Shown: piece by piece, positions 1 to 64,000 of the stretch
Position numbering within the stretch: position 1 is the first letter of the stretch
How the letters are laid out: every line of letters begins with the position of its first letter
Source of the DNA: an uncultured Acidobacteriota bacterium
GTDB lineage: Bacteria; Acidobacteriota; JAQAZP01
DNA length: 64,000 bases
NCBI GenBank assembly: GCA_963836075.1
Contig: CAWIIB010000009.1
Span: 3,330,442 to 3,394,441 of the forward strand
Reading direction: 5' to 3'
Program-made: the position numbers and the translations under genes
The notes under the pieces: model-generated
What the model was told of the DNA's origin: nothing
The model's database searches: none
What the model saw: only the letters and a program-made list of their open reading frames with translations

Positions 1-1419
1 CTGCGGGTGGGCGCCATGGGATTTCCCACCACCTACCCGCCCGAGCCGGTGAACGGGTTCATGATTAGCGGGTTTGACGCACCGGTAACCACCGGCATCG
101 ATTCCTCCTTCGTCTACCCCCGCTCGCTGTACCACGAACTGCGGCGAAAAATCGGGCCCTACGCCATCACTGAGTTCCAGGAGATCGACATCGGCCCGGG
201 ATGGCACCGCGCGGCACTGGAGGGGCTCTTCTCGGCCCTGGGGCGCAAGATGGAGTACGCCCGCTACCTGCTGGAGCAGAAGGGGCCCTGGGACGTCTTC
301 GGCGTCCTCTTCGGCGAGTCGGACACCGCGGCCCACCACTTCTGGCTCTTCCACGACAAGCTCTCGCCGCGGCACGACCCGCGGACCGGAGTGGAGTTCC
401 GCGATGCCCTGCTCCGGGTATACCAGGCCCTGGACGCGGCGGTGGGGGAGCTGGTGGAGCGGGCCGGCGAGGGGGCCCGGGTGATGATCCTCTCCGACCA
501 CGGCTTTGGCGGCGCCGGGCTGAAGACGCTGCACATTAATCGCTGGCTCTGGAGCGAGGGGCTGCTGGAGTTCGTGCCGCGCCGCGGGGATTCGCTGGTC
601 AACCGTCTCAAGAGCTGGGGCATGCGGCGGGTGCCGACGGCGCTGCAGGAACAGCTCTTCCGCCGTTTTTCAGGGCGCATCGCCTCGCGGATCGAGTCGG
701 CCTCGCGCTACGGCTCGATCCATTGGCCGGGCACCCGGGCCTACTCCGACGAGCTGAACTACTTCCCCTCCATCTGGATCAACCGCAAGGGCCGAGAGCC
801 CGACGGCACCGTGTCCACCGCCGAGGAATACCGTTCCACCGTGCGGCTGATCCAGGAGCGCCTGGCCGGGTTGACCGACCCGGAGACCGGTGAGCCGGTG
901 GTGGCCCGGGCCTGGCACCGCGATGAGCTCTACCACGGGCCATATGTCGAGCGGGCCCCGGACCTGGTGCTGGAGCTGAACCTCGACCGGGGGTATTCGT
1001 ACAGCTGCCTGCCCACACCGGCAGCGGGGGACAGCCCGATCATCGCCAGGATTCCCCTGGAGGACCGGCTGGGGGCCAAGGGCAAGGGGATGAACGGGAC
1101 CCACCGCCGCCACGGCATCCTGCTGCTCAGCGGCGAGGGCTGCCGTTCCGGGCTGGTGCAGGGGGCGGGGCTGGAGGATTTGGCGCCCACCCTGCTCCAC
1201 CTGCTGGGTCTCGCGGTGCCGGCCGGGATGGACGGCCGGGTGCTGACGGAGGCGCTCTCCCCGGTCTGGCTGCGTGAGCAGCCGGTGCCCAGGTCGAGGG
1301 GGCAGGTTGACCGCGTGGTTCGAGGCCTTGAAAGGGAACCTTTGCGGTTCACGCCTGAGGAAGAGGAACTGCTCCGCCGGCGCCTGCAGGGGCTGGGATA
1401 CCTGGAAAAAGATGACTGA
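1..1419 (+). CDS. alkaline phosphatase superfamily protein (type I phosphodiesterase/nucleotide pyrophosphatase-like), 5' end outside window
   Basis: Frame open from window edge; metal-ligand style motif ...ARVMILSDHGFGGAG...; stop TGA at 1417-1419. Confidence 0.55.
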   Translation: MRVGAMGFPTTYPPEPVNGFMISGFDAPVTTGIDSSFVYPRSLYHELRRKIGPYAITEFQEIDIGPGWHRAALEGLFSALGRKMEYARYLLEQKGPWDVFGVLFGESDTAAHHFWLFHDKLSPRHDPRTGVEFRDALLRVYQALDAAVGELVERAGEGARVMILSDHGFGGAGLKTLHINRWLWSEGLLEFVPRRGDSLVNRLKSWGMRRVPTALQEQLFRRFSGRIASRIESASRYGSIHWPGTRAYSDELNYFPSIWINRKGREPDGTVSTAEEYRSTVRLIQERLAGLTDPETGEPVVARAWHRDELYHGPYVERAPDLVLELNLDRGYSYSCLPTPAAGDSPIIARIPLEDRLGAKGKGMNGTHRRHGILLLSGEGCRSGLVQGAGLEDLAPTLLHLLGLAVPAGMDGRVLTEALSPVWLREQPVPRSRGQVDRVVRGLEREPLRFTPEEEELLRRRLQGLGYLEKDD

Positions 1420-2630
1420 GCCTCGCCGTTACCGCATCGCCATGGTGGCCGCCTGCCCCTTTCCCACCTGTCAGGGATCGCAGGTGCTGGTCAGGCAGAC
1501 CGCCGAGTCCCTGGCCCGGCGCGGGCACCAGGTGCATCTGATCTGCTACCATTTTGGCGAGGAGATTCCGCTGCAAACATCGGAGCAGCTGGTGCTGCAC
1601 CGCATCGCCTACCCTTCGATCTACCGCAAGTACCGGGCCGGGCCCTCGATCCAGAAGCCGCTGCTCGACGCGTTGATGGTCCGCTTGCTGCTCAAGGTGA
1701 CCCGCCGTCACCGCATCCAGGTGGTCCACGCCCACAACTACGAAGCGCTGCTGGTGGGGCTCAGCTCCAGGCTGTTCAGCCGCACCCCGGTGGTTTTTCA
1801 CTCGCACAACGCCATCAGCGACGAGTTGAGTTCCTTTTTTCGCTCCACCCGGGCCAGGCGGCTGGCCGACCGGGTGGGCGGGCTGATCGACGGCAGCATG
1901 CCCCGGCGGGCCGACCACGTGATCGCCATCAACGACGAACTGGAGCGCTTCTTTCTAGACCATGGAGTGGGGGAGGGGCGGATCTCCTGCCTGCCCCCGG
2001 GGATCGCACTGGAGGAGTGGTCGGAAAGGCCCCTGGCCGACGGATCGCCGGAATCGGCCGCCCTGGAGGCGCTGGACCGCTGGCTGGGGGAGCAGGAATC
2101 GGTCGCTCTCTATGCCGGCAATCTCGATGACTACCAGAACCTGCCGCTGATGTTCCGTGCCTTTGTCCGGGTGCGTGCGCAACTGCCCCAGGCGAGGCTG
2201 GTGGTGGTCAGTCGCTCCGACCCCCGACCGTACCAGGGAACTGACCGCCGAACTGGGCCTGGCCGATGTTGTTCTGTTCGTCGATCACACCAGCTTTCAG
2301 CTGGCCCGCCAGGTCTTCCGCCGCTGCCGGGTGGCCTTGCTGCCCCGGATCTCATGGTGCGGTTTCCCGATCAAGCTGCTCAACTACATGGCCGCCGGCC
2401 TGCCGGTAGTGGCCAGCCAGGGCAGCGCCAAGATCGTCTACCACGGTGAATCGGGCCTGGTGGTGCCGGATGGCGACGAGGAGGGTTTTGCCGCAGCCGT
2501 GACCCGGCTGCTGTCCGAGCCTGACACCGCCAGGGCCATGGGCCATGCCGGACGGCAGCGCGTGGAAGCGGAACATGGCTGGGATACGCACACCCACCGG
2601 CTGGAAGAGATTTACGCCTCCCTGGTCTGA
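1412..2630 (+). CDS. glycosyltransferase family 4 (GT-B fold), reading frame interrupted near 2220-2230
   Basis: ATG 1412 overlaps upstream stop (ATGACTGA). N-terminal part (MTEPRRYRIAMVAACPFP...VHAHNYEAL...) switches frame after a C5 run at 2221-2225 to ...RELTAELGLADVVLFVDH...GLPVVAS...ESGLVVPDGD... Confidence 0.7.
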
Positions 2631-2679
2631 ATGCAACAGAATGGGGCCCCTTCTGTTGCACGCCCTGGACTCTCACCCC

Positions 2680-5600
2680 TCATGGCGCGTAGGTCGTCAC
2701 CACCTGCAGGCTGGTGTCCGTATCACCCGCCGGCGCGTACGGCGGAAAGTTGTATGGCGGCGGTGTCACGTCCTCGGCCACCAGGCGAAAGCGATTCTCG
2801 CCGATCACCGTGGCCAGGGCCGGGATGTTCTGCATCCAGCTGGTGGTATAGTTCTCACCGGGGGAGAGGTTGGTATAGCCGGCTCGCCAATTCGGGAAGT
2901 AGGACTTGTTGGCCAGGACCACGTCGATGCGCGCCGCCATCCGCCGGGTCTGCTCGCTGTGGTTGTTTACCAGGGAGATCGACATCAGGGTGCTGAAGGG
3001 CACTGTTCCAACCGAAGGCACCGAGGTGATCGTGGCCGAGATCGTGGGGGGCAGGGCGTGGCACAGTTCCAGGTGGCTCGGTTCCATGCCCCAGTTTTCC
3101 ATGAACGGGTTCTCAGCGGGCGGCGAGATGGCGGTAGAGGTCATGGTGTAGCCGCCGCCGGGCGGGTACTGGTCCGAGGTGATCAGCGTCTCGCTGCTGA
3201 ACAGGTAGCAGTTTCTCACCATGCCGTCTCTGTCGGTGTGTGCCACGAACGCCTGCACACTGGACGAACCGAAGCTGGTCGTGGACCCGGCAGCGGCAAA
3301 GCCGTCCTCGTGGACCACCAGGGCTTCGAAATTGTCTTCGCCGCCACTACCGATCCGGTGGGCCCAGAGTGCTTGCCCCTCACTGTCGAAACGGCAGAGT
3401 AGGGCGTCATTTGTCGCTCCCCGTACCTGACTGATCCTCCCGCATCCCACCACATCGCCGTCCCCGGTCGGCTTCAGGTCGTAAAGACTTTCGTAGTTCG
3501 ATGTCTCCGCTGTGCGGAACCACTGGCGGGTGCCGTTGCCGGCCAGCTTGACCAGCAGGATGTCGGTGTCGCCGTAGCTGTTGGTGTGACCGCCGAGCAG
3601 CAGGTCGCCACCCGACAGTTCAACTATGCCGTAAAACCTGTCGACACCGGCGCTCCCCGACTGAGAGCACCAGGTGAAGCTGCCGTCATCCTCCATGCGA
3701 ACGGCGATGGCATCCTGGTCGCCACCGTCCGGGTTGGAGTAGCCGGCAATCACCGATCCTCCGCCGCTGAGCGCTATGCCCCGGAGGCCCACTTCGTTCT
3801 GCGCTGTACCCAGCGTCCGCACGGACGGCACGGTGCCGGCGGATGTCAACTCCACCGCCAGCAGGTCGAACAGCCCTTCACCGTAGCTGTCGGTGTTGCC
3901 CACAGCCAGGTAGTTCCCGTCGGATTTCCGGTGGATCGACCAGAGCCGGTCGAACTGGGTGCCGCCGGTGACCGAGGTCCAGAGCACGGCGCCGCCGGAG
4001 TCGAAGCGCATCATCAGCGCATCATCCAGGCCGGCGCCGTAGGTGCTCGTGTATCCCACCACAATGCATCCGCCGTCGTCGGTGACCAGCAGGTCACGGG
4101 GGATTTCATCGTACATGCCGCCGGCTTCCCTGGCCCATTCCAGATCGCCCAGGGCGTCGTATTTGAGCAGCAGCACATCGGTGTTGTAGATACCCACCCA
4201 GGACTGGGTGGCCACGAGGTAGCCCTGGTCAGGGGTTTGCCCTATGGCATCGGCCCAGTCCGGGTCGTCGCGGCCGCTGGCCACCAGCCAGTATTCGGGG
4301 TCCAGGGGTTCATAATCGCATAGGGAATCCCAGTAGAAATACGGATTGACGGCGGTGGTGGTGTAAGCCTGTTCGCCCAGGGTCACCGGGGAGACAGCGA
4401 GGGTCACCGCGGACCAGGCCGGCGTTTGCAGCGGTGAGTAGGTGTCCCAGGTGCGGATGTGGGGGCACCCCGGAACCTGACCGTTGGCGTCCACCGCCGC
4501 CAGTATCGTATCCTGTTCGCCCGTGCCGAAGGGGGTCCTGGTGCCGGCCAGCAGATAGCCCCCGCCAGGCCGGTTGTGTACCTGGCCGGCACGCTCGAAG
4601 CCGTCATCCCCCAGGATACGGACCCACTGCAGACCGCCCACGTCGTCGAAGTCGATCAGCAGGACGTCCTCTAACACGCCGCCGTCGTCACTATCGCCGC
4701 ACACCATGAATCCGCCCCCCTCTCGAAGGGCCAGGGTTTCTCCGCTCTCATCCACGCCCGCGTCGCCCAGGGAGCGGGCCCAGTAGAGCGTTCCATTGGC
4801 GCCGAACCGGGCCACCAGGACATCCTTGGTGCCGGAGGGGTCGTAGTCCTGGGTGGCACCGGAGGCGAAAAAATCACCATTTGGTGCTTCCACGGCATCG
4901 AACAGATAGGAGTAGCCGACATCATCCCCCACCACCGTGGTCCAGGAGACCGTGGTTGTGTCGGCGAACTTGATCAGCAGGCCCTGGGCGTGTGTGGCGA
5001 AACTGCTCGACCAGCCGGTGGCGATGAAGCCGCCATCACTGGTGGCGCTGAAGGACCGGAGGATATCGTTGCTCGAGTCGCCGACGACGGTGGTCTGGAT
5101 CAAATCACCGGTGAAGTCGAACTCCAGCAGCAACACATCGACACTGCCCGGTCCGTATCCGGATCCGTGCGCACCGACGGCCAGGGTGTCGTCGGTGGTG
5201 AGGCAGATGCCCGCAGGGTAGATGGCGGCAGAGCTGCCGGCAAGACGGGTCCACTGGATCGTGCCGTTGGTGTTGTATCTCACCAGCAGAACCCGTGGTT
5301 CTTCTTCACCCAGGACTTCGGTCTTGCCCACCGCCACGAAGGTCCCGTCGGGCAGCTCACAGACGGCTGTGTAAAAGTCGTTCCCCCCGAGGTTCAGAGC
5401 GGAGGCCCAGACCAGGTCCCCCTCGGCATCGTGTCTCATCAGGTGGGCATCAAAGAAATTTCCGGCGGAATTCCAACTGTATCCGGCCACCACCGAGCCG
5501 CCGTCAGCGGTCACGATCATATCCATCGCGTAATCGTAGTCGGGGCCTCCTCCATAGTCGAGGAACAGGTGGTCCCCATCGGCCCGGCTTTTTCCATGGA

Positions 5601-5775
5601 GGCCAGCTGCATATTCCGCGGTGACGTCTCTGGACTGAACGTCCACGTGGTGAACCGCTGTCTCCACATCCACGGATCGTGTCTGGAAATCTGCTGCGGA
5701 AACCGCGGCAGGAGCGGTAACGGCCAAAAGGGCAGTGAGGAAAACAGACAGAACGATGATGTGTTTCCGGATCAT
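2680..5775 (-). CDS. secreted beta-propeller repeat protein (delta-60/SBBP-like repeats) with shared C-terminal domain
   Basis: Signal peptide MIRKHIIVLSVFLTALLAVTAPAAVSA with RBS AGGAG upstream of ATG 5775; repeated ...DGG.VVAGYS...LVRYN.NG... units; C-terminal ~100 aa similar to C-termini of 9488..10723 and 55010..57958. Confidence 0.6.
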   Translation of the reverse strand: MIRKHIIVLSVFLTALLAVTAPAAVSAADFQTRSVDVETAVHHVDVQSRDVTAEYAAGLHGKSRADGDHLFLDYGGGPDYDYAMDMIVTADGGSVVAGYSWNSAGNFFDAHLMRHDAEGDLVWASALNLGGNDFYTAVCELPDGTFVAVGKTEVLGEEEPRVLLVRYNTNGTIQWTRLAGSSAAIYPAGICLTTDDTLAVGAHGSGYGPGSVDVLLLEFDFTGDLIQTTVVGDSSNDILRSFSATSDGGFIATGWSSSFATHAQGLLIKFADTTTVSWTTVVGDDVGYSYLFDAVEAPNGDFFASGATQDYDPSGTKDVLVARFGANGTLYWARSLGDAGVDESGETLALREGGGFMVCGDSDDGGVLEDVLLIDFDDVGGLQWVRILGDDGFERAGQVHNRPGGGYLLAGTRTPFGTGEQDTILAAVDANGQVPGCPHIRTWDTYSPLQTPAWSAVTLAVSPVTLGEQAYTTTAVNPYFYWDSLCDYEPLDPEYWLVASGRDDPDWADAIGQTPDQGYLVATQSWVGIYNTDVLLLKYDALGDLEWAREAGGMYDEIPRDLLVTDDGGCIVVGYTSTYGAGLDDALMMRFDSGGAVLWTSVTGGTQFDRLWSIHRKSDGNYLAVGNTDSYGEGLFDLLAVELTSAGTVPSVRTLGTAQNEVGLRGIALSGGGSVIAGYSNPDGGDQDAIAVRMEDDGSFTWCSQSGSAGVDRFYGIVELSGGDLLLGGHTNSYGDTDILLVKLAGNGTRQWFRTAETSNYESLYDLKPTGDGDVVGCGRISQVRGATNDALLCRFDSEGQALWAHRIGSGGEDNFEALVVHEDGFAAAGSTTSFGSSSVQAFVAHTDRDGMVRNCYLFSSETLITSDQYPPGGGYTMTSTAISPPAENPFMENWGMEPSHLELCHALPPTISATITSVPSVGTVPFSTLMSISLVNNHSEQTRRMAARIDVVLANKSYFPNWRAGYTNLSPGENYTTSWMQNIPALATVIGENRFRLVAEDVTPPPYNFPPYAPAGDTDTSLQVVTTYAP

Positions 5776-5965
5776 GGTGGGCAAGCTCCTGTGGAAGAAG
5801 ATTGGTTGGGATCTATTCAAATTTTCCTCGGAGGGTCGACGGGAAAACGAGACGAGAAAAAACCTATGAGGAAAATGTAAGTTCTGACGTGGGCTTTGTC
5901 AAGGCGAGGAGATGAAACAGGTTTTTGCATGCAACAAAAGGTGCCTGCCCCATTCTGTTGCGTTT

Positions 5966-6934
5966 TCAGCAGGAGTGGTGGACCGTGGTGAAGGGGATGA
6001 CCAGCGGGAAGCGGTCGGACAGTTCCTCCACCAGGCGGTGCTGTTCACCAGGGGCGGTGAGGGCAATGACAGCCCCGCCGCCGCCTGAGCCGGTGAGCTT
6101 GGCCCCCAGGACGCCTTTCTGCCGGCGCAGCAGGGCAGTGGCCCGGTCGAGTTCAGGCGTGGAGACACCCAGTTGAGCCAGCAGCTCGTGGTTGCGGTTC
6201 ATCAGCTCGCCGGTTTTGGCCAGGTTGCCGGAGACCAGAAGGCTGCTCGCCTCTTCCGCAATCCGGCCGATTTCATTGAGCAATCCCTTGACCAGCCGTT
6301 CGTCCAGGACCAGGTTCTGGCGCACCCTGCGCACCTGCTCCAGGGTGGAGGCTCCAGGTTCGACGATACCGATCAGGCCCGACGGCGGGGTGGGGATGCG
6401 GAGGGGCAGGATTTCCCGCGGGGGCCCCTTGCGAAACCGGAGCACGCCATCGGCCAGCACGGTGGCGGCGTCCATGCCGCTGGGGTTGCCGTGAAAGATC
6501 GATTCCAGCTGCTGCACGTCGTCGAAGAGCGTGCTCTCGCTGTCGCTCTCCTCATGTCCGGCATGGCGGCGCAGGGCCTTGCAGACCCCGGCGGAGAATG
6601 CCGCCGAAGAACCGAGACCCATACCCACCGGCAGGTCCGACTCCACCTCCAGGGCGATGGGCTCCTGTTCCAGGTTGTAGATCGAGAGGCCCTGCTGCAC
6701 CGCCCGGGAGAAGAGATCGAAGCTCGACTCCGGTTCGGTCTCGCCGAAATACTGCTTGAACCGCGGGCGGACCAGCCGCGGCCCCCGGGGATCGTGGCTC
6801 ACCCGGATGCGCATTCCGATGTCGATGGGGGCGGCGATGCCGGGATGGCCGTAAACCGTGGCGTGCTCGCCAAAGAGAATCAGCTTCCCCGGAGCCGGTA
6901 CCTCGAAGGGCAGGTTGGCCTGATTTCTGTTCAT
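5966..6934 (-). CDS. mvk: mevalonate kinase (GHMP kinase family)
   Basis: Motifs APGKLILFGEHATVYG and PVGMGLGSSAA typical of mevalonate kinase. Confidence 0.8.
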   Translation of the reverse strand: MNRNQANLPFEVPAPGKLILFGEHATVYGHPGIAAPIDIGMRIRVSHDPRGPRLVRPRFKQYFGETEPESSFDLFSRAVQQGLSIYNLEQEPIALEVESDLPVGMGLGSSAAFSAGVCKALRRHAGHEESDSESTLFDDVQQLESIFHGNPSGMDAATVLADGVLRFRKGPPREILPLRIPTPPSGLIGIVEPGASTLEQVRRVRQNLVLDERLVKGLLNEIGRIAEEASSLLVSGNLAKTGELMNRNHELLAQLGVSTPELDRATALLRRQKGVLGAKLTGSGGGGAVIALTAPGEQHRLVEELSDRFPLVIPFTTVHHSC

Positions 6935-6941
6935 TGGGCGT

Positions 6942-8018
6942 TTACGATTCGTGCCATCCCTTGGCGGAGAGCCAGCGGAACAGTTCCCCGGTGTAGACCC
7001 GGGGCGCCCGCTTCAAGGCAGCGAGGTCTCCGGCCCCGGTGAGCACCATGGCGTTTTTCAACTCACGAATCACCCGGTCCACATACTGGTCCGCGCCGTG
7101 GACGCCCCCTTCGCGGTAGGCGAGGAACACCGAGCGGGCAAAACCGACCAGGTCGGCGCCGGCGGCGATGGCCCGTGCGGCGTCGAGACCGGTGATGATC
7201 CCCCCGGCGCCGATGATGCAGGTGCCGGGACGGCAGGTCCTGCGGGCGGCGATGATGCTGAAAGCGGTGGGAATGCCCCAGTCGGCAAAGGTACCGGCGA
7301 TCTGCCTCGAGGAGTCGTCAACTTCGCGGTGCATCTCCACCTTGGTCCAGGAGGTGCCCCCGGCCCCGGCCACATCGATGCAGGTGACCCCGGCCCGGTC
7401 GAGCATGGCCAGGGTCTCAGGGCTCATTCCTGCGCCGGTCTCCTTGACCAGTACCCTGCCGGGGATGCGTTTGACCAGCTTTTCCAGAGCGTTGAGGATT
7501 CCGCCGAAGTTGCAGTCCCCCTCGGGCTGCACCAGCTCCTGGGCCGGGTTGAGGTGGATGCAGATGGCGTCGGCCTCGATCTGTTCCTTGAGCCCGGCGA
7601 TGGCGGCGGTATCGTATTCCAGCAACTGGGCCCCGCCGATGTTGCCCAGCAGTACCGACTCGGGGATGTGACTGCGCACGGCGAAGTCGGTGAGCGCCTC
7701 GGGGTGGTCGAGGATCACCCGCTGGCTGCCCACCCCGAACCCGATGCCATGCTCGGCGGCCACGGTGGCCAGATCACGATTCATCGCCCCGGCCAGCTCG
7801 GTGCCGCCGGACATGCTGGTGATCAGCAGCGGGGCCCTGAGCTTCCGCCCGAAGAACTCCACCGATGTGTCCACACTGTCCAGGTCGATTTCGGGCAGGG
7901 CCTGGTGGAACAGCCGCACGTGCTCCAGCAGGGTGGTGGACGCGTGGGCCACCGGTTCCTCGGCCACGATCCGCAGGTGATCGGCCTTTCTCGTCCTGAT
8001 TTGATGGTCCCTGGCCAT
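6942..8018 (-). CDS. fni: isopentenyl-diphosphate delta-isomerase type 2 (FMN-dependent)
   Basis: TIM-barrel IDI-2-like sequence over full length (…LLITSMSGG…GFGVGSQR…VKETGAGMS…IDVAGAGGTSW…IGAGGI…); adjacent to mvk. Confidence 0.8.
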   Translation of the reverse strand: MARDHQIRTRKADHLRIVAEEPVAHASTTLLEHVRLFHQALPEIDLDSVDTSVEFFGRKLRAPLLITSMSGGTELAGAMNRDLATVAAEHGIGFGVGSQRVILDHPEALTDFAVRSHIPESVLLGNIGGAQLLEYDTAAIAGLKEQIEADAICIHLNPAQELVQPEGDCNFGGILNALEKLVKRIPGRVLVKETGAGMSPETLAMLDRAGVTCIDVAGAGGTSWTKVEMHREVDDSSRQIAGTFADWGIPTAFSIIAARRTCRPGTCIIGAGGIITGLDAARAIAAGADLVGFARSVFLAYREGGVHGADQYVDRVIRELKNAMVLTGAGDLAALKRAPRVYTGELFRWLSAKGWHES

Positions 8019-8202
8019 GTCTCCTCGACTGAAAAGTTATATCCGAAAGATGTTAGAACATTTTTCCAGTCTGTCAAGGAATTCCTGTGCTGCCGAGCCT
8101 GTCCGGCAACCTGTCCGGGCCCCACTCGTCCCCGTCGGCCACCGAAGAAAACTTGACCCCGTATAAGGAAAGACCTACACTTTCCAAAATGGAGGGCGAG
8201 CC

Positions 8203-9468
8203 ATGAACACTCTTCTGCGCCACCTTCTCCCTTTCGTTATCGTTGCGGTACTACTTACATTCTGTTCCGGTTTGTCGGCCCTGGCCCACCCCTGGCTCTT
8301 CGAGGCGAGGATGGACTTTTTTGCCAACGATGAACCGGGAGGCATCGCCCATGGCGATTTCGATGCCGATGGTGCCGTCGATCTGGCGGTGACCAATTAC
8401 GGATTGGAAACGATCACGATTTTCTTGGGCAAGGGGGACGGCACCTTCGATGAGCTGGGAGTATACGTCGTGGGGCACGAACCCTCATCGCTGGCCGCCG
8501 GGGACCTGAACGGCGACGGCCGGCCGGACCTTGCGGTATCCATGACATCTCCAGGATCGGTGCATGTTCTGCTGGGCAATGGTGACGGCACCTTCCAGGA
8601 TGCCGTGCCCTACGGGACCGCTTCCGGCACGTATTGCGTGGTCATCGCCCACCTGGACTCCGATACGATTCCCGATCTGGTCACATCCAATTTTTACGAG
8701 GACTCTGTTTCCGTCTTTCTGGGCAACGGGGATGGAACATTCGAACATCTGGGAGACCAAGGCGCCGGTGACGGTCCCGCGTGGGTGGCCGTGGACGATT
8801 TTGACGGTGACGGGGATTCCGATCTGGTTACGGCCAATGCCTTTGCCCACACTGTCCGCATTCTCCTGGGAAACGGAGACGGCAGTTTCCAGGCCGGCGC
8901 GGCCTACCAGGCTGGAAGCGACCCGAGGTCGGTGGCTGTGGGCCTGTTCAACGATGACAGCCACCCGGACCTGGTGGCGGCCAATCACCAGTCGGACTAT
9001 CTCTCGCTGTTTCTGGGCAACGGTGATGGTACGTTCCAGCAGGCAATACAGATCGATTCCCACTTCAACATCCGTTCCCTCTCCGTTTCCGACCTTGATG
9101 AGGATGGTCATCAGGACCTGGTGACGGCAAATGTTGGAGACGATACGATCTCGGTGATGGCCGGCAACGGAAACGGCACTTTCGACGCGGCTGTGGACTA
9201 CCGTACCGCCGAAGCCCCGTTGGACGTTGCGGTCGTGGACCTGGACGGTGACGGAATGTCCGATCTCAGTGTGGTGAACTTCTGGAGTGACAACATCTCG
9301 ACATTCAGGGGTAACGGGGACGCCACCTTTGTTGTGCCGTTCTCCATCGAGGTCCATGAACATCCCTGGTCGGTGGCCGCTGCAGATTTCAACGGCGACT
9401 CCATCCTCGACCTGGTGTCCGGCTCCGGGGTAGAGAGTTTGATCTCAGGTCCTGCTGGGATACGGTGA
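8203..9468 (+). CDS. FG-GAP/VCBS repeat protein, N-terminal part with signal peptide
   Basis: RBS GGAGGG before ATG; signal peptide MNTLLRHLLPFVIVAVLLTFCSGLSALA; repeated units ...DLNGDGRPDLAV...VLLGNGDGTFQ... Confidence 0.7.
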   Translation: MNTLLRHLLPFVIVAVLLTFCSGLSALAHPWLFEARMDFFANDEPGGIAHGDFDADGAVDLAVTNYGLETITIFLGKGDGTFDELGVYVVGHEPSSLAAGDLNGDGRPDLAVSMTSPGSVHVLLGNGDGTFQDAVPYGTASGTYCVVIAHLDSDTIPDLVTSNFYEDSVSVFLGNGDGTFEHLGDQGAGDGPAWVAVDDFDGDGDSDLVTANAFAHTVRILLGNGDGSFQAGAAYQAGSDPRSVAVGLFNDDSHPDLVAANHQSDYLSLFLGNGDGTFQQAIQIDSHFNIRSLSVSDLDEDGHQDLVTANVGDDTISVMAGNGNGTFDAAVDYRTAEAPLDVAVVDLDGDGMSDLSVVNFWSDNISTFRGNGDATFVVPFSIEVHEHPWSVAAADFNGDSILDLVSGSGVESLISGPAGIR

Positions 9469-9487
9469 CGGCACCTTCCAGACTCCC

Positions 9488-10723
9488 GTGGACTATTCCG
9501 TGGGCGAAGAGCCGCAATCGATCGCCGTACGTGATCTGAACGGTGACGGCGCCCCTGATCTGGTCACCGCCAACTACGACTCTGACGACCTGTCGGTGCT
9601 GCTGGGCAATGGTGACGGAACATTCCAGTCCGCGGTGGCGTACCAGGTCGGTAACGGTCCCGAATCGGTGGCCGCCGGCGACCTGGATGGTGACGGCATT
9701 CCCGACCTGATGGCGGCCAACAAGTACACCGACGATGTATCGGTGCTGCGGGGCAATGGTGACGGCACGTTTCAGGCCGCGGCATCGTTTCCAGCCGGTG
9801 ATTCGCCAGGCGGAATGGCCGCCGGCGACCTGGACGGCGACGGGGCTCTCGACCTGGGCGTGGCCACGATGGATGGCCTCGCCGTGCTTGCGGGGAATGG
9901 TGGGGGGGCATTTGGGAACCCCGTGTTCTACCCGGCAGGCCCGGACCCCTCCGCCGTGGTCATCGGCGATTTTGATGAGAACGGCATCCCGGACCTGGCG
10001 GTGACCAACTACGAGAGCGACTATATTTCAATGTTTCTGGGTGTCGGTGACGGCACCTTTCAGGCCGCCATGAACCACGCGGTGGGCGACAAGCCCTATG
10101 CCATTGTCGCCGGCGATCTGGACGGGGACTTTCACCTCGACCTGGCGGTGGGGAACATCATCAGCAACAATGTCGCCGTCCTGCCGGGCCACGGTGACGG
10201 CACCTTCGGCGACGTCTTGTTCTACGGTGCCGGATCCGGTCCTCCGACCCTCGCCATCGGAGACTTTGACCGGGATCGCCACCTCGACCTGGTTTCACCA
10301 TCCACCGCCGACAGTCACCTTGAGCTGCTCTTCAACACCACCGGCCTGGTCAAGGGCACCATCTGTGCCGGCCTGGACTGCACACCGTCCTGGGGCACAC
10401 TGCCGTTCCCCGTCACCATGTCGGTGAGGGTGGACAACCTCTATCCCGGGCAGACCCGGCAGTTCGACGCCCGGATCCACGCCACCCTGGCCAGCGGCCA
10501 GTCCATTTACAGCTGGAAGGAGGGGTACCTGAACATCGCCGGCGGCTCCAGCCACACCGTATCCTGGACCCAGGGCTTTCCGCTGCACGACTCCCTGGTG
10601 GGCGAAAACCTCTTCATTCTGGGGACCGAGGATGTCACCCCCACACCCTTCAACCAGCCACCCTACCCGCCGGCCGGGGACAAGTGGGGGGATGACTGCA
10701 CGGTGACCGGCATGGCCCCATGA
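9488..10723 (+). CDS. FG-GAP/VCBS repeat protein, C-terminal part with shared C-terminal domain; probably same gene as 8203..9468 across a frameshift
   Basis: Same repeat unit continues in frame +2 from 9443 (SQVLLGYGDGTFQ...) directly after the stop of 8203..9468; C-terminus ...EDVTPTPFNQPPYPPAGD...CTVTGMAP. Confidence 0.65.
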   Translation: MDYSVGEEPQSIAVRDLNGDGAPDLVTANYDSDDLSVLLGNGDGTFQSAVAYQVGNGPESVAAGDLDGDGIPDLMAANKYTDDVSVLRGNGDGTFQAAASFPAGDSPGGMAAGDLDGDGALDLGVATMDGLAVLAGNGGGAFGNPVFYPAGPDPSAVVIGDFDENGIPDLAVTNYESDYISMFLGVGDGTFQAAMNHAVGDKPYAIVAGDLDGDFHLDLAVGNIISNNVAVLPGHGDGTFGDVLFYGAGSGPPTLAIGDFDRDRHLDLVSPSTADSHLELLFNTTGLVKGTICAGLDCTPSWGTLPFPVTMSVRVDNLYPGQTRQFDARIHATLASGQSIYSWKEGYLNIAGGSSHTVSWTQGFPLHDSLVGENLFILGTEDVTPTPFNQPPYPPAGDKWGDDCTVTGMAP

Positions 10724-10825
10724 ACCGGCGATTGACTGCATGTCGGCGGTGACATATCCTTCAGTTGCTGTTTTTCCACTCGATCTACAACGGGATCAGA
10801 TTGTTACGGATCGCGAAGGAGGACC

Positions 10826-12106
10826 ATGACGCTCAAGTCATTTCTCGGCCTGGTGGATGAACGTTCCCTGCTGACAAGGGTCTCCCGGCCGGTGGATGTG
10901 CGTTACGAGCTGGCCGCGGTGGCCGGCCGTCTGGGTGAGAAACCGGTTCTGTTCAGCCAGGTAAAAGGCCATGACATGCCGGTGGCGGCCAATGTCTGTG
11001 CCAGCCGGGAACTGGTCTGTCTGGGCCTGGGTGTCTCCGCCGGCAACCTGGTGCCGCGGATGATCGAGGCCATCGACCACCCCCGGGAGCCGGAGGTGGT
11101 GCAGGCCGAGGGATACGAGGAGCGTGCGGCAGACCTCTCGGCGCTGCCGATCCTGACCTACTACCCGCGGGACGGGGGCCCCTATATCGCCTCCGGCATC
11201 ATTTTCTGCCAGGACCGGGAACTGGGTCTCAACGCCTCCTACCACCGGGCCATGGTCATCGGCGAGGACCGGCTGGCGCTGCGGATCCTGCCCCGCCACC
11301 TGCACCAGTACATGGAGCGGGGCCTCACCGAGTTCGCCTTCTGCATCGGCAACACCATCCCGGTGCTGGTGGGTGCGGCCATGTCGGTGGAACTGGACAA
11401 GAGTGAGCTGGCCATTGCCAACGCCCTGCAGCACACGGAGGCGGTGAAACTGGAGGGCCATCTGATCCCGCAGAGCGAGCTGGTGCTGATCTGCGAGTTC
11501 ACCGGTGAGCAGGCTGACGAGGGGCCGTTCCTCGACCTCACCGAGACCTTTGACATCGTGCGCAAGCAGCCGGTGGCCCGGGTGAAAAAGGTGTTCGCCC
11601 GGCCCGATTCGGTCTATCATGCCCTGCTCCCCGGCGGTCCGGAGCACAAGATCCTGATGGGCATGCCGCGGGAGCCGACCATTTTCAGGGAGGTGTCCCG
11701 GTATTGTGACTGCCTGGATGTCCGGATCACGCCTGGTGGCTGCTCCTGGCTCCACGCCGCGGTGAAAATCCGCAAGCAGGACGGTCTTGACGGCAGGCGG
11801 GCCATCGAGGCCGCCTTTGCCGGGCACAGTTCCATGAAGCATGTCTTCGTGGTGGACGAGGACATTGACATCGACGATCCGCATGCTCTGGAGTGGGCTC
11901 TGGCCACCCGTTTCCAGGGGGACCGGGACCTGGTGGTGCGGCCCGGGGAAAAGGGCTCCTCGCTGGACCCGTCGGCCGATCCGGAGACCCGGGAGACCAC
12001 CAAACTCGGTTTTGACCTGACCATCCCCGCCGGGGGGGCGCCGGAGAAGTTCCTGCGTCCCGAGCCCCCGGTGAAAGTGGACCTCGAGGACTACCTGGAG
12101 AACTGA
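10826..12106 (+). CDS. UbiD-family decarboxylase; candidate trans-anhydromevalonate 5-phosphate decarboxylase
   Basis: ~426 aa, RBS AAGGAGGA; UbiD-like length and sequence character; clustered with AcnX-like pair and isopentenyl phosphate kinase. Confidence 0.65.
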   Translation: MTLKSFLGLVDERSLLTRVSRPVDVRYELAAVAGRLGEKPVLFSQVKGHDMPVAANVCASRELVCLGLGVSAGNLVPRMIEAIDHPREPEVVQAEGYEERAADLSALPILTYYPRDGGPYIASGIIFCQDRELGLNASYHRAMVIGEDRLALRILPRHLHQYMERGLTEFAFCIGNTIPVLVGAAMSVELDKSELAIANALQHTEAVKLEGHLIPQSELVLICEFTGEQADEGPFLDLTETFDIVRKQPVARVKKVFARPDSVYHALLPGGPEHKILMGMPREPTIFREVSRYCDCLDVRITPGGCSWLHAAVKIRKQDGLDGRRAIEAAFAGHSSMKHVFVVDEDIDIDDPHALEWALATRFQGDRDLVVRPGEKGSSLDPSADPETRETTKLGFDLTIPAGGAPEKFLRPEPPVKVDLEDYLEN

Positions 12107-12113
12107 CCGAACC

Positions 12114-13301
12114 ATGGAACTGAGCAGGGAACAGCAGCGGCTGCTGGACGGCGAGCAGGGAGAGGTGACCTCCCGCCTGATGCGCCTGCTGGTCAGCCTG
12201 GGTGAGATCTTCGGGGCCCGGCGGATGGTGGATGTGGGCTCGACCCAGGTGTCCGGCGTGTCGTACAAATCGATCGGCGAGCCGGGGCTGGAGTTCCTTG
12301 AGGACCTGGCCCGGGAGGGCGTGCAGGTGAGAGTGCCCACCAGCCTCAACCCGGCCGGCATGGACCTCCAGGGCTGGCGGGAACTGGGTATCCCCGAAGC
12401 CTTTGCCGTGAAACAGCAGCGGATCATGGCCGCCTTTGGCGCCATGGGGATCACCGCGCCGCCCACCTGCACCCCCTACCTCATCGGCAGCGTCCCCCAA
12501 CCCGGCGAGCACGTGGCCTGGGCCGAGAGCTCGGCGGTGATCTTTGTCAACTCGGTGCTGGGGGCGCGGACCAACCGCGAGGGCGGCCCGTCGGCCCTGG
12601 CCGCGGCGGTCTGCGGCTGCACCCCCTGCTACGGCCTGCACCTCGACGAAAACCGGCGGCCCACGGTGCTGGTGGAGGTGGACGCCCGTCTCGAATCCAA
12701 CGCCGACTACGGCGCCCTGGGCTACTGCCTGGGCCGCAAGGTGCGCGGGGCCATCCCCTTCATCACCGGGATCGAAGCGGCCGGCAGGGACAACCTCAAG
12801 TCGTTCGGCGCGGCCATGGCGGCCAGCGGAGCGGTGGCCCTGTACCACGCTCGGGGGGTGACTCCCGAGGCGCCGGAGATGCCCACCGCCGGCCTGGAGC
12901 GGATCAAGGTGGGGCAGGGCGAGCTGGACACGCTGGCCGCCGGTCTCGATGCCGGGGAGACCCCCGACCTGGTGGTCACCGGCTGTCCCCACGCCTCGCT
13001 GGAGGAGGTGGCCGCGGTGGCCGGGCAGGTCCGCGGACGGACGCTCCGTGTGCCGGTCTGGGTCTGCACCTCCCGGGTGATCAAGGAGCGGGCGGAGAGC
13101 GAGGGCTACCTGGCCCGGATCGAGGCCGCCGGCGGACGTATCGTGGCCGACACCTGTATGGTGGTCTCACCGCTGGAGGAGCTGGACTACGGGGTCACCT
13201 CGGTGGACTCGGGCAAGGCAGCCAACTACCTCCCCGGGTTCTGCCGGCAGAAGGTGAACTTCCGCGACCTTCACGACATCATCGAGGAGGTGCTGGAATG
13301 A
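12114..13301 (+). CDS. aconitase X catalytic subunit-like (DUF521); candidate phosphomevalonate dehydratase large subunit
   Basis: ~395 aa; start 8 nt after UbiD-like stop; ATGA overlap with following small-subunit gene. Confidence 0.6.
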   Translation: MELSREQQRLLDGEQGEVTSRLMRLLVSLGEIFGARRMVDVGSTQVSGVSYKSIGEPGLEFLEDLAREGVQVRVPTSLNPAGMDLQGWRELGIPEAFAVKQQRIMAAFGAMGITAPPTCTPYLIGSVPQPGEHVAWAESSAVIFVNSVLGARTNREGGPSALAAAVCGCTPCYGLHLDENRRPTVLVEVDARLESNADYGALGYCLGRKVRGAIPFITGIEAAGRDNLKSFGAAMAASGAVALYHARGVTPEAPEMPTAGLERIKVGQGELDTLAAGLDAGETPDLVVTGCPHASLEEVAAVAGQVRGRTLRVPVWVCTSRVIKERAESEGYLARIEAAGGRIVADTCMVVSPLEELDYGVTSVDSGKAANYLPGFCRQKVNFRDLHDIIEEVLE

Positions 13302-13681
13302 AGGGCCGGACCATCATGACCGGCAGGGCTGAAGGCCGGGCGCTGGTTTCGCGGACGCCGATCAGTTTCTACGGCGGGGTTGACGCCAAAACCGGGATGA
13401 TCATCGAGCAGGGGCACGAACTGGAGGGGCAGTGTCTCAGCGGCACGATCCTCGTCTTCCCCTGCGGCAAGGGCTCCACCGTGGGCTCCTACGTGATCTA
13501 CGGCCTGCAGAAGAACGGCGTGGCCCCGCTGGCCATCGTCAACGAGGAGACGGAGACCATCATCGCCACCGGCGCCATCCTCGCCGGGATTCCCTGTGTG
13601 GACGGGGTCGACATCAGCGGCATCAGCAGCGGCGACAGACTGCGGGTGGACGGCGCCGCCGGCCTGGTGGAAAAGGACTGA
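13298..13681 (+). CDS. aconitase X swivel subunit-like (DUF126); candidate phosphomevalonate dehydratase small subunit
   Basis: ~127 aa, translationally coupled to the preceding gene; ...LVFPCGKGSTVGSYVIYGL... Confidence 0.55.
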   Translation: MKGRTIMTGRAEGRALVSRTPISFYGGVDAKTGMIIEQGHELEGQCLSGTILVFPCGKGSTVGSYVIYGLQKNGVAPLAIVNEETETIIATGAILAGIPCVDGVDISGISSGDRLRVDGAAGLVEKD

Positions 13682-13688
13682 ACCGGAG

Positions 13689-14471
13689 ATGGGACAGCAA
13701 CTGGTTTTCGTCAAGCTGGGCGGGTCGCTGATCACCGACAAGACGAAGCCGTACACCGCCAGGCCTGAAGTGATCGCCCGGGCGGCGTCCGAGATTCACC
13801 GGGCGCGGAACAAGGCCGGTCTGGCCCTGCTGGTGGGCCACGGCGGCGGCAGCTTCCCCCATGTCAGCGCCGCAAAGTACCGGATTCACAAGGGAGCCTC
13901 CGATGCCCGGGGCTGGGAGGGTTTTGCCAGGGTGCAGGCCGATGCGGCGCGACTGAACCGCATGGTTGTTTCGGCGCTGCTGGAAGCCGGGGAACCGGCC
14001 ATCTCCGTCCAGCCTTCGGCGGCCTGCCTGGCCCGGGACCGCCGTCTGGAGCGCTGGGATGGCCAGGCGCTGGAGCAGTGCCTGGCCCGGGGCCTGGTGC
14101 CGGTACCTTACGGCGATGTCTGTTTTGACGAGGCCCGGGGCTGCTGCATCCTCTCCACCGAGGAGATCTTCCGCTTTCTCGCTCCGCGGCTCCGACCTGC
14201 GCGGATCATCATGGCCGGCAAGACCGACGGCGTGCTGGACGAGGAGGGGAACACCGTCCCCGAGCTCACCCCCGCGGACCTCGGTCGAATGAAGAGTGCA
14301 CTCTCCGCCTCGGACGGCGTGGCCGACGTCACCGGCGGCATGGTGCACAAGGTGGAGAGGGCCCTGGAGACCGGTGTGGCCACCCTGATCATCAACGGCC
14401 TGCGGCCCGGGGAACTGGAGAAGGCCCTCCTCGGCCGCCCGGTGGCCGGCACGCTGGTCACCCGCGGCTGA
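13689..14471 (+). CDS. isopentenyl phosphate kinase (amino-acid kinase family)
   Basis: N-terminal MGQQLVFVKLGGSLITDK nucleotide-binding motif; ...VGHGGGSF...; ~260 aa. Confidence 0.7.
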   Translation: MGQQLVFVKLGGSLITDKTKPYTARPEVIARAASEIHRARNKAGLALLVGHGGGSFPHVSAAKYRIHKGASDARGWEGFARVQADAARLNRMVVSALLEAGEPAISVQPSAACLARDRRLERWDGQALEQCLARGLVPVPYGDVCFDEARGCCILSTEEIFRFLAPRLRPARIIMAGKTDGVLDEEGNTVPELTPADLGRMKSALSASDGVADVTGGMVHKVERALETGVATLIINGLRPGELEKALLGRPVAGTLVTRG

Positions 14472-14481
14472 CAGCGCAGGA

Positions 14482-15549
14482 TCACTGCGGCCGCAACTCC
14501 TCGATGACCGACGCGTCCACCCAGTAGACGTCCGAGTTTCCGTTGCGCGGCTGGCCGTGACTCTGCAGGAACTCCTTGTAGCTCCGGCCGCCGTCCGTGG
14601 AGTCCTTTTCCGTCCCCCGGTTGGAGGCGAAGAAGAGATACCTGCCGTCGGGGGACAGGCTGGCCGAAACCACCCGGTTCCCCGGGGTGTTGAACTTCTC
14701 ACCCATGTTCAGCGGACCGGTCCAGCTGTCGTCCTCGGCGCGGAACGAGATGTAGTAGTCGGCCAGCCCGATGGCGTCCTCCCGGCCGGCCATGCCGTAG
14801 ATGAGGAAACGCTCGTCCGGATCGATGAAGGCGTTGAACTGGGTGTCTCCGGCGTTCACTTCGGCCGGCAGGGCCACCGCCGCCAGATACGCCCCGTCCA
14901 CCATCCTGGAGCGGAAGATCAGGTTCCGCGTCTTCCCCTCTTCTTCCACATCGCGGGTGAAGTAGATATTTCCCTCCCTGGTGGTGGAGGGGAAGAACTC
15001 CGCCGCCTCGCTGTTCACCGGCGGTCCGAGGTTGTAGGGTTCGCTCCAGCCGTCGGCGGTGCGGTCCATGGCCCAGATGTCCTGGTCGTGCCACCCGGGT
15101 GTCGGTTCGGTGCCGTCTCCGGGCCGGGTGGAGAGGAAGAGAAACCGTGAGCCGTCCGGTGTGATGTGCGGTTCGAGGTCGTAGATCGCCGGGTGGCTGG
15201 AAAAGCCGGCGATCTCCGGCTCGGTCCACCTGCCGTCCACCTGGCGGCTGACCACCAGCGCCACCTGGTTGCGGGCCATCAGGCCGAAGTAGAGCTCCTT
15301 GCCGTCCGGAGTGATGACCACGTCCCGTTCGTAGAGACCGGTGGAGAGGATCCCCGGGGCAAAGAGCTGCGGTTCCAGGCCCGGGGGCTCCTGCCCCAGG
15401 TAGTCCCCCTCCAGAACGGGGAAGGCCGTGGGACAGCATGCGCTGTCCGCGTTGACGGCGTCCTCCGAGGCCGGGGGTGAACCGCAGTGCCATGCTGAAA
15501 GCCCGAGCACCAGGATCAGGGAAACAGTGCGGTAAATCCGTGCATTCAT
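14482..15549 (-). CDS. secreted PD40/WD40-like beta-propeller repeat protein (TolB-like)
   Basis: Signal peptide; repeated ...ITPDGKELYF..., ...ITPDGSRFLFLS..., ...SPDGRYLFFASNR... units. Confidence 0.65.
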   Translation of the reverse strand: MNARIYRTVSLILVLGLSAWHCGSPPASEDAVNADSACCPTAFPVLEGDYLGQEPPGLEPQLFAPGILSTGLYERDVVITPDGKELYFGLMARNQVALVVSRQVDGRWTEPEIAGFSSHPAIYDLEPHITPDGSRFLFLSTRPGDGTEPTPGWHDQDIWAMDRTADGWSEPYNLGPPVNSEAAEFFPSTTREGNIYFTRDVEEEGKTRNLIFRSRMVDGAYLAAVALPAEVNAGDTQFNAFIDPDERFLIYGMAGREDAIGLADYYISFRAEDDSWTGPLNMGEKFNTPGNRVVSASLSPDGRYLFFASNRGTEKDSTDGGRSYKEFLQSHGQPRNGNSDVYWVDASVIEELRPQ

Positions 15550-15662
15550 GATGACCTCTAAGCGTTGTGGAGATCGTTGCTGATGGACAAACGCGTACGG
15601 CCCCGCGCCGCACGTTTCTTGCTAGCAACTATACAACGGGTTGGCCGGGCGTGCCCTTTTTG

Positions 15663-16562
15663 TCAGCCGATAAAGATGCCGATGGCCATCAGAATCGGCG
15701 TGGCAATCACAATGATCACGTTGCGGCCCAGGAAGGGCACCAGCTCGGGTATGGATGTGGCGTACCTGGCCGCGCCTCGAGCCGTTGGGATGGCGAGGAG
15801 CAGTGTGCCCAGACCCAGCAGGGCGAAGGGTGGAAGTTGCCGGAGGACCACACCGAGGACGATGGAGAGATAGGCCAGGGCGAGGAACGTGATGTAGACC
15901 CGGACCGCGGCCGGGACGCCCCAGGCGATGGGCAGGTGGTGCCGGCCCACTTCACGATCGGCATCTACATCGGGGAACTGGTTGATCAGCAACAGGTTGC
16001 TGACCAGGAAAAAGGGGACCAGCGAGGCGATGAATGAGGGCCAGTTGTAAGTCCCGGTGAGGGCGAAGTGTGTGCCCATCACCATCAGCGGCCCGAAGCC
16101 GAGACCCGGGGCGATGAGGCAGATCAGGGGGCTGCGGGTGATCCAGCGGGTGTAGAGGACGATGACCAGCAGGCCCAGCAGACCGAGGGGAATGATCCCC
16201 CAGCCGCGGAGGATGGTGAAATAGACGCCCACCGATACGGTGAACAAAGCCGAGGCCACCCCGGTGAGCAGGGCCACGTGGGCCTGCCCCGGGTTGCCGG
16301 GCAGGGCGCCGCTGCCGCCGCTGAACGGCGTGCGCTCGGTCTTCATGTCGAGGCCGGTGCGAAAGTCGTCGAACTCGTTCAGGGCGTTTACGCTGATGTG
16401 TGCCGCCACGGCACCGGCGAGGGCCATAATCACCGGCAGCGGTGAGATGGAGGCGCCGCTCCAGACCGCGGTGGCCACGCCCGCCAGCACGCAGGCCGGG
16501 GTGAGGATCAGAAAAGGCAGGCGCATCGGCCCGAACAGGGGGCTGGGAGCGGCGTCGGTCAT
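15663..16562 (-). CDS. UbiA-family prenyltransferase (integral membrane)
   Basis: Multi-pass hydrophobic profile; Asp-rich motif ...NALNEFDDFRTGLD... and second ...DVDADRE... typical of UbiA/MenA/DGGGPS-type enzymes. Confidence 0.7.
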   Translation of the reverse strand: MTDAAPSPLFGPMRLPFLILTPACVLAGVATAVWSGASISPLPVIMALAGAVAAHISVNALNEFDDFRTGLDMKTERTPFSGGSGALPGNPGQAHVALLTGVASALFTVSVGVYFTILRGWGIIPLGLLGLLVIVLYTRWITRSPLICLIAPGLGFGPLMVMGTHFALTGTYNWPSFIASLVPFFLVSNLLLINQFPDVDADREVGRHHLPIAWGVPAAVRVYITFLALAYLSIVLGVVLRQLPPFALLGLGTLLLAIPTARGAARYATSIPELVPFLGRNVIIVIATPILMAIGIFIG

Positions 16563-16639
16563 CGGCGGCCTCCGGATTGATGTATCAAACGTATCTTTCG
16601 TTCGCCACGTCAGATGATAACAAAAATGGTGACCGTCAC

Positions 16640-17110
16640 CTATTTCCTCAGCATGTCACCGGTGGCGAGGAAGTGGTTCAGCGCCTTCTCGTCTACAGCC
16701 ACCATGGCGGCGAAGGCGTCCCGGGAAACACCGGCCAGCTCTCCGCCGTCGATGGCGGTGACCACCTGGCGCCACCGGGCTGTGGTGCCGCCGGAGCCGT
16801 CGTCCTCCAGCCGGATGGTGTAGCGGATGACCCGGCGGCGGTTCATCCGGACGAATTCGATCTCGACCGGCGGCTGGTGACGGCTGATCAACCAGATGTC
16901 CCGCTCGCCGCTCTGCGGGTCGGTGGTGGCGAACAGGCAGTCCTGCTCCGCCAGCCCGGACCGGGTGTGAATCATGCCGCACACCCAGCCCTCCAGCCAC
17001 TCGCCCTCCCGCACCGGGCAGAGCAGGGGAAACACCACTGCCGGCGGGGCCGCGAGATTCTGCAGCGCTTCAAGTTCCACCCGGGCCGCTTTCACCGGTT
17101 CATACATCAC
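16640..17110 (-). CDS. hypothetical protein
   Basis: 156-aa ORF with no motif I recognise. Confidence 0.4.
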   Translation of the reverse strand: MMYEPVKAARVELEALQNLAAPPAVVFPLLCPVREGEWLEGWVCGMIHTRSGLAEQDCLFATTDPQSGERDIWLISRHQPPVEIEFVRMNRRRVIRYTIRLEDDGSGGTTARWRQVVTAIDGGELAGVSRDAFAAMVAVDEKALNHFLATGDMLRK

Positions 17111-17289
17111 TCTCCTCCTGACCTGTCTGATGGCTCCTCAAAGAGCCCCTCGATGCGGATCTAACTCTATACAGGGATTGCCGTATCCGGATCAAGTCAT
17201 TTGCCGGTGAACAGAAATGGAGTTGAGCCGTTCCATCTGCTGATGTACTGTTAGCGATTCCCGTGGGGGACCGTGGAGCGACCCGACCG

Positions 17290-18648
17290 ATGACCAGCCC
17301 CTTTGCCAGACCGCACAAGGATGACCTCCGGGCCATGCTGCGCCTGGCCCTGCCGGTGGTGATCAGCCAGTTGGGGATGATGCTGATGGGAGTGGTGGAC
17401 ACGGTGATGGTGGGCCACTACTCGGCCACCGATCTGGCCGCGGTGGCCCTGGGCAACCTCTACTTCGTCTCGGTCTACGCCTTCGGCCTCGGTGTGCTGA
17501 TGTCCCTCGACCCGCTGGTTTCCCAGGCGGTGGGCAGCGGTGACCGCACAGCGGTGGTGCGGGCGGTGCAGCGGGGACTGCTGATCGCTTTCGGGCTCAG
17601 CGTTCCGCTCACCGCTGCCCTCTGGCCCGGGGAGCTGGTTTTCATTTTCCTCCGCCAGCCGGAGGAGATCATCCCTGTGGCCGCGTCCTACGCCCGGATC
17701 TGCATCCCCGGGCTGCTGCCGTTTCTCGCCTTTATCGTGCTCAAGCAGACCCTGCAGGCGATGCAGAAGGTGCGGCCGGTGGTGCTGGTGATCTTTGCCG
17801 CCAACCTGCTCAACGTTCTGCTCAACTGGCTGCTGATCTTTGGCGGGATGGGCCTGGAGCCCATGGGTGCGCTGGGTTCGGCCTGGGCCTCCACCGCCAG
17901 CCGCTGGTTTCTGGCCCTGAGCCTCTTTTTCCTGGCCCGGGACCAGCTGGGCCCCCTTCTCCGGCGTCTCGACCCGGTGGTGCTGCAGACCCGGCCGCTG
18001 TGGCGGATGTTTGTCCTCGGTGTGCCCATCGGGATCCAGCACTGCATCGAGTTCGGCGCCTTTGCTACCATCGCCCTCTTCATGGGCTGGATGGGGGCCG
18101 TGCCCCTGGCCGCTCACCAGGTGGCGCTCTACCTCGCCGCGCTGTCGTTCATGGTCCCGCTGGGGGTATCGGCGGCCGCCGCGGTTCACGTGGGCAACGC
18201 CATCGGCCGGAGAGACCAGGCCGGGGCCCGGAGAGCCGCTTCTGCCGCCCTGATCTGCGGCGGTGGCTTCATGGTCTTCACCGCGGTGATTTTCCTCACC
18301 ATCCCCGGCCCGCTGGCTTCTGTCTTCACGAATTCAGGAGAGGTGGTTGCCGTGGCCCTGGTGCTGATCCCCATTGCCGGGTTCTTTCAGATTTTCGATG
18401 GGCTGCAGGTGGTGGCCGGCGGCATTCTCCGCGGCATGGGGGATACCCGCGCGCCGATGGTGCTCAATGTCCTCGGTTTCTGGCTTGCCGGCGTCCCGGT
18501 GAGCCTCTGGCTGGGTTTCAAGCTGAATATGGGCCCGCCCGGGCTGTGGTACGGCTTCGTGGCCGGCCTGGGGGCTGTGGCCGTTCTGTTGTTGATCCGG
18601 GTTTCCTCGAAGCTGAGGCAGCCGGTGGCCCGGCTGCTCATCGACTGA
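17290..18648 (+). CDS. MATE family multidrug/toxin efflux transporter
   Basis: 12-TM-like hydrophobic pattern; N-terminal ...LRLALPVVISQLGMMLMGVVDTVMVGH... typical of MATE; ATG at 17290 in frame with GTG at 17263. Confidence 0.8.
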   Translation: MTSPFARPHKDDLRAMLRLALPVVISQLGMMLMGVVDTVMVGHYSATDLAAVALGNLYFVSVYAFGLGVLMSLDPLVSQAVGSGDRTAVVRAVQRGLLIAFGLSVPLTAALWPGELVFIFLRQPEEIIPVAASYARICIPGLLPFLAFIVLKQTLQAMQKVRPVVLVIFAANLLNVLLNWLLIFGGMGLEPMGALGSAWASTASRWFLALSLFFLARDQLGPLLRRLDPVVLQTRPLWRMFVLGVPIGIQHCIEFGAFATIALFMGWMGAVPLAAHQVALYLAALSFMVPLGVSAAAAVHVGNAIGRRDQAGARRAASAALICGGGFMVFTAVIFLTIPGPLASVFTNSGEVVAVALVLIPIAGFFQIFDGLQVVAGGILRGMGDTRAPMVLNVLGFWLAGVPVSLWLGFKLNMGPPGLWYGFVAGLGAVAVLLLIRVSSKLRQPVARLLID

Positions 18649-18678
18649 CGCCACCCGGGTCATCTGTCCGGATTGCAA

Positions 18679-21405
18679 TCATTCGGCCCGGACGCCGGCG
18701 ATATTGCCCCCGTAGGTCATCCAGTCATTGTAGGCAAGGAAGCTGTGGTCGGCGATATAATCGACCCTGCTCTCCCGGACTTTATACGAATGGAGATAGG
18801 CCTTTGCCTCAGGGTCCGGGCCCTGCAGGGTAAGGATTTCATCCACGCCGTCCTGGTCCGCATCCCCGGCCGAGACTTTGGCGCCATACCAGGTGCCATA
18901 GTAAGGAAAGGCGATGAAATTGACGTTGCCCATCAGGGTCAGGTTGCCACCGTCAAAGTTCCACCCCCGGATGTGACCGGAGAACGAGGGCCCCGGGCCC
19001 GGGGCGGTGAGGATCTCGTCGATCCCGTCGCCGTCGATATCGCCGGCCGCCACTTCCACCCCGAAACGGGGTGTGTTGTAGGCGAAGAAGTTGACCCCCG
19101 GGATCGGGGTGGTGCTGCCGCCGTCGTCGTGGTTCCAGCCCCGCACGTGGGCGCCGAACACCGGCCCGGGCCCGGCCCCGGTGATGATCTCATCGAAACC
19201 GTCGCCGTCGATATCGCCGGTGGCCACTTTCACCCCGAATCGGGGCGTGTTGTAGGCGAAGAAGTTGACCCCCGGGATGGGGAGAACGGTGCCGCTGCCG
19301 TCATGGTTCCAGCCCCGCACGTGGGCGCCGAACACCGGACCGGGTCCGGCGCCGGTGATGATCTCATCCTTCCCGTCGCCGTCGATGTCGCCGGCCGCCA
19401 CGTTGACCCCGTGGCGGTGCGTGCCGTAGGCCATGAAACTGCCCCCGGTCACGGGGGTGCCGCTCATCGACCAGCAGCGGACGTGGGGGCCGAAGATCTG
19501 GCCCGGGCCAGGCCCGGTGATCACTTCGGATGCTCCATCACCATGGAGGTCTCCGCAGGCCACGTTGACGCCATAACCCGGGACGCCGTAGGCCAGCCAC
19601 TGGGCTGCGGGGGTGCGGACCAGCGGCGGGTTGTACCTGCCGGGGCCGGGGCCGGTGACCATGTTGACCATTCCCTCATCCGCTTCCCATGGATAAACGA
19701 ATATGGTGCGCACGGCGGGGGTGTTGTCGATCCGTCCCTCGAGATCCCGGGTCCGGACGGAGAAGGTATGGGCTCCTTCGGTGAGGCCCTGGAGCACGGC
19801 ATGCTGGACGGTGCTGAACGGGCTCCAGCTATCCGAGTCGACCTTCCAGGAGTATTGCAGTCCTTCGGCGGAGCCATGATGGTTGCGACCCGAAAACGCG
19901 AAAGTGAACATGGGTGAATCCACACCCCACTCCGGACCGGACGTGATCGTGGTGTCCGGATCGCGCACGGTGACGAAGTGGTGCCAGCCCATGTCGGCGA
20001 CGCCGGTATCGTCCAGGCCGTCGGTGCGGGTGCTGCCGATGACCCGGGCGTCGGAAAAGTCGCCCGAGTCGACACAGGGGCTCTGCACGGCCTGCCCGGA
20101 CGTGAACTGGCTCAGGTAGTGGTCGCCGCCCGGCCCGGCGGCGAACTCGGGATCGCCGGTGATCATCCCCTCCCCCCAGATGAATGTCACGTCATCGTCC
20201 ACTACGCAGGAGCCCGTACCGCCCTCCACGTCGCAGTGGCTGAATTTGATTGTGCACGGATAGGAGCTGGTGTAATTGCAGACGTAGAGTTCCGGGCCTT
20301 GCCATCCCGCCTCGTCATTCCAGAGTATCGAATTGACAATGACCAGGCTGTCCGCCTGCCCGGGGGATGGACCGTGAAATGACCTGTTGAAGTAGATCCC
20401 GCCGCCCTCGCCGGCGCTGTTCCCGTAGAATGTACTGCTGTTGATGGTGTGATTGCCGCCCCACTCGAAGGCGATCCCGCCGCCGCTCCCGGCATGGTTC
20501 TGCACAAAGATGTTGTTCACCAGGAAGGAGCTTCCACCGATCAAGTAAATTCCGCCGCCCAGGTCCGCGTCGTTCCAGCGAAATACGTTTTTCGAAATCT
20601 CCCCCGGCTTGCTACTGAAACAGCAGATAGCACCGCCACGGCTGGGGGCTTCCATGTACCCTCCGGCTTCATTGCCGATGAAGGTGTTCTCCACGATGGT
20701 GGGGATAGAATCATTTCCACAGAAGATTCCGCCGCCCCCATAACCGTAAGTCGTACTGCCAGTGACATTGTGTGAGATGGTGTTCAGGGCGATGCGTGGA
20801 CTGCTGCCTTCGCTGCAATAGATGCCTCCACCGTCGTGAGCCCGGTTCCCGGTGATGATGTTGCCCACGATGGTGGGGGAGGCGCCGTTACCACAAACGA
20901 TCGCTCCACCCACAGTGGCCCGGTTGCCGGTGAGAATGTTGTAGGCGATTCGCGGTGAACTGTTTTGACAGAGGATGGCGCCGCCGCCAAAAGTAGTCCC
21001 GTAGCCATTGCGGATAGTGAACCCCTGCACAACCGATTTCTCGGACTCCCCACTTTGAAAGATGAACCCGCGGTGAGCGGTGGGACTGTCGACACGGCCG
21101 CAATCGATGATGCAGAAGTGGGTCTCGCCAGCCGACTTGACGGTGATCGCCTTGCCGTGGAAATCGATATCCCTGTTGCCGTCACCTGTGTACAGACCGT
21201 TGGCCACCAGCACCGTGTCGCCGTCAGCGGCGGCGTCGATCCCCGCCTGGATCGTGGGCTGGTCGGCCGGCACATGGATCGCGGCCGCCATGACCGATGC
21301 CGCCGGTATGGTGATGAGGATGAAGAAAACGAGAGCGAGTGCGGTGGAAAGCGGTGCGCGGTTGTGGGGATTCGATGCCGATTGACCGATCATGATGGCC
21401 TCCAT
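18679..21405 (-). CDS. secreted right-handed beta-helix repeat protein with C-terminal FG-GAP-like repeats
   Basis: Signal peptide; parallel beta-helix repeats (...GGAILCQNSSPRIAYNILTGNRATVGGAIVCGNGASPTIVGNIITGNRA...); C-terminal ...VAAGDIDGDGKDEIITGAGPGPVFGAHVRGWN... repeats. Confidence 0.6.
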   Translation of the reverse strand: MEAIMIGQSASNPHNRAPLSTALALVFFILITIPAASVMAAAIHVPADQPTIQAGIDAAADGDTVLVANGLYTGDGNRDIDFHGKAITVKSAGETHFCIIDCGRVDSPTAHRGFIFQSGESEKSVVQGFTIRNGYGTTFGGGAILCQNSSPRIAYNILTGNRATVGGAIVCGNGASPTIVGNIITGNRAHDGGGIYCSEGSSPRIALNTISHNVTGSTTYGYGGGGIFCGNDSIPTIVENTFIGNEAGGYMEAPSRGGAICCFSSKPGEISKNVFRWNDADLGGGIYLIGGSSFLVNNIFVQNHAGSGGGIAFEWGGNHTINSSTFYGNSAGEGGGIYFNRSFHGPSPGQADSLVIVNSILWNDEAGWQGPELYVCNYTSSYPCTIKFSHCDVEGGTGSCVVDDDVTFIWGEGMITGDPEFAAGPGGDHYLSQFTSGQAVQSPCVDSGDFSDARVIGSTRTDGLDDTGVADMGWHHFVTVRDPDTTITSGPEWGVDSPMFTFAFSGRNHHGSAEGLQYSWKVDSDSWSPFSTVQHAVLQGLTEGAHTFSVRTRDLEGRIDNTPAVRTIFVYPWEADEGMVNMVTGPGPGRYNPPLVRTPAAQWLAYGVPGYGVNVACGDLHGDGASEVITGPGPGQIFGPHVRCWSMSGTPVTGGSFMAYGTHRHGVNVAAGDIDGDGKDEIITGAGPGPVFGAHVRGWNHDGSGTVLPIPGVNFFAYNTPRFGVKVATGDIDGDGFDEIITGAGPGPVFGAHVRGWNHDDGGSTTPIPGVNFFAYNTPRFGVEVAAGDIDGDGIDEILTAPGPGPSFSGHIRGWNFDGGNLTLMGNVNFIAFPYYGTWYGAKVSAGDADQDGVDEILTLQGPDPEAKAYLHSYKVRESRVDYIADHSFLAYNDWMTYGGNIAGVRAE

Positions 21406-21435
21406 GGCATTTGGTCGATATGAAGAAGTTGGTTT

Positions 21436-21465
21436 CTTATAAGATCATAGGTGAATATAGGTCAA
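21436..21465 (-). promoter_or_regulatory. candidate sigma70-type promoter for 18679..21405
   Basis: On minus strand TTGACC - 18 nt - TATAAG, about 30 nt upstream of the start codon. Confidence 0.3.
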
Positions 21466-21499
21466 TCAATCCTGATTTTCCACAAGAATACAGGACGGA

Positions 21500-21973
21500 T
21501 CAGGACGACCCGCCTCGTCCGGGACCCTGGCCGTGACGCGTTCGGCCCTGGCCACCCTGCCAGTGGCCCTGGTTGTTCCATAGCGGAATCTGGTGCAGGG
21601 ACCGGAGGCGCACCATCAGTCCCCGGGACGTGTTGAGGACCTTGTGGGCCTTGCCGGGCCCCTCATCTCCGACAAAGTACTTGACCTTCAGCTGGTCCCC
21701 CGGCTCGACGGAGAATCCGATGTCATCCATCGCTTGCGGCGGGGCGAGGAGAATGGTCACCGGGTGATCTTTGTCACCTTTCGGGGCGAGGCTTACCTGC
21801 ACCACTTCGATACCGCCCTCACCGGCAATGCGGCTGACCGTCAGCACTTCGCCCTCCACGGTCTTCAGCGAGGAGCGGGGGGCAGGCCCGTCCGACCCCT
21901 CTGCCGAGACGGCCAGGCCCAGCAGCAGGCCGCAGCAGAGAAGGAGCAGACTGTAGTGGCGGAACAGCCTCAC
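21500..21973 (-). CDS. small secreted protein with Gly/His/Gln-rich C-terminal tail
   Basis: GTG start with RBS GGGAGGAG; GTGA overlap with upstream gene stop; signal peptide RLFRHYSLLLLCCGLLLGLAVSA; tail ...HWQGGQGRTRHGQGPGRGG. Confidence 0.5.
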   Translation of the reverse strand: MRLFRHYSLLLLCCGLLLGLAVSAEGSDGPAPRSSLKTVEGEVLTVSRIAGEGGIEVVQVSLAPKGDKDHPVTILLAPPQAMDDIGFSVEPGDQLKVKYFVGDEGPGKAHKVLNTSRGLMVRLRSLHQIPLWNNQGHWQGGQGRTRHGQGPGRGGSS

Positions 21974-22947
21974 AGGACGTCTCCTCCCAACCAGAGCCGG
22001 CCCGGCGTGTGGCGGCCCACGGAGATCCCGATGGCCAGCGAGACGTCCGGCGACGCGTTCCCCAGGCCCACCAGCACCCGGCCATACCAGCGGTAGCGGC
22101 CGGTGGTCCGCACGGATGCGCCGAAGTTGAACACCTCGCCCGTGTCCTCCACGGCTTCCTGTGCCGCGCTGATCCAGCCGGCAAGTATCACCCGGTCGGA
22201 GGCCAGCGGGTCGCTCTCCATCCCCACGTTGAGATCCAGCACGTCGTTCAGTTCGCCCCACGAGGGATCGCCCAGCCAGTTCCAGCCGATCCGGCCGTAG
22301 AGTGTGGATGACCAGAAGCGGTAGCCGCTCCAGAAACCGATCCGGTAGTCGGTCTCACCGGTGCCCATGCCATTGTCGGCGTCGGCTGTGGGGAGTTTAA
22401 CTTCCAGTTCGGCATCCAGGCGAAAAACTTTCACGCCGCCGCCCACCAGGCGCCGGGAGAGGGCTACGAGGATGTCCCCGATACCGTTGGCCGTTTCGTC
22501 ATAATGTGAAATATCGCCTTCACCCCCGTCGCCACCTCCGCCTCCGCCTCCGCCACCACCGCCACCACCGCCACCACCGCCACCGCCACCGCCGCCGTCA
22601 CCACCGCCACCACCACTGCCACCACCACTGCCGCCACGCCGCCTTCTCTCGTTCTCCCCGCCCACCGGCATGGTTCCGGCGCCGGTGCGTACCACGCTGT
22701 AGGACGTGTCCATCACCAGGTAGGGCAGATTGACCCTCAGCTGCCAGGCATCGCCGAGAATGTACTGCAGGTTCGCGGCCCAGGTGTCCACCTTGTCGTC
22801 GGTGCCGTAGTCGCCGGTGGTCCAGGAGGTGATCAGGGTCCATTCGCCCACCGGTTCGGCCACTGCCGCGGTGGAGGTGAGCAGTGCGAGGGCGAGGAGC
22901 AGGGCCTGGACGAATCGGCAACAGCCGGCAGTTCTGTTCCACCTCAT
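21970..22947 (-). CDS. secreted / putative outer-membrane protein with ~35-residue poly-Gly tract
   Basis: Signal peptide MRWNRTAGCCRFVQALLLALALLTSTAAVA; internal GGSGGGSGGGGGDGGGGGG... tract; alternating beta-strand-like C-terminal half. Confidence 0.45.
   Translation of the reverse strand: MRWNRTAGCCRFVQALLLALALLTSTAAVAEPVGEWTLITSWTTGDYGTDDKVDTWAANLQYILGDAWQLRVNLPYLVMDTSYSVVRTGAGTMPVGGENERRRRGGSGGGSGGGGGDGGGGGGGGGGGGGGGGGGGGGGDGGEGDISHYDETANGIGDILVALSRRLVGGGVKVFRLDAELEVKLPTADADNGMGTGETDYRIGFWSGYRFWSSTLYGRIGWNWLGDPSWGELNDVLDLNVGMESDPLASDRVILAGWISAAQEAVEDTGEVFNFGASVRTTGRYRWYGRVLVGLGNASPDVSLAIGISVGRHTPGRLWLGGDVL
22528..22646. repeat. GCC/ACC trinucleotide simple-sequence repeat (encodes poly-Gly on minus strand)
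   Basis: Directly visible run gccacctccgcctccgcctccgccaccaccgccaccacc... across ~120 bp. Confidence 0.85.
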
Positions 22948-22950
22948 GGA

Positions 22951-24315
22951 TCAGCCTTTCATCCCGTATTTCGAGATCTTGTAGCGCAGGGCCCGTTCCG
23001 ATATCCCCAGCTTGCGGGCGGCGCGGGACTGCACGCCGCTGGCCGCGGCCAATGCCTCGGTGATGGCCGATTTCTCCATCGCCGCTACCCGGCCGGGCAG
23101 CGAGTCGTTCTCTTCGTCCTGCGGGGCGCCGTTCTCGTGGCGCGATCCCAGCACCGCCGGGGGAAGGTCGCCGGCGGTGATCTGGTTCCTGCGGGCCAGC
23201 ACCATGCCTCGTTGCACGGCGTTCTCCAGCTCGCGGACATTGCCCGGGAAATCGTAGGCGATCAGCAGGTCCATGGCCTCCCGGGAGATCGACGCGGCGG
23301 TGCCGTCTTCGCCGTGCTTGGACAGGAAGTGATCCACCAGCAGCGGAATGTCCGATTTGCGATTGCGCAGCGGCGGGATTTCAATATTCACCACGGCCAG
23401 CCGGTAGAAAAGGTCATCCCTGAAGTCGCCCTTTTCGATGGCCTCCGGCAGGTTGCGGTGGGTGGCGGCGATAACCCGCACATCCACCGGCACGGTGGTG
23501 TTGGATCCCACGCGCTCCAGGGATCTCTCCTGGAGCACCCGCAGCAGCTTGACCTGGACCTCTGCCGGCAGGTCCCCGATCTCGTCGAGGAAAATGGTGC
23601 CGCCGGAAGCAACCTCGAACCGCCCCTGCCGCTCGCGATCGGCCCCGGTGAACGCCCCCTTCTCGTGCCCGAAGAGCTCGCTCTCCAGCAACTGGCTGGA
23701 GAGGGCGCTGGCATTCACGGCCACGAACGGGCCGCCGGCCCGGGGGCCGGCCCCGTGAATCGCCCGGGCCACCAGTTCCTTTCCCGTGCCGCTTTCCCCC
23801 TGCACCAGCACCGAGACATCGGAGCGGGACACCCGGGAGATGAGGGAGAGCACCTCGCTCATCACCCCGCCGGCGGTGACGATGCCGGGCACCGACTCGA
23901 ACCTGGCCAGCCGCGCCTTGAGGTCAATGTTTTCCCGGTGCAGCCGGCGTGCATCCAGCAACCGTCGCACCAGGTGTTCCACCTCGTCCAGGTCCAGAGG
24001 TTTGAGCAGGTAGTCCGCCGCCCCCTGTTTGAGACAGGCCACCGCATCCTCCACCGTACCAAAGGCGGTGGCCAGGATCACGGCCACTTCGGGGTTGACC
24101 CGCTGGATTTCCTCCAGCAGATGGGTCCCGTCCATCCGCGGCATTCGGATGTCGCTGATACAGAGGTCCGGTGCCTGCCGCACCACGGCATCCAGTGCCT
24201 CCCGGCCGTCGCCGGCCTCGGTCACTTTGGCGCCGAGGTCGCGGAGAAAGCCTGCAAGTTCTTCGCGCTGGGAGCGGTCGTCGTCCACCACCAGAATGCG
24301 GGCATCGAGGTTCAT
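22951..24315 (-). CDS. sigma-54-dependent response regulator (NtrC family)
   Basis: Receiver domain (ILVVDDD...DLCISDIRMP), AAA+ sigma54-interaction domain (GESGTGKE, GAFTGA), C-terminal HTH. Confidence 0.9.
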   Translation of the reverse strand: MNLDARILVVDDDRSQREELAGFLRDLGAKVTEAGDGREALDAVVRQAPDLCISDIRMPRMDGTHLLEEIQRVNPEVAVILATAFGTVEDAVACLKQGAADYLLKPLDLDEVEHLVRRLLDARRLHRENIDLKARLARFESVPGIVTAGGVMSEVLSLISRVSRSDVSVLVQGESGTGKELVARAIHGAGPRAGGPFVAVNASALSSQLLESELFGHEKGAFTGADRERQGRFEVASGGTIFLDEIGDLPAEVQVKLLRVLQERSLERVGSNTTVPVDVRVIAATHRNLPEAIEKGDFRDDLFYRLAVVNIEIPPLRNRKSDIPLLVDHFLSKHGEDGTAASISREAMDLLIAYDFPGNVRELENAVQRGMVLARRNQITAGDLPPAVLGSRHENGAPQDEENDSLPGRVAAMEKSAITEALAAASGVQSRAARKLGISERALRYKISKYGMKG

Positions 24316-25943
24316 ACTGTTTCTCCGTCGCCGCCGGCGGGCAGCTTCAACCGGGCCAGCGCACCGCCATTTTTCCTGCTGCGCAGGGTCGCCGAACCGC
24401 CGTGTTCTTCAGCCACCCGCCGGACCAGGGCCAGACCCAGGCCAACACCGCCGGCCTGGTTGGTGACAAAGGCGTCAAACAGCTGCTCCGCCGTGGCGTC
24501 ATCCACCCCGGGGCCTTCATCCGACACGCCCACCTGGACGAACCCGTTCGCTGCCGTGGTCTCCACTCGAACCTCGCCGCCGGCCGGGCTGGCCTGGATC
24601 GCGTTGCGCACCAGGTTGATCAGCGAACGGCGGATCGACTCCGGGTCCACCGGGGCCGGACAGGGGGGGCCGGACAGGGTGAGGCGCACGCCGGTGGATT
24701 CGGCCTCGTCGGTGAGCAGCTCCACCACCTCACCGGAGATGACCCGGAGATCGGTCTGTTTCCTGGACCGGCCCACCGGGCTGGCCAGTTCGAGGAATTC
24801 GCGAAGAATCGCTTCCAGCCGTCCTATCTCGCCGCGGACCTTGGCCGCAAAACGACCCACATCGTCCTGCGGTGGGTGAGTCCGTCCGATACGCTGTGCG
24901 GCGAGGCTGATGGCGTTGAGCGGCGACCGCACCTCGTGAGCCAGGCCGGCGGTGAGGGCGCCGGCGGCCGCCAGCCGCTCACTGCGCCTCCGTGCCGTCT
25001 CCACCTCGGCCAGACGCCGGGCCGCCGCTTCACGCTCCACGGCGCGACTTCTGGTGAGCAGGGCGATGAAGACCAGGGCCAGACTGAACACGGAGAGCAC
25101 GATGCCCACCATGGCCGTCCGGCGCACCGCGGATGCCGAAGCCGCGGCCAGGGGCCGCCCGTCCATCCCCACCCGCAGCGATGCCTGAAAACCGGCCGGT
25201 GCGCTCACCGGTACCACCACCTCGTACACTTCGCGGCCGCGCACCGTGCGACGGCCGTCACCTGCGTCCAGTCCCGGCGGGATCGGTTCGCCATCCCAGC
25301 TGGCCTCCAGCGGCTCCCCACCCGGGGAGACGGTGTAGCCGAGGTAGAGCACGCCTCCGGACCCGGCCAGCCGTTGGAGCAGGTTGGCCGCGCCGATGGT
25401 GCCGGAGAAGGCGAGGTTTGACCGTGCGTGCACCCTGACGATTACAGCGCCGCCGTCGACTGTCCGCACCACAGCAGCGATGTGTTCCACGCCGTCTTCC
25501 ATCTGTGGCCCGAGGATCATCTCGTCGGCCTTTCCCTCGATCACTTCAACCGCCTGCCGGCGCAGCGCATCGGGAACCGGTGCTCCCACGGATACGCTCT
25601 GGCTGCCCGCCCGGTCGAGGTGGACGATGGAGTCGAGGTCGTTCTGTTCTGCCAGGGCACCGGCTGCAGCAGCGGTGAGGCCGCCGGATTGCTGCAGGAC
25701 GGCGAGAATCCGTGTGTTTTCAAGAACCTTGGCCGTGGAGGTCTCCTCGATCTCCCGGGCCGCGGTGGAAGCCGCTTCGAGGCCCGGACCGAGGGTGCGG
25801 GCGAGGAGAGTGGCCTGGGCGGCCAGCACCTCGGCGGTTTCCCGCCGCTGGTTACGCCCTTCGTGGATCGCCCATGCGGCCAGTGCCATGGCGAGCACCA
25901 GCAGCGGAATCATGGTCGTCAGTGTTCGGAGCCTTCTCAACAT
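24312..25943 (-). CDS. sensor histidine kinase
   Basis: N-terminal TM segment, periplasmic region, second TM; H-box ...LAHEVRSPLNAI...; HATPase_c region; ATGA overlap with regulator gene. Confidence 0.8.
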   Translation of the reverse strand: MLRRLRTLTTMIPLLVLAMALAAWAIHEGRNQRRETAEVLAAQATLLARTLGPGLEAASTAAREIEETSTAKVLENTRILAVLQQSGGLTAAAAGALAEQNDLDSIVHLDRAGSQSVSVGAPVPDALRRQAVEVIEGKADEMILGPQMEDGVEHIAAVVRTVDGGAVIVRVHARSNLAFSGTIGAANLLQRLAGSGGVLYLGYTVSPGGEPLEASWDGEPIPPGLDAGDGRRTVRGREVYEVVVPVSAPAGFQASLRVGMDGRPLAAASASAVRRTAMVGIVLSVFSLALVFIALLTRSRAVEREAAARRLAEVETARRRSERLAAAGALTAGLAHEVRSPLNAISLAAQRIGRTHPPQDDVGRFAAKVRGEIGRLEAILREFLELASPVGRSRKQTDLRVISGEVVELLTDEAESTGVRLTLSGPPCPAPVDPESIRRSLINLVRNAIQASPAGGEVRVETTAANGFVQVGVSDEGPGVDDATAEQLFDAFVTNQAGGVGLGLALVRRVAEEHGGSATLRSRKNGGALARLKLPAGGDGETV

Positions 25944-25971
25944 GCGCCTATTTTACGCCGTAAAGCCCCGT

Positions 25972-26487
25972 TTAGCGACCGCCTCCGCAACTTCCGCCGC
26001 CGCCACCGCCGCCGCCGCGGGAGCCGCCATTGCCGCCTCGTTGACCGCTGCCGCTGCCGGTCCCGGGGCATTTCGGGTTCTGGATGCCGTCTCCGGGTAT
26101 TCCGCCGCAGGAGCCATCCCGGGTACGGGTCCTGGTCCACTGCTGGTTCATCTCACCGGTCCCGTTGCGGAACTTATACGAGGCACCGGTACGCCGGACT
26201 CTCATCCCCCGGGCCAGGGGAATACCGTCTTTCTCCATTCCGTCCAGCAGGTCGAGGCGCACCTGGTCACCGTCCAGCACCAGGCCGCGGCAGGTGCCGG
26301 CCTCGCCCAACCGGACCTGCATCCGCTGGCCTCCGGTGGTGAGGATGGTCAACTGGTCGAACCCCTGGGCGTCGGTCAATTCCACGACCCTGCCCTGGAT
26401 GCTGGGCGCCTGACTGTCACCCGCCATGGCGGTCGCCGCGCAGATGGCAAGTGTCAGGATCCACAATGCTGCGGTTCTCGTTTTCAT
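25972..26487 (-). CDS. small secreted protein with Gly-rich C-terminal tail
   Basis: RBS GAGGGAGGGAG; signal peptide MKTRTAALWILTLAICAATAMA; tail ...GSGSGQRGGNGGSRGGGGGGGGSCGGGR. Confidence 0.5.
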   Translation of the reverse strand: MKTRTAALWILTLAICAATAMAGDSQAPSIQGRVVELTDAQGFDQLTILTTGGQRMQVRLGEAGTCRGLVLDGDQVRLDLLDGMEKDGIPLARGMRVRRTGASYKFRNGTGEMNQQWTRTRTRDGSCGGIPGDGIQNPKCPGTGSGSGQRGGNGGSRGGGGGGGGSCGGGR

Positions 26488-26513
26488 CTGCTCCCTCCCT
26501 CACCGGTTTTTGT

Positions 26514-26557
26514 GTAAAAAAATGGCGGTCATGCATCACCATCACACGACCGCCATT
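26514..26557 (-). terminator. Rho-independent terminator-like hairpin followed by U7
   Basis: Minus strand: TGGCGGTC - 17-nt loop - GACCGCCA then TTTTTTT, immediately downstream of 26580..27050. Confidence 0.5.
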
Positions 26558-26579
26558 CGGTTCCTGCTCGTCCCCTCAG

Positions 26580-27050
26580 TTAGCGGAGAGCGAGCGCAAA
26601 GTCCTGAACCAGGGTCTCACCCTCGGCGACGGTCACCGGAGTCAGTTCGGTGGGCAGGTAGCCGCAGGCGCAGGCGCGCATCAGGTAGTCAGCGGCATCG
26701 AGGTTTTCAATGACATAGACGCCGTTGGCATCGGTCTCGACCCGGGTGGCCATTCCCGCGCCGCCGCCGTGGTAACCGCCGCCAAAACCACCGCCACCGC
26801 CGCTGCCGGATCCGCCGCCGCTGCCCCAGCCGTGGTCGCCGCCGTGGAACTGCGAGCCGCCGCCGCCGCTGCAGCCGTCCGCCGGGCGGATGGTCACGAA
26901 GGCTCCTTCGATGGGCAGACCGGTGTCCGCGTCGGTCACCGTGCCGGTGACCGTGGCTGTCTGGGCCATGGCGGTGGCGCCGGTCAGGGCCACGGCCGCC
27001 ACAAAGATGAGGGCAGTCTTGATCAGCGATGATTTCGTGAGTTTGAACAT
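26580..27050 (-). CDS. secreted carboxypeptidase-regulatory-like domain protein with Gly/His-rich insert
   Basis: Signal peptide; ...TATVTGTVTDADTGLPIEGAFVTIRP... and ...TDANGVYVIENLDAADY... flanking a GGGGSQFHGGDHGWGSGGGSGSGGGGGFGGGYHGGGAG insert. Confidence 0.5.
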   Translation of the reverse strand: MFKLTKSSLIKTALIFVAAVALTGATAMAQTATVTGTVTDADTGLPIEGAFVTIRPADGCSGGGGSQFHGGDHGWGSGGGSGSGGGGGFGGGYHGGGAGMATRVETDANGVYVIENLDAADYLMRACACGYLPTELTPVTVAEGETLVQDFALALR

Positions 27051-27300
27051 CTTCTCTCCTTTTAGCAGTTCACATGAATCCTTAAAATGATGAAAACCTT
27101 CTGATTGAGGCCCGATTCAAATCCTCCTTTCCCCCTGGTTTCAAACCGTGGTGGTATGGGCAACCCGTCAAATCGATCTCTGCAGTTGGTGTCGAGCCAT
27201 TCGTGATGACCGTGACACCAGATTCATGGAGCAAGAACCGTACCAGACGAAAACAAAGGACTTACGGGCGGGAATTCGACATTTCGGGCGGATGGCCGGG

Positions 27301-27330
27301 CCCCGGTTCGACGAAATTGTCGAACCGGGG
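27301..27330 (-). terminator. hairpin (12-bp perfect stem, 6-nt loop) downstream of 27343..28611
   Basis: CCCCGGTTCGAC-gaaatt-GTCGAACCGGGG, 12 nt from the stop codon; no clear U-tract. Confidence 0.3.
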
Positions 27331-27342
27331 CTGGGGAGAAGC

Positions 27343-36173: not shown

Positions 36174-36509
36174 ATGGCCGACGAACGGAGGAGACCGAAA
36201 AGAGAGGAGACCGGGCCAGGTCCCGGTGGCCTCGGTGATGTGTTTGCCGGACCCGAAACGGGCGGGGCGGTAACGGTTTGCCATGGACCGTACAGCGAGG
36301 ATCTGCCGGTGGGCAACATGAGTGTGGGTGAGGTCCGGCGCCGGTTCTCGGACCGCCTGGACATCGACCCCCAGAGCCAGGCGGTGATCGACGGCAACGA
36401 GGTGGACGACAGCACCGTGCTGCGCGGCGGCCAACTGCTGGCCTTTATCCGGCAGGCTGGTGAAAAGGGCGGGAGGAGACGGTCCCACGGGGGAGGATCG
36501 CCATGTTGA
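36174..36509 (+). CDS. small beta-grasp-like protein with internal Gly-Gly and short C-terminal extension; candidate ubiquitin-like modifier precursor
   Basis: RBS GGAGGAG before ATG 36174; ...GGQLLAFIRQAGEKGG followed by RRRSHGGGSPC; ThiS/MoaD/ubiquitin-like size. Confidence 0.45.
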   Translation: MADERRRPKREETGPGPGGLGDVFAGPETGGAVTVCHGPYSEDLPVGNMSVGEVRRRFSDRLDIDPQSQAVIDGNEVDDSTVLRGGQLLAFIRQAGEKGGRRRSHGGGSPC

Positions 36510-37453
36510 GCAAGCTGGCCGCAAGGCGGGCGGAGGCGCGGTCCGCTTCGCGCCGGCAGACGGTGCACCAGGTGACCATCAAGGGTGAGCTGGTCTCCAC
36601 GGCCACCCCGGAGGGGCAGCCGGTCTGCATGAAACTGAAGGACCTGCTGGGGCTGATCTCGACCCACGGGGATCGATCGCTGGAGACCGGAGGCCTGTTG
36701 CCCGACGGGGTCAAGCTGGTCCGGTCCCGGGGGCCGGTGACCGTCTGGACCTACCAGCGGCCACCCCAGGTGCACAACCTGAGGTGGATCGCCGCCGACT
36801 CTCCCGTGCCGTTCGGAAAGGGCAGCACCTACCGCTCGGTGCGTATCGCGCTGCCCTACCTGGTGGTGCTGGCCGTGTTTATCACCGGGAGGAACAACCG
36901 TCTGCAGCTGTCGCAATACAACGAGTGCTTTTTCCGCAACGAACCTCTGAAGAGTGTTGAGGACCAGCTGTTCTACCCGGCACTGCTCAACTGTTCGAAG
37001 TTCAACCCGCAGGAGGGGCACCCGCTTTCCTGGATCTGCACCGCAAATATGGACCTCAGGCGTCTGGGCCGGCTCCCGGACGAGAACGAACGGATGCGGG
37101 GCAGTATGAATGCTCTGCTGCACTGCCTGCTGGAAACCGGTTACAACCATTCCAGCGAACACCACGAGGAGACAAGCTGGTTCACCGAGTCCGCCACGGT
37201 GGACCCGCGGGTCGCCACCGTCGAGAGGTGGGAGCAGGCCACCGCCAAAGACAGTCTTTTCGTCCTTGACGTCCCCTGGCTCAAAACCGGCAGGAGCCTG
37301 GGGCAGGTGATCGAAAGGATATTCGACAATGCCGGCAGTTCCCGCGGACGGCTGGCCACTTCCAATGACCTGATGCGGCTGATGGCCAACAACAGCGAGC
37401 GGCTGCCGGCGAAGGAAGAAGCGCAGGGGGTATTTATCGATGAACTGTTCTGA
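36503..37453 (+). CDS. hypothetical protein (operon member)
   Basis: 316-aa ORF overlapping previous stop by 7 nt; contains a hydrophobic segment (LPYLVVLAVFI); no motif recognised. Confidence 0.4.
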   Translation: MLSKLAARRAEARSASRRQTVHQVTIKGELVSTATPEGQPVCMKLKDLLGLISTHGDRSLETGGLLPDGVKLVRSRGPVTVWTYQRPPQVHNLRWIAADSPVPFGKGSTYRSVRIALPYLVVLAVFITGRNNRLQLSQYNECFFRNEPLKSVEDQLFYPALLNCSKFNPQEGHPLSWICTANMDLRRLGRLPDENERMRGSMNALLHCLLETGYNHSSEHHEETSWFTESATVDPRVATVERWEQATAKDSLFVLDVPWLKTGRSLGQVIERIFDNAGSSRGRLATSNDLMRLMANNSERLPAKEEAQGVFIDELF

Positions 37454-38348
37454 GGACAGACTGCTCACGCCGATCTACCTGCGGACGAGCGAGGAGATGC
37501 ACTGGCCGGAGGACACGGTGTTTTACATGCTCACCGGCAGCGGTCTCTTTCTCTGCCGCAACAACGAGCACTTCCGCAGCTGTGTTCCGGCCCGCGGCTG
37601 GCCCGGGGAACTGCCCGGTCAGGAAAAGTTCCTCGATCTGCACTATCCCCGGCTGCCCCGGCGGCTGCTGGAACGGGCGGTGGGCTTTTTCGAAGCGGTG
37701 GGGCGCAAACACGATGCGGAAGCGGCACTGCTCCTGGCCTGGGACAGCGAGCGCGAGGTTTACCGCCTGGTGATTCCCCGGCAGCGTTGTACCGTGTACC
37801 TCAACTGGCAGGGGGACACCTCGCCCCAGGGCGTGCACTACGACCTTCCGGAACGCGTGCCCGAGACCTGGATCATTGTTGGCGACATCCACAGCCACGT
37901 CGATTTTTCGGCATACTCCTCGGCCACCGACCAGCACGACGAGCACTACCGCACTGGTCTGCACATCGTGGTGGGCCGCATCTACGACGAGCCGCCCCAG
38001 TTTCATGTGGAAGCCACGGTGGACGGTATGCGCTTTCCCGTCCAGCCGGAGGATATTTTCGAGGGCTACGATTCCCGGAGAAGCGATTTCCCCGAGCAGT
38101 GGTTCGACTGGCTGAAGATCGAACTCGGTTCCGCTTTCACATACTCGGACAGCAGCAAATGGAGTTCCGGCACTGGTTCCTCCGGCTGCAGCGGCCATGG
38201 CCACACGGCCTGTTCACCGATGCCGGCCCCCCGGGGCGGTACCACCGGTTATTCGGTCGCTCCGCTGGAAACGTATCGCAGTTCGGGAAACGGCGGGAAA
38301 AAGAAGGGCGGTGGCCGCAACCGTGACGGCCGGGGGAAACGTCGATGA
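37440..38348 (+). CDS. JAB/MPN (JAMM) metallopeptidase; candidate deubiquitinase/Ubl-processing peptidase
   Basis: Exact JAMM motif H-x-H-x7-S-x2-D in ...IVGDIHSHVDFSAYSSATDQHDE... with upstream Glu; Gly/Ser/Lys-rich C-terminal tail. Confidence 0.75.
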   Translation: MNCSEDRLLTPIYLRTSEEMHWPEDTVFYMLTGSGLFLCRNNEHFRSCVPARGWPGELPGQEKFLDLHYPRLPRRLLERAVGFFEAVGRKHDAEAALLLAWDSEREVYRLVIPRQRCTVYLNWQGDTSPQGVHYDLPERVPETWIIVGDIHSHVDFSAYSSATDQHDEHYRTGLHIVVGRIYDEPPQFHVEATVDGMRFPVQPEDIFEGYDSRRSDFPEQWFDWLKIELGSAFTYSDSSKWSSGTGSSGCSGHGHTACSPMPAPRGGTTGYSVAPLETYRSSGNGGKKKGGGRNRDGRGKRR

Positions 38349-39175
38349 GCGGGGTCGGGAGGGAACAGGTGGTTCTGATGCCCGCTCTGGCCGACCACAC
38401 GGCGGTCAAAATCATCGGTCTGGGCGGAGTGGGCGGCATCGTGGCCCGCTACCTGTCCATCTTCCTCGCCTCGCTGGACCGCGACCTGCGGCTGGTGCTC
38501 ATCGACGGCGACGAGTTCGAGCCGTCCAATGCCACACGGATGCTGTTCTCCGATCACGGCAACAAGGCCGCGGTCACTCGCGCCGAACTCCGGGAACGCT
38601 TTGCCGACACGTCCCTCATGCTGACTGCCGTGGAGCAGTATGTGAAGCCGGACAACATTCACCGCCTGATTCAGAATGATGACGTGGTCATCCTGGCCGT
38701 GGACAACCACGCCACGCGAAAGCTGGTCAGCGAGCACTGCCGGAGCCAGTTGAACGACGTGTGCCTGATCTCGGGGGGGAATGACGGCGTGGGCCCCGAC
38801 GGGTCGGGTTCCCGGCGGCGGGGCACATACGGCAACTGCCAGATTTATTTGCGCCGGGGCGGCCGGGATCTATGTCCCCCGATCACCCGGTATCATCCCG
38901 AGATCCGGGAACCGGCGGATCACAGCCCCGCCGAGGAGAACTGCACCGAACTGATCAAGTCGGTGCCGCAGATCCTGTTCGCTAACCTGGCCGCGGCATC
39001 GGCCATCCTCAACGCCTTCTGGCTCCATTGCTGCTCCGCGCTGCACTACAGCGAACTCAGCTTCGACATTGCCGATGGTCTGATGCGGCCCATGCCCCTG
39101 CCGGCCCCTCTCGTCATCGCGAGGAGCCCGAAGGGTGAAGCGGCGCTCTCTTCGGATGTCTTTCCGGTTCAATGA
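38345..39175 (+). CDS. E1-like ThiF/MoeB-family adenylyltransferase
   Basis: ATGA overlap with JAB gene; nucleotide-binding ...VKIIGLGGVGGIVARYL... and ...LIDGDEFEPSNATRMLF... motifs. Confidence 0.75.
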   Translation: MSGVGREQVVLMPALADHTAVKIIGLGGVGGIVARYLSIFLASLDRDLRLVLIDGDEFEPSNATRMLFSDHGNKAAVTRAELRERFADTSLMLTAVEQYVKPDNIHRLIQNDDVVILAVDNHATRKLVSEHCRSQLNDVCLISGGNDGVGPDGSGSRRRGTYGNCQIYLRRGGRDLCPPITRYHPEIREPADHSPAEENCTELIKSVPQILFANLAAASAILNAFWLHCCSALHYSELSFDIADGLMRPMPLPAPLVIARSPKGEAALSSDVFPVQ

Positions 39176-39294
39176 GATTGCTTCGTCGCCGTCTTCGACG
39201 GCTCCTCGCAATGACAGCGAGAGAACGAATGTTTCTTCCGCTGACTTCCCGTGGCCCCCGAGGGGCGGGGACTCGCAATGAGCTGCGCAGGGTG

Positions 39295-40059
39295 TCAGCC
39301 GTCGAGGAGGATACTTGAGCAGGTGAGCCCCGATTCGGCCTTGAGCAGCTCGGAGATGTCCACCGTCTTCACCTGGAAACCTGCCGCGCGGACTGCGGAG
39401 ATGGTCCGCCCGAACTCCCGGTGGAGGCAGACAAAGCGGCCGGCCCGGAGGGCGTTGGCCGCCTCGGCTTCGTCGTCATCCACTGGAATGACGGTGAAAC
39501 CGGCGAAGGGGCCGGGGTCGAAAAGGCCCTGGCGGGCCAGCAGGGTCTGGTCGTCCAGAGCGGAGACCGCCGACTTGAGGTGCAGGCAGCCTTTCATGGT
39601 CACCGGGACCACCGTGTAGCCGTGGGGCGACAGCAGGCGGGACAACTGGTCGATCCCGTCCTGGTTGGTGCGCGCGGAGAGGCCGACATAGAGGGTCCGG
39701 CCCACACGGAGCACGTCGCCGCCTTCCAGGGTGCCCGGCTCCACGATCCGTTCCAGCGGTCGGTAACCGGCCAGCACCGGCTCAATACCGGCCACCTCAC
39801 CGCGCCGGGACAGGACGCCCGGCCGGGCAAGCACGGCCAGTTCATCCACCACCACTGCCGTGTCCTCGATGAACGTGCAGTCGGGGTGCGCAATGTTGAC
39901 ATCGGTTTCCAGCACCTGGTACCCGCAATCCTCGAGCATCCGGCGGTAGCCGGCATGCTGGGCCCGTGCCAGTTCGAGGTTGATCGGCTCCCGTCGGCGG
40001 AAGCTCAGCTCGCAGCGGTTGATCCGGGGTGAGACCACGTGGGTCAGGGCAATATTCAT
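39295..40059 (-). CDS. dimethylarginine dimethylaminohydrolase-like protein (amidinotransferase superfamily)
   Basis: ~254 aa; C-terminal ...ESGLTCSSILL... with candidate catalytic Cys. Confidence 0.65.
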   Translation of the reverse strand: MNIALTHVVSPRINRCELSFRRREPINLELARAQHAGYRRMLEDCGYQVLETDVNIAHPDCTFIEDTAVVVDELAVLARPGVLSRRGEVAGIEPVLAGYRPLERIVEPGTLEGGDVLRVGRTLYVGLSARTNQDGIDQLSRLLSPHGYTVVPVTMKGCLHLKSAVSALDDQTLLARQGLFDPGPFAGFTVIPVDDDEAEAANALRAGRFVCLHREFGRTISAVRAAGFQVKTVDISELLKAESGLTCSSILLDG

Positions 40060-41966
40060 GGGGTATCTCCGGAACCTTCGCCGGCCTCCCGTTTCAATTC
40101 CAGCTCCTGCCAGCGGTCGTAGACCGCAGCCAGTTCCGTCTCCAGCTCAGCCAGCCGGGCGGTGTCCCGGGCAATCTCTCCGGCCGGGGAGCGGTAGTAG
40201 TCCTGCTCCTCCATCCGGGTAAAGAGCCCCTGCTGCTCCCGCTCCAGCTTCTCGATCCGATCGGGCAGGGCGTCCAGCTCCCGCTGGTCCTTGTAGCCCA
40301 GCTTGCCCGGCTTTGTCTTGCGTGGCGGGCGGGGGTGTGCGGCTTTTTTGGCCGCGGCGGCGGGTGCCGCGGCGGCGGGTGGCCGCTGGCGCAGCCAGTC
40401 GTCATACCCGCCCACGTATTCGGTCACCCGGCCCTGGCCTTCAAAGACCATGGTGCTGGTCACCACGTTGTTCAGAAACGTCCGGTCGTGGCTCACCAGC
40501 AGCAGTGTGCCGCTGTACTCCATGAGCAGCTCCTCCAGCAGTTCGAGGGTCTCCAGGTCGAGGTCATTGGTCGGCTCGTCCAGCACCAGTACGTTGGAGG
40601 GACGGGCCAGGAGCCGGGCCAGGAGCAGACGGCTCCGTTCGCCGCCGGAGAGGGCATTCACCGGAGTGTTGGCCCGTTCGGGAGAGAAGAGAAAGCGTTG
40701 CAGGTAGCCCATCACCTGGTGCTGCCGGCCGCCGAGGGTGAATACATCGGCGCCACCGGCGATATTGTCCTTCACCGAGCGGTTTTCTTCCAACTGCTCC
40801 CGCAACTGGTCGAACCGGGACACTTCGAGATTCACCCCGTGCCGGACATGGCCCTGATCCGGGGGCAGCAGGCCCAGCAGCAGGCCGAGCAGGGTGGTTT
40901 TGCCCGAGCCGTTGGGCCCGATCAGCCCCACCCGGTCACCGCGCATCACGAGGGTGGAAAAATCGTGCACCACCGGATTGCCGTCCCAGGCGTAGGAGAT
41001 TCCCCGGGCCTCGAAGACCAGCTTACCGGTGCGCTGCGCCTCTTCCACCAGCATATCCACCGTACCGGTCTGTTCCCGGCGGGCTTCCCGCTGAGCGCGC
41101 ATCGTCTCCAGGGCGCGGACCCGCCCCTCGTCCCGTGTCCGGCGGGCCTTTATGCCCTTGCGGATCCACTGTTCCTCTCTGGCCAGGCGCCGGTCGAACT
41201 CGGCGTTACGGCCCTCTTCGGCCTCCAGATCCTCGGCCCGGCGTTTGAGGAAGGTACTGTAATCGCAGTTCCAGTCGTGGATTGTCCCCCGGTCCAGTTC
41301 CACCACCCGGGTGGCCAGCCGGCTGAGAAAGGCGCGGTCGTGGCTGACGAAGAGCAGCGCGGATGTCGAATCGGCCAGGAACTGCTCCAGCCAGGTGATG
41401 GTGGCCAGGTCGAGGTGGTTGGTGGGCTCGTCCAGCAGCAGCAGGTCCGGTTCGCTCACCAGGGCCCGGGCCAGCAGCGCCCTGCGGGTCAGACCGGCGG
41501 AGAGGCTGGAGCAGGGGGCGTCGGGGTCGAGGCTCATTCTGGAGATCACCCGGTCCGCCTTTTGCCGGACCTGCCAGCCGTCTTCGCTGTCCAGTTGCTG
41601 TTGCACCTCGGCCAGGCGGTCCATGGCTCCGCCGCCCGACTCCAGTTCGCTGCTCAAGCGGCGATACTCGGCGAGCAGTTCGCCCGTCGGTCCGAGGCCG
41701 GTGGTGACCAGGTCGTGGAGCGTTCCTTCGAGGCTCAGTGGCACGTCCTGGGCCAACAGGGCCGTGGTCAGGCCCTGGCGGCGGGCCACCGCACCGCCAT
41801 CGGGCTTCAACTGGCCGTCAATGAGCCTCATCAGGCTGGTTTTTCCGGCACCGTTGCGGCCCAGCAGGCAGACCCGTTCCCCCTCGCTGATCCGCAGGTT
41901 GGCTCCCTCGAGCAGCCGCGGACCGCCAAAGGCGAGATCCACGTTCTGGAGACTGGTCAGCCACAT
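40056..41966 (-). CDS. ABC-F family ATPase (two ABC domains, Uup/YheS-like)
   Basis: Two Walker A sites (GRNGAGKTSL, GPNGSGKTTL), two ABC signatures and LLLDEPTNHLD Walker B motifs, no TM domain. Confidence 0.85.
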   Translation of the reverse strand: MWLTSLQNVDLAFGGPRLLEGANLRISEGERVCLLGRNGAGKTSLMRLIDGQLKPDGGAVARRQGLTTALLAQDVPLSLEGTLHDLVTTGLGPTGELLAEYRRLSSELESGGGAMDRLAEVQQQLDSEDGWQVRQKADRVISRMSLDPDAPCSSLSAGLTRRALLARALVSEPDLLLLDEPTNHLDLATITWLEQFLADSTSALLFVSHDRAFLSRLATRVVELDRGTIHDWNCDYSTFLKRRAEDLEAEEGRNAEFDRRLAREEQWIRKGIKARRTRDEGRVRALETMRAQREARREQTGTVDMLVEEAQRTGKLVFEARGISYAWDGNPVVHDFSTLVMRGDRVGLIGPNGSGKTTLLGLLLGLLPPDQGHVRHGVNLEVSRFDQLREQLEENRSVKDNIAGGADVFTLGGRQHQVMGYLQRFLFSPERANTPVNALSGGERSRLLLARLLARPSNVLVLDEPTNDLDLETLELLEELLMEYSGTLLLVSHDRTFLNNVVTSTMVFEGQGRVTEYVGGYDDWLRQRPPAAAAPAAAAKKAAHPRPPRKTKPGKLGYKDQRELDALPDRIEKLEREQQGLFTRMEEQDYYRSPAGEIARDTARLAELETELAAVYDRWQELELKREAGEGSGDTP

Positions 41967-41993
41967 GGGTCTGGTTGAACGCTCGGTATCGGG

Positions 41994-43679
<1,686 letters not shown>

Positions 43680-43831
43680 TGGTGTTTCCTGATAGTAGGT
43701 GGTGAAAAAGCTTTCAGACGATTGCCAGGGGCCTTCTTATACCCTGTTTCGCCGCATGGATACCAGTGGCTGGCGGATGGCGGAAGCCCGGTGTGCAGTT
43801 CGGGTGTCGGGTGGGGGACGCCGGCCGGCAG

Positions 43832-44167
43832 TCAGTTGCCCTTGCCGGTCTCCCGTTTGAGGATCCGGTTGGAGATCCGGAAGTGGGAACCGCTCCAGGC
43901 CGCCTTGCCGTCACGGACCACGATCACCTGGGGTGAGTGGTGCTCAACGCCAAGACGCCCGGCCACCTCTTGGGCAAGATCTTTCCCTTCAACGGAATCC
44001 AACTGGTAGACCGCGACCTCCGGGTGCTCGGTGGCAAACTCGCGCACCTGCCGTTCAGCCTTGGTACAGATCCAGCAGCGGCTACTGTGCTTGTAGATCA
44101 CCGACAGCTCGGCGTCGAGGGCCTCGTCCAGTGTTTCTTCGTTGACCAGCGGTTTCAACGGCATCAC
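43832..44167 (-). CDS. thioredoxin-like fold protein (YtxJ/DUF2847-like)
   Basis: ~111 aa; ...VIYKHSSRCWICTKAE... single-Cys thioredoxin-like motif. Confidence 0.4.
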   Translation of the reverse strand: MMPLKPLVNEETLDEALDAELSVIYKHSSRCWICTKAERQVREFATEHPEVAVYQLDSVEGKDLAQEVAGRLGVEHHSPQVIVVRDGKAAWSGSHFRISNRILKRETGKGN

Positions 44168-44235
44168 GGGGCTCCTCCTTTCGGTTGCACGGCGGCGGGG
44201 GGGGGAGGGTTCTCCGGGATCCGCGCCGCACTGGA

Positions 44236-44721
44236 TCAGGCCTCGGTGATGGTCACCGAGGTCAAGGTATCGTTCTGCTGGATTGCGTCAACCACATCCT
44301 CGCCGCTGGTCACCTTGCCGAAGACCTTGTGGTGGCCGTCGAGGTGCGGCTGAGGCGAGTGGGTGATGAAGAACTGGCTGCCGTTGGTGTTCGGTCCGGC
44401 GTTGGCCATGGAGATCACGCACCTTTCGTGCTTCAGGTCTCCGGGGCCGAACTCGTCATTGAAGCGGTAGCCGGGGCCACCTCGGCCGGTGCCGGTGGGG
44501 TCGCCGCCCTGAACCATGAAGTTGGCGATCACCCGGTGAAAGACCAGGTTGTCATAGAACCCCTCACGGGCCAGAAAGACAAAGTTGTTCACCGCGGTGG
44601 GTGCCGCTTTGGGGTCCAGAGCCAGCTGGATCGTGCCCCGACTGGTTTCCATAGTTGCCTGATAGGTCTTGTCGGCATCGATCTGCATTGCCGGTGGATT
44701 GCTCCACTGCTTGGGAGGCAT
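44236..44721 (-). CDS. peptidyl-prolyl cis-trans isomerase, cyclophilin type
   Basis: ...[27 protein letters not shown]... and ...[15 protein letters not shown]... cyclophilin signatures. Confidence 0.9.
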
Positions 44722-44922
44722 GGGTTTTCCCTTTCCGTTCGTTGACTATTACACTTTGTGACTGAGAGCGCGGATATTGTAGCACACCGTTTTTCATTCA
44801 GGGAATCCCGGCGCGCACATTTCGGGACCTGACCCCGAAAATGTGCACATGTCGTCCCCTGGCCTGGGGGTACGGAAAAAAGCCCGAACCGTTCCGATGA
44901 TCCGGGGCATTTTGAACTGCAG

Positions 44923-44950
44923 GGCCGGCGGTGATTGCTCACCGCCGGCC
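44923..44950 (-). terminator. GC-rich hairpin (12-bp perfect stem, 4-nt loop) 9 nt downstream of the tricorn-like gene stop
   Basis: GGCCGGCGGTGA-ttgc-TCACCGCCGGCC; weak U-tract. Confidence 0.35.
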
Positions 44951-44958
44951 ATTGTTGA

Positions 44959-47244
44959 TCAATAGTCGGATTCGGGCAGGCCCATTCCGGAGCGGTCGGG
45001 CCATGCGGGAACCGGGGCCGCCTTGAAAGCGCCGGTCTTCGCTTCCTCGATCATCTGTTCGATGGCCCGGTCCAGCTGCGGGTCACCGCCGTCCACCATC
45101 AGGGCCGGGTCATCCAGCACCTCGATGTCTGGATCCACGCCGTGGCCCTCGATGCCCCAGGTGCCGTCAATGTCGTAGAAGGCGAAGGACGGGGTGGTCA
45201 CGCCGGCGCCGTCCAGCAGCGGCGGGCCGCCGCCGATGCCCACCAGACCGCCCCAGGTGCGGGTGCCGATCAGCTTGCCCAGTTTGTTGTGCTTGAAGAG
45301 GTAGGGAAAGTGGTCCCCGCCCGATCCGGCCAGGCCGTTGATCAGCATGCACTTGGGACCGTGGTGCGCGTCCTGGGGCCAGACCACCTGGCCCTTGAGG
45401 TCACGGACCGACCAGTAGTTGGTGATCGGCCGGTTGAGCAGTTCGATGAAGCGGGTGGGCACCTGGCCGCCGCCGTTCCAGCGTTCGTCGATGATCAACG
45501 CTTCCTTCTCGATCTGGCCCACGAACTGGCGCACCAGTTCACTCTGGCCCTGGATGCCGGTATTGGGCACGTAGATATAGCCCACCTTGCCGCCCGATTT
45601 GCGGTCCACATACTGCCGGTTGGCTTCCACCCAGGCCCGGTAGCGCAGGTCGCCGTCGTTGCCCAGCAGCTCAACCAGCACCTGGCGGTCATTTTCACCG
45701 CTATTCGGCTCTTCGCTCACCGTCAGACGCACGGTCTGCCCGGCCTTGCCCACAAAGGAGGCCCAGGGGTCGCGATTCGTGTCCACCGGAACGCCGTTAA
45801 CCGCCAGCAGGTAGTCACCGACCTTGACGTCCACTCCGGGCTGGCTCAGCGGGCCGCGGGCATCCACGTCCCAGGGGCCGCCCTCGAGAATCAGCGAGAT
45901 GCGGTAAGCGCCGTCGTTCAACTCGAAGTCACAGCCCAGCATGCCGGTGGGCAGTTGGGGCGGGTTCTCGTTGTCACCGCCGAAGTAGTAGGTGTGGCCA
46001 ACGTTCAGCTCGGCGATCAGTTCGCGGAGAATGAAGCCCACGTCCTCGCGGGAGGTGCACTCCTCGATGAGCGGGGCATACTGCTCACGGACGGCTTCCC
46101 AGTTCAGGCCGTGCATGTTGGGGTCGTAGAAGAAATCGCGCTCGCGGCGCCAGACTTCGTTGAAGATCTGCCGCCACTCCTCGCGGGGGTTCACCGTGGC
46201 CAGCATGCCGCCGGTGGGAACCATCTCCTCCAGCTTCTGGTCCGCAGCGGCGTTGATGATCGCCATCGCCCCGCCCTCGTTGACCACCAGCAGCTTCTTG
46301 CCGTCGGCGGAAATGTCCACCAGGTTGACCCCGCCGGCCACCGTTTTGACCTTCTCCTTCTCGTCGTCGAAGTCGAAGAGGTGGATGGTGGGTGGCCCCT
46401 GGGTCCCGGGAGCCGGGGCCTTGGCAAAGATCAGCTTGTTTCCGTCGTTGACACAGAGGCCGAAGAAGGCGCCCTTGTCCATGGGCAGGGCGATGGCCCG
46501 CTGTTCGAACCCCTCGAGGTCTATTTTCAAGGGGTCTTCTTCCTCTTCCTCAGCTTCGCCATCCTTGTCCTTGTCTTCGCCCTCGTCTCCGTCCTTGGCC
46601 TCTCCGTCCTCCTTCTCATCGCCGTTTTCGTCCTTCTCCTCCTCGATCTCCTCGTCGTCGCTCTTCGGGGCCAGCGGGTTTTCCACGTCGGCGTTCAGCG
46701 GCACGGCGTAGAGCCGGTCGGTGGCGGTGTAGACCCAGGTGGTGTCCACGTCGGAGTAAATCGGACTGCTGAAGTCACGATTGCTGGCGAAAAAGAGAAA
46801 CTTGCCTTCACGGTCGAAAGTGGGCCAGGTGATGCCGAACATCGTGTCGGTCACCTGGTGCTTTTTACCGGCGGCCATCTCGTAGAGGAAGATCTGGTTC
46901 GGACCGCGAAGGCTGGTGCCGCGGGCCCAGGCCAGCCAGTTGGAGTCGTGGGACCAGCTGAGGCTGGTTGCTCCCGGGCCCAGCTGTTCCTCGATCACCT
47001 TCGCTTCCTTTGATTCAACATTGTAGAGATAGAGTTTGCCGCTTTTTTCCCAGAAGGCGATCCACTCGCTGTCCGGGGACCAGTTGGCCGCGAAGTAGTA
47101 GGAGGGCGGCAGGTCGGTGACCCTTTCCGCTTCAGCCGGAGCTGTCGGCGGCACTGATGTAGAGCTGGTATTCACCGGTCCCGTCGGAGAACCAGGCGAT
47201 CCACTTCTTGTCCGGGCTGAACGTCGGATAGCGCTCGGCGGCAC
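44959..47244 (-). CDS. tricorn protease homolog, C-terminal part (PDZ plus peptidase domains)
   Basis: Tricorn-like length; acidic linker; ...GLAGSGGDHFPYLF... and ...TWGGLVGIGG... catalytic region; upstream end overlaps 47132..48298 in another frame. Confidence 0.6.
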   Translation of the reverse strand: MPPSAIRRSARTRSGSPGSPTGPVNTSSTSVPPTAPAEAERVTDLPPSYYFAANWSPDSEWIAFWEKSGKLYLYNVESKEAKVIEEQLGPGATSLSWSHDSNWLAWARGTSLRGPNQIFLYEMAAGKKHQVTDTMFGITWPTFDREGKFLFFASNRDFSSPIYSDVDTTWVYTATDRLYAVPLNADVENPLAPKSDDEEIEEEKDENGDEKEDGEAKDGDEGEDKDKDGEAEEEEEDPLKIDLEGFEQRAIALPMDKGAFFGLCVNDGNKLIFAKAPAPGTQGPPTIHLFDFDDEKEKVKTVAGGVNLVDISADGKKLLVVNEGGAMAIINAAADQKLEEMVPTGGMLATVNPREEWRQIFNEVWRRERDFFYDPNMHGLNWEAVREQYAPLIEECTSREDVGFILRELIAELNVGHTYYFGGDNENPPQLPTGMLGCDFELNDGAYRISLILEGGPWDVDARGPLSQPGVDVKVGDYLLAVNGVPVDTNRDPWASFVGKAGQTVRLTVSEEPNSGENDRQVLVELLGNDGDLRYRAWVEANRQYVDRKSGGKVGYIYVPNTGIQGQSELVRQFVGQIEKEALIIDERWNGGGQVPTRFIELLNRPITNYWSVRDLKGQVVWPQDAHHGPKCMLINGLAGSGGDHFPYLFKHNKLGKLIGTRTWGGLVGIGGGPPLLDGAGVTTPSFAFYDIDGTWGIEGHGVDPDIEVLDDPALMVDGGDPQLDRAIEQMIEEAKTGAFKAAPVPAWPDRSGMGLPESDY

Positions 47245-48298
47245 CGCTGGTGCGGGTGAAGTTCACCGGCGAGCCGTTTTTGGCCGGCAAAGTCCAGACG
47301 TCGCCCCGGGCGCCCACGGCAACCCGTTTGCCGGTGGGGGAGAGGGAGCGGCTGAACAGCGATTCGGAGGCGTCCTTTATCTGGGGACGGATCTGGGGAC
47401 GGGCGCCGGGGATGGTGACCTGCACCGCAGTGCTGCCGCCACCGGCCAGGTCGAGCAGGCGCAGCTCGGCGCCCAGCTGGTAGACAATCTGGTTCGGGCC
47501 GATGGAAGGCCATTTCACGTCATAGGAGGCGTGGTCGGTCACCTGGGTGCGTGTGCCGTTCTTCGTATCGTAGGACCAGATGTTCAGCCGGTGTTCCGGG
47601 CCGTTGTCCGAGAGGTAGTAGAGGGTATCGCCGTGCCACATGGGGTAGGTGTCGGTACCTTCCCAGTCGGTGATCTTTTTGGAAGTGTTCTTCTTCAGGT
47701 TAATCAGCCAGATATCGGTGGCCATCCCGCCGCGGTAGCGTTTCCAGTTGCGGAAGTCCCGGGAGTGGGGGGTGTAGGCCAGCCACTTGCCGTCGTCGCT
47801 CACCGCGCCGTTGGCGCCGTAGGGCACCGGCATCTTTTCCGGCAGGCCGCCGTCCGCCGCCACCGTGAACAGCTCCCTGGTGCGGGGGTTGAGGCCGATA
47901 CCGCCGGCGTAAAAGATCAGTTCACCGTCCGGGGTCCAGTCGCAGAGCGTCTCGCCGGTGGGGTGGTGGGTCACCCGGAACGGTTCGCCGCCGGCCACCG
48001 GGATGGTGTAGAGGTCCTGGCCACCGTCGTAGTTGCCCATGAAGGCGATGGTCTTGCCGTCGGGACTGAACTTGGGGAATACCTCGCCCCCGGGCGGGCT
48101 GGCCAACGGCACGGCCGTGCCGCCGGTGACCGGGACCAGCCAGAGGTCATTGGAGTAGCGGAAGACGATATGCGAGTCACTGACATCAGGGAAGCGGATC
48201 ATTCCGGTGTCCGATGTTCCCGCCCAGGCCGTTGCCCCGGCCAGGGCCAGGATGGTGATCAGCAGGGGTATCCCTGTCCAGAACCGTTTTCCGCTCAT
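47132..48298 (-). CDS. tricorn protease homolog, N-terminal beta-propeller part with signal peptide
   Basis: RBS AAGGAGAG; signal peptide MSGKRFWTGIPLLITILALAGATAWA; PD40-type blades (...FSPDGKTIAFM..., ...SDDGKWLAYT..., ...FSPDKKWIAWF...). Confidence 0.6.
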   Translation of the reverse strand: MSGKRFWTGIPLLITILALAGATAWAGTSDTGMIRFPDVSDSHIVFRYSNDLWLVPVTGGTAVPLASPPGGEVFPKFSPDGKTIAFMGNYDGGQDLYTIPVAGGEPFRVTHHPTGETLCDWTPDGELIFYAGGIGLNPRTRELFTVAADGGLPEKMPVPYGANGAVSDDGKWLAYTPHSRDFRNWKRYRGGMATDIWLINLKKNTSKKITDWEGTDTYPMWHGDTLYYLSDNGPEHRLNIWSYDTKNGTRTQVTDHASYDVKWPSIGPNQIVYQLGAELRLLDLAGGGSTAVQVTIPGARPQIRPQIKDASESLFSRSLSPTGKRVAVGARGDVWTLPAKNGSPVNFTRTSGAAERYPTFSPDKKWIAWFSDGTGEYQLYISAADSSG

Positions 48299-48689
48299 CT
48301 GACGCTCTCCTTTGTTTGATGGCTCCCCGGCCCGATGGCGCCGCAACCCTGCGCCGCCACAGTTATGGGGGATCGTCACTCCCCAACCGCCGGCCGGCGG
48401 CCGGGAGTCGATTCGTAACATGAGTGAACATACACCGGAGTTCCGCACCCCAGGCTCCAGGCCGGAAGTCCGCTCTCACCCCGGTATTTCCCTTCTATAA
48501 CGCAGAAGGAAGCTCCAGGTTCCATTAATGATGGAACGTGTTTGTCTACTATATCAGCAGTTTACCCTGTGGGGATAGTGAAGCGGGGTTGGTTCAGGTC
48601 ATGGTCTATTGCTCCTCGCACCGGTCGCGTAACGCTCCGACGTCGCTCGGATGCAACAAAGCATGATCTGAACTCAATTTTTGGAGTAT

Positions 48690-49265
48690 TTACCAGGGGT
48701 TGAGGAAGACCTGGGTGAGGTGGTAAATGTTGCCATCCTTCCAGATACCCACGCCGGTCTCGCGGAATTCGGAAGTGAGGATGTTGGCCCGGTGCCCGTC
48801 GCTCTTCATCCAGCCGTCGATGGCCGTCTCCACCGGGTCGCTGAAGTTGATGTTCTTGGCGATGTTCTCCGCCACCAGGGCGAAGCGGATTCCTTCGGCG
48901 CGTAGCCGGTCGGCCACGTCGTTGCCGGCGGGATCAGAGTGGCCGAAAAATCCGAAACGGTTCATCCGGAAGCTGAATCCCCGTGAAATCCGGTTGAGGT
49001 CCTCGTTGGGCTCCAGGGGATCGAGGGCGTGAAACAGGCGGATGGCATTGATCTCTTCCAGCAGCCGCTGCTCCATGCCGGCCACCTCCTCAGACTGGGG
49101 TCCCCCTCCCGCCGGCCGGGTAATGGTGACCGCTTCGGCGGAGCGGCTGCTCAACTGGCTGTGGCTTCCCCCGGCCGACACGGGCGGGCCGGCCAGGAAC
49201 AGCGCTGCCAGGATCAGCATCGCTGCGGCCGAAACCATTCGGATCGGTTGTGCTCTATCGATCAT
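48690..49265 (-). CDS. CAP (SCP/PR1-like) domain secreted protein
   Basis: Signal-peptide-like N-terminus; ...GHRANILTSEFRETGVG...YHLTQVF... CAP signatures. Confidence 0.65.
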   Translation of the reverse strand: MIDRAQPIRMVSAAAMLILAALFLAGPPVSAGGSHSQLSSRSAEAVTITRPAGGGPQSEEVAGMEQRLLEEINAIRLFHALDPLEPNEDLNRISRGFSFRMNRFGFFGHSDPAGNDVADRLRAEGIRFALVAENIAKNINFSDPVETAIDGWMKSDGHRANILTSEFRETGVGIWKDGNIYHLTQVFLNPW

Positions 49266-49388
49266 CGATCCCTCCCAGTGACATTCCCTCTCTAATTTTG
49301 CCACAGGTGAGCGAATCCAGCTGACCGAAGTACAAAAAAAGGCCGCCGGAAGTTCCGGCGGCCGGCTGTCGGTTCCCGCTTCCCGGGA

Positions 49389-50279
49389 TTATTTCTGCTT
49401 CAACAGGACGTTGCCGCTGAAGGTGTTGATCTCTATCTTTCCGCCGCTCGACCCGGCCGGCGCATCCCAGTGCACGGTGCCCTTGCTGTACTCGTCGGAG
49501 ATGCCCTTCAGCCCGAACTCGTTGTTGATCTTGCCGCTGAAGGTATCCACCGAGAGCTCGGCGGCCAGGCTGCTCAGCAGGAAGACAACGTCTCCGCTGT
49601 GGGAATCCACCTCCACCCACACATTGCTGTCCAGGTCGATGTCGAACTGCAGGTTGCCGGAAACGGTTTCCGCGGTGAGGTTGCTGAACGTGCCGCCCTC
49701 CACCAGGAAGTCTCCGCTCACCGTGTTTCCGGACAGCCGGCCGCTGACACCGCGGAGGCGGATGTCGCCGCTGACACTGTCCACCTCTGTAATCGCCGAC
49801 TGGCATTCCAGGCTGATCTCGCCGCTCACCGTGGAGACCTCGGCCTCGCCGGAACCGCAGACCGCGGTGATGTCGCCGCTTACCGCCGCCAGTTCGATGT
49901 CACCGTCAAAATCGTTGAGTTCGATGTTGGCGCTAACCGTGGAGACATCAAGCGTGCAGTTGCTGGGCACGCTGATCACCAGGTGCGTCGGCTTGACGTT
50001 CCGCGATTGCTTGGGCAGCACCACTTCGATCTCCATCCGCGACGAGTCGCCGCTGATCCGCAGCTCTTCGGTGCCCTTGCCCAGGGTGCCGCTGACCTTG
50101 ACCTCGTTGCTGCCCCAGCCGGTGATCTTAACCGAACCACTGATGTTGGAGACCGAGAGGGTCGCTGAACTGTCCAGCGTCCGGGTCTCGTTGATTTCGG
50201 TCTGCGCCGCCAGGGGGGCGGCCATCAGCACCAGGATCACGCTCAGAGCCGCCGGGATCATCCACTTCATTCTGTTCAT
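49389..50279 (-). CDS. DUF4097-like repetitive beta-strand protein (putative adhesin, anti-sigma associated)
   Basis: RBS AAGGAGA; signal peptide MNRMKWMIPAALSVILVLMAAPLAA; repeated ...VSGDI.L... units; directly downstream of the anti-sigma gene. Confidence 0.55.
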   Translation of the reverse strand: MNRMKWMIPAALSVILVLMAAPLAAQTEINETRTLDSSATLSVSNISGSVKITGWGSNEVKVSGTLGKGTEELRISGDSSRMEIEVVLPKQSRNVKPTHLVISVPSNCTLDVSTVSANIELNDFDGDIELAAVSGDITAVCGSGEAEVSTVSGEISLECQSAITEVDSVSGDIRLRGVSGRLSGNTVSGDFLVEGGTFSNLTAETVSGNLQFDIDLDSNVWVEVDSHSGDVVFLLSSLAAELSVDTFSGKINNEFGLKGISDEYSKGTVHWDAPAGSSGGKIEINTFSGNVLLKQK

Positions 50280-50355
50280 CGTTTCATCTCCTTTATTTGC
50301 CAACATCATCTCGGTTATAAATGCTGTCATCTCAAATCGGTTTTATATCAACGGG

Positions 50356-51033
50356 TCACGACTCGCTGGCCATGCGGATCGCCCTTCCCTGGAGGGCCAT
50401 CTTTGCCCGGTAGGCCGAGGTGAGCAATCGGGTAAGGCCCGGTTCGTCCGGCGAGGCCACCCAGGCCGCCCGCGCTTCGGCGATGGCCCGGTCCACCACA
50501 GGCATGCTCTGCTGGAGCATATGACTCACCGGGCCGCTGTGGCCGTTGTATGATGCCAGTTCCTGCTCTCCCTGCTGGCACTCGGCCTCCAGGGCCAGCA
50601 GCACCGCATCGGTTTCCGGATAGTTCACCGCTCCGGCCGGCACACCGGTACGGGAAACGTCTTCCCCGGCAGGGACCAGCGGTTTGGTGTTGAACGACGA
50701 TATGCAGAGCACACCCACCACGGCCGCGGTGGCCAGGGCGGTGGGCCAGGACCAGCTAAAGAAGCCGAGGCGCCGCAGCAGCCTGGCGCCGTAGCTCTCC
50801 ACTGCCGCCTTCTTGGGCCGGGTCGCTTCGGCGATGGCCGGCCAGAGGTCCCGGGGCGGCTCGATGACCCGGGGCAGGGCAGCGGCCCCCTCTAGAACCT
50901 GCTTCAGCCCCTCCAGCTCGCGGCGGCAGGTCACGCACTGCCGGACGTGATTTTGCAGGTCCGTCACCATCGGGGCCTCCAGTACGCCGTCGATATAGTC
51001 GTTCAGGAGTTCAGCTGCACTATCGTGTTTCAT
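50356..51033 (-). CDS. anti-sigma factor (zf-HC2 type, single TM)
   Basis: N-terminal H-x3-C-x2-C (...HVRQCVTCRREL...); central hydrophobic segment; overlaps sigma gene stop. Confidence 0.6.
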   Translation of the reverse strand: MKHDSAAELLNDYIDGVLEAPMVTDLQNHVRQCVTCRRELEGLKQVLEGAAALPRVIEPPRDLWPAIAEATRPKKAAVESYGARLLRRLGFFSWSWPTALATAAVVGVLCISSFNTKPLVPAGEDVSRTGVPAGAVNYPETDAVLLALEAECQQGEQELASYNGHSGPVSHMLQQSMPVVDRAIAEARAAWVASPDEPGLTRLLTSAYRAKMALQGRAIRMASES

Positions 51034-51659
51034 GGCTTTACCTCCCGGACAGTTGTTTCCATTGCCGTGCGGAGCAGTTTCCGCGCCCGGTGCAGCTGGG
51101 CTTTGATAGTTCCCTCGGCCAGACCGGTGAGCGCCGCGATTTCACGGTGCCGGAACCCCTCCACGTCGTGGAGCACGAACGCGGTCCTGGCCCCGTGGGG
51201 CAGACGGGCCATCGCCCGTTCGAGATCCAGGGCCCGGTCCGGTTCGGTGCTGCTGGTGCCGCCGGCCCCGGCCTGCAGCAGGCTGTTGCCGTCCGCGGCC
51301 AGCCACTTCGACTCCCTTTTTCTGCTGCGCCGGTCCTCCAGCACCATATTCACCGTCAGCCGGCGGAGCCAGGCAGCAAAGGGGCCCTCGGCCCTGAACG
51401 AGTCGAGCTTGCGCCAGACCTTGACAAAGACGTCCTGGGTCAGCGATTCGGCCAGCGCCGGATCTCCGGTGATACGGAGACAGAGGGCGTATACCCGGCC
51501 GGCGTGCATCTTGTAGAGCGCTTCGAATGACCGGCTGTCGCCGCACCGGGCTCTGTTTACCAGTTCATTCACCGCCGGGTCCGCATCGTCGGCCAGCATT
51601 CTGTTCTCCGTTGCCGTGCCCAGGTCCATCAGGATCTCCCCGAAAATTTCCGTATTCAC
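51030..51659 (-). CDS. ECF-type RNA polymerase sigma-70 factor
   Basis: Sigma70 region 2 (...YALCLRITGDPALAESLTQDVFVKVW...) and region 4 (...AFVLHDVEGFRHREIAALTGLAEGTIKAQLHRAR...). Confidence 0.85.
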   Translation of the reverse strand: MNTEIFGEILMDLGTATENRMLADDADPAVNELVNRARCGDSRSFEALYKMHAGRVYALCLRITGDPALAESLTQDVFVKVWRKLDSFRAEGPFAAWLRRLTVNMVLEDRRSRKRESKWLAADGNSLLQAGAGGTSSTEPDRALDLERAMARLPHGARTAFVLHDVEGFRHREIAALTGLAEGTIKAQLHRARKLLRTAMETTVREVKP

Positions 51660-51762
51660 ACTACTGACGGCAAAAAGGGGCAGAGGGTTTGAATCGATGA
51701 GTGCTTTTTATGATTTTTCCGGTCTGACGGGGGATTGTCAACCGGGGTGGGGTCTATTGTTC

Positions 51763-51817
51763 TGTCATTGCGAGCCGCTGACCTGCGGGCACCTCAGGTC
51801 AGCGGCTCGCAATGACA
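51763..51817 (-). terminator. 23-bp perfect inverted repeat (hairpin) 10 nt downstream of the ugd stop; putative terminator
   Basis: TGTCATTGCGAGCCGCTGACCTG - 8-nt loop - exact reverse complement; lies between convergent ugd end and sigma gene start region. Confidence 0.45.
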
Positions 51818-51827
51818 ATACGGGGTT

Positions 51828-53213
51828 TTACAGGTGGCTCAGCGCCGGCTTGCCAATGGGGTACACATTGAAGCCGATGCGGAAAAGCTCTTTATGGTCG
51901 AGGATGTTTCGCCCGTCAAAGACAAAGGCCGGTTTTTCCATCGCCGCATATATCTTCTCGTAATCCAGTGTCTTGTAGAGCTTCCACTCGGTGATCACGG
52001 CGATGGCGTGCGCCCCCGCAGCGGCCTTGTAGGGATCTGGCTCCAGCTCCACCCGGTCAATCACGTCCTCCAGGTCGATCCTGGCATTTTTAAGCGCCTG
52101 GGGATCGGTGATCACCACGCGGGCATGTTCCTCCAGCAGTTTGCGGGTGATGTAGATCGCCGGTGACTCACGGGTGTCGCCGGTGTCGGCTTTGAATGCG
52201 AATCCGAAGAGGGCCACTCTCTTTCCGGCGATGGTGTTGAACATGGCGTGACCCATGTTCTCCACGAACCGCGCCTCCTGCCATTCGTTGATCTTGACCA
52301 CGTTTTCCCAGTAGTTGGCCACCTCATCCAGACCGTAGTGCTCGCAGATGTAGACCAGGTTGAGGATGTCCTTCTTGAAGCAGGAACCGCCGAACCCCAC
52401 GCTGGCGTTGAGGAACTTGGGGTTGATCCGCGAGTCGGTGCCGATGGCGTGGGCCACCCGCGAGACGTCGGCGCCGGTTTTCTCGCAAAGGGCCGAGATG
52501 CTGTTGATCGAGGAGATCCGCTGGGCCAGGAAGGCGTTGGCCACCAGCTTGGACAGTTCGGCGCTCCAGACATCACAGGTCAGGATCCGCTCCCGGGGCA
52601 CCCAGTTGGCGTAGATATCCACCACCGACTGCCGGGCCTTGATCCCCTGCTCGGTCTCCCGCGAACCGATGAGCACCCGGTCGGGGGCCTCCAGGTCGGC
52701 CACCGCCGTTCCCTCGGCCAGAAACTCGGGATTGGAGAGCACGTCGAAGTGCAGACCCTTGTCGTTGGTGTGCAGGATCCGCTCCATGGCCTTGGCCGTG
52801 CGGACCGGCAGGGTGCTTTTCTCGATGATGATCTTGTCTGAAGTGGACGCGCTGAGGATGTCCCGGGCCGTCTTTTCCCAGTACTGCAGGTCGGCAGTCT
52901 TGCCCGCACCCCGGCCGTAGGTCTTGGTTGGGGTATTGACCGAGACAAAGATGATCTCCGCGTCCTCGATGTTCCTGGTGATCTCAGTGGTAAAAAAGAG
53001 GTTGCGCCCCCTGGCGATTTTCACCACCTCGAGCAGGCCCGGTTCGTAGATCGGCAGCTCGTCGCTCTGCCACTCCTCGATCCGCACCGGGTTGATGTCG
53101 GCCACGGTGACTTTGTACTGCGGGCACTTGGCTGCGATCATCGCCATGGTGGGACCGCCAACATACCCGGCGCCGATGCAGAGGATGTGCTTTTCAAACT
53201 GTTCAGAGGCCAT
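51828..53213 (-). CDS. ugd: UDP-glucose 6-dehydrogenase
   Basis: N-terminal ...ILCIGAGYVGGPT... NAD-binding motif; full-length UDPGDH-like sequence. Confidence 0.9.
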   Translation of the reverse strand: MASEQFEKHILCIGAGYVGGPTMAMIAAKCPQYKVTVADINPVRIEEWQSDELPIYEPGLLEVVKIARGRNLFFTTEITRNIEDAEIIFVSVNTPTKTYGRGAGKTADLQYWEKTARDILSASTSDKIIIEKSTLPVRTAKAMERILHTNDKGLHFDVLSNPEFLAEGTAVADLEAPDRVLIGSRETEQGIKARQSVVDIYANWVPRERILTCDVWSAELSKLVANAFLAQRISSINSISALCEKTGADVSRVAHAIGTDSRINPKFLNASVGFGGSCFKKDILNLVYICEHYGLDEVANYWENVVKINEWQEARFVENMGHAMFNTIAGKRVALFGFAFKADTGDTRESPAIYITRKLLEEHARVVITDPQALKNARIDLEDVIDRVELEPDPYKAAAGAHAIAVITEWKLYKTLDYEKIYAAMEKPAFVFDGRNILDHKELFRIGFNVYPIGKPALSHL

Positions 53214-53345
53214 GCTCTTCTGTGCTCCTGCTCGATATGATTGTCTGTATGGCTCGATGCACCCCCACGTGCATGAAGGTTCACTTTCTTTTCGCCCCAG
53301 CGGCTCCGGATCTTGAGCCGCAGCCTGGCGAAAAGAAGCATTCTA

Positions 53346-53783
53346 TTAATGTTGGCCGGAATTCACAAGCTCCGGAAGGGCCGGGCGCACCTTGATCACG
53401 GTTTCCTTGCGGATGTGGACCGTGCCCCGCTTGTGGCCCCGGGCCTTGGATACGAAGCGGGCGCGGGTACAGGAGACCGGGGTGACTCCGCCATTCCGGG
53501 CCTTGCTGTGCCAGGCGGCGATGGCTGCCGCCATCTTCAGCGTTTCGCGGTCCGGCTCTTCACCCTCCCGGGCGCGGAGCAGCACGTGGCTGCCCGACAT
53601 GCCGCGAACATGGAACCACCAGTCGTTGGGCCGGGCCAGCTTTATGCTCAGCCGGTCGTTGGCCGCGTCGGTGCGGCCGGCCAGCACCACCCAGCCATGG
53701 GGCAGGTCGTAACGGCGGATGTCGTCGGCCAGGTTGTCGTCATCTTCAATGGGCGGTTTCCCGGGCACGTCGGGTCTCCTCAT
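53346..53783 (-). CDS. NFACT-R (DUF814)-like domain protein
   Basis: ...WWFHVRGMSGSHVLLR... motif as I recall it for this family; ~145 aa. Confidence 0.45.
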   Translation of the reverse strand: MRRPDVPGKPPIEDDDNLADDIRRYDLPHGWVVLAGRTDAANDRLSIKLARPNDWWFHVRGMSGSHVLLRAREGEEPDRETLKMAAAIAAWHSKARNGGVTPVSCTRARFVSKARGHKRGTVHIRKETVIKVRPALPELVNSGQH

Positions 53784-53983
53784 GGATCAGGAATTCTGCT
53801 GGGTCAGAGATATCATACTGAAGATTCACGAAATCGTGAACTGAACGGCAATCGTCACCCGGAGAAATCTTGACTCCCGAATAAGATGCCACTATTCTCT
53901 GATATCCCTCTGGACATTTAGAGGTATGAATCGCTGCATAGAATTTGGGCGGGCCGTTCCGGCCGCTCTGGAAGGAGATTGAC

Positions 53984-54763
53984 ATGAATCGTTTGAAGAT
54001 CATTGCCATGGCGCTGGCGGTCATCATGATGATCGCCGGATTCGCCGAAGCCCGCGGGCAGAGCGCTGAAGATCCGAGCCAGGCCAGCCCGGCTTCCCCG
54101 GCGGCGGCAAGCCTGAGCGACTACGAGAAGAACTCCCTTCTGCTGATGCGCCAGGAGGAAAAACTGGCCCGTGACGTGTATCTGACTCTGGGCGAGAAGT
54201 ACAACCTGCCGGTATTCAACAACATCCCCCAGGCCGAACAACGCCACATGGACCAGTTGGGACAGTTGCTGGAGAAATACGGCATGGACGATCCAGTTGC
54301 GGGGCTGGCGCGGGGAAAGTTTAACAGCGGCGAGATGCAGAGCCTCTATAACAAGTTGGTGGCCCAGGGCAGCAAGAGTCTCGCGGATGCTCTGCAGGCA
54401 GGTGCCACCATCGAAGACATGGACATTCACGATCTGGAGCAGGCCCTGGCCGGGGGCGTGGACAACCGGGACATGGTGCGGGTGTACCGCAACCTGGCCA
54501 AGGGTTCACGCAACCACATGCGGGCCTTCACCTCGCAGTTGAAGGCCCATGATGCGGTATACAAGGCCCAGTATATTTCCCAGGCTGATCTGGAGGCGAT
54601 TATGAACTCCGACTGGGAACGCGGCCCGGCTGACGGCCAGGGGCATGGCAGGCAGGGGCGTGGCGGCAAAGGCCGGGGACAGGGGCGCGGCCAGGGGGGG
54701 GGCCATGGCCAGGGCGGAGCTCCGGCGGATTCCGGCCAATCTGCTGATTCGGACAAGCCCTGA
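53984..54763 (+). CDS. DUF2202-like (ferritin-like) secreted protein with Gly/His/Gln/Arg-rich C-terminal tail
   Basis: RBS GGAAGGAGA; signal peptide MNRLKIIAMALAVIMMIAGFAEA; tail GQGHGRQGRGGKGRGQGRGQGGGHGQGG. Confidence 0.5.
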   Translation: MNRLKIIAMALAVIMMIAGFAEARGQSAEDPSQASPASPAAASLSDYEKNSLLLMRQEEKLARDVYLTLGEKYNLPVFNNIPQAEQRHMDQLGQLLEKYGMDDPVAGLARGKFNSGEMQSLYNKLVAQGSKSLADALQAGATIEDMDIHDLEQALAGGVDNRDMVRVYRNLAKGSRNHMRAFTSQLKAHDAVYKAQYISQADLEAIMNSDWERGPADGQGHGRQGRGGKGRGQGRGQGGGHGQGGAPADSGQSADSDKP

Positions 54764-55009
54764 TATTGCAGTGGAATAAGTTCCCGCTCTCCCATTGCTC
54801 CTTGCATCGGGCACCACGCGGGAACTATAGTAAATACACAAGAAGTTGATTTTGCCCGGGAGCGTTGCGGCGGTTCCCGGGTTCTATTTCTTCATTCATC
54901 CATAACCGCTCGTTCTCCCCGCCACCGGTCGATATTCTCCCACTCGACACAGGGCAGTACCGTCATCGGACAGGGGAATTGGTAACAACCGCCGAGGAGG
55001 CTCCTGAAC

Positions 55010-57958
55010 ATGCGCTCTTATTTGATGCTGCTCACCGTTCTGCTACTGGTTTCGATCATTGCTGGCCCCGCCATGCCCGTCCTTGCCGCGCCCGAAGCGC
55101 TGATCATGGTGGAGGCGGAGAGTGATTCAGCGGTGGAGGCGCTGGAGAGCGCCGGGGCCCCGGTCTGGTCCAGCGTGGGCCCGTACATCCTGGCCGGCGC
55201 CGACAGCCGGCTGGAGGCCGAACTCCGCGCCACGGGCGCCTGGGTGGTGGACCGGCATCCCTGGTCCGACGGCTCCTCCTATTACTGGGTGCACAGCGAC
55301 CCTGCCGCACAGGTTGACCTGGCCCGGTACCCGGGCGTGGAAGTGCTGCACCAGGAACCGGGGCTGGCCCTGGTCAAGGCCAGCGCAATGGCAGCCGAAC
55401 CGCTGGCGCGTTCACGGTTCGACCTGGTGCACGTGGATCGCACCCGCAAGACCCTGGATGTGGTGGCTCCGGCCGCAGAGCGGACCGGGGACCGCGAGTT
55501 CGGCGGCGACATCGACACCATGGTGGCCGGAATCATGCAGTTCAACTACAGCGGCGTGGTCCAGACCCTGCAGAACTTTGGTACCCGCTACACCTACACC
55601 ACCGGCGTGGACGATGCCGCGGACTGGATGTTCACCAGGCTCCAGGGCTACGGTTATGACGTGGAGCGGCACTACTTCGACATCGGCGCCTACTCCAAGC
55701 AGAACATCATCGCCACCAGGACAGGTCTGGTCTACCCCGACGAGGTGGTGCTGATCTGCGGCCACTACGACTCCACCTCGGACGACCCCGAAAACCTGGC
55801 CCCCGGCGCCGATGACAATGGCAGCGGCACGGCCGCCGTGCTGGAAGCGGCCCGGGTGATGGCCGGCTACGAGTTCGAACGGACGGTGGTCTTCGCCACC
55901 TTTGCCGGCGAGGAGCAGGGGCTTTACGGCAGCGGGGCCTATGCCGCGGACCTGGCCGCGGCCGGTACGAACGTGGTCGGCTGCTACAACTACGACATGA
56001 TCGCCTGGTCGGGCTCCGACACCGCACCGCCCGACCTGATCCTCTACACCAATGGCGGCGCGTCCACCGACCTGGCCAACCGGGTCCGCGACGCGGCCCT
56101 CCACTACGTCCCCACCGGGGTGGAGCCGGTGGTGGTCCCCGAGGCGATGACCGCCAGCGACCACGCCTCCTTCTGGAGCCAGGGCTACCCGGCCATCTGC
56201 GGCATCGAGGCCGAAGCCTGGAGCAGCGATTTCAATCCCTATTACCACACCACCAACGACACGGTGGCCAACTGCGACATGGCGTACGCCACCGCCTGCA
56301 CCAAAGCCGCGGTGGCCGCGGTGGCCGAGCACGCCTCGCCGCTGGTGGTGGACGGCCCGTATCTCGCACTCCACGACATGGTGGTGGACGACGACATGAG
56401 CGGCGCCAGCTTCGGAAACGGCAACGGCACAGTGGAGCCGGGCGAGATCGTCGAACTGACCCTGACCCTGCGCAACGTGGGTACCGAGGACGCGGTGGCG
56501 GTCAGCGGCACCCTGTCCACCACCTCTTCATACGCTGCGGTGAGCACGGCAACCCAGAGCTACGGCACTATCCTTTCGGACAACGGCACCGGCACGTCGG
56601 CCGGCCCCTACGTCTTCAGCGTCACCATGGACCTGCCCGACGGATACGAGATCCCCTTTGTCCTGGCGGTGACCGAAGCCCCGGCGACCATCGGCTTCGA
56701 CATCGCGGCCGCCGCGCCGGCGCTGGCCTACGCCGGACGAAGCGTGGACGATTCGGCCGGCGACGGTGACGGCATCGTCGATCCGGGGGAGACCGTCCTG
56801 CTGCAGATCGACCTGCGCAACGAAGGCTCGGTGGGGGCCACCGGGGTGGGCGGCACGCTGAGCACGTCCAACCCCCAGGTCACCGTGACCGACAACACGG
56901 CGGACTGGCCCGACATCTCCAGCGGCGCCAGCCAGGCGTCCCTGGCCCCGCACTTCACGGTGAGCTTCGGCGGCGGCCTCTCCTACGGTGAAACGGTGAG
57001 CTTCGACCTGGACACCGTAGCCGCCGAGGGCACGGGCAGCGTGACCTTCGACCTGGTGGTGGGCCAGGCCGTGCTCTTCTTCGACGACATGGAGGGGGGC
57101 GAGAACGGCTGGACCCACTACGAGGTGGCGGCCCAGGACGACTGGATGCTCGGCTACCCCGGCCCCAACGGCAACGACCCGGACGCGCCCTGGTCGGGCA
57201 TGAACCACTGGGGCAACGACCTGGCCCCCGACGGCTGGAACGGCGATTACTACGCCAACGTGCACAACTACCTCCAGTCGCCGGCCATCGACTGCAGCGG
57301 GTATGCCGGGGTGACCCTCAACTACATGCGCTGGCTCACTGTCGAGGACGCAATCTTCGACCAGGCCACCATCTATGTCAACGGCACCCAGGTCTGGCAG
57401 AACGCCGTGGGCGCCGACCACCTGGACAGCGAGTGGACGGTGCACGAGATCGACATCTCGGCCATTGCCGACGACAACCCGGCGGTGGTGGTGGAGTTCC
57501 ACATGGAGAGCGACGGCGGGGTGGAGTTCGGCGGCTGGAACATCGACGACTTGAGCCTGCTGGCCTTCGACCAGGGCGGCGGTCCGGTGGCCACCGTGGC
57601 CGCCACGCTGACCTGCGATCCCTCGGCGGGCACGGTACCTTTCGGCACGGCCATGTCCATCACCCTGGGCAATCTCTACGGCGGGTTCACCCGGACCATC
57701 TCCGGCCACATCGACATCACCGTGGCCGGGGGGAGTTACTTCCCCAACTGGCGCGCCGGGTACACCAACGTGGCTCCGGGGGGTAGTTACACCGCCAGCT
57801 GGGTGACCACCATCCCGGCCCTGGGGTCGGTGATCGGCGACAACTACTTCGAACTGGTGGTGGAGGACGTGACCGCAGCGCCGTACAACCAGCCGCCCTA
57901 TCCCGCGTCGGGCGATACCGACATGGACGGTTGCACGGTGACCGGTATCGCGCCGTAA
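55010..57958 (+). CDS. secreted M28-family zinc aminopeptidase with lectin/MAM-like domain and shared C-terminal domain
   Basis: Signal peptide; M28 metal-ligand motifs (...LICGHYDS..., ...DDNGSGTAAVLE..., ...FAGEEQGLYGS...); C-terminus ...SYFPNWRAGYTNVAPGGSYTASW...EDVTAAPYNQPPYPASGD...CTVTGIAP. Confidence 0.75.
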   Translation: MRSYLMLLTVLLLVSIIAGPAMPVLAAPEALIMVEAESDSAVEALESAGAPVWSSVGPYILAGADSRLEAELRATGAWVVDRHPWSDGSSYYWVHSDPAAQVDLARYPGVEVLHQEPGLALVKASAMAAEPLARSRFDLVHVDRTRKTLDVVAPAAERTGDREFGGDIDTMVAGIMQFNYSGVVQTLQNFGTRYTYTTGVDDAADWMFTRLQGYGYDVERHYFDIGAYSKQNIIATRTGLVYPDEVVLICGHYDSTSDDPENLAPGADDNGSGTAAVLEAARVMAGYEFERTVVFATFAGEEQGLYGSGAYAADLAAAGTNVVGCYNYDMIAWSGSDTAPPDLILYTNGGASTDLANRVRDAALHYVPTGVEPVVVPEAMTASDHASFWSQGYPAICGIEAEAWSSDFNPYYHTTNDTVANCDMAYATACTKAAVAAVAEHASPLVVDGPYLALHDMVVDDDMSGASFGNGNGTVEPGEIVELTLTLRNVGTEDAVAVSGTLSTTSSYAAVSTATQSYGTILSDNGTGTSAGPYVFSVTMDLPDGYEIPFVLAVTEAPATIGFDIAAAAPALAYAGRSVDDSAGDGDGIVDPGETVLLQIDLRNEGSVGATGVGGTLSTSNPQVTVTDNTADWPDISSGASQASLAPHFTVSFGGGLSYGETVSFDLDTVAAEGTGSVTFDLVVGQAVLFFDDMEGGENGWTHYEVAAQDDWMLGYPGPNGNDPDAPWSGMNHWGNDLAPDGWNGDYYANVHNYLQSPAIDCSGYAGVTLNYMRWLTVEDAIFDQATIYVNGTQVWQNAVGADHLDSEWTVHEIDISAIADDNPAVVVEFHMESDGGVEFGGWNIDDLSLLAFDQGGGPVATVAATLTCDPSAGTVPFGTAMSITLGNLYGGFTRTISGHIDITVAGGSYFPNWRAGYTNVAPGGSYTASWVTTIPALGSVIGDNYFELVVEDVTAAPYNQPPYPASGDTDMDGCTVTGIAP

Positions 57959-57977
57959 GAACCGATGAAACTAATAA

Positions 57978-58017
57978 CCGCCTGACTGCTGGAGCATCCG
58001 GCAGCAGGCGGTTTTTT
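57978..58017 (+). terminator. Rho-independent terminator (imperfect stem, then T6)
   Basis: CCGCCTGACTGCTGG-agcat-CCGGCAGCAGGCGG followed by TTTTTT, 20 nt after the peptidase stop. Confidence 0.55.
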
Positions 58018-58047
58018 CTGAGGCCGGTGGTTGTACCCGGTGGGGGA

Positions 58048-58584
58048 TCAGCCCTCCCCGCGCTTCCAGCCCTCGGCAAAGGCTTCGAGATTGAGGATGT
58101 CGGTGCCCCGGGGCACGTTCTCCACGATGGTCTTCTCCAGGCTCGTGCGGTCCACCAGCCCGGAGATGGCGCCGAGAAAACCGAGCACCACCATGTTGGT
58201 GACGATGCGCCGGCCCAGGTCCTGGGCAGCGATGCGGGTGGCCGGAATGGCGTGGACCGTGCCCTGAAAGTCATCGGGAAGCTGTACCAGGTCTTGCTCC
58301 ACGATCAGGATTCCCCCCGGTTTGACGTCGTGAAGAAAGGCGTCGCAGGAGTCCTGGCTGAGGAGCATCAGGATGTCGAAACGGTCGGGTTCGATGTCAT
58401 GGATCCCGCCGTCGCTCACCGTGACGTCGCTGGTGCAGAGCCCGCCGCGGGCCGAGCTGCCGTAGGCCTGGTTCTGCAGGGCGCTCTTGCCGTCGAGGAT
58501 GGCTGCCGCGCCGAAGATCTCCCCCGATTTGACGATGCCCTGGCCGCCGAAGCCGGCGAAGCGGACGGTCTTTTCGGTGCTCAT
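58048..58584 (-). CDS. 2-oxoacid:ferredoxin oxidoreductase, gamma subunit
   Basis: ...VRFAGFGGQGIVKSGEIFG... typical of the gamma subunit; operon order delta-alpha-beta-gamma. Confidence 0.8.
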   Translation of the reverse strand: MSTEKTVRFAGFGGQGIVKSGEIFGAAAILDGKSALQNQAYGSSARGGLCTSDVTVSDGGIHDIEPDRFDILMLLSQDSCDAFLHDVKPGGILIVEQDLVQLPDDFQGTVHAIPATRIAAQDLGRRIVTNMVVLGFLGAISGLVDRTSLEKTIVENVPRGTDILNLEAFAEGWKRGEG

Positions 58585-59459
58585 CGTTCGTCCTCCTCGG
58601 CCAGGGCCGCGGAGCTCACCTGCTCCACCTGCCGGTAGAGCCGCTGGCAGAACTCGGGCGCTTCACGCTGTTTCAGCCGCCCCACCACGATTTTGTCCTC
58701 CAGCTCTTCCTCGGTCATTTTCTTCGCCCTGGACAGCCGTACCGAGCGTGCCTTGTAGTCGGCGAGGAAGTCGGCGGCGTTCCGCTTGCCCACCGCCTTG
58801 CCGTAGGAGGTGGTGCACTGGCCGACCACCTCGACAAAGGAGAAGCCGGGGTGCTCCAGCGCTTCCTTGAACGAGCGGACCAGGTCCAGCACGTGCCAGG
58901 TGGTCCAGCGGGCGACATAGGACGCGCCGGCGGCGGCCACCAGGTCGGCCACGTCGAACCGGTTTTCCACATTGCCGTGGGGTGTGGTGGTGGTGCGTAT
59001 GCCGGGGGGCGTGGTGGGGGCCACCTGCCCGCCGGTCATGCCGTAGATCGAGTTGTTGACCATCAGCACCGTGAGGTCCACATTGCGCCGGGCGGCGTGG
59101 ATCAGGTGGTTGCCGCCGATGCCCGAGATGTCGCCGTCGCCGGCGATCACCACCACCTTCATCTGCGGCGACATCACCCGCACCCCGGTGGCAAAGGCGA
59201 TGGCCCGGCCGTGGGTGGTGTGCAGGGTGTCGGCGAGAAAGTAGGGGCTGGGGATCCAGGAAGAGCAGCCGATGCCGGTGACCATCACCATCTCGTGCGG
59301 GTCATACTCCAGTTCGTCCACCGCCTTGCAGAAGCAGTTGAGCACCGTGCCGCCGCCGCAGCCGGTGCAGAAGATGGTGGGCAGGATTCCGGGCCGCACG
59401 TAACGGTGCAGCGGGTTGCGCACCACGGCCGCTGTGCTGTTCGATTCTGTCGCGCTCAT
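58581..59459 (-). CDS. 2-oxoacid:ferredoxin oxidoreductase, beta subunit (TPP-binding)
   Basis: ...FCTGCGGGTVLN... and ...GIGCSSW...GDGD... TPP-binding region; overlaps neighbours by 4 nt. Confidence 0.8.
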   Translation of the reverse strand: MSATESNSTAAVVRNPLHRYVRPGILPTIFCTGCGGGTVLNCFCKAVDELEYDPHEMVMVTGIGCSSWIPSPYFLADTLHTTHGRAIAFATGVRVMSPQMKVVVIAGDGDISGIGGNHLIHAARRNVDLTVLMVNNSIYGMTGGQVAPTTPPGIRTTTTPHGNVENRFDVADLVAAAGASYVARWTTWHVLDLVRSFKEALEHPGFSFVEVVGQCTTSYGKAVGKRNAADFLADYKARSVRLSRAKKMTEEELEDKIVVGRLKQREAPEFCQRLYRQVEQVSSAALAEEDER

Positions 59460-60604
59460 GACATGTGCTCCATAAGTGCGGTGTGGATCTCGTCCACGGT
59501 GTGCACCACCCCGCCGATCTTGGACAGGCTGCGCACCGGGCAGCCGGCGAACCGTTCCAGCTCGCGGGAGAGCTGGCCCAGGTTCATTTCGGGCACCAGC
59601 ACCAGGTCGACATCGGCCAGCAGCTGGGTGATCGCCGGGCCGGGGAAGGGCCAGACATTGACCAGCCGGATGAACCCGGCCGGATGGCCGGCGGCCCGGG
59701 CCCTTTCCACGGCACCAAGGGCCGGCCGGGCGGTGGCGCCGAGGGAGACCACCGCCACCCGGGCGCCGTCCATCTGCCGCACGTCGAGGCGGGTCAATTC
59801 CCCGCGGGCCGAGGTGAGCTTCTCGTTGAGGCGCAGCACCAGTTCCTCGTGCACCTCCCTGGTGCTCACGTCGCGGATGCCGTCCGCCTTGTGTGTCGAG
59901 CCGGTGATGTGCACGTTCAGGCGGTCGCCGATCTGGGCCATGGGCGGCACCAGGGTTCCGCCGAAGGCCAGGTCGCCCTCTCTGGCCCGGGGCCGCGGGG
60001 CGATGTCCGCGTCGGTGTAGTCGGGGTAGGTCAGCGGCTCGCGGATGTGGCCCACCGCGCCGTCCATCAAAACGATCACCGGGGTGCGGTATTGTTCAGA
60101 AAGGGCGAAGCTGTCGCGCACCAGGTCGAAGCACTCCTGCACCGACCAGGGGCAGACGGCGATGATCTCGTGGTCCCCGTGGGTGCCCCAGCGGGCCTGC
60201 ATGATGTCGCCCTGGGCCGGCTTGGTGGCCTGGCCGGTGGAGGGGCCCGAGCGCTGCACGTCCACCACCACGCAGGGTGTCTCGGTCATCACCGCGTAGC
60301 CCACGGCCTCCTGCATCAACGAGAAACCGGGCCCGCTGGTGGCGGTCATGGAGCGTGCACCGCACCAGGCCGCGCCGACGATGCCGGAGATACTGGCGAT
60401 CTCGTCCTCGAACTGCACGTAGTAGCCGCCCACCCGGGGCAGTTCCCGGGCCATTACCTCGGCGATCTCCGAGGCCGGGGTGATGGGGTAGCCGCCGAAA
60501 AAGCTGCAGCCGGAGAAGACGGCGCCCAGGGCCGCGGCCTCGTCACCCATGACGAATTCGGTGCGGCCGGCGAAACGACTCAGATACTGCTCGCGCACGC
60601 TCAT
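59456..60604 (-). CDS. 2-oxoacid:ferredoxin oxidoreductase, alpha subunit
   Basis: ...GYPITPASEI...SGPGFSLMQEA... typical of the alpha subunit. Confidence 0.8.
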   Translation of the reverse strand: MSVREQYLSRFAGRTEFVMGDEAAALGAVFSGCSFFGGYPITPASEIAEVMARELPRVGGYYVQFEDEIASISGIVGAAWCGARSMTATSGPGFSLMQEAVGYAVMTETPCVVVDVQRSGPSTGQATKPAQGDIMQARWGTHGDHEIIAVCPWSVQECFDLVRDSFALSEQYRTPVIVLMDGAVGHIREPLTYPDYTDADIAPRPRAREGDLAFGGTLVPPMAQIGDRLNVHITGSTHKADGIRDVSTREVHEELVLRLNEKLTSARGELTRLDVRQMDGARVAVVSLGATARPALGAVERARAAGHPAGFIRLVNVWPFPGPAITQLLADVDLVLVPEMNLGQLSRELERFAGCPVRSLSKIGGVVHTVDEIHTALMEHMS

Positions 60605-60861
60605 GACGCACCTCCTTCTCCCTGGTCTTCCAGCACGGCGATGGCCAGTTGCGGGCAGCCCAGTTCGCAGAGCGTGCAGCCGGTGCAGGCCCCGGGCTCT
60701 TCCGGCACGGCCGGAAAGACCCCCCGCCGGCTCAGCTCCGGGCTGAGACGGAAGACCGCCGGTTTGCAGAAGAAGATGCAGACGCCGCAGCCGTCACACA
60801 GCTCGGCGTCAACGTGCACCTGGTAGTGCCGCTTCATTTTCTCGGTTTTCTCCGTGGTCAT
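60601..60861 (-). CDS. 2-oxoacid:ferredoxin oxidoreductase, delta subunit (2x[4Fe-4S] ferredoxin)
   Basis: Two Cys clusters CDGCGVCIFFC and CTGCTLCELGC. Confidence 0.8.
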   Translation of the reverse strand: MTTEKTEKMKRHYQVHVDAELCDGCGVCIFFCKPAVFRLSPELSRRGVFPAVPEEPGACTGCTLCELGCPQLAIAVLEDQGEGGAS

Positions 60862-61074
60862 GGTGTCCGTTCTGTTTCAGCGATGCGGGTTTCCCTAATC
60901 AACGACGGAATCGCTGGCCCCTTTTTAGCTGACCGGGCCTTGTTCGTCAAGGGACGGCGCCGGCAGCGCCAGGCGGTTCAGGGTCGGTGGTTGCCTGACG
61001 GGCCCGGTTCAGGTGATGATAGTGACACCGGAGAGGAACATTCCAGGGACGGAGAAACAGGGGAGGGGAACGGC

Positions 61075-61495
61075 ATGAAATCGATCTATCTCTGCGGTCC
61101 GATCATGGACGAGCACCAGGGCGAGGCCCGCAGGTGGCGGGAGACTGCCAAAGCTGATCTGGGCGATGCGTTCAGGCTGCTCGACCCCATGCGGCGGAAT
61201 TTCAGGGACCGGGAGGTGGACTCGGCCAACGAGATCGTCGAGTTCGACCTCCAGGACATCCGCGACGCCGAGATCATCCTGGTCAACTACGGCAAACCGA
61301 GCATCGGCACCTGCGATGGAGGTCTTCTACGCCAGCCACGACCAGAAGAAGTTCGTGGTGGCCTTCTCGCCCTTCGGCTTCCAGGACTGCTCGCCCTGGA
61401 TGGTCCGTTACTGCACCAAGATCCTCCCCTCGCTGGAGGAGGCCTGCGACTACATCCGCCGGCATTTCGGCGAAAATCCCGGAGAGGTTCCGTGA
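61075..61495 (+). CDS. nucleoside 2-deoxyribosyltransferase-like protein, reading frame interrupted near 61312
   Basis: N-terminal MKSIYLCGPIMDE...ILVNYGKPSIGT then frame switch to MEVFYASHDQKKFVVAF...SPW...; a 1-nt surplus restores ...SIGTAMEVFYA... Confidence 0.45.
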
Positions 61496-61527
61496 CAAGG
61501 GCGCAACCGGTCAGCATCACCGATACA

Positions 61528-62784
61528 TCAGAACCGGAGCACCAGCCAGATCACCGGAACATGGAGCAAGGCCAGCATTCCGAACCGGATGGCGGTGCTG
61601 CGCCAGGCCGTTCGGGCGAGGAAGGCGAAATATCCGCCTTTGACCAGCGTGTTGCTCATCATCGCCACCAGGATGGCCATGACGGTCATGGGAATCTGGC
61701 CCTCCGGACGCACGACCCGGACCAGGGAGAGGATGTAGGGGTCGATGTCGGTCACGCCGACAATCGCGGAGAGACCGAGCAGGCCGGCATTGCCGAAGTT
61801 CTGCTCGATAAGTACGGTGGCGACGGAGAGCGCCACGAACACGAGGGCGAAGAGCAGGGCCGGCCTGATCTCGAAGGGGTTTTGCAGGTTGTTGATCTGC
61901 TCCGTGTCGGCGGGTTTACCCCCCTTCCCGGACCAGAAGGAGAGCAGGGCGCCGGCCAGGGCGAGAACCGCCAACGGCCACCAGAGGAATGGCACCACGC
62001 TGCGGTTGATGATCCAGACCAATACCAGGACCCGGAGATACATCACGCTGCTGGCCAGCAGGGCTGCCTGAAGGGCGTTGTTCGCCCGATTTTCATCATG
62101 CTGGACCAGCCGGCCCATGGCGATGGCTACTGCGGTGCTGGAGACCACGCCCCCGAGCAAGCCGGCGAGCCACAGCCCATAGCGGGCGCCGAACTTTTTC
62201 ACCAGGAAGTAACCGACGAACCCCACGGTGGAAACAAGGATTACGATCTGCCAGATCCGTGCGGGATTAAGCTGGAACCTGGTGAAGGACTCGTTGGGCA
62301 GGGCGGGGAGAATGATCACGGTGACGATGAGGAATTTGAGAACAGCGAGGAACTCCGCCTTGTCCAGCCGTTCGACAAACCGCTCCAGCCCCGCCTTTTC
62401 GGTGAGGAGCAGCGTGTTGACCACCGCCAGTGTCACCGGCACCCAGATGTCGGTGATCAGGGCCAGGGCGCCGGTGATGTAGGTCAGTGCGGCGGCGATT
62501 TCACTGGTCCAGCCGGCCTGCCCCTCCCTGATCCGGGCCATGTAGCCGGCCACGGCCAGGGCGGTCACGGTGAGCAGGCCCAGGGGCAGGGCTGAGGGGA
62601 TACCGGACTGGTGGAGCCAGGCACAGCCGAATCCGAACAGGCTGATGATGGTGTAGGTGCGTACGCCGATCAGGATACGCCTGTTGTCCCGCAGCTTGAC
62701 ACTTTCGCGTTCGAGACCAACCAGCAGGCCGAGACCCAGCGCCACGAGAAAGCGGAGCTCAAATGTCCATTCGAGGTTTCCCAT
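61528..62784 (-). CDS. MgtC/DUF4010 family integral membrane protein
   Basis: N-terminal ...LGLGLLVGLERE... MgtC-like motif; ~10 TM segments over 418 aa. Confidence 0.65.
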   Translation of the reverse strand: MGNLEWTFELRFLVALGLGLLVGLERESVKLRDNRRILIGVRTYTIISLFGFGCAWLHQSGIPSALPLGLLTVTALAVAGYMARIREGQAGWTSEIAAALTYITGALALITDIWVPVTLAVVNTLLLTEKAGLERFVERLDKAEFLAVLKFLIVTVIILPALPNESFTRFQLNPARIWQIVILVSTVGFVGYFLVKKFGARYGLWLAGLLGGVVSSTAVAIAMGRLVQHDENRANNALQAALLASSVMYLRVLVLVWIINRSVVPFLWWPLAVLALAGALLSFWSGKGGKPADTEQINNLQNPFEIRPALLFALVFVALSVATVLIEQNFGNAGLLGLSAIVGVTDIDPYILSLVRVVRPEGQIPMTVMAILVAMMSNTLVKGGYFAFLARTAWRSTAIRFGMLALLHVPVIWLVLRF

Positions 62785-62967
62785 CGCAATACCTTTCCGG
62801 CTGGCGGCGTCTGACGGGACGGCAACCTTTGCTTATTGTAACAGCAACCGCGGACGGGAAAAATAGAACGTTTGCTGCGTTCCTGTTTTCGGATGTAACA
62901 TGGCGAGTGTGATCGATTCACGTGCCCTGATAACGATGCCATCACTGTTGCCGGGAGAATTCCGTCG

Positions 62968-64000
62968 ATGGCCGTCCACCTCACCGCCTGCCCGAGAAAT
63001 TGCTACAGCACCTGCGCCATGAAGGTGACGGTGGAGGAGGGGCGGCTCACCGCGGTGGAGCCCCACCCGGGCAACCGGGCCACGGCCGAAGGCCCATGCC
63101 TCAAGGGGCTGAGCTACGTGGAGCGGCAGCACAGCCCCGACAGGCTGCTCCACCCCCTGCGGCGGCAGCCTGACGGTTCATTGGTGCAGGTGGGCTGGGA
63201 CGAGGCGCTGGACGCGGTGGCCCGGCAGCTGCGATCGGTGCTCGAGACCTACGGTCCCCGGGCGGTCCTGCACTACGCCGGCAGCGGCACCAAGGGTCTG
63301 CTCAACGAGTGCAGTCTCGCCTTCTGGCGCCGTTTCGGCGGCTGCACCACCACCTACGGCGACCTCTGCTGGCCGGCGGGGCTGGAAGCCGCCCGGCTGA
63401 CCCTCGGCGAGAACATCCACAACGCCCCCTGGGATCTGGCCAATGCCCGGCTCATCGTGCTCTGGGGCAAGAACCCGGCGGAGACCAATATCCACCAGCA
63501 GATCTTCATCAACCAGGCGCTGGATGAAGGCGCCCGGCTGGTGGTGGTCGACCCGCGGCGCACCGAGAGCGCCGAACGGGCCCAATTGCTCATCCAGCCC
63601 AAACCGGGCACCGACGGCTTCCTCGCCCTGGCCGTGGCCAAACTGCTGGTGGAAAGGGGAGGGGTGGACGAAGAGTTCGTCCACCGGCACGTCCTCGGAT
63701 TCGACCGCTTCGCTGCCATGGTGCGGGAGATCGATCTCGAAGAAGTGGTCCGAACCTGCGGGGTGCCGGTGCCGGCCATGGAGACGCTGGCCGGCCTGTT
63801 CGCCCGTGTCCATCCGGCAACCATCTGCGCCGGCTACGGCATGCAGCGCTACACCAACAGCGGCCAGACCATGCGGGCGCTGCTTTCGCTGCCGGTGATC
63901 ACCGGCAACATCGGCAAGCCGGGCGGGGGATGGGTCTACGCCAACCTGCAGACCCATGTATTCGGCGGCCCCCGGGACCCGGTGGCCTGTTTTCCGCCGG
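62968..64000 (+). CDS. molybdopterin-dependent oxidoreductase (MopB superfamily), 3' end outside window
   Basis: N-terminal Fe-S motif MAVHLTACPRNCYSTCAMKV...PCLKG...; frame stays open to window end; not in supplied ORF track (no in-window stop). Confidence 0.75.
   Translation, partial: MAVHLTACPRNCYSTCAMKVTVEEGRLTAVEPHPGNRATAEGPCLKGLSYVERQHSPDRLLHPLRRQPDGSLVQVGWDEALDAVARQLRSVLETYGPRAVLHYAGSGTKGLLNECSLAFWRRFGGCTTTYGDLCWPAGLEAARLTLGENIHNAPWDLANARLIVLWGKNPAETNIHQQIFINQALDEGARLVVVDPRRTESAERAQLLIQPKPGTDGFLALAVAKLLVERGGVDEEFVHRHVLGFDRFAAMVREIDLEEVVRTCGVPVPAMETLAGLFARVHPATICAGYGMQRYTNSGQTMRALLSLPVITGNIGKPGGGWVYANLQTHVFGGPRDPVACFPP

Follow-up and report, generated by a model that had tools for sequence, protein, structure and literature searches.

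Introduction

The archaeal pathway of Aeropyrum pernix and Methanosarcina mazei, as outlined in papers that cite the original work (Hayakawa et al., 2018, cited in PMC10040528; PMC12547664), proceeds from mevalonate with mevalonate kinase (MVK), a heterodimeric AcnX-type dehydratase with a three-Cys [4Fe-4S] cluster, a UbiD-family decarboxylase, isopentenyl phosphate kinase (IPK), and IPP isomerase. In the searchable literature the route is reported in bacteria from Chloroflexota only (PMC13001223, citing Kanno et al., 2024). The species concerned is Candidatus Promineifilum breve (Kanno et al., 2024, cited in PMC13001223, PMC12547664), the only documented bacterial case, which is attributed to archaeal gene transfer. 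The haloarchaeal-type pathway of haloarchaea and Chloroflexi combines a phosphomevalonate decarboxylase with IPK (Dellas et al., 2013, described in PMC6107057). In that description the final steps, isopentenyl phosphate followed by IPK, are the same, but the decarboxylase is a GHMP-family ATP-dependent enzyme for which there is no gene in the stretch of DNA analyzed here.

That stretch, a 64-kb chromosomal segment hereafter termed the window, very probably encodes, in a bacterium, the lower half of the 'archaeal' mevalonate pathway, which proceeds through trans-anhydromevalonate phosphate. From mevalonate onward the set of enzymes matches that outlined for A. pernix and M. mazei, and the UbiD-AcnXL-AcnXS gene order is that of many archaeal loci. 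The locus differs from the A. pernix and M. mazei pathway in its bacterial host, in MVK and IDI-2 proteins of bacterial classical-MVA descent (25–26 and 40–42% identity, respectively, to the versions in archaeal clusters), and in the lack of a linked UbiX gene. Compared to the Chloroflexota case, both the phylum and the acquisition are different: identities to the window proteins are 40–46% for UbiD, 47–54% for AcnX-L, and 46% for IPK, and neighbor-joining analysis places the window genes for these proteins in a well-supported clade of their own, with a pair of archaeal contigs as its sister.

Organization of the Locus

The pathway genes occupy positions 5966–14471, with MVK and IDI-2 encoded on the minus strand and the UbiD-family decarboxylase, both AcnX subunits, and IPK on the plus strand. 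The outer limits are the stop codons of the MVK (5966) and IPK (14471) genes. The features of the region are as follows.

5966..6934, minus strand: MVK, 322 aa (TIGR00549, 209.6 bits versus a cut-off of 163)
6942..8018, minus strand: IDI-2, type 2 IPP:DMAPP isomerase, 358 aa (TIGR02151, 351.1 bits versus 281)
8019..8202: promoter-like hexamers in the divergent intergenic region (consensus match only)
8203–9468 and 9488–10723, plus strand: two FG-GAP/VCBS repeat genes (PF13517, 200 and 154 bits)
10732..10760, plus strand: promoter-like site 5′ of the UbiD-AcnXL-AcnXS-IPK unit (consensus match only)
10826..12106, plus strand: UbiD-family decarboxylase (TIGR00148, 300.2 bits versus 245; all three Pfam UbiD domains)
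12114..13301, plus strand: AcnX-L, putative phosphomevalonate dehydratase large subunit, type IIb, 395 aa (PF04412, 522 bits)
13298..13681, plus strand: AcnX-S, small (swivel) subunit, 127 aa (PF01989, 119.5 bits; NF003046, 173.1 bits versus 163)
13689..14471, plus strand: IPK, 260 aa (NF040647 IPPK_Arch, 184.5 bits versus 120)
15663..16562, minus strand: UbiA-family prenyltransferase, 299 aa (PF01040, 92 bits)

Matches of the six pathway genes had E-values of 1e-29 to 1e-157, which rules out chance, and five of the six passed curated equivalog cut-offs. The exception, AcnX-L, passed the Pfam AcnX model only. An earlier sequence-only reading of this DNA had named the six genes with exact outer coordinates, as the HMM scores and the two stop codons bear out, and the AcnX, UbiD, and IPK families were matched in the HMM assignments (PF04412, PF01989, TIGR00148, NF040647). 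That gene list omitted, however, the two FG-GAP repeat genes at 8203–10723. The slot that the latter occupy is empty in two relatives (L001, L081), and contains a gene for a 1420-aa hybrid histidine kinase in L083-85 and for an 842-aa protein in L092; the first FG-GAP gene also has deviant codon usage (GC3 0.69). The FG-GAP/VCBS genes are passengers in a variable slot without a role in the pathway.

The MVK gene starts 7 nt from the stop codon of the IDI-2 gene which is located upstream. As the successive junctions between the UbiD, AcnX-L, AcnX-S, and IPK genes comprise a 7-nt gap, a 4-nt overlap (ATGA), and a second 7-nt gap, translation of these four genes is likely to be coupled, and the pathway genes probably form two divergent expression units, IDI2-MVK and UbiD-AcnXL-AcnXS-IPK. 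A consensus scan of positions 5500–17300 detected five promoter-like sites compared to 1.4 ± 1.2 in shuffled sequences, each of which is a consensus match only. The intergenic hexamers lie at 8077..8050 on the minus strand for IDI2-MVK and at 8153..8181 on the plus strand for the first FG-GAP gene, and the site at 10732..10760 consists of TTGACT, a 17-nt spacer, and TATCCT.

The flanking genes encode a sigma-54 response regulator, a histidine kinase, EttA, Uup, an ECF sigma factor, and YtxJ. The bacterial context proposed previously is thereby upheld, in particular by the sigma-54 activator, EttA, and the ECF sigma factor. The closest labeled relative of the window chromosome is a genome bin that its submitter named Acidobacteriota.

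Mevalonate Kinase, IPP Isomerase, and Isopentenyl Phosphate Kinase

The MVK protein possesses the GHMP motifs PGKLILFGEHA, GMGLGSSAA, NPSGMD, and KLTGSGGGGA. Its nearest outgroups are HMGR-MVK fusion proteins with 52–59% identity, among which those of the classical bacterial operons show 57–59%, compared to 25–26% for the MVKs of archaeal clusters. For the IDI-2 protein, identity is 56% to its counterpart encoded ahead of the HMGR-MVK fusion in bacterial loci L093 and L094, versus 40–42% for IDI-2 of archaeal clusters. On these affinities, MVK is of the bacterial classical-MVA lineage. The classical operons (L093, L094, and the Zixibacteria bin L091) share the order of IDI2 followed by MVK, whereas the window is devoid of the HMGR domain to which MVK is fused in the outgroups, of diphosphomevalonate decarboxylase (DMD), and of phosphomevalonate kinase (PMK), and instead bears the dehydratase, UbiD, and IPK module.

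The IPK assignment made from the sequence is confirmed by matches to the solved IPK structures 3ll9 (131 bits) and 3k4o (122 bits) and to the archaeal IPK equivalog model. The protein retains the Gly-rich KLGGS motif and the GHGGGSFPH motif, including the His residue, and is 58–60% identical to IPKs of archaeal clusters and 46% identical to an Anaerolineae IPK. The start codon most likely is, as in every relative, the ATG at 13689 (N-terminus MGQQLVFVKLGGS) and not the GTG at 13596.

Proposed Pathway and Its Role

In the proposed pathway, MVK would phosphorylate mevalonate and the AcnX-L/AcnX-S heterodimer would dehydrate mevalonate-5-P to trans-anhydromevalonate-5-P, which the prenylated-FMN-dependent UbiD-family enzyme would decarboxylate to isopentenyl phosphate. 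IPK then would generate IPP which IDI-2 would equilibrate with DMAPP, at a cost of two ATP per IPP versus three. The enzyme activities are predictions, whereas the identities of the genes, their catalytic and substrate-binding residues, their synteny, the selection on them, and their phylogenetic affinities were observed directly. The route from mevalonate-5-P through trans-anhydromevalonate-5-P and isopentenyl phosphate to IPP had been proposed previously, and the AcnX residues, the UbiD group, and the IPK matches lend it support.

Mevalonate presumably is provided by HMGS and HMGR, and prFMN by UbiX, that are encoded elsewhere. Genes for thiolase, HMG-CoA synthase, and HMG-CoA reductase were not found in the 64-kb window. 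A UbiX (prFMN synthase) gene likewise was absent from the window and, in six close relatives, from the DNA up to 10 kb from the cluster. By contrast, the nearest relatives that do not belong to the window clade, archaeal and bacterial alike, encode UbiX inside the cluster.

The cluster was detected in at least seven related lineages with 66–95% amino acid identity on contigs of up to 0.59 Mb. The dN/dS ratios determined against L081 were 0.13–0.19 for all six genes, and codon usage of the pathway genes is that of the window background. The gene set is intact and under purifying selection. The neighboring UbiA gene is retained as well: every close relative has it next to the cluster, in many cases accompanied by a gene for a PLD-type protein. 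Identity is 83–90% in L002, L081, L083, and L086, and in L092 the UbiA gene that adjoins the cluster likewise encodes 299 aa. The best NCBIfam match of the prenyltransferase is to MenA, with a score of 93 bits that is far below the cut-off of 264, and the PDB search gave no match. The prenyltransferase possibly consumes the product of the cluster.

This retention of UbiA raises the tentative alternative that the same chemistry is an auxiliary source of IPP beside an MEP pathway and feeds a dedicated product, e.g., that of UbiA. In Streptomyces, mevalonate clusters that are attached to terpenoid gene clusters function in this auxiliary, product-dedicated manner. The homologous module in a 'Deltaproteobacteria' bin adjoins two squalene/phytoene-synthase genes, an amine oxidase gene, and a polyprenyl synthase gene; the cluster is without HMGR; and the MEP pathway is the route of most bacteria (PMC13001223). 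However, no MEP genes are present in the 64 kb, which weighs slightly against an auxiliary role. The cluster also is conserved vertically, shows strong purifying selection, and has a codon usage like that of housekeeping genes. Moreover, the IDI2, HMGR-MVK fusion, DMD, PMK operon of the nearest outgroups resembles a primary pathway.

It is unlikely that the genes instead compose a salvage or partial pathway in a cell without HMG-CoA reductase, which would use exogenous mevalonate or recycle isopentenyl phosphate and isoprenol. The precise absence of the HMGR domain of the outgroup fusion, with the IDI2 stop codon just 7 nt from the MVK start, is in accord with salvage, as are the lack of HMGS and HMGR genes in the window and the failure of low-powered, biased searches to find an HMGR of the window lineage, in one case among fragments of ≤320 aa and in the other among the matches listed. 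Nevertheless, MVK, the dehydratase (PMDh), and the decarboxylase (AMPD) all are under purifying selection and, therefore, a steady supply of substrate is indicated. Furthermore, upper-pathway genes are unlinked from lower ones in many archaea and bacteria.

The Dehydratase and the Decarboxylase

Among solved structures, AcnX-L best matched Thermococcus kodakarensis AcnX (7cnr_A, 337 bits), with the type I enzyme at 215 bits, and AcnX-S likewise had its best match in the T. kodakarensis enzyme (7cnr_B, 144 bits). Residues Cys119, Cys291, and Cys348 of AcnX-L correspond to C110, C283, and C342 of the T. kodakarensis (Tk) protein, the [4Fe-4S] Cys triad of phosphomevalonate dehydratase, and residues S60, T61, and V62 of AcnX-S to the catalytic Ser-Thr-Val of the Tk protein (S62, T63, V64). 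The three Cys residues would ligate the [4Fe-4S] cluster and small-subunit Ser60 would be the base. AcnX-L retains the MVA5P-binding residues G48, V49, S50, N79, E138, S139, S140, K368, and Y372, whose roles have been described (PMC8184944, PMC10040528), and the pair keeps every invariant MVA5P-contacting residue. T. kodakarensis AcnX type IIb (7CNR, 7CNS) and the A. pernix phosphomevalonate dehydratase have the same split subunits, Cys triad, and small-subunit catalytic Ser, and the same residues for binding of the carboxylate, hydroxyl, and phosphate groups (PMC8184944, PMC10040528). The window proteins differ from Tk at three second-shell positions, A47 to S, N53 to S, and L27(S) to Y, and archaeal orthologs share the window variants. 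The subunits previously termed AcnX-like thus appear to be of the phosphomevalonate dehydratase type, based on the Cys triad and substrate-binding residues.

The UbiD gene is located directly 5′ of that for AcnX-L, as in most archaeal and several Chloroflexota loci that were retrieved, and its product is 65–66% identical to UbiD of archaeal clusters L087 and L089. The motif E232-GPF-x-D237-LT-x-T-x-D243-xx-R246 is invariant in 50 AcnX-linked orthologs, as are residues N136, H140, R141, and E194. Membership in this AcnX-linked group supports the predicted place of the decarboxylase in the pathway. The protein also may be orthologous to the characterized AMPDs of A. pernix, M. mazei, and Ca. P. 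breve, although this link is indirect; the PDB copy that was searched contained no AMPD structure.

That AcnX and UbiD act on non-isoprenoid substrates, with the adjacency of MVK, IPK, and IDI-2 a coincidence, is highly improbable. The sole NCBIfam match of AcnX-L is to the hydroxyproline dehydratase model, and the best solved-structure match of UbiD is furandicarboxylate decarboxylase (HmfF), after which some homologs are named by JGI. However, the hydroxyproline dehydratase score of 293 bits is far below the cut-off of 700 and that assignment was rejected for the AcnX pair: the site-C Cys of the type I enzyme is absent from AcnX-L, in which V350 occupies the position, whereas the PMDh site-1 Cys is present and the residues that bind the phosphate of MVA5P are kept. 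Similarly, EGPFxDLTxTxDxxR in UbiD differs from EGPFGE in HmfF and does not vary among the AcnX-linked orthologs. The linkage of the genes, moreover, recurs in archaea and in three bacterial groups.

Origin of the Pathway Genes

The four core proteins (UbiD, AcnX-L, AcnX-S, and IPK) share 58–71% identity with their counterparts in clusters from archaeal contigs, on which TFIIB, Topo VI, and eIF-1A genes also are located. In a concatenated neighbor-joining tree, the only method used for the trees, the window clade is joined with Schekmanbacteria and the 'Deltaproteobacteria' bin (bootstrap 93) and this group joins the archaeal contigs (bootstrap 100); Chloroflexota are placed elsewhere. Although the nearest relatives of the core genes are archaeal and comparison with a second assembly reveals a few single-base errors in the window, the notion that archaeal DNA was fused artefactually to a bacterial contig during assembly or binning can be set aside, as the same junctions, flanked by bacterial genes, are present in at least seven independent assemblies (ENA, JGI, NCBI, Logan), GC content and codon usage resemble those of the flanks, and bacterial genes are located on both sides of and inside the cluster.

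The core genes are closest to archaeal clusters and those for MVK and IDI-2 to the bacterial operon and, therefore, the pathway is a mosaic. The archaeal origin raised for testing in the sequence-only reading holds for UbiD, AcnX-L, AcnX-S, and IPK, but not for MVK and IDI-2 which, judged by sequence affinity, derive from a classical bacterial operon. The ancestral operon would have comprised IDI2, an HMGR-MVK fusion, DMD, and PMK; an archaeal UbiD-AcnXL-AcnXS-(UbiX)-IPK module would have taken the place of DMD and PMK, with IDI2 and MVK as the survivors. The pathway itself already is known; the window would add a bacterial bearer outside Chloroflexota.

Results

The sequence-only reading had placed six genes of an archaeal-type alternative mevalonate pathway at 5966-14471. 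Profile searches recovered all six with exact coordinates, and the assignments proposed for AcnX, UbiD and isopentenyl phosphate kinase were each matched by family models (PF04412/PF01989, TIGR00148 and NF040647, respectively). Two FG-GAP repeat genes located among the pathway genes had been overlooked.

Genes of the cluster and their profile matches
5966-6934, minus strand: mevalonate kinase (MVK); TIGR00549 equivalog, 209.6 bits versus a cut-off of 163
6942-8018, minus strand: type 2 IPP isomerase (IDI-2); TIGR02151 equivalog, 351.1 bits versus a cut-off of 281.3
8203-9468 and 9488-10723, plus strand: two FG-GAP repeat genes, between IDI-2 and UbiD
10826-12106, plus strand: UbiD-family decarboxylase; TIGR00148, 300.2 bits versus a cut-off of 245; PF20695, PF01977 and PF20696
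12114-13301, plus strand: AcnX large subunit; PF04412, 522 bits
13298-13681, plus strand: AcnX small (swivel) subunit; PF01989, 119.5 bits; NF003046, 173 bits versus a cut-off of 163
13689-14471, plus strand: isopentenyl phosphate kinase (IPK); NF040647 (IPPK_Arch), 184.5 bits versus 120; PF00696, 102 bits

Spacings of 7 nt separate the stop codon of IDI-2 from the start of MVK, the stop codon of UbiD from the start of the AcnX large subunit, and the stop codon of the AcnX small subunit from the ATG of IPK. The two AcnX subunits are specified by separate tandem genes that overlap at ATGA. Translation of IPK most likely begins at the ATG at 13689, which gives 260 aa and is the start seen in all relatives, and not at the GTG at 13596. 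Promoter-like hexamers are present in both upstream intergenic regions at 8077..8050 (minus strand) and 10732..10760 (plus strand), and the region includes five such sites compared to 1.4 ± 1.2 in shuffled sequences, all of which are consensus matches only. The pathway genes appear to form two divergent transcription units that flank the inserted FG-GAP genes. Between the IDI2-MVK and UbiD-IPK units, the slot at 8203-10723 is a hotspot of gene turnover which, among relatives (loci L001, L081, L083 and L092), is empty or is occupied by two FG-GAP genes, by a gene for a 1420-aa hybrid histidine kinase or by one for an 842-aa protein. The first FG-GAP gene in the window has atypical codon usage (GC3 0.69).

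The flanking genes are bacterial and include those for a sigma-54-dependent response regulator and histidine kinase, a MATE transporter, an OmpA/PD40 protein, an ECF sigma factor, the tandem ABC-F proteins Uup and EttA (40056-43679, minus strand; 954 bits for EttA) and a bacillithiol-type YtxJ protein (43832-44167). The window has a gene for a UbiA-family prenyltransferase (15663-16562, minus strand), which adjoins the mevalonate cluster in every close relative; there, a gene for a two-domain PLD-type protein that is missing from the window usually lies next to it. The best match of the prenyltransferase was MenA at 93 bits versus a cut-off of 264, and the protein had no match in the PDB. This enzyme may be a consumer of the pathway product. 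The GC content of the window is about 65%, and neither tRNA genes nor matches to Rfam families were detected within its 64 kb.

The AcnX and UbiD families each cover several functions, and therefore the defining features of the proposed enzymes were tested. The best match of the AcnX large subunit among solved structures was the type IIb AcnX of Thermococcus kodakarensis (7cnr_A, 337 bits), and the small subunit matched 7cnr_B with 144 bits. In the type IIb layout, the large subunit comprises domains 1-3 and the small subunit domain 4. The hallmark of phosphomevalonate dehydratase is a set of [4Fe-4S] cysteine ligands at sites A, 1 and B, accompanied by a site C that lacks cysteine; the three ligands are C110, C283 and C342 in T. 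kodakarensis and C122, C297 and C356 in Aeropyrum pernix (PMC8184944, PMC10040528). In the window protein the three ligand sites are occupied by Cys119, Cys291 and Cys348 and site C by Val350, a pattern kept in 80-81 of the 81 orthologues collected. Most of the mevalonate-5-phosphate contacts in the T. kodakarensis structure 7CNS also are kept in the AcnX pair. Window positions 47 and 53 of the large subunit and 25 of the small subunit differ from A47, N53 and L27, respectively, of the T. kodakarensis proteins, and archaeal orthologues vary likewise.

Mevalonate-5-phosphate contacts of 7CNS kept in the AcnX pair
Large subunit, window numbering: G48, V49, S50, N79, E138, S139, S140, K368, Y372
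Large subunit, same contacts in a second numbering: G48, V49, S50, N79, E129, S130, S131, K361, Y365
Small subunit: S60, T61, V62 (window), equivalent to S62, T63, V64

The sole NCBIfam match of the large subunit was to hydroxyproline dehydratase (NF051439). Assignment to this enzyme entails a score above the model cut-off as well as a Cys-x-Cys arrangement in which sites B and C supply [2Fe-2S] ligands. The observed score of 292.6 bits is far below the cut-off of 700 and site C is occupied by valine, and this identity was rejected on these two grounds.

The window UbiD protein was compared with a copy of the PDB in which there was no anhydromevalonate phosphate decarboxylase (AMPD) structure. 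The best match was furandicarboxylate decarboxylase with 213 bits. The UbiD-AcnXL-AcnXS linkage also occurs in most of the archaeal loci and in several of the Chloroflexota loci that were fetched. In 50 AcnX-linked UbiD proteins, residues N136, H140, R141 and E194 are invariant, as is the motif E232-GPF-x-D237-LT-x-T-x-D243-xx-R246. Unlike these 50 proteins, the solved furandicarboxylate decarboxylase has EGPFGE. Synteny and the shared motif suggest that the window UbiD is an orthologue of the characterised AMPDs of A. pernix, M. mazei and Ca. P. breve. The IPK protein matched solved IPK structures (3ll9, 131 bits; 3k4o, 122 bits), and both its Gly-rich KLGGS sequence and GHGGGSFxH, which includes the conserved His of GxGGGSFxH, are invariant or near-invariant in 27 orthologues. 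Thus, the AcnX residues, the linkage and motif of UbiD and the IPK match support the interpretation as an alternative mevalonate pathway. The region probably specifies a functional anhydromevalonate-phosphate lower mevalonate pathway.

The UbiX protein was searched for separately. tblastn with three cluster-linked UbiX queries found no UbiX gene in the 64-kb window, and in six relatives the gene is likewise missing from the 10 kb to either side of the cluster. The closest relatives beyond the window clade, both archaeal and bacterial, bear UbiX inside the cluster, and the pathway that has been reconstituted contains a prFMN synthase (PMC12547664). As a UbiD enzyme requires prenylated FMN, a UbiX is presumably encoded elsewhere in the genome.

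The cluster was found in a series of related loci. The nearest labelled locus (L002), which derives from a bin named by its submitter as 'Acidobacteriota bacterium', displays 72-93% amino-acid identity, a range that takes in the pathway genes, the FG-GAP genes and the downstream PD40, UbiA and MATE genes. A second bacterial bin (L001) shows 83-95% amino-acid identity. Assemblies from ENA, JGI and Logan contain further relatives, whose contigs range in length from 72 kb to 0.59 Mb. The common layout is MVK-IDI2, the variable slot, UbiD-AcnXL-AcnXS-IPK, UbiA, MATE and the sigma-54 regulator. Values of dN/dS against the related locus L081 were 0.13-0.19 for all six pathway genes, and the codon usage of these genes is indistinguishable from that of the window background (distance 0.067-0.112 versus a window median of 0.099). 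The shared layout, dN/dS values and background-like codon usage therefore establish that the cluster is an old, vertically inherited and selected part of the chromosome of this lineage. A chimeric assembly is excluded as the layout recurs in the ENA, JGI and Logan assemblies of relatives. Recent transfer, or an island, similarly is excluded: codon usage and GC content match the background, and lineages with identities down to about 66% share the cluster.

A short-read assembly made independently from the same population (L090) matched window positions 1-8249 with 99.94% identity. The two differ by three mismatches and two single-base indels over 8.25 kb (255, 2234, 2740, 3168 and 7467), and GTAC is at or adjoins four of the five differences. 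In the window, an extra C at 2234 shifts the reading frame of a gene for a GT4 glycosyltransferase (405 aa and intact in L090), and the absence of an A at 2740 changes the C-terminal end encoded by the gene at 2680-5820. These differences look like motif-linked consensus error rather than real pseudogenes, with a possible methylation-related cause in a long-read assembly. Exact-sequence look-up revealed no entry on record for the AcnX large subunit; the exact sequence of the window MVK already is on record, on a contig of 3,516,849 bp.

Best matches to the window UbiD beyond its own clade share 60-66% identity and, where named, are labelled Aenigmatarchaeota, Hadarchaeales, Thermoplasmatota, Hodarchaeaceae, one 'Deltaproteobacteria' bin and Schekmanbacteria. 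Two of the best matches (L087 and L089) are located on contigs that are archaeal by content, with genes for TFIIB, ribosomal proteins L5e and L19e, Topo VI and eIF-1A. The gene order on both contigs is MVK-UbiD-AcnXL-AcnXS-UbiX-...-IPK-IDI2.

Identity of the window proteins to those of the archaeal contigs L087/L089 and of Chloroflexota
UbiD: archaeal, 65-66%; Chloroflexota, 40-46%
AcnX large subunit: archaeal, 59-62%; Chloroflexota, 47-54%
AcnX small subunit: archaeal, 70-71%; Chloroflexota, 57-58%
IPK: archaeal, 58-60%; Chloroflexota, 46%
IDI-2: archaeal, 40-42%
MVK: archaeal, 25-26%; Chloroflexota, 33% (locus L035 only)

A tree was built from concatenated UbiD, AcnX large subunit and AcnX small subunit sequences (920 columns) by neighbour-joining only with 100 bootstraps. 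The window clade was recovered with support of 100, and values for the successive addition of Schekmanbacteria, the 'Deltaproteobacteria' bin and the two archaeal contigs were 69, 93 and 100, respectively. Chloroflexota fell in a separate 11-taxon clade with other archaea (support 95). The 'Deltaproteobacteria' contig (L088) is bacterial by content, including a sigma-54 activator and a shikimate operon, and the Schekmanbacteria locus shares its UbiD-HAD-AcnXL-AcnXS-UbiX order. On L088 (JGI Ga0366820_1004287, 4909-16183), the UbiD-HAD-AcnXL-AcnXS-UbiX-IPK module lies downstream of the shikimate-pathway operon and is followed by genes for a sterol/cyclopropane-type methyltransferase, two squalene/phytoene synthases, an amine oxidase and a polyprenyl synthase, which suggests that this module is linked to squalene-type triterpenoid synthesis.

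The nearest outgroups of the window MVK are HMGR-MVK fusion proteins with 52-59% identity, one of which is from a Zixibacteria bin in which the gene for an MVD-like decarboxylase is next in line. Two long metagenome contigs carry an operon for IDI-2, an HMGR-MVK fusion, diphosphomevalonate decarboxylase (DMD) and a GHMP kinase that resembles phosphomevalonate kinase (PMK). These are the JGI contigs L093 (operon at 8097-13412) and L094. The IDI-2 proteins of these operons share 56% identity with that of the window and are the best outgroup among the matches listed. The fusion (769 aa) combines a class II HMGR with MVK, and among the matches listed the closest outgroup to the window MVK is the MVK half of this protein. 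The decarboxylase scored 264 bits with TIGR01240 versus a cut-off of 171. The window retains the same IDI2-then-MVK order, and the HMGR domain, DMD and PMK are missing. Overall, the archaeal origin that the sequence-only reading had raised for the set holds for UbiD, both AcnX subunits and IPK, on the basis of identities for all four and the neighbour-joining tree for the first three, whereas MVK and IDI-2 are closest to those of bacterial classical operons.

The remainder of the isoprenoid supply was examined also. Genes for thiolase, HMGS and HMGR were not found within the 64-kb window, nor were those for PMK, DMD, PMD or the MEP pathway. A protein search with the HMGR part of the HMGR-MVK fusion listed only fragments of ≤320 aa, none of which was on the contig that bears the exact window MVK, and a metagenome scan for the HMGR of the lineage included no window-clade contig among the 80 loci listed. 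A three-subunit 2-oxoacid:ferredoxin oxidoreductase is specified at 58048-60604 (minus strand); it would be consistent with life at low oxygen but is no proof of it.

Elsewhere in the window, a ten-gene block at 29944-39175 (plus strand) is accompanied by a dip in GC content to 0.535 at 28001-30000. Among the products of the block, those of 29944-31191 and 38345-39175 are ThiF/E1-like and have weak PADLOC matches to E1-E2 and BilD-like proteins; the others are a Prok-JAB/PRTRC-protein-A homologue (37440-38348), an AAA ATPase that contains a proteasomal-ATPase OB domain (34340-36127) and six proteins that lack a family match. The block looks like a ubiquitin-like conjugation cassette, which would be a defence system or else a PRTRC-type mobile element.

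Discussion

The chemistry and enzyme set of the cluster are those of the archaeal pathway of A. pernix and M. mazei. The trans-anhydromevalonate route is regarded as an archaeal hallmark, and its documented bacterial occurrences are confined to Chloroflexota (PMC6107057, PMC13001223), a case attributed to Kanno et al. 2024 as relayed in PMC13001223. No paper that connects Acidobacteriota, Schekmanbacteria or Deltaproteobacteria with phosphomevalonate dehydratase or AMPD was found in the searchable literature, outside of which lie the central paper of 2024 and one review of 2023. The chemistry is not new; instead, what is noteworthy is the occurrence in another bacterial lineage, the acquisition independently of Chloroflexota and the mosaic composition. 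In contrast to the Chloroflexota case, the window module resides in a separate clade to which archaeal contigs are sister, and in contrast to the archaeal pathway it is combined with bacterial MVK and IDI-2.

The most economical reading of the pathway is as a mosaic. [quoted passage not shown] A more extensive scenario is conceivable, albeit rather doubtful. In this non-Chloroflexota lineage labelled Acidobacteriota, the hybrid of bacterial IDI-2 and MVK with archaeal dehydratase, UbiD and IPK might be the sole source of isoprenoid precursors, with the module replacing the ATP-dependent DMD and PMK and using the UbiX of the host; it might reflect a second, independent archaea-to-bacteria transfer that was followed by spread across bacterial phyla (Schekmanbacteria and the 'Deltaproteobacteria' bin). 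The dehydratase is oxygen-sensitive and the route spares one ATP (PMC10040528, PMC12547664). If the scenario is true, it would represent a natural swap of a pathway module for a cheaper, oxygen-sensitive one.

The mosaic provides isoprenoid-evolution specialists and pathway engineers with material of use. The ATP-saving pathway is under engineering in Escherichia coli (PMC12547664), for which the cluster offers candidate bacterial enzymes with host-like codon usage (about 65% GC). The known distribution of the route is widened by an intact, selected pathway in another bacterial lineage and by similar modules in two more bacterial bins. The cluster also supplies a concrete case for the debate on the movement of mevalonate pathway variants between domains, and it shows a natural replacement of DMD and PMK by dehydratase, UbiD and IPK steps beside retained bacterial MVK and IDI-2.

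Follow-up and report, generated by a model that had tools for sequence, protein, structure and literature searches.

The minus strand between positions 21500 and 27050 of the window, the 64-kb stretch of DNA from an uncultured Acidobacteriota lineage that was analysed here, carries a cassette of six genes, g1 to g6. All six were found, which confirms the two-component pair and the exported proteins that a sequence-only reading of this DNA had announced. The first gene, g1 (26580-27050, minus strand, as are all the others), encodes an exported CarboxypepD_reg protein of 156 aa (Pfam PF13620) with a Gly/His loop. It is followed by g2 ('smallA/X', here OB-X; 25972-26487), whose 171-aa product is an exported basic protein with a predicted OB fold and a Cys/Arg/Gly tail, by the sensor histidine kinase gene g3 (24312-25943; HisKA and HATPase_c by Pfam) and by the NtrC-type response regulator gene g4 (22951-24315; REC, Sigma54_activat and HTH_8 by Pfam). 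The last two genes are g5 (21970-22947), encoding an outer-membrane beta-barrel assigned by homology, and g6 ('smallB/Y', OB-Y; 21500-21973), encoding a 157-aa exported protein with a predicted OB fold. A 253-aa ORF for g6 was dropped; its true start is the GTG at 21973, with GGGAGGAG just before it, and this start overlaps the stop of g5 (GTGA). Sec-type signal peptides, judged by eye, stand at the N-termini of all four non-regulatory proteins, which are predicted to be envelope proteins: two OB folds, a CarboxypepD_reg beta-sandwich and, by homology, a barrel.

The kinase g3 possesses two transmembrane segments, a periplasmic domain of ~250 aa that has no Pfam match, and the HisKA and HATPase_c domains. 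Its best NCBIfam matches, ZraS and AtoS, cover the cytoplasmic part only and fall below cut-offs; against the ZraS equivalog model NF007688 it scored 157.2 bits (cut-off 479) over residues 251-536, leaving the periplasmic domain unaligned, and it is thus not a ZraS equivalog. The kinase of the distant cassette L133 is 50% identical to g3, and the periplasmic domain is likewise conserved at 50% identity, with one invariant His and no invariant Cys. For g4, Pfam matches to PF00072 (1.8e-30), PF00158 (4.7e-70) and PF02954 (4.2e-12), together with the GAFTGA motif that can be read in its translation, the AAA+ domain and the Fis-type HTH, identify the product by its complete set of domains as an NtrC-type sigma-54 enhancer-binding response regulator. 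It is not a ZraR equivalog (431.4 bits, NF007689 cut-off 760); the AtoC and NtrC models of NCBIfam outscore ZraR on g4, yet stay below their own cut-offs. Its recognition helix, SERALRYK, recurs unchanged in every cassette regulator. The PEP-CTERM system PrsK-PrsR was rejected, the regulator scoring 396.1 bits against the TIGR02915 cut-off of 502.6; nor do the cassette tails resemble PEP-CTERM targets, ending in GGGR or RGGSS and possessing neither a PEP motif nor a hydrophobic helix.

The sequence-only reading had placed the cassette under sigma-54 control. A candidate -24/-12 promoter, TGGTACGGTTCTTGC (TGGTAC-GGTTC-TTGC), lies on the minus strand at 27231..27245, ~180 nt ahead of the start codon of g1; it departs from TGGCAC-N5-TTGC at one position and retains the GG and GC. 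The 64-kb window holds three such one-mismatch sites, and only the g1 promoter is intergenic and correctly oriented in the cassette. Its TGGTA and TTGCT elements are retained in five orthologous loci, L005 reading TGGTAT. Further upstream on the same strand is a perfect palindrome, TTCGACAATTTCGTCGAA (site 1, 27307..27324), a predicted binding site for a g4 dimer. No other sequence in the 64-kb window fits TTCGAC-N6-GTCGAA exactly. Four aligned orthologous loci have site 1 without any change; L005 keeps the half-sites with the spacer inverted. A second activator site, TCCGCCCGAAATGTCGAA (27275..27292, minus strand), has one good half-site, and its centre and that of site 1 lie 32 bp apart; the half-site GTCGA(A/G) is retained in 5/5 loci at a spacing of 31-32 bp. 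Between the activator sites and the promoter, the block GTAAGTCCTTTGTTT (27251..27265, minus strand) is invariant in 5/5 sequences of alignment A2, and may serve DNA bending or bind a third protein. The same pair of site and promoter recurs in distant cassettes before OB-X, the barrel gene, OB-Y and a divergent DUF2202 gene, and the unrelated contig L080 has it beside a regulator 54% identical to g4.

Between g1 and g2 lies an intrinsic terminator-like hairpin, AATGGCGGTC...GACCGCCATT followed by U7 (26516..26557, minus strand). When the 95-nt spacer between the two genes is folded to minimum free energy (-28.3 kcal/mol for the whole spacer, z -2.3), the hairpin forms, and hairpin and T-run after g1 are retained in 5/5 loci; g1 is the first and probably the most abundant product of the cassette. 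Because promoter and tandem palindromes are conserved and recur in distant cassettes, and because the terminator is conserved as well, sigma-54 control of the cassette is well supported at the level of sequence.

The g1 protein matches PF13620 (57.5 bits, 1.8e-15, cut-off 32.3) in two stretches split by an insert, GCSGGGGSQFHGGDHGWGSGGGSGSGGGGGFGGGYHGGGAGM, a Gly/His/Trp/Cys loop of 42 residues with 60% Gly. Orthologs conserve this insert with Cys60, HGW, HH and a C127xC129 motif. His/Gly inserts at the same CarboxypepD_reg loop were found in other lineages (P0186, P0241, P0227, P0188 and P0141); g1, which scores above the family cut-off, shares the loop position with these proteins but differs from them in consisting of this one domain alone and in opening a sigma-54 operon. 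Among 1.84 billion proteins, only one cluster representative of full-length g1 was found.

Structure predictions of g2 and g6 gave OB folds, with a five-stranded closed beta-barrel in each, and disordered tails. Neither protein has a match in Pfam or NCBIfam; periplasmic OB-fold stress proteins (the BOF family YgiW/YdeI, CusF and CcmE) are among the closest known systems. The g2 tail comprises 48 residues with 50% Gly, includes a run of eight Gly and ends in SCGGGR, and its cysteines are near-invariant in orthologs. The g6 tail named by the sequence-only reading was found in the translation (...GHWQGGQGRTRHGQGPGRGGSS); its C-terminal motif LRTLRQIPLWNNQGHWQGGQGR..HG.GPGRGG is conserved, with the tail pattern PLW..G.WQGG..RGG, and among orthologs the tail is near-invariant in sequence, beyond mere composition. 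Between the window and distant cassettes the OB-X proteins are 40% identical (L130) and the OB-Y proteins 48% identical (L133). The OB-X proteins of L133 and L134 contain CxxC pairs, and that of L128 has a Gly/His/Met tail, GMGAGHGGAGGGMGAGHGG.

By homology, g5 is assigned to the outer-membrane barrels of the COG4313/PF13557/FapF superfamily. Homologs found at E-values of 1e-14 to 1e-5 carry PF13557, and the single g5 sequence with poly-Gly removed scored 13.6 bits (E 0.069, gathering score 22). A profile of the barrel family matched FapF (PDB 5O65) along most of the barrel with an E-value of 7e-11. This match, at the superfamily level only, depends on PF13557 members in the profile and disappears when the profile is built from cassette sequences alone. 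COG4313/PF13557 channels such as Pput2725, SphA and TcpY are like g5 in mature size (~270-320 aa; 295 aa in g5) and in the 'PTG' motif KLPTAD...GTGE, in g5 KLPTAD..G.GTGE, of which K184, P186, T187, A188, D189, G195, G197 and D200 do not vary among 36 sequences. Unlike these channels, g5 has a poly-Gly loop of 40-55 residues, predicted to face outward at the cell surface, and lies beside a sigma-54 two-component system and not in a catabolic operon. The poly-Gly coding region spans ~22530-22637, where the tract of ~35 residues described from sequence alone proved a fair account of a Gly-dominated stretch of ~39 residues that includes an uninterrupted run of 22 Gly. Close orthologs share the Gly richness of the loop; in distant ones it is rich in Gly/Ser/Pro. 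FapF, the functional-amyloid secretion pore of Pseudomonas, and g5 both belong to operons with exported low-complexity proteins; g5 has no N-terminal coiled coil or plug helix, its mature N-terminus EPVGEW passing directly into the first strand, and the cassette holds no fap genes (FapA-E partners) and no amyloid repeats.

The six-gene order is kept in the metagenome loci L001, L002 and L005, and in L003 and L004 as far as their contigs extend, and a core of five genes (OB-X, kinase, regulator, barrel and OB-Y) is kept in the distant cassettes L128, L130, L133 and L134. Low-complexity tails and loops are retained at the same positions in orthologs and also in distant cassettes. When Gly-rich segments were defined as at least 10 Gly in 20 residues and scored on the plausible genes of the 64-kb window, three cassette proteins had them and, beyond these, a single DUF2202 protein (53984-54763), so their clustering is not a general property of this GC-rich genome. 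A lack of sigma-54 promoters near these genes and a lack of the tails in orthologs would have spoken against the sequence-only reading; in fact a promoter is there, and the orthologs have the tails.

In its control the cassette is reminiscent of ZraPSR, the zinc-responsive envelope stress system of E. coli and Salmonella, in which divergent sigma-54 promoters serve a two-component system and a zinc-binding periplasmic chaperone (PMC4987338). Both combine a kinase possessing a periplasmic domain with an NtrC-type sigma-54 activator, and in both the activator drives its own operon and a small exported accessory with Gly/His-rich ends, as is predicted for the cassette. By sequence prediction, sigma-54 promoters precede the accessory and the two-component genes, and distant cassettes even have them in the divergent arrangement of zraP-zraSR; ZraS is the best-scoring NCBIfam kinase model for g3. 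However, g3 and g4 lie far under the ZraS and ZraR equivalog cut-offs, the sensor domain is unaligned, and the barrel, the CarboxypepD_reg protein and the DUF2202 protein are without counterpart in ZraPSR. Membership of the accessory proteins in the helical CpxP/Spy/ZraP family was rejected, g2 and g6 being predicted OB barrels that match no family. The cassette resembles ZraPSR in logic only.

We read the cassette tentatively, with a probability of about 0.4, as a self-contained, positively autoregulated sigma-54 envelope-response module that may buffer or sense metal or redox stress. The g3 kinase would sense a periplasmic cue through its family-specific 250-residue domain and phosphorylate g4, as its domains suggest. 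Dimers of g4 would bind the two TTCGAC-N6-GTCGAA sites, centred ~64 and ~96 bp before the start point, and drive sigma-54 RNA polymerase at the -24/-12 promoter, both steps being predicted from conserved sequence. The hairpin after g1 would end most transcripts, making g1 the main product, and read-through past it would supply g2 to g6. Of these, g2 and g6 would be basic periplasmic OB-fold proteins with disordered Cys/His/Arg/Gly tails, and g5 a 12-strand-type outer-membrane barrel with an outward poly-Gly loop, its gene translationally coupled to g6. The most likely role would be the buffering or sensing of periplasmic stress from metal cations or redox-active metals, in which the flexible tails would bind ligands with low affinity or behave like chaperones, and might also exert feedback on the kinase; this would be the logic of ZraP with ZraSR executed by unrelated proteins.

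We infer the metal-binding or envelope-stress role from the Cys/His/Met content and the association with DUF2202. Hints to metal or redox chemistry are the conserved cysteines in the g2 tail, the CxC motif in g1, the CxxC pairs and the Gly/His/Met tail of OB-X proteins in distant cassettes, the His/Gly inserts of CarboxypepD_reg domains from other lineages, and a DUF2202 gene that in relatives is co-regulated by the same pair of site and promoter, its product being described as ferritin-like (bioRxiv 10.1101/2020.01.10.902569). Against such a role, His is scarce in the window's segments (g1 loop 3, g2 tail 0, g6 tail 2), no cassette protein matches a known metal-binding family, the periplasmic domain of the kinase has just one invariant His and no Cys, and no metal efflux or resistance gene is among the conserved neighbours of the cassette loci. 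To our knowledge, pure poly-Gly is not recognised as a metal ligand. The DUF2202 gene of the window, 27 kb away, has no recognisable activator site or -24/-12 promoter.

The Gly tracts themselves might be neutral slippage expansions in a GC-rich genome, on a generic envelope-stress module of which only the folded domains matter. The imperfect GGN repeats (period 9-15) that encode poly-Gly would suit such an origin, as would the varying length and interruptions of the tracts among orthologs and their replacement by Gly/Ser/Pro in distant relatives; we consider it unlikely, given that all orthologs and the distant cassettes have the segments in the same places, that sequence, and not just composition, is near-invariant in the g6 tail motif and at the cysteines of the g2 tail, and that the window has such segments only in this functional group. 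That low-complexity DNA was misassembled or misread has a negligible probability: apart from the repetitive GGN coding nothing points to it, independent JGI, NCBI, ENA and Logan assemblies encode the same segments, three sources list an identical g6 protein, and the conservation of gene order, tails and loops across five related metagenome loci shows that the cassette is not an assembly artefact.

Other functions hinge on the barrel. If g5 were a FapF-like pore, it could export unfolded Gly-rich polypeptides, be they the tails or the whole of g1, g2 or g6, under sigma-54 control, for the construction or alteration of a surface layer or matrix. The profile match to an amyloid-subunit secretion pore, the export of unfolded substrates by FapF (PMC5557850), the coupling of the barrel gene to g6 and the predicted disorder of the tails fit this proposal, as do two CsgG-like lipoprotein ORFs, recognised by eye, downstream of the same site and promoter arrangement on contig L113. 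We nevertheless regard it as rather improbable: g5 lacks the coiled coil and plug helix of FapF, the match is lost with the cassette-only profile, the OB and beta-sandwich cores of the candidate cargo are well folded and would not fit through a 12-stranded barrel, and a FapD-like protease and amyloid repeats are absent. A new envelope system in which a plug-less FapF/COG4313-type barrel with its long poly-Gly surface loop and two new OB-fold families with conserved disordered tails (PLW..G.WQGG and Cys/RGG) export or display Gly-rich polypeptides is a long shot; if it were true, the displayed polypeptides could form, for example, a metal- or mineral-interacting coat under a dedicated sigma-54 two-component system with its own palindromic enhancer. 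Equally doubtful as pore-mediated export is that g5 is an inducible COG4313-type import channel for a hydrophobic or otherwise poorly permeant small molecule, with the OB-fold proteins as binders or escorts in the periplasm and the two-component system sensing the substrate. The PF13557 homologs of g5 speak for it, and TcpY, SphA and Pput2725 are tied to substrate-induced uptake of hydrophobic compounds (PMC4493636), but no catabolic or inner-membrane transport genes are conserved beside the cassette, and the Cys/His/Arg/Gly tails and the co-regulated DUF2202 protein would be left unexplained.

Sigma-54 two-component systems with exported accessories are known chiefly from enterobacteria (ZraPSR, QseEGF/GlrKR). 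As an envelope-response module, the cassette would represent the same control logic in uncultured bacteria of Acidobacteriota type, assembled from different parts: two predicted OB-fold families for which Pfam and NCBIfam hold no model, a barrel with a poly-Gly loop and a CarboxypepD_reg protein with a Gly/His loop. The predicted enhancer TTCGAC-N6-GTCGAA and the promoter can be read from conserved DNA, and the regulon is therefore immediately testable in a heterologous host. The conserved tails, predicted to be disordered, offer a defined case in which to ask what role Gly-rich low-complexity segments may play on envelope proteins.

All six genes that the sequence-only reading had placed on the minus strand between 21500 and 27050 are present in the window, running in transcription order from g1 to g6. 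The first, g1 (26580-27050), encodes a Pfam CarboxypepD_reg domain above cut-off, the match being split in two by a 42-residue insert of 60% glycine with His, Trp and Cys. It is followed by g2 (25972-26487), encoding an exported protein without Pfam or NCBIfam family, by the histidine kinase gene g3 (24312-25943; HisKA and HATPase_c) and by the regulator gene g4 (22951-24315), whose product combines REC, sigma-54 interaction and Fis-type HTH domains with a GAFTGA motif and gave no match in an exact-protein look-up. The barrel protein g5 (21970-22947) contains an unbroken run of 22 glycines within a Gly-dominated stretch of about 39 residues. The last gene, g6 (21500-21973), also without Pfam or NCBIfam family, was assigned 157 aa instead of the listed 253-aa ORF because a GTG start at 21973, overlapping the g5 stop codon, is preceded by a ribosome-binding site (GGGAGGAG). 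Spacing from g2 to g6 is tight, with gaps of 28 and 3 nt and two overlaps of 4 nt. The four non-regulatory products all begin with Sec-type signal peptides, as judged by eye, and mature g2 and g6 are both basic (pI 9.5 and 9.2). Among plausible genes of the 64-kb window, strongly Gly-rich segments were confined to three cassette proteins and a DUF2202 protein at 53984-54763. A PEP-CTERM or GlyGly-CTERM sorting signal in the tails was rejected, as the hydrophobic helix is absent.

The sequence-only reading had allowed that the low-complexity segments might be an assembly artefact missing from orthologs; they proved instead to be kept across loci. The same gene order is found in the related metagenome loci L001, L002 and L005, and in L003 and L004 to the extent of their contigs. 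Orthologs retain the g1 insert, including Cys60, HGW and HH, together with the CxC motif in the sandwich; also kept are the g5 loop, the g6 tail and the tail of g2, in which Cys127 is invariant and the end is of RGG type. The g6 protein is recorded in identical form from NCBI, ENA and Logan assemblies. A search of 5.8 billion proteins yielded only 13 cluster representatives for the g2 family and 20 for the g6 family, all metagenome- or MAG-derived, and a scan of 185,579 species, one genome each, placed the g2 family in two MAGs, one labelled Acidobacteriota. Among 1.84 billion proteins, only one cluster representative shows the full-length g1 form; His/Gly inserts do occur at the same loop in CarboxypepD_reg domains of other lineages.

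Sigma-54 control had been proposed for these genes, and a -24/-12 promoter (TGGTACGGTTCTTGC, 27231-27245, minus strand) does lie in the intergenic region about 180 nt upstream of g1, where it is conserved. The query TGGCAC-N5-TTGC is not enriched window-wide (57 matches with at most two mismatches, 74 expected; only three sites with at most one), so the significance of this promoter comes from its position, its conservation and a linked enhancer, the match count giving none. The candidate enhancer is a perfect palindrome (TTCGACAATTTCGTCGAA, 27307-27324, minus strand), the window's only exact match to TTCGAC-N6-GTCGAA, accompanied by a half-conserved second copy (27275-27292, minus strand) centred 32 bp away. 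The ortholog upstream regions align with a mean column identity of 77%; invariant among them are the palindrome, the second copy's GTCGA half-site, the block GTAAGTCCTTTGTTT and TGGTAC...TTGCT. In L005 the half-sites are unchanged while the spacer is inverted, as predicted for recognition by a symmetric dimer. By eye, the GTAAGTCCTTTGTTT block fits the IHF consensus poorly.

Between g1 and g2, a hairpin followed by seven U residues is kept in all five loci, and no sigma-70-like promoter was predicted there; because of this conserved terminator and the lack of a predicted internal promoter, g1 is probably the main product, with g2 to g6 presumably reliant on read-through. The g1 5' leader (27051-27230, minus strand, about 180 nt) carries the blocks TTGCCGGGTTGCC, GAAACCAGGGGGAAAGGAGGA and GGCYTCAAYCAGAAGGTTTTC, conserved in the five loci. 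A structured RNA in this leader was not supported, the consensus fold being weak and covariation almost absent; an Rfam search of the region matched no RNA family, and the leader holds no conserved small ORF. A post-transcriptional regulator could bind at the GGA-rich block of the leader.

Homologs of the g5 barrel (36-49% identity) were found in distant cassettes that lack g1 and share a five-gene core in the order OB-X (g2-type exported protein), kinase, regulator, barrel and OB-Y (g6-type exported protein). Such cores comprise L128, L130/L131, L133 and L134, with fragments in L132. The kinases of the window and L133 are 50% identical over their full length, periplasmic domain included; OB-X is 40% identical between the window and L130, and OB-Y 48% between the window and L133. 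In these distant cassettes a GG-N10-GC promoter follows a (T/C)TCGAC-N6-GTCGA(A/G) palindrome at a distance of 55-115 nt; one such pair stands ahead of OB-X and another ahead of the barrel gene, and in L132 the pair is found ahead of OB-Y. The OB-X promoter region of L133 and L134 also carries, on the opposite strand, a sigma-54-type promoter facing a divergent DUF2202 gene, an arrangement like that of zraP-zraSR. The recognition helix SERALRYK is common to all cassette regulators. Taken together, comparative evidence from sequence argues well for a g4-type activator that binds the palindrome and governs exported proteins as a small, self-contained regulon, a model to which we assign a probability of about 0.85.

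In a metagenome scan with the palindrome, the matches listed were mostly chance occurrences inside dnaA coding sequence (FDNFVEG) and included none of the known cassettes; only those in L080 and L113, two unrelated contigs in which the palindrome is again followed by a consensus sigma-54 promoter, were informative. In L080 (36-800, reverse strand), a DUF2202 lipoprotein gene is preceded by the palindrome, a second half-site and TGGCACGCCGGTTGC, and adjoins a regulator gene whose product is 54% identical to g4. In L113 (2870-8321, GC 0.42), two adjacent palindromes and TGGCATAGTTCTTGC stand ahead of a series of genes for exported proteins; by eye, the final two products resemble CsgG-family lipoproteins. 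The recurrence of palindrome and promoter in these unrelated contigs suggests that this enhancer type may serve a wider activator subfamily.

AlphaFold2 models built with family alignments gave confident beta cores for g2 (residues 29-106, pLDDT about 80-93) and g6 (residues 35-125, pLDDT mostly 82-95 with one 10-residue block at 74), the tails of both being of low confidence (pLDDT below 50). Direct BLAST of g2 against g6 detected no similarity; their family profiles match weakly, in register over strands 1-3 (probability 54%), and the two families may be distant paralogs. A PDB sequence search with the OB-fold profiles and the kinase sensor domain returned only GGGGS-linker or noise matches. 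The g5 barrel is homologous to the PF13557 (COG4313) outer-membrane proteins. A profile including PF13557 members matched the FapF barrel in the PDB (E 7e-11), and one of cassette barrels alone did not find it, which places the apparent kinship of g5 and FapF at superfamily level. The invariant g5 motif KLPTAD..G.GTGE aligns with the first PTG motif of FapF (VKAPTG), which in that pore marks the base of the beta5-beta6 loop on the extracellular rim (PMC5557850). From that rim position, the preceding beta3-beta4 loop of g5, the site of the poly-Gly, should by homology face outward. In distant relatives the counterpart of this loop is rich in Gly, Ser and Pro; in ordinary PF13557 proteins it is short.

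What the exported proteins do is less firmly indicated than how they are controlled. The control logic is that of ZraPSR, in which ZraR activates sigma-54 promoters for zraSR and zraP, the latter encoding a zinc-binding periplasmic chaperone (PMC4987338). Membership in that system fails, however: g3 and g4 score far below the equivalog cut-offs, no alignment covers the g3 sensor domain, and the accessory proteins are predicted to fold differently. Buffering of metal or redox stress is a possible role to which we give somewhat less than even odds. It is hinted at by the cysteines that g1 and the g2 tail conserve, CxxC pairs in the OB-X proteins of L133 and L134, a Gly/His/Met tail on L128 OB-X and the predicted co-regulation of a ferritin-like DUF2202 protein in relatives; genes for redoxin, cytochrome bd oxidase, a likely multihaem cytochrome or Fur/peroxidase lie near some cassettes, though inconsistently. 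Against it, His is scarce in the tails of the window cassette, poly-Gly is not known to be a metal ligand, the conserved cassette neighbours include no metal-resistance gene, and neither the palindrome nor a -24/-12 promoter was seen upstream of the window DUF2202 gene.

Competing with metal or redox buffering are a FapF-like role in export or matrix formation and a COG4313-like role in uptake, both drawing on the relatives of the barrel; g5 differs from FapF in that the coiled coil and the plug are both absent. The low-complexity expansions might also be functionally neutral; conservation of the g6 tail is at the level of sequence, beyond composition (LRTLRQIPLWNNQGHWQGGQGR).

In L128 the gene after OB-Y (9424-11673) has a 749-aa product, likely a multihaem cytochrome c: several CxxCH motifs are visible by eye, and the only Pfam match is a weak, below-cut-off one to Cytochrome_C7. 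The same position holds cytochrome bd oxidase genes in L134 and AhpC/redoxin-like fragments in L130. The window DUF2202 protein (53984-54763, plus strand; Pfam 4e-56) is exported and ferritin-like, with a Gly/Arg/His/Gln tail (GQGHGRQGRGGKGRGQGRGQGGGHGQGG). Its gene lies 27 kb from the cassette and is preceded by a TTGACT-N17-TATTCT sigma-70-like site and a TTCACGAAATCGTGAA palindrome; DUF2202 genes are predicted to be co-regulated with the cassette in L133 and L134, and likewise in L080. Module proteins that are otherwise unrelated have in common a C-terminal ...CGGGR(R) ending: the DUF2202 proteins of L133 (3019-3720) and L134 (3021-3722) end in PLCGGGRR, window g2 and its orthologs in SCGGGR or RGGGR, and L128 OB-X in GGGCPGR. 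The ending might act as a common signal for processing, sorting or binding.

Upstream of the cassette, a block of about 12 kb (27343-39175) with lower GC (0.535 at 28-30 kb) separates the enhancer from an ADI/DDAH-like gene (39295-40059). The block looks like an insertion, because a DDAH-like gene directly adjoins g1 on its upstream side in L003 and L004; the immediate neighbour is an ADI/DDAH-like gene in L002, and ABC-F genes and a 63-aa ORF lie upstream in L001. Its genes encode HTH-like, Prok-RING_1, two ThiF/E1-like and Prok-JAB proteins and an AAA ATPase with a proteasomal-ATPase OB domain, and it resembles a prokaryotic ubiquitin-like conjugation island. The gene directly downstream of the cassette (18679-21405, minus strand) encodes an exported protein of 908 aa that combines FG-GAP repeats with a right-handed beta-helix (NosD/DUF1565-like); L002 has an FG-GAP protein of 889 aa in a similar position, and L001 does not.

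The literature searched held no paper describing the palindrome motif, the cassette or a DUF2202 role in such a system. The cassette is of a known kind, a sigma-54 two-component system controlling exported accessory proteins, with a set of parts undescribed in Pfam, NCBIfam or that literature: two unassigned families with modelled OB folds and conserved, apparently disordered tails, a COG4313/FapF-type barrel that lacks the plug and carries poly-Gly in a predicted surface loop, a CarboxypepD_reg protein with a Gly/His loop, and a predicted, defined palindromic enhancer. Its interest is moderate, and it yields a regulatory prediction open to direct testing.

Follow-up and report, generated by a model that had tools for sequence, protein, structure and literature searches.

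A predicted exported tricorn-family peptidase gene of an uncultured acidobacterium, probably cut by one supernumerary nucleotide and without functional tie to a nearby Ubl/AAA+ operon

In archaea, tricorn protease takes oligopeptides as substrates at a step after the proteasome (PMC5473848), and its catalytic mechanism and propeller gating are described by Brandstetter et al. (2001), as cited in PMC3808539. In bacteria, a "tricorn protease homolog" has been detected in an extracellular proteome (PMC9054934). Here, we analyzed a tricorn-like gene on the minus strand of a 64,000-nt stretch of an uncultured Acidobacteriota contig (hereafter, the window), where the coding sequence is interrupted and an operon encoding ubiquitin-like (Ubl) and AAA+ components lies close by. 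We conclude with high confidence that this is one bacterial tricorn-family gene with a predicted exported product, cut by a single supernumerary nucleotide, and that it is functionally unconnected with the Ubl/AAA+ operon.

Two minus-strand ORFs, 47132..48448 and 44959..47244, overlap in different frames, as the first-pass annotation had stated in describing a tricorn homolog split by a frame switch. Frame A ends in ...GEYQLYISAADSSG-TGA, the stop occupying 47134..47132, and frame B, shifted by one base, reads ...AEAERVTDLPPSYYFAANWSPD..., both exactly as first noted. The gene start is supported at ATG 48298 by the N-termini of homologs and by a Shine-Dalgarno-like AAGGAG read from the sequence 8 nt upstream (48307..48312, minus strand). 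From this start, the 5' part of the gene (47132..48298, minus strand; 388 codons and TGA in frame A) covers the signal peptide, all of the first beta-propeller and roughly 1.5 blades of the next, an assignment that also draws on the secondary structure of a relative's model; it matches Pfam PD40 and DPPIV_N, and its counterpart in Thermoplasma tricorn spans residues 42 to about 395. The 3' part (44959..47133, minus strand; codons 389-1112 and the stop in frame B) encodes the remainder of propeller 2, followed by the C1, PDZ and S41 catalytic domains. By itself it matches PDB 1k32 with E 2e-74, and its translation and the DNA alignments to relatives contain zero internal stops and zero additional frameshifts.

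Just past the stop codon lies a terminator-like hairpin with a 12-bp GC-rich palindromic stem (44923..44950, minus strand), and beyond it another with a stem and T-run (44906..44883, minus strand), both pattern matches only in a region where the terminator consensus scan gave 9 sites against 4.0 +/- 2.0 expected. A sigma-70 promoter scan of the locus returned no site, and when the entire window was scanned for Rfam families and tRNAs there was no match, hence neither a taxonomic marker nor an RNA element at the junction. Control of the tricorn gene by an ECF sigma factor, considered on account of the upstream sigma, anti-sigma, DUF4097 and CAP genes, was dropped; no function was assigned from this cluster because it is conserved only in the four closest relatives.

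The tricorn identity proposed in the first-pass annotation stands on several lines of evidence. Tricorn_C1 (PF14684; residues 704-762, 46012..46188, E 1.1e-23), PDZ_Tricorn (PF14685; residues 785-873, 45679..45945, E 8.6e-26) and Peptidase_S41 (PF03572; residues 904-1060, 45118..45588, E 1.2e-20), all on the minus strand, score above the Pfam cut-off, and residues 33-1087 of the restored protein align colinearly with PDB 1k32/1n6d (HMMER, E 2e-84). In Foldseek, the monomer model of the closest same-length intact relative (87% identical), used in place of the window protein itself, aligned to 1k32 with TM 0.80/0.87, compared to about 0.2 for every other structure. NCBIfam has no tricorn model and gave sub-threshold TolB and Ctp matches only. 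Removal of one base yields the complete five-domain tricorn architecture; in the recorded sequence, translation stops after residue 388.

The catalytic residues, located by counting positions in the HMMER alignment with 1k32, are all conserved: the nucleophile Ser992 (45322..45324), His768, equivalent to Thermoplasma His746 (45994..45996), Glu1050 (45148..45150) and the oxyanion Gly944 (45466..45468), all on the minus strand and invariant in 56 homologs. The oxyanion hole of the Thermoplasma enzyme is formed by Gly918 and the backbone amide of residue 966; the Gly918 equivalent is Gly944, and position 966 is Gly instead of Asp, a side-chain change that is tolerated because the contribution comes from the backbone amide. 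We take Ser992, His768 and Glu1050 to play the roles of Thermoplasma Ser965, His746 and Glu1023 (Brandstetter et al. 2001). Elsewhere, Glu116/Thr117 (in a low-confidence propeller-1 alignment) occupy the positions of Arg131/Arg132, and Ser963 that of Asp936. In the Thermoplasma enzyme, Arg131/Arg132 clamp the substrate C-terminus and Asp936 is the P1 specificity residue; changes at these positions concern specificity, not family membership. Given that Arg131/Arg132, Asp936 and Asp966 are not conserved, substrate preference may thus differ from that of the archaeal enzyme. Propeller 2 additionally contains an acidic low-complexity loop (residues 545-588, KSDDEEIEEEKDENGDEKEDGEAKDGDEGEDKDKDGEAEEEEED, 46534..46665, minus strand), which varies family-wide from 31 to 94 aa with about 51% D/E among the 56 aligned homologs and has pLDDT <50 over 545-586 in the relative's model.

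The N-terminus carries a predicted Sec signal peptide of the signal peptidase I type (residues 1-26, MSGKRFWTGIPLLITILALAGATAWA/G, 48221..48298, minus strand), with the n/h/c layout readable as MSGKR, a hydrophobic core and AWA/G, and with no lipobox Cys. This layout is kept in close relatives, and in a heuristic count, 111 of the 120 best homologs had a signal-peptide-like stretch immediately ahead of the conserved mature N-terminus, so that the signal peptide noted at first sight is upheld by both layout and conservation. Judging from these sequences, a predicted Sec-type signal peptide is the norm in the large bacterial tricorn clade, and the protease is predicted to be exported and to act outside the cytoplasm.

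Taken together, the interval very probably represents one gene for a 1112-residue exported tricorn-type S41 serine peptidase, comprising, in order, a Sec signal peptide, a six-bladed-type propeller, a seven-bladed-type propeller with a disordered acidic loop, C1, PDZ and S41. By analogy with the Thermoplasma enzyme, the propellers would filter oligopeptides and guide them to a buried Ser-His site, and peptides would be trimmed in an extracytoplasmic location, either the periplasm or the medium. Because of the extra base at 47134/47135, codon 388, which lies within a blade of propeller 2, is followed by a TGA; from the sequence as it stands, the exportable product would consist of the signal peptide and a propeller stump only, and the catalytic part lacks both a signal peptide and a ribosome-binding site.

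The break itself can be located precisely. According to alignments with intact relatives, of both protein and DNA, the switch falls between Gly388 (GGC 47137..47135) and Glu389 (GAA 47133..47131), where the continuity of homology changes frame at ...DSSG/EAERV..., so that the original estimate of about 47125-47140 proved right and a single extra nucleotide falls inside it. This nucleotide is T (47134) or, equally, C (47135) on the minus strand and makes the TGA at 47134..47132: the window has GGC-T-GAA, and relatives have GGC-GAA or GGT-GAA. Every relative aligned at the DNA level (L001/L024, L002, L003, L004 and L006) shows a 1-nt gap at the junction column; among the indels of this 3.3 kb gene, it alone has a length not divisible by 3. 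When the junction was searched with a degenerate pattern that tolerated 1 or 2 bases, only two contigs matched (L058 and L059), both with normal spacing, and overall the extra base is missing from five to seven related contigs representing at least 4 species. The exact junction pattern, with or without the extra base, had no match in the genome and metagenome contig collections searched; these contained no near-identical genome for an independent check of the base, and no identical protein was on record for the 388-aa product, the 761-aa product or the neighboring PPIase, so that no independent assembly of the same strain turned up. Once the base is removed, the resulting 1112-aa protein is 82-89% identical to the intact 1094-1114-aa proteins P0001-P0005 over 99-100% of its length, and chance is ruled out because on both sides of the junction the frames match a single uninterrupted protein of relatives at 82-89% identity. 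The junction falls in propeller 2, in the loop that follows strand 377-382, away from domain borders (alignment and model). No second frameshift-suspect ORF pair was detected in the window, the other same-strand overlaps, of 4-22 nt, being accounted for by ordinary start codons.

Pairwise dN/dS is 0.13-0.15 in both halves versus 0.12-0.19 among intact relatives, and the window-specific nonsynonymous/synonymous count is 17/48 overall and 10/31 downstream of the break, the latter no higher than in relatives, indicating no relaxed constraint in either half. Thirteen syntenic flanking genes align essentially end to end in one piece with those of relatives, as do three regulator genes past an insertion of ~12 kb, such that 16/16 comparable flanking genes are intact. 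The lack of relaxed constraint, along with the intact flanking genes, therefore points to a consensus error or a very young mutation; in other words, the break is either evolutionarily very young or absent from the organism. Under the single-gene explanation, we give an assembly or consensus error a little better than an even chance and a genuine recent null mutation a little less than one. Homopolymers are the commonest context of indel errors, and because the extra base is outside any homopolymer, a real mutation is quite plausible; a merged C/T wobble polymorphism would fit a consensus error, as relatives have GGC or GGT and the window GGCT. Annotators should join the two ORFs into a single gene flagged as frameshifted, or correct the sequence, rather than record a PD40 protein and an S41 peptidase.

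Other readings of the break are far weaker. The two ORFs could be separate functional genes, for an exported 388-aa propeller protein and a cytoplasmic propeller-PDZ-S41 peptidase initiated at an internal GTG (47244, 47175 or 47154). Neither half has degenerated, in-frame GTG codons do occur upstream of the junction in the 3' ORF, and the one at 47154 overlaps the 5' ORF by only 23 nt, like other gene pairs in the window. However, none of the three GTGs is preceded by a Shine-Dalgarno sequence, unlike ATG 48298, the break falls within a propeller blade and not between domains, and the catalytic half, having lost the signal peptide, would end up in a different compartment from the 5' half. Moreover, all relatives have a single polypeptide, and no split half was found among the best 120 homologs, all of which are 1094-1261 aa long, including the few with partial BLAST coverage. 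We consider two genes very improbable.

Even less probable is programmed +1 ribosomal frameshifting at GGC-UGA-A, which would produce the full-length protease and regulate its level. The prfB-type RF2 autoregulatory site involves a +1 shift at an in-frame UGA, and the shift needed here has the same geometry, but GGC-UGA-A is not slippery, re-pairing of tRNA-Gly with GCU would mismatch at the middle position, and no Shine-Dalgarno-like stimulator was found in the sequence upstream of the junction. Furthermore, programmed sites are conserved, and none of the relatives examined has this arrangement.

A reading of comparably low probability concerns function: the protease would be a post-proteasomal partner of the Ubl/AAA+/JAB/ThiF operon or, in a variant, the frameshift would move its catalytic part to the cytoplasm for use by that system. 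The tricorn gene lies 5.8 kb from this eight-gene operon, which includes ThiF-like E1s, an AAA ATPase with a proteasomal-ATPase OB domain and a JAB peptidase, and the partnership would match the position of the archaeal enzyme downstream of the proteasome (PMC5473848). Yet the operon lies on the other strand and is separated from the tricorn gene by five unrelated genes, and it is on the window-specific ~12 kb segment missing in L002, L004 and L006, where the flanks are otherwise syntenic and ADI is directly followed by the CarboxypepD_reg, HisKA and sigma54-activator genes. Homologs of the eight operon genes were found within 10 kb of a tricorn homolog at 0 of 57 loci. Because the operon is on an insertion that three related species lack and occurs in no tricorn locus examined, the proximity is best regarded as coincidental. 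In addition, the signal peptide is conserved across the tricorn clade, and a catalytic fragment would probably fail to fold if it lacked propeller 1 along with 1.5 blades of propeller 2. The insertion pattern and the 57-locus survey largely refute the partnership, and the view of the first-pass annotation that the signal peptide argued against direct coupling is strengthened by them. Least credible of all is that a real, fixed extra base yields an exported stump and a signal-less cytoplasmic peptidase (by reinitiation at GTG 47154 or a low-level +1 shift at GGC-UGA), newly available to the Ubl/AAA+/JAB module acquired on the ~12 kb insertion, although, if true, this would capture in evolution the moment when an exported peptidase is redirected to a cytosolic degradation pathway.

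Thus, in our favored interpretation of a single interrupted gene, the presence of the tricorn homolog does not point to a proteasome-like pathway at the Ubl/AAA+ operon: the latter was acquired independently, on a lineage-specific insertion, and the tricorn is a predicted exported enzyme of a very large bacterial clade. Nor would this protein be a tricorn in the archaeal functional sense, that is, cytoplasmic, post-proteasomal, working with the F1/F2/F3 aminopeptidases and tied to proteasome or AAA+ machinery, given its conserved signal peptide and the lack of conserved operon linkage. The archaeal system also assembles into a homohexameric toroid and an icosahedral capsid; the model considered here is of a monomer. 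As for the biochemistry of the exported clade with its conserved acidic loop, the window adds nothing special.

Among known systems, the C-terminal processing peptidases (Prc/Tsp, CtpA/CtpB, D1 protease; S41A) have the PDZ and S41 core in common with the window protein and are also exported, but contain neither propellers nor Tricorn_C1 and score orders of magnitude weaker than tricorn. Ctp-type matches were weak but significant for 1fc7 (E 4e-4) and far below cut-off for TIGR00225 and the CtpA/B/C models. These peptidases use a Ser/Lys dyad, not Ser/His. With Thermoplasma acidophilum tricorn (PDB 1K32, 1N6D-F; MEROPS S41 tricorn subfamily), the window protein shares the propeller-propeller-C1-PDZ-S41 order along with the nucleophile Ser, His, Glu and oxyanion Gly. 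The differences are a sequence identity of only 24%, an N-terminal Sec signal peptide and a predicted location outside the cytoplasm, not with the proteasome and F1-F3, a 44-residue acidic disordered loop in propeller 2 where Thermoplasma has about 10 residues, the lack of conservation at the equivalents of Arg131/Arg132, Asp936, Asp966 and Ser745, and the frameshift in the window gene. The first-pass description of tricorn as classically archaeal does not hold for current databases: a search that gave 7451 matches at E<=1e-10 among 8000 candidates scored had exclusively bacterial named sources in its best 120. Such bacterial tricorn homologs or PD40-PDZ-S41 proteins, from Latescibacterota, Eisenbacteria, Acidobacteriota, Phycisphaerae and related uncultured lineages, have the same architecture at 55-89% identity over the full length and share the signal peptide and the acidic loop with the window protein, the closest (P0001-P0005, L004 and L006) being 82-89% identical and encoded in a syntenic neighborhood. 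All are intact single ORFs, and the extra base occurs in the window copy alone.

On the minus strand, the tricorn-protease homolog is spread over two long ORFs, 47132..48448 and 44959..47244, that lie in different frames. Its start was placed at ATG 48298 because the equivalent Met forms the N-terminus of all close homologs in the protein alignment, and a strong SD-like element, AAGGAG, lies 8 nt upstream. The 5' frame ends in ...GEYQLYISAADSSG-TGA, with the stop at 47134..47132, whereas the 3' frame (+1 shift) reads through the same bases as ...AEAERVTDLPPSYYFAANWSPD...; the overlapping frames and the switch between them are as the first-pass annotation described, with both translations matching exactly. 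Deleting one nucleotide between GGC (Gly388) and GAA (Glu389) restores a 1112-aa protein that reads YQLYISAADSSGEAERVTDLPPSYYFAANW across the junction, compared with YQMYIGAADGSGEAEKVTDLPPSYYFAANW in the close homolog P0004, in an unbroken alignment.

Searching about 5.8 billion proteins (8000 candidates scored, 7451 matches at E<=1e-10), we found that the best five matches (P0001-P0005, 1094-1114 aa) cover 99-100% of the query at 82-88% identity. The homologous genes on related contigs (L001/L024, L002, L003, L004 and L006), which represent at least four species, share 84-88% DNA identity with the window and are all intact ORFs. Aligned to the window, each of them shows a one-base gap at the junction column, and the remaining indels in the 3.3 kb DNA alignment are all multiples of three; a degenerate scan of a metagenome collection, allowing either spacing, yielded two further contigs, and in each of these the spacing is normal. 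At this site the window reads GGC-T-GA and the relatives GGC-GA or GGT-GA, and therefore either C (47135) or T (47134) is supernumerary. Exported bacterial tricorn-type peptidases are a well-populated known family, and this is one gene with one extra base, a new member that is frameshifted in the record. The closest relatives are labelled inconsistently (Acidobacteriota, 'Spirochaetaceae', uncultured bacterium), so that the lineage is poorly classified.

For pairs including the window, pairwise dN/dS is 0.13-0.15, whether in the 5' or in the 3' part, compared with 0.12-0.19 among the intact relatives. Among codons that differ in a single taxon, with a shared amino acid in the other four, the window accounts for 17 nonsynonymous and 48 synonymous changes of its own (10 and 31, respectively, downstream of the break), ratios at the low end of those of the relatives, and no second lesion occurs in the 724 codons downstream of the break. 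All 13 flanking syntenic genes compared (among them ADI-like, two ABC-F, BrxC-like, cyclophilin, CAP, DUF4097, anti-sigma, ECF sigma, UDP-glucose dehydrogenase and NFACT-R) can be aligned with their orthologs over essentially the full length without a change of frame; three regulator genes further on also align with those of the relatives. Since these flanks are intact and no other frameshift-like same-strand ORF pair was found in the 64 kb, the assembly is not generally indel-ridden; given also the lack of a further lesion or relaxation, the lesion is either a local error in the consensus or a mutation of very recent date.

The Gly388 wobble position (codon 47135-47137, minus strand) is C in L002 and L006 and T in L004 and L024, and in the window the two stand side by side, as GGCT. 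A C/T polymorphism that was mis-resolved in a mixed population would look like this; it is the pattern expected if a strain polymorphism had entered the consensus as an insertion. Because the site lies outside any homopolymer, a true insertion stays plausible, and no independent copy of the window strain turned up in the genome, metagenome and protein collections searched. Granted a single extra base, we put an artefact slightly above even chances and a genuine young null allele slightly below.

Programmed +1 frameshifting at the UGA would also yield the full product and has the right geometry, but GGC-UGA-A is not slippery, a stimulator is absent and the site is not conserved in the relatives. 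A functional split into two genes is also disfavoured. The junction corresponds to Thermoplasma residues ~395-396 and, in the AlphaFold model of P0002, a homolog of equal length and 87% identity (pLDDT 75.8, pTM 0.68), falls in a loop after strand 377-382, inside a blade and well within the second propeller, which starts near residue 313; a break away from any domain border argues against such a split. In addition, no SD precedes the internal GTGs of the 3' ORF, leaving it without an RBS, and split homologs are absent among the matches listed. The catalytic 3' part as recorded lacks a signal peptide, which would place the two halves in different compartments. As recorded, the gene would give an exported product that ends 1.5 blades into propeller 2, after the signal peptide and propeller 1.

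The N-terminus runs from MSGKR through a hydrophobic core to AWA|G, contains no Cys and resembles a signal peptidase I substrate in its layout. By a heuristic, 111 of the 120 best homologs show this layout ahead of the conserved mature N-terminus (…GM[IL]R[FY]PDVS); the other nine look like mis-called starts. A 'tricorn protease homolog' was reported in the extracellular proteome of Pseudoalteromonas phenolica, 12-fold higher in high salt (PMC9054934). The layout and this homolog point to an extracytoplasmic role, and by homology the intact protein would most likely degrade oligopeptides there, its propellers gating access to a buried Ser-His site and a PDZ domain also being present; the general gating idea for tricorn is cited in PMC3808539.

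The Ubl/AAA+ operon lies on the opposite (plus) strand, its end 5.8 kb from the tricorn stop, and includes ThiF (29944..31191), AAA with a proteasomal-ATPase OB domain (34340..36127), Prok-JAB (37440..38348) and a second ThiF (38345..39175). L002, L004 and L006 share synteny with the window over the stretch that runs from NFACT-R and UDP-glucose dehydrogenase, past tricorn, to the ADI-like gene, which is directly followed there by the CarboxypepD_reg, histidine kinase and sigma54-activator genes (window orthologs 26580..27116, 24312..25952 and 22951..24408). The window therefore carries a lineage-specific segment of ~12 kb (about 27.2-39.25 kb), absent from these three related species and syntenically flanked on both sides, which looks like an insertion or island. 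It contains the whole operon, a GC dip to 0.535 at 28-30 kb and a 422-aa minus-strand ORF with no Pfam match (27343..28611). In 57 tricorn-homolog loci, taken with flanks of up to 10 kb, none of the operon's eight proteins has a homolog (E<=1e-10). Coupling of the peptidase to the Ubl system is thus disfavoured by the segment, these loci and the signal peptide, and the proximity is coincidental; the first-pass annotation's prediction of a signal peptide and its argument against direct coupling both hold, removing a misleading association.

Nine nt after the tricorn stop, 44883-44950 holds a perfect 12-bp GC-rich palindromic hairpin (GGCCGGCGGTGA-TTGC-TCACCGCCGGCC) and then, on the minus strand, a second stem-loop with a T-run; together they probably form a bidirectional or tandem terminator. 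Upstream on the minus strand, 51030..51659 encodes an ECF sigma factor, 50356..51033 a zf-HC2 anti-sigma factor, 49389..50330 a DUF4097 protein and 48690..49304 a CAP/SCP-domain protein whose N-terminus has a hydrophobic segment. Only the four closest relatives keep this cluster (48690-51659) beside the tricorn gene, so control of the protease by envelope stress is a possible but unsupported reading. The opposite strand carries, 6.7 kb upstream, the gene for a 982-aa Peptidase_M28-domain protein (55010-57958, plus strand), another large and probably exported peptidase, which did not appear in the flanks of the relatives. The 64 kb contain no tRNA genes and no Rfam families at the gathering threshold. 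The useful outcome is an annotation correction for the frameshifted gene.

The assignment to tricorn, also proposed at first pass, is borne out by domains, alignment and fold. Pfam identifies PD40 repeats in the 5' part and Tricorn_C1 (1e-23), PDZ_Tricorn (9e-26) and Peptidase_S41 (1e-20) in the 3' part; residues 33-1087 of the restored protein are colinear with 42-1060 of Thermoplasma acidophilum tricorn (1k32/1n6d; E 2e-84), and the P0002 model matches 1k32 at TM 0.80/0.87 (E 1e-63), compared with about 0.2 for every other PDB chain. The second propeller contains a predicted-disordered acidic loop of 44 residues (46534-46665, minus strand); all 56 aligned bacterial homologs have a loop there (31-94 aa, median 48, about 51% Asp/Glu), whereas Thermoplasma tricorn has about 10 residues. 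Counted along the HMMER alignment, Thermoplasma Ser965, His746, Glu1023 and Gly918 map to Ser992, His768, Glu1050 and Gly944, which are invariant among 56 homologs, giving the catalytic-residue mapping to tricorn. In contrast, Asp966, Ser745 and Asp936 are replaced by Gly, Gly and Ser, and Arg131/Arg132 by Glu/Thr in a low-confidence stretch of the alignment. The roles of these residues in tricorn were reportedly described by Brandstetter et al. 2001, and because the latter set is not conserved, the substrate specificity of the bacterial protein may differ from that of the archaeal enzyme.

Follow-up and report, generated by a model that had tools for sequence, protein, structure and literature searches.

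A lineage-restricted C-terminal domain shared by unrelated secreted proteins of an uncultured bacterium, and its possible role as an address module

We describe a domain of about 120 residues that ends many otherwise unrelated Sec-exported proteins in a narrow bacterial lineage, and that is covered by no catalogued model. Three copies lie in the window, the 64-kb stretch of DNA analysed here. We give about even chances to the reading that this is an uncatalogued, lineage-restricted C-terminal address module for targeting or anchoring.

Three unrelated secreted proteins share a C-terminal domain

The original prediction held that the C-termini of three secreted, otherwise unrelated proteins align closely. 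Alignment recovered the domain (CTD, about 122 aa per copy) in all three ORFs at 44-57% identity (BLASTP E 1e-34 to 1e-50), a similarity significant far beyond composition, and the carriers (an M28 peptidase, an FG-GAP protein and an SBBP beta-propeller) indeed have this conserved module on otherwise unrelated Sec-exported proteins. By pairwise BLASTP, identity was 57% between the beta-propeller and M28 C-termini (121 aa; E 1.2e-49), 47% between FG-GAP and M28 (132 aa; E 1.9e-40) and 44% between beta-propeller and FG-GAP (121 aa; E 9.4e-34). The three-way alignment contains 46 invariant columns and reproduces the proposed consensus, including SYFPNWRAGYTN, EDVT, P(Y/F)N.PPY, GD and the terminal AP. 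The carriers and their domains are as follows, with E-values from a family HMM (ctd2.hmm) run on the window.

55010-57958, plus strand: carrier 1, secreted M28 peptidase of 982 aa (Pfam PF04389, E 2.1e-36)
57590-57955, plus strand: CTD copy 1, last 122 aa of the M28 peptidase, stop codon at 57956-57958 (BLASTP E 1e-40 to 1e-50 against the other two copies; ctd2.hmm E 1.6e-55)
8203-10723, plus strand: carrier 2, FG-GAP repeat protein with a signal peptide, called as two ORFs
10355-10720, plus strand: CTD copy 2, last 122 aa of the FG-GAP protein, stop codon at 10721-10723 (three-way alignment and BLASTP; ctd2.hmm E 5.5e-48)
2680-5820, minus strand: carrier 3, SBBP/delta-60-repeat beta-propeller of about 1030 aa
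2683-3048, minus strand: CTD copy 3, last 122 aa of the beta-propeller protein (ctd2.hmm E 2.6e-52)

The M28 carrier, which is 100% identical to protein P0186 on a 3,516,849-bp contig, consists in order of a signal peptide, Peptidase_M28 (232-436), two Ig-like domains, a MAM-like domain and the CTD. The two ORFs of carrier 2 (8203-9468 and 9488-10723; Pfam FG-GAP_3, E 5e-60 and 2e-45) are one gene split by a 1-nt indel near 9446, since the joined frames run from ESLIS into VLLGYGDGTFQ as a canonical FG-GAP repeat; the signal peptide is on the upstream ORF. Two further genes in the window are broken in the same manner, and this recurrence points to assembly indels. The ORF of carrier 3, which matches the NCBIfam models delta_60_rpt (E 4.6e-16) and Lepto_SBBP_lipo (E 2.9e-15), opens at a TTG at 5820, and its true start is likely a Met at about 5775, after which comes the signal peptide MIRKHIIVLSVFLTALLAVTAPAAVSA. 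Its CTD is of the variant that lacks a Cys pair and has S and Q at those positions.

No fourth copy was detected in the 64-kb window by tblastn or with an HMM built from 262 family members, the next tblastn match having an E of 0.18. A weak tblastn match at 37582-37271 (minus strand) was set aside as chance; it is antisense to a called gene and lacks HMM support. The coding DNA of the three copies has diverged at synonymous sites, which identifies them as old paralogous domains under protein-level selection and not as a recent repeat.

The family is small and lineage-restricted

The domain had been supposed to be lineage-specific, and searches of genomes, protein clusters and metagenomes for further carriers found it strongly restricted, to three assemblies and a few metagenome projects. 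All 107 genome matches fell in the three assemblies, out of 185,579 species representatives scanned, and the 220 metagenome matches came from few accession series only. An exhaustive search of 1.84 billion proteins returned 505 clusters matching the domain profile, 388 of them at E<=1e-30, which delimits a sharp, small family. The carrier assemblies are labelled Acidobacteriota/Thermoanaerobaculia, and two MAGs encode at least 61 and at least 36 distinct carriers. MAGs with the domain include JAQAZP01 and CBESOE01. Separately, EttA has relatives at 91-93% identity, after which there is a gap to 79%.

The domain ends diverse exported proteins

The domain was located at the extreme C-terminus in 176 of 184 proteins (~96%), and a crude heuristic found a signal peptide in ~105 of 116 complete carriers. 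AP forms the final residues in most proteins (127 of 180). Two tandem copies occur in 8/184 proteins and an internal copy in 4/184, one of them between Peptidase_C1 and CBM96; where two copies stand in tandem, the AP end survives in the last one only. The passengers are varied (58 Pfam families among 74 carriers) and include Beta_helix, FG-GAP, S8, C25, C1, M28, BNR, PA14 and SBBP. A choice-of-anchor J domain scores above its cut-off in one carrier, another carrier matches the GloVer choice-of-anchor repeat, and some have M36-like regions, which rely on myxosortase or rhombosortase in other lineages. The C25 domain of one carrier scored 60.7 bits against the PorU cut-off of 420.

Predicted fold and conserved residues

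An AlphaFold2 (AF2) model of the M28 copy (pLDDT 94.4) shows an 8-strand Ig-like beta-sandwich. This is a generic type of fold (Ig, FnIII, MG, CARDB-like), with RbmA, AlkC-Ig, transglutaminase barrels and GH3 FnIII domains as the best structural matches; searching PDB sequences with the domain profile gave at best E 1.1. Across 262 copies, 32 positions are conserved at >=85%, concentrated in one long loop that contains the near-invariant DVTPxPYNQPPYPxxGD. A Cys pair covaries (both present in 216 copies, neither in ~28, one in 18) and joins the first and last strands in the model, where it probably forms a disulfide. The C-terminus, ...CTVTGIAP, has no hydrophobic helix, and the model is all-beta and soluble.

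Catalogued families do not account for the domain

The original prediction could not match the domain to T9SS or PEP-CTERM signals, and comparison with catalogued models bears this out. Neither Pfam nor NCBIfam, in which the T9SS and PEP-CTERM models are expected to be present, had a model covering the domain even at E<=10, whether full proteins or isolated domains were searched. This includes dockerin type I (PF00404), the predicted fold here being all-beta, SLH (PF00395), and the CARDB, PKD and FnIII HMMs (PF07705, PF18911 and related models), whose beta-sandwich fold the AF2 model nonetheless predicts for the domain. By hhalign, the 262 copies showed no homology to 64 T9SS-type CTDs (probability 0.2-0.5%, E 0.1-0.4), whereas a control alignment of a FlgD_ig set with a Por_Secre_tail set gave 99.9% (E 6e-34). 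The hhalign probability was likewise low for the Ig-like and MAM-like domains inside the M28 family (4-15%; Ig-like 4-5%), against 100% for the two M28 Ig domains aligned with each other. In M28 homologues with this architecture, FlgD_ig or Por_Secre_tail lies at 902-964 of 976 and 936-1011 of 1014 residues, exactly where the new domain sits. Dockerin_1 or SLH families are present in other M28 homologues, the shared slot being confirmed for the T9SS CTD.

Search for partner machinery

A co-occurring secretion or sortase-like system, which the original prediction had suggested looking for, was found neither in the window nor in 1.49 Mb of related loci. The 64-kb window holds no partner, receptor or secretion gene, and no gene was recurrently adjacent to carriers across 160 loci. 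SprA/Sov, PorV, PorU and GldK-N were not seen in the window, 64 kb of a 3.5-Mb genome, or in the carrier flanks, nor was a canonical T9SS CTD seen in the 1.49 Mb around carriers. A home-made T9SS-CTD HMM, trained on M28 homologues only and thus of limited sensitivity, gave a single match at E<0.001 over the window and the 160 loci, to an internal FlgD-Ig-like domain that is no CTD. The recurrent families among 873 clustered non-carrier neighbours were secreted beta-helix and FG-GAP paralogues, sulfatases, and histidine kinases/response regulators; a regex search of the 873 genes returned no PEP-CTERM-like tails. Sulfatases were rejected as the sorting enzyme, being adjacent to carriers at the background rate (32% versus 31%).

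A possible address module and its alternatives

What stands of the proposal of a sorting, anchoring or secretion-recognition module is a conserved, C-terminal module of exported proteins with diverse cargo; the case for its function is circumstantial, and no machinery was found in the window or the related loci. In favour of such a function count the position at the very end of ~96% of copies, the dozens of diverse cargo proteins with signal peptides per genome, the slot that known tags occupy in homologous M28 proteins, and the carrier with a choice-of-anchor J domain. By analogy, the module would follow the same logic as dockerins, SLH domains and T9SS CTDs, in a different fold family. We infer a targeting function, a recognition surface and the existence of a partner along the following lines. 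Carrier proteins would be exported by Sec across the inner membrane, and their last ~120 residues would fold in the periplasm into the 8-strand Ig-like beta-sandwich, with a disulfide stapling its first strand to its last. The sandwich would expose both the proline-rich loop (D-V-T-P-x-P-Y-N-Q-P-P-Y-P-x-x-G-D) and its free carboxyl end, ...T-G-x-A-P, and one common envelope partner would recognise this surface. Unrelated passengers by the dozen (proteases, beta-helix, FG-GAP and beta-propeller proteins) might in this way reach the cell surface or be kept there. We lean towards surface retention or attachment over a pure export signal; the paralogues are very highly conserved, and tandem and internal positions are tolerated. 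Against an address function, the fold is a generic one, and the terminal proline could simply protect against carboxypeptidases.

More specifically, and more tentatively, the domain may tag the cargo of an undescribed system for sorting or surface assembly. Such a system would have a translocon, sortase or receptor of its own, would occur only in a deep lineage of uncultured bacteria, and would there replace the T9SS-type CTD of related passengers. Uncultured phyla whose related passengers use a T9SS-type CTD include Candidatus Eisenbacteria and candidate division LCP-89.

It is also possible, if rather unlikely, that the domain is an ordinary Ig-like accessory module, a substrate- or matrix-binding element or spacer (like CBM, PKD, CARDB or RbmA-type FnIII) without a sorting role, whose C-terminal position merely reflects where accessory modules often sit. 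Tandem and internal copies (8 and 4 of 184), including the arrangement C1 peptidase-domain-CBM96, are typical of binding or spacer modules and count against an address function, and the lack of dedicated machinery nearby, in the window and the 160 loci, fits an accessory role as well. However, substrate binding would be unexpected on at least 60 unrelated proteins per genome, FG-GAP and beta-propeller proteins among them, with ~96% of the copies at the protein's very end. Conservation is unusually tight and falls mostly in one long loop, and the AP end is retained by the terminal copy alone. The slot is interchangeable with the T9SS CTD in homologues, in which dockerin and SLH families also occur, and profile comparison does not relate the domain to the Ig-like and MAM-like domains found within the very protein that carries it.

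It is improbable that the domain is a highly divergent T9SS CTD, whose cargo a SprA/PorV-type translocon would export and from which a PorU-like sortase would remove the domain. The two share a slot in homologous M28 proteins, a predicted Ig-like sandwich, a cargo spectrum that includes a C25 gingipain/PorU-like peptidase, Sec signal peptides and many cargo proteins per genome; the new domain could also have replaced the T9SS CTD, none of the canonical kind having been seen around the carriers. Against this stand the hhalign result with its strong control and the lack of any Pfam or NCBIfam match. T9SS CTDs are described as compact 7-strand Ig-like sandwiches of roughly 70-100 aa, as against ~120 aa and a predicted eight strands here, and their paralogues are usually far less alike than copies of the new domain. 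Tandem or internal copies are not a known feature of T9SS CTDs, nor is T9SS known to be typical of Acidobacteriota/Thermoanaerobaculia, as which the carrier assemblies are labelled. A search for literature on T9SS or sorting domains in Acidobacteriota found nothing relevant.

That composition or chance in a GC-rich genome produced the similarity has a negligible probability: the window is 64% G+C, with plentiful spurious ORFs on both strands, but the BLASTP E-values and 46 invariant columns, the hundreds of homologues elsewhere at E<=1e-30 in the large-scale profile search, the confident AF2 fold and the conservation of amino acids while synonymous sites diverge refute it.

The domain is clean, well conserved and confidently modelled, is present on at least 60 secreted proteins of one MAG from a poorly known lineage, and has no catalogued model; a profile of it would immediately annotate these secretomes. 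With C-terminal tags the surface proteome of an uncultured organism can be deduced from its sequence, and in the case of the T9SS CTD, dockerin, LPXTG and PEP-CTERM each tag pointed the way to its own secretion or anchoring machine. With a near-complete 3.5-Mb genome available, the search for a partner is tractable comparative genomics. Should the domain prove to be only a binding module, what is left is a new domain family, and its interest is modest.

Comparison with known systems

One close parallel is the T9SS type A CTD (PF18962 Por_Secre_tail/TIGR04183, often PF13860 FlgD_ig), a folded Ig-like C-terminal sandwich on Sec-exported proteins, as is predicted here. Like it, the new domain occupies the extreme C-terminus of proteins with Sec signal peptides, apart from four internal copies and eight tandem pairs, and is carried by many different cargo proteins within a genome (at least 61 carriers in one MAG and 36 in another), with C25, S8, M28, beta-helix and FG-GAP as shared types. 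It differs in being longer and more conserved among paralogues, in its putative disulfide and Pro-rich signature loop, and in also occurring in tandem and occasionally internally.

Type I dockerins (PF00404), which pair with cohesin, and SLH domains (PF00395) are also small folded modules on many unrelated secreted enzymes, with highly conserved paralogues restricted to certain lineages; the similar conservation here presumably arises because all copies would bind one partner. The dockerin, however, is a Ca-binding, EF-hand-like duplicated segment, and both it and SLH are unrelated to the new domain in fold and sequence. The loci searched contained no cohesin-like receptor.

RbmA FnIII-like (PDB 4be5, 4kkp), CARDB (3idu) and PKD (4xed) modules show 10-15% identity to the new domain; they also occur away from the C-terminus and have no NQPPYP loop. 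PEP-CTERM, MYXO-CTERM and GlyGly-CTERM, processed by exosortase, myxosortase and rhombosortase, are likewise C-terminal tags on a lineage's secreted proteins, and the passengers here include choice-of-anchor J and M36-like regions, which use such tags elsewhere. Those tags combine a short motif with a transmembrane helix and a basic tail, whereas the domain described here is predicted to be a soluble 120-aa beta-sandwich.

Three secreted proteins of the window end in a homologous domain

The last ~122 residues of three window proteins form one C-terminal domain (CTD), and we refer to proteins that bear it as carriers:

2680-5820, minus strand: SBBP/delta-60-repeat beta-propeller carrier, ~1,030 aa
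ending at 10723, plus strand: FG-GAP repeat protein carrier
55010-57958, plus strand: M28 peptidase carrier, 982 aa

Pairwise BLASTP aligned these C-termini over 121-132 aa at 44-57% identity (E = 9e-34 to 1e-49), confirming the shared domain of the original prediction, and the three-way alignment (46 invariant columns) reproduced the consensus that it had given. Neither tblastn nor the HMM that it had proposed, built here from 262 family members, detected a fourth copy in the window (G+C of 64.3%). Since most synonymous positions differ among the coding DNAs of the three copies, they are old and have been kept by selection at the protein level. By a crude heuristic, all three carriers have a Sec-type signal peptide.

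Gene calling splits the FG-GAP carrier into two ORFs (8203-9468 and 9488-10723), with its signal peptide on the upstream one. Three-frame translation of 9380-9560 identified a single gene with a 1-nt indel near 9446, where the junction (...ESLIS joined directly to VLLGYGDGTFQ...) reads as a normal FG-GAP repeat unit. Apparent single-base frameshifts split two further genes:

about 1274-2630: GT1 glycosyltransferase, break at about 2185
44959-48448, minus strand: Tricorn protease, break at about 47140-47240

A Tricorn homologue is intact (1,111 aa) in the related contig L081. Three split genes, in a window that lies within a single 3.5-Mb contig, suggest assembly indel errors as the simplest explanation, rather than pseudogenes.

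With the FG-GAP carrier gene at its centre, a cluster (5966-14471) resembles a mevalonate pathway of archaeal type set in a bacterial context, with a sigma-54 activator nearby:

5966-6934, minus strand: GHMP (mevalonate-type) kinase
6942-8018, minus strand: FMN-dependent IDI2-like protein
10826-12106, plus strand: UbiD-family decarboxylase
12114-13301, plus strand: AcnX (aconitase X), E = 6e-156
13596-14471, plus strand: amino-acid-kinase-family protein (IPK-like)

Elsewhere in the window, a sigma-54 two-component pair (22951-25943) is flanked by three small exported proteins, each with long stretches of poly-glycine or Gly-rich sequence and one with a CarboxypepD_reg-like domain, and an island of mostly unannotatable genes (27343-39175) resembles a bacterial system of ubiquitin-like conjugation or of the defence type:

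21970-22947, minus strand: small Gly-rich exported protein
25972-26487, minus strand: small Gly-rich exported protein
26580-27050, minus strand: small Gly-rich exported protein
29944-31191: ThiF/E1-like protein
34340-36127: AAA ATPase
37440-38348: Prok-JAB protein
38345-39175: ThiF/E1-like protein

The family is uncatalogued and confined to few genomes

The CTD is absent from the June 2026 NCBIfam and the 2025 Pfam; no Pfam-A or NCBIfam model covered it, whether in complete proteins, among 74 censused carriers or, at E ≤ 10, in ten isolated domains, and it is thus not a sorting domain known to these catalogues. No sequence relative was found in the PDB (best E = 1.1). A word-indexed search returned 39 matches, mostly fragments, with the CTD at the end of all. 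An exhaustive HMMER search with a profile, run over 1.84 billion cluster representatives, recovered 505 proteins at E ≤ 1e-3, 462 at E ≤ 1e-10 and 388 at E ≤ 1e-30, counts which indicate a small, sharply bounded family without a long tail of remote relatives.

Scanning one genome per species (185,579 species) gave 107 confirmed matches, and the 78 loci kept trace to just three assemblies: JAQAZP01 ('Acidobacteriota bacterium MAG_302_bin-08'; at least 61 carriers after deduplication in the fetched loci), CBESOE01 (a MAG; at least 36) and CAWAUY01 ('Candidatus Sulfomarinibacteraceae', Thermoanaerobaculia; one locus). The window's own genome, represented by the 3,516,849-bp contig on which P0016 and P0026 also lie, is absent from these species representatives, among which the best identity was 67%. 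In 241 million metagenome records we found 220 matches, and the loci listed belong only to JGI series Ga0180429, Ga0180430, Ga0180435 and Ga0180436 and the RCNB, RCNC and RCNG assemblies. The distribution is therefore very narrow, with heavy expansion where the domain is present, in keeping with its predicted lineage-specific character. The window's EttA has relatives at 91-93% identity and next at 79% (Nitrospirae, Desulfobulbaceae), a drop that places the organism in a deep lineage.

The domain is predicted to fold as an Ig-like sandwich with a conserved loop

AlphaFold2 (27-sequence alignment; mean pLDDT 94.4, pTM 0.85) predicted a beta-sandwich of eight strands, in which an ordered loop of 16 residues links strands 7 and 8. 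Among 262 copies, 32 positions show ≥85% conservation, and this loop holds the densest block (D94-V-T-P-x-P-x-N-Q-P-P-Y-x-x-x-G-D). Cysteines in strand 1 (LTC.PS) and strand 8 (CTVTG) covary: both are present in 216/262 copies, one in 18 and neither in about 28 (vs about 5 expected for independent positions), the window beta-propeller copy being a Cys-less variant with S and Q instead. The pattern fits a disulfide joining the first and last strands, which would imply an extracytoplasmic life for the domain. A C-terminal Pro is found in 94% of copies and an Ala-Pro end in 127/180; the CTD is not preceded by a low-complexity linker.

A first fold comparison matched GH3 FnIII-like and complement MG domains, Foldseek agreed with it only weakly (best E = 2.8e-4; RbmA TM 0.72-0.73), and T9SS CTDs were absent from both lists; we therefore call the fold an 'Ig-like sandwich' and nothing more specific. 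Kinship with the M28 protein's own Ig-like and MAM-like domains was rejected (probability 4-15%; its two Ig domains against each other, 100%).

Carriers are diverse and hold the domain at the C-terminus

The CTD occupies the extreme C-terminus in 176 of 184 family proteins, eight of which have two tandem copies; four others have a partial C-terminal match and four an internal copy (P0065, P0116, P0173 and P0111, the last ordered Peptidase_C1, CTD, CBM96). In the tandem proteins P0040-P0044 and P0053 the ...AP end survives in the last copy alone, as would fit either a free C-terminus that is recognised or a guard against carboxypeptidases.

About 105 of 116 complete carriers have a Sec-type signal peptide (crude heuristic), and carrier genes frequently lie side by side (32 adjacent pairs). 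The 74 censused carriers contain 58 Pfam families, including Beta_helix/NosD, FG-GAP, Peptidase_S8, C25, C1, M28, BNR, PA14, CBM96 and SBBP. NCBIfam models matched a choice-of-anchor J domain in carrier P0118 (39.4 bits; cut-off 30), a GloVer choice-of-anchor repeat, and regions like M36 peptidases that elsewhere depend on myxosortase or rhombosortase; 'choice-of-anchor' names passenger domains found with differing C-terminal sorting signals. P0118 (1,212 aa) combines a C25 gingipain/PorU-like peptidase domain, which reaches 60.7 bits where the NCBIfam T9SS_sortase cut-off is 420, with choice-of-anchor J and the CTD. It is possibly a lead to a processing enzyme, or merely another cargo protein.

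No partner machinery was found near carriers

The original prediction had suggested looking for a co-occurring secretion or sortase-like system, and none emerged. Pfam detected no T9SS, T2SS, sortase or exosortase genes among the window's remaining called genes. The 160 related loci, which total 1.49 Mb and contain 1,082 called genes (209 of them carriers), yielded no PEP-CTERM-like tail and, with an HMM trained on M28 homologues only, no C-terminal T9SS-type CTD. Three groups recurred among the non-carriers: a secreted beta-helix plus FG-GAP-like family (64 paralogues, the majority with a ...VAAGRF terminus), a sulfatase family (25 proteins, many of which finish in ...LRALGYV), and histidine kinases with response regulators. 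Sulfatases were rejected as a dedicated partner (carrier-adjacent 32% vs background 31%). Both families have window members:

7-1419, plus strand: sulfatase/alkaline-phosphatase-superfamily gene (25 genes in 23 related loci)
18679-21405, minus strand: beta-helix plus FG-GAP-like propeller gene (64 paralogues in 50 related loci)

Proteins of the secreted, expanded beta-helix family (e.g. L004:9189-11705, L049:9155-11542) begin with the beta-helix (IHVPADQPTIQAGIDAA...) followed by the propeller, and end ...HGxNVAAGRF in most related-locus copies and ...GGNIAGVRAE in the window copy. The same beta-helix module is also fused to the CTD and the propeller ends some M28 homologues, so that the propeller may be an alternative C-terminal module. 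Many sulfatase-family proteins (e.g. L017:4294-5889, L057:1046-3262) end ...L(R/K)xLGY(V/L), the window Phosphodiest-like ORF ends ...LQGLGYLEKDD, and some members have an N-terminal membrane domain or TPR repeats. Two orthologues of ~1,090 aa (L045:2916-6176, minus strand; L057:6589-9897, plus strand) end in a hydrophobic helix and then RRRR (...LLPLALILLGLLTIAGGIYLLRRRR), which may represent a distinct sorting signal of CTERM type in these genomes.

Carriers are thus dispersed across the genome, the usual pattern for cargo of known sorting systems; a machine, if one exists, would be encoded away from the window and these loci. Alternatively, the CTD could be a plain binding or spacer module, a reading compatible with these null searches that we consider less likely given its near-constant terminal placement.

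M28 homologues carry other targeting modules in the same position

A search with the M28 passenger alone (the protein minus its CTD; residues 1-860) recovered the window protein, CTD-bearing orthologues of ~850 aa (P0188-P0196), and many homologues of equal length and the same architecture (37-44% identical to the passenger across 65-90% of its length) whose last ~75 residues are a T9SS-type CTD instead of the new one:

P0197: FlgD_ig at 902-964 of 976
P0232 (candidate division LCP-89): Por_Secre_tail at 936-1011 of 1014
P0203 (Candidatus Eisenbacteria): a further T9SS-type CTD

Other homologues contain Dockerin_1 or SLH families somewhere along their length, or have an FG-GAP-like propeller at the end (...VAAGRF). 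The CTD thus takes a place that, over evolution, has been filled by modules for targeting or anchoring. This position would suit a truly divergent T9SS CTD, a reading made quite improbable by hhalign, which, in the T9SS comparison that the original prediction had called for, aligned 262 CTD copies with 64 T9SS-type CTDs at only 0.2-0.5% probability (E = 0.1-0.4), vs 99.9% (E = 6e-34) for FlgD_ig- against Por_Secre_tail-annotated sets; a detectable T9SS CTD is rejected.

A putative address module compared with known tags

The best-supported reading, to which we give about an even chance, is that the CTD is a shared C-terminal targeting or anchoring (address) module. Of the original proposal, the lineage-restricted shared module stands, and its sorting or anchoring role is putative. 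Carriers would cross the inner membrane by Sec export, the CTD would fold in the periplasm into a disulfide-stapled sandwich, and one common envelope partner would recognise the conserved loop and C-terminus, so that carriers are delivered to, or retained at, the cell surface. We lean towards retention or attachment, a logic likened to that of dockerin and SLH domains, over a pure export signal, because the very tight conservation among paralogues fits binding to a single partner and because the domain tolerates tandem and, rarely, internal positions (P0111). The domain, its function putative, is a clean and testable lead for those who study secretion and surface proteomes.

The CTD resembles known C-terminal tags in kind. 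Should a dedicated machine be found, which we think doubtful, it would be more than a variant of them. It shares its C-terminal slot in M28 homologues with T9SS-type CTDs, but has no detectable profile homology to them.
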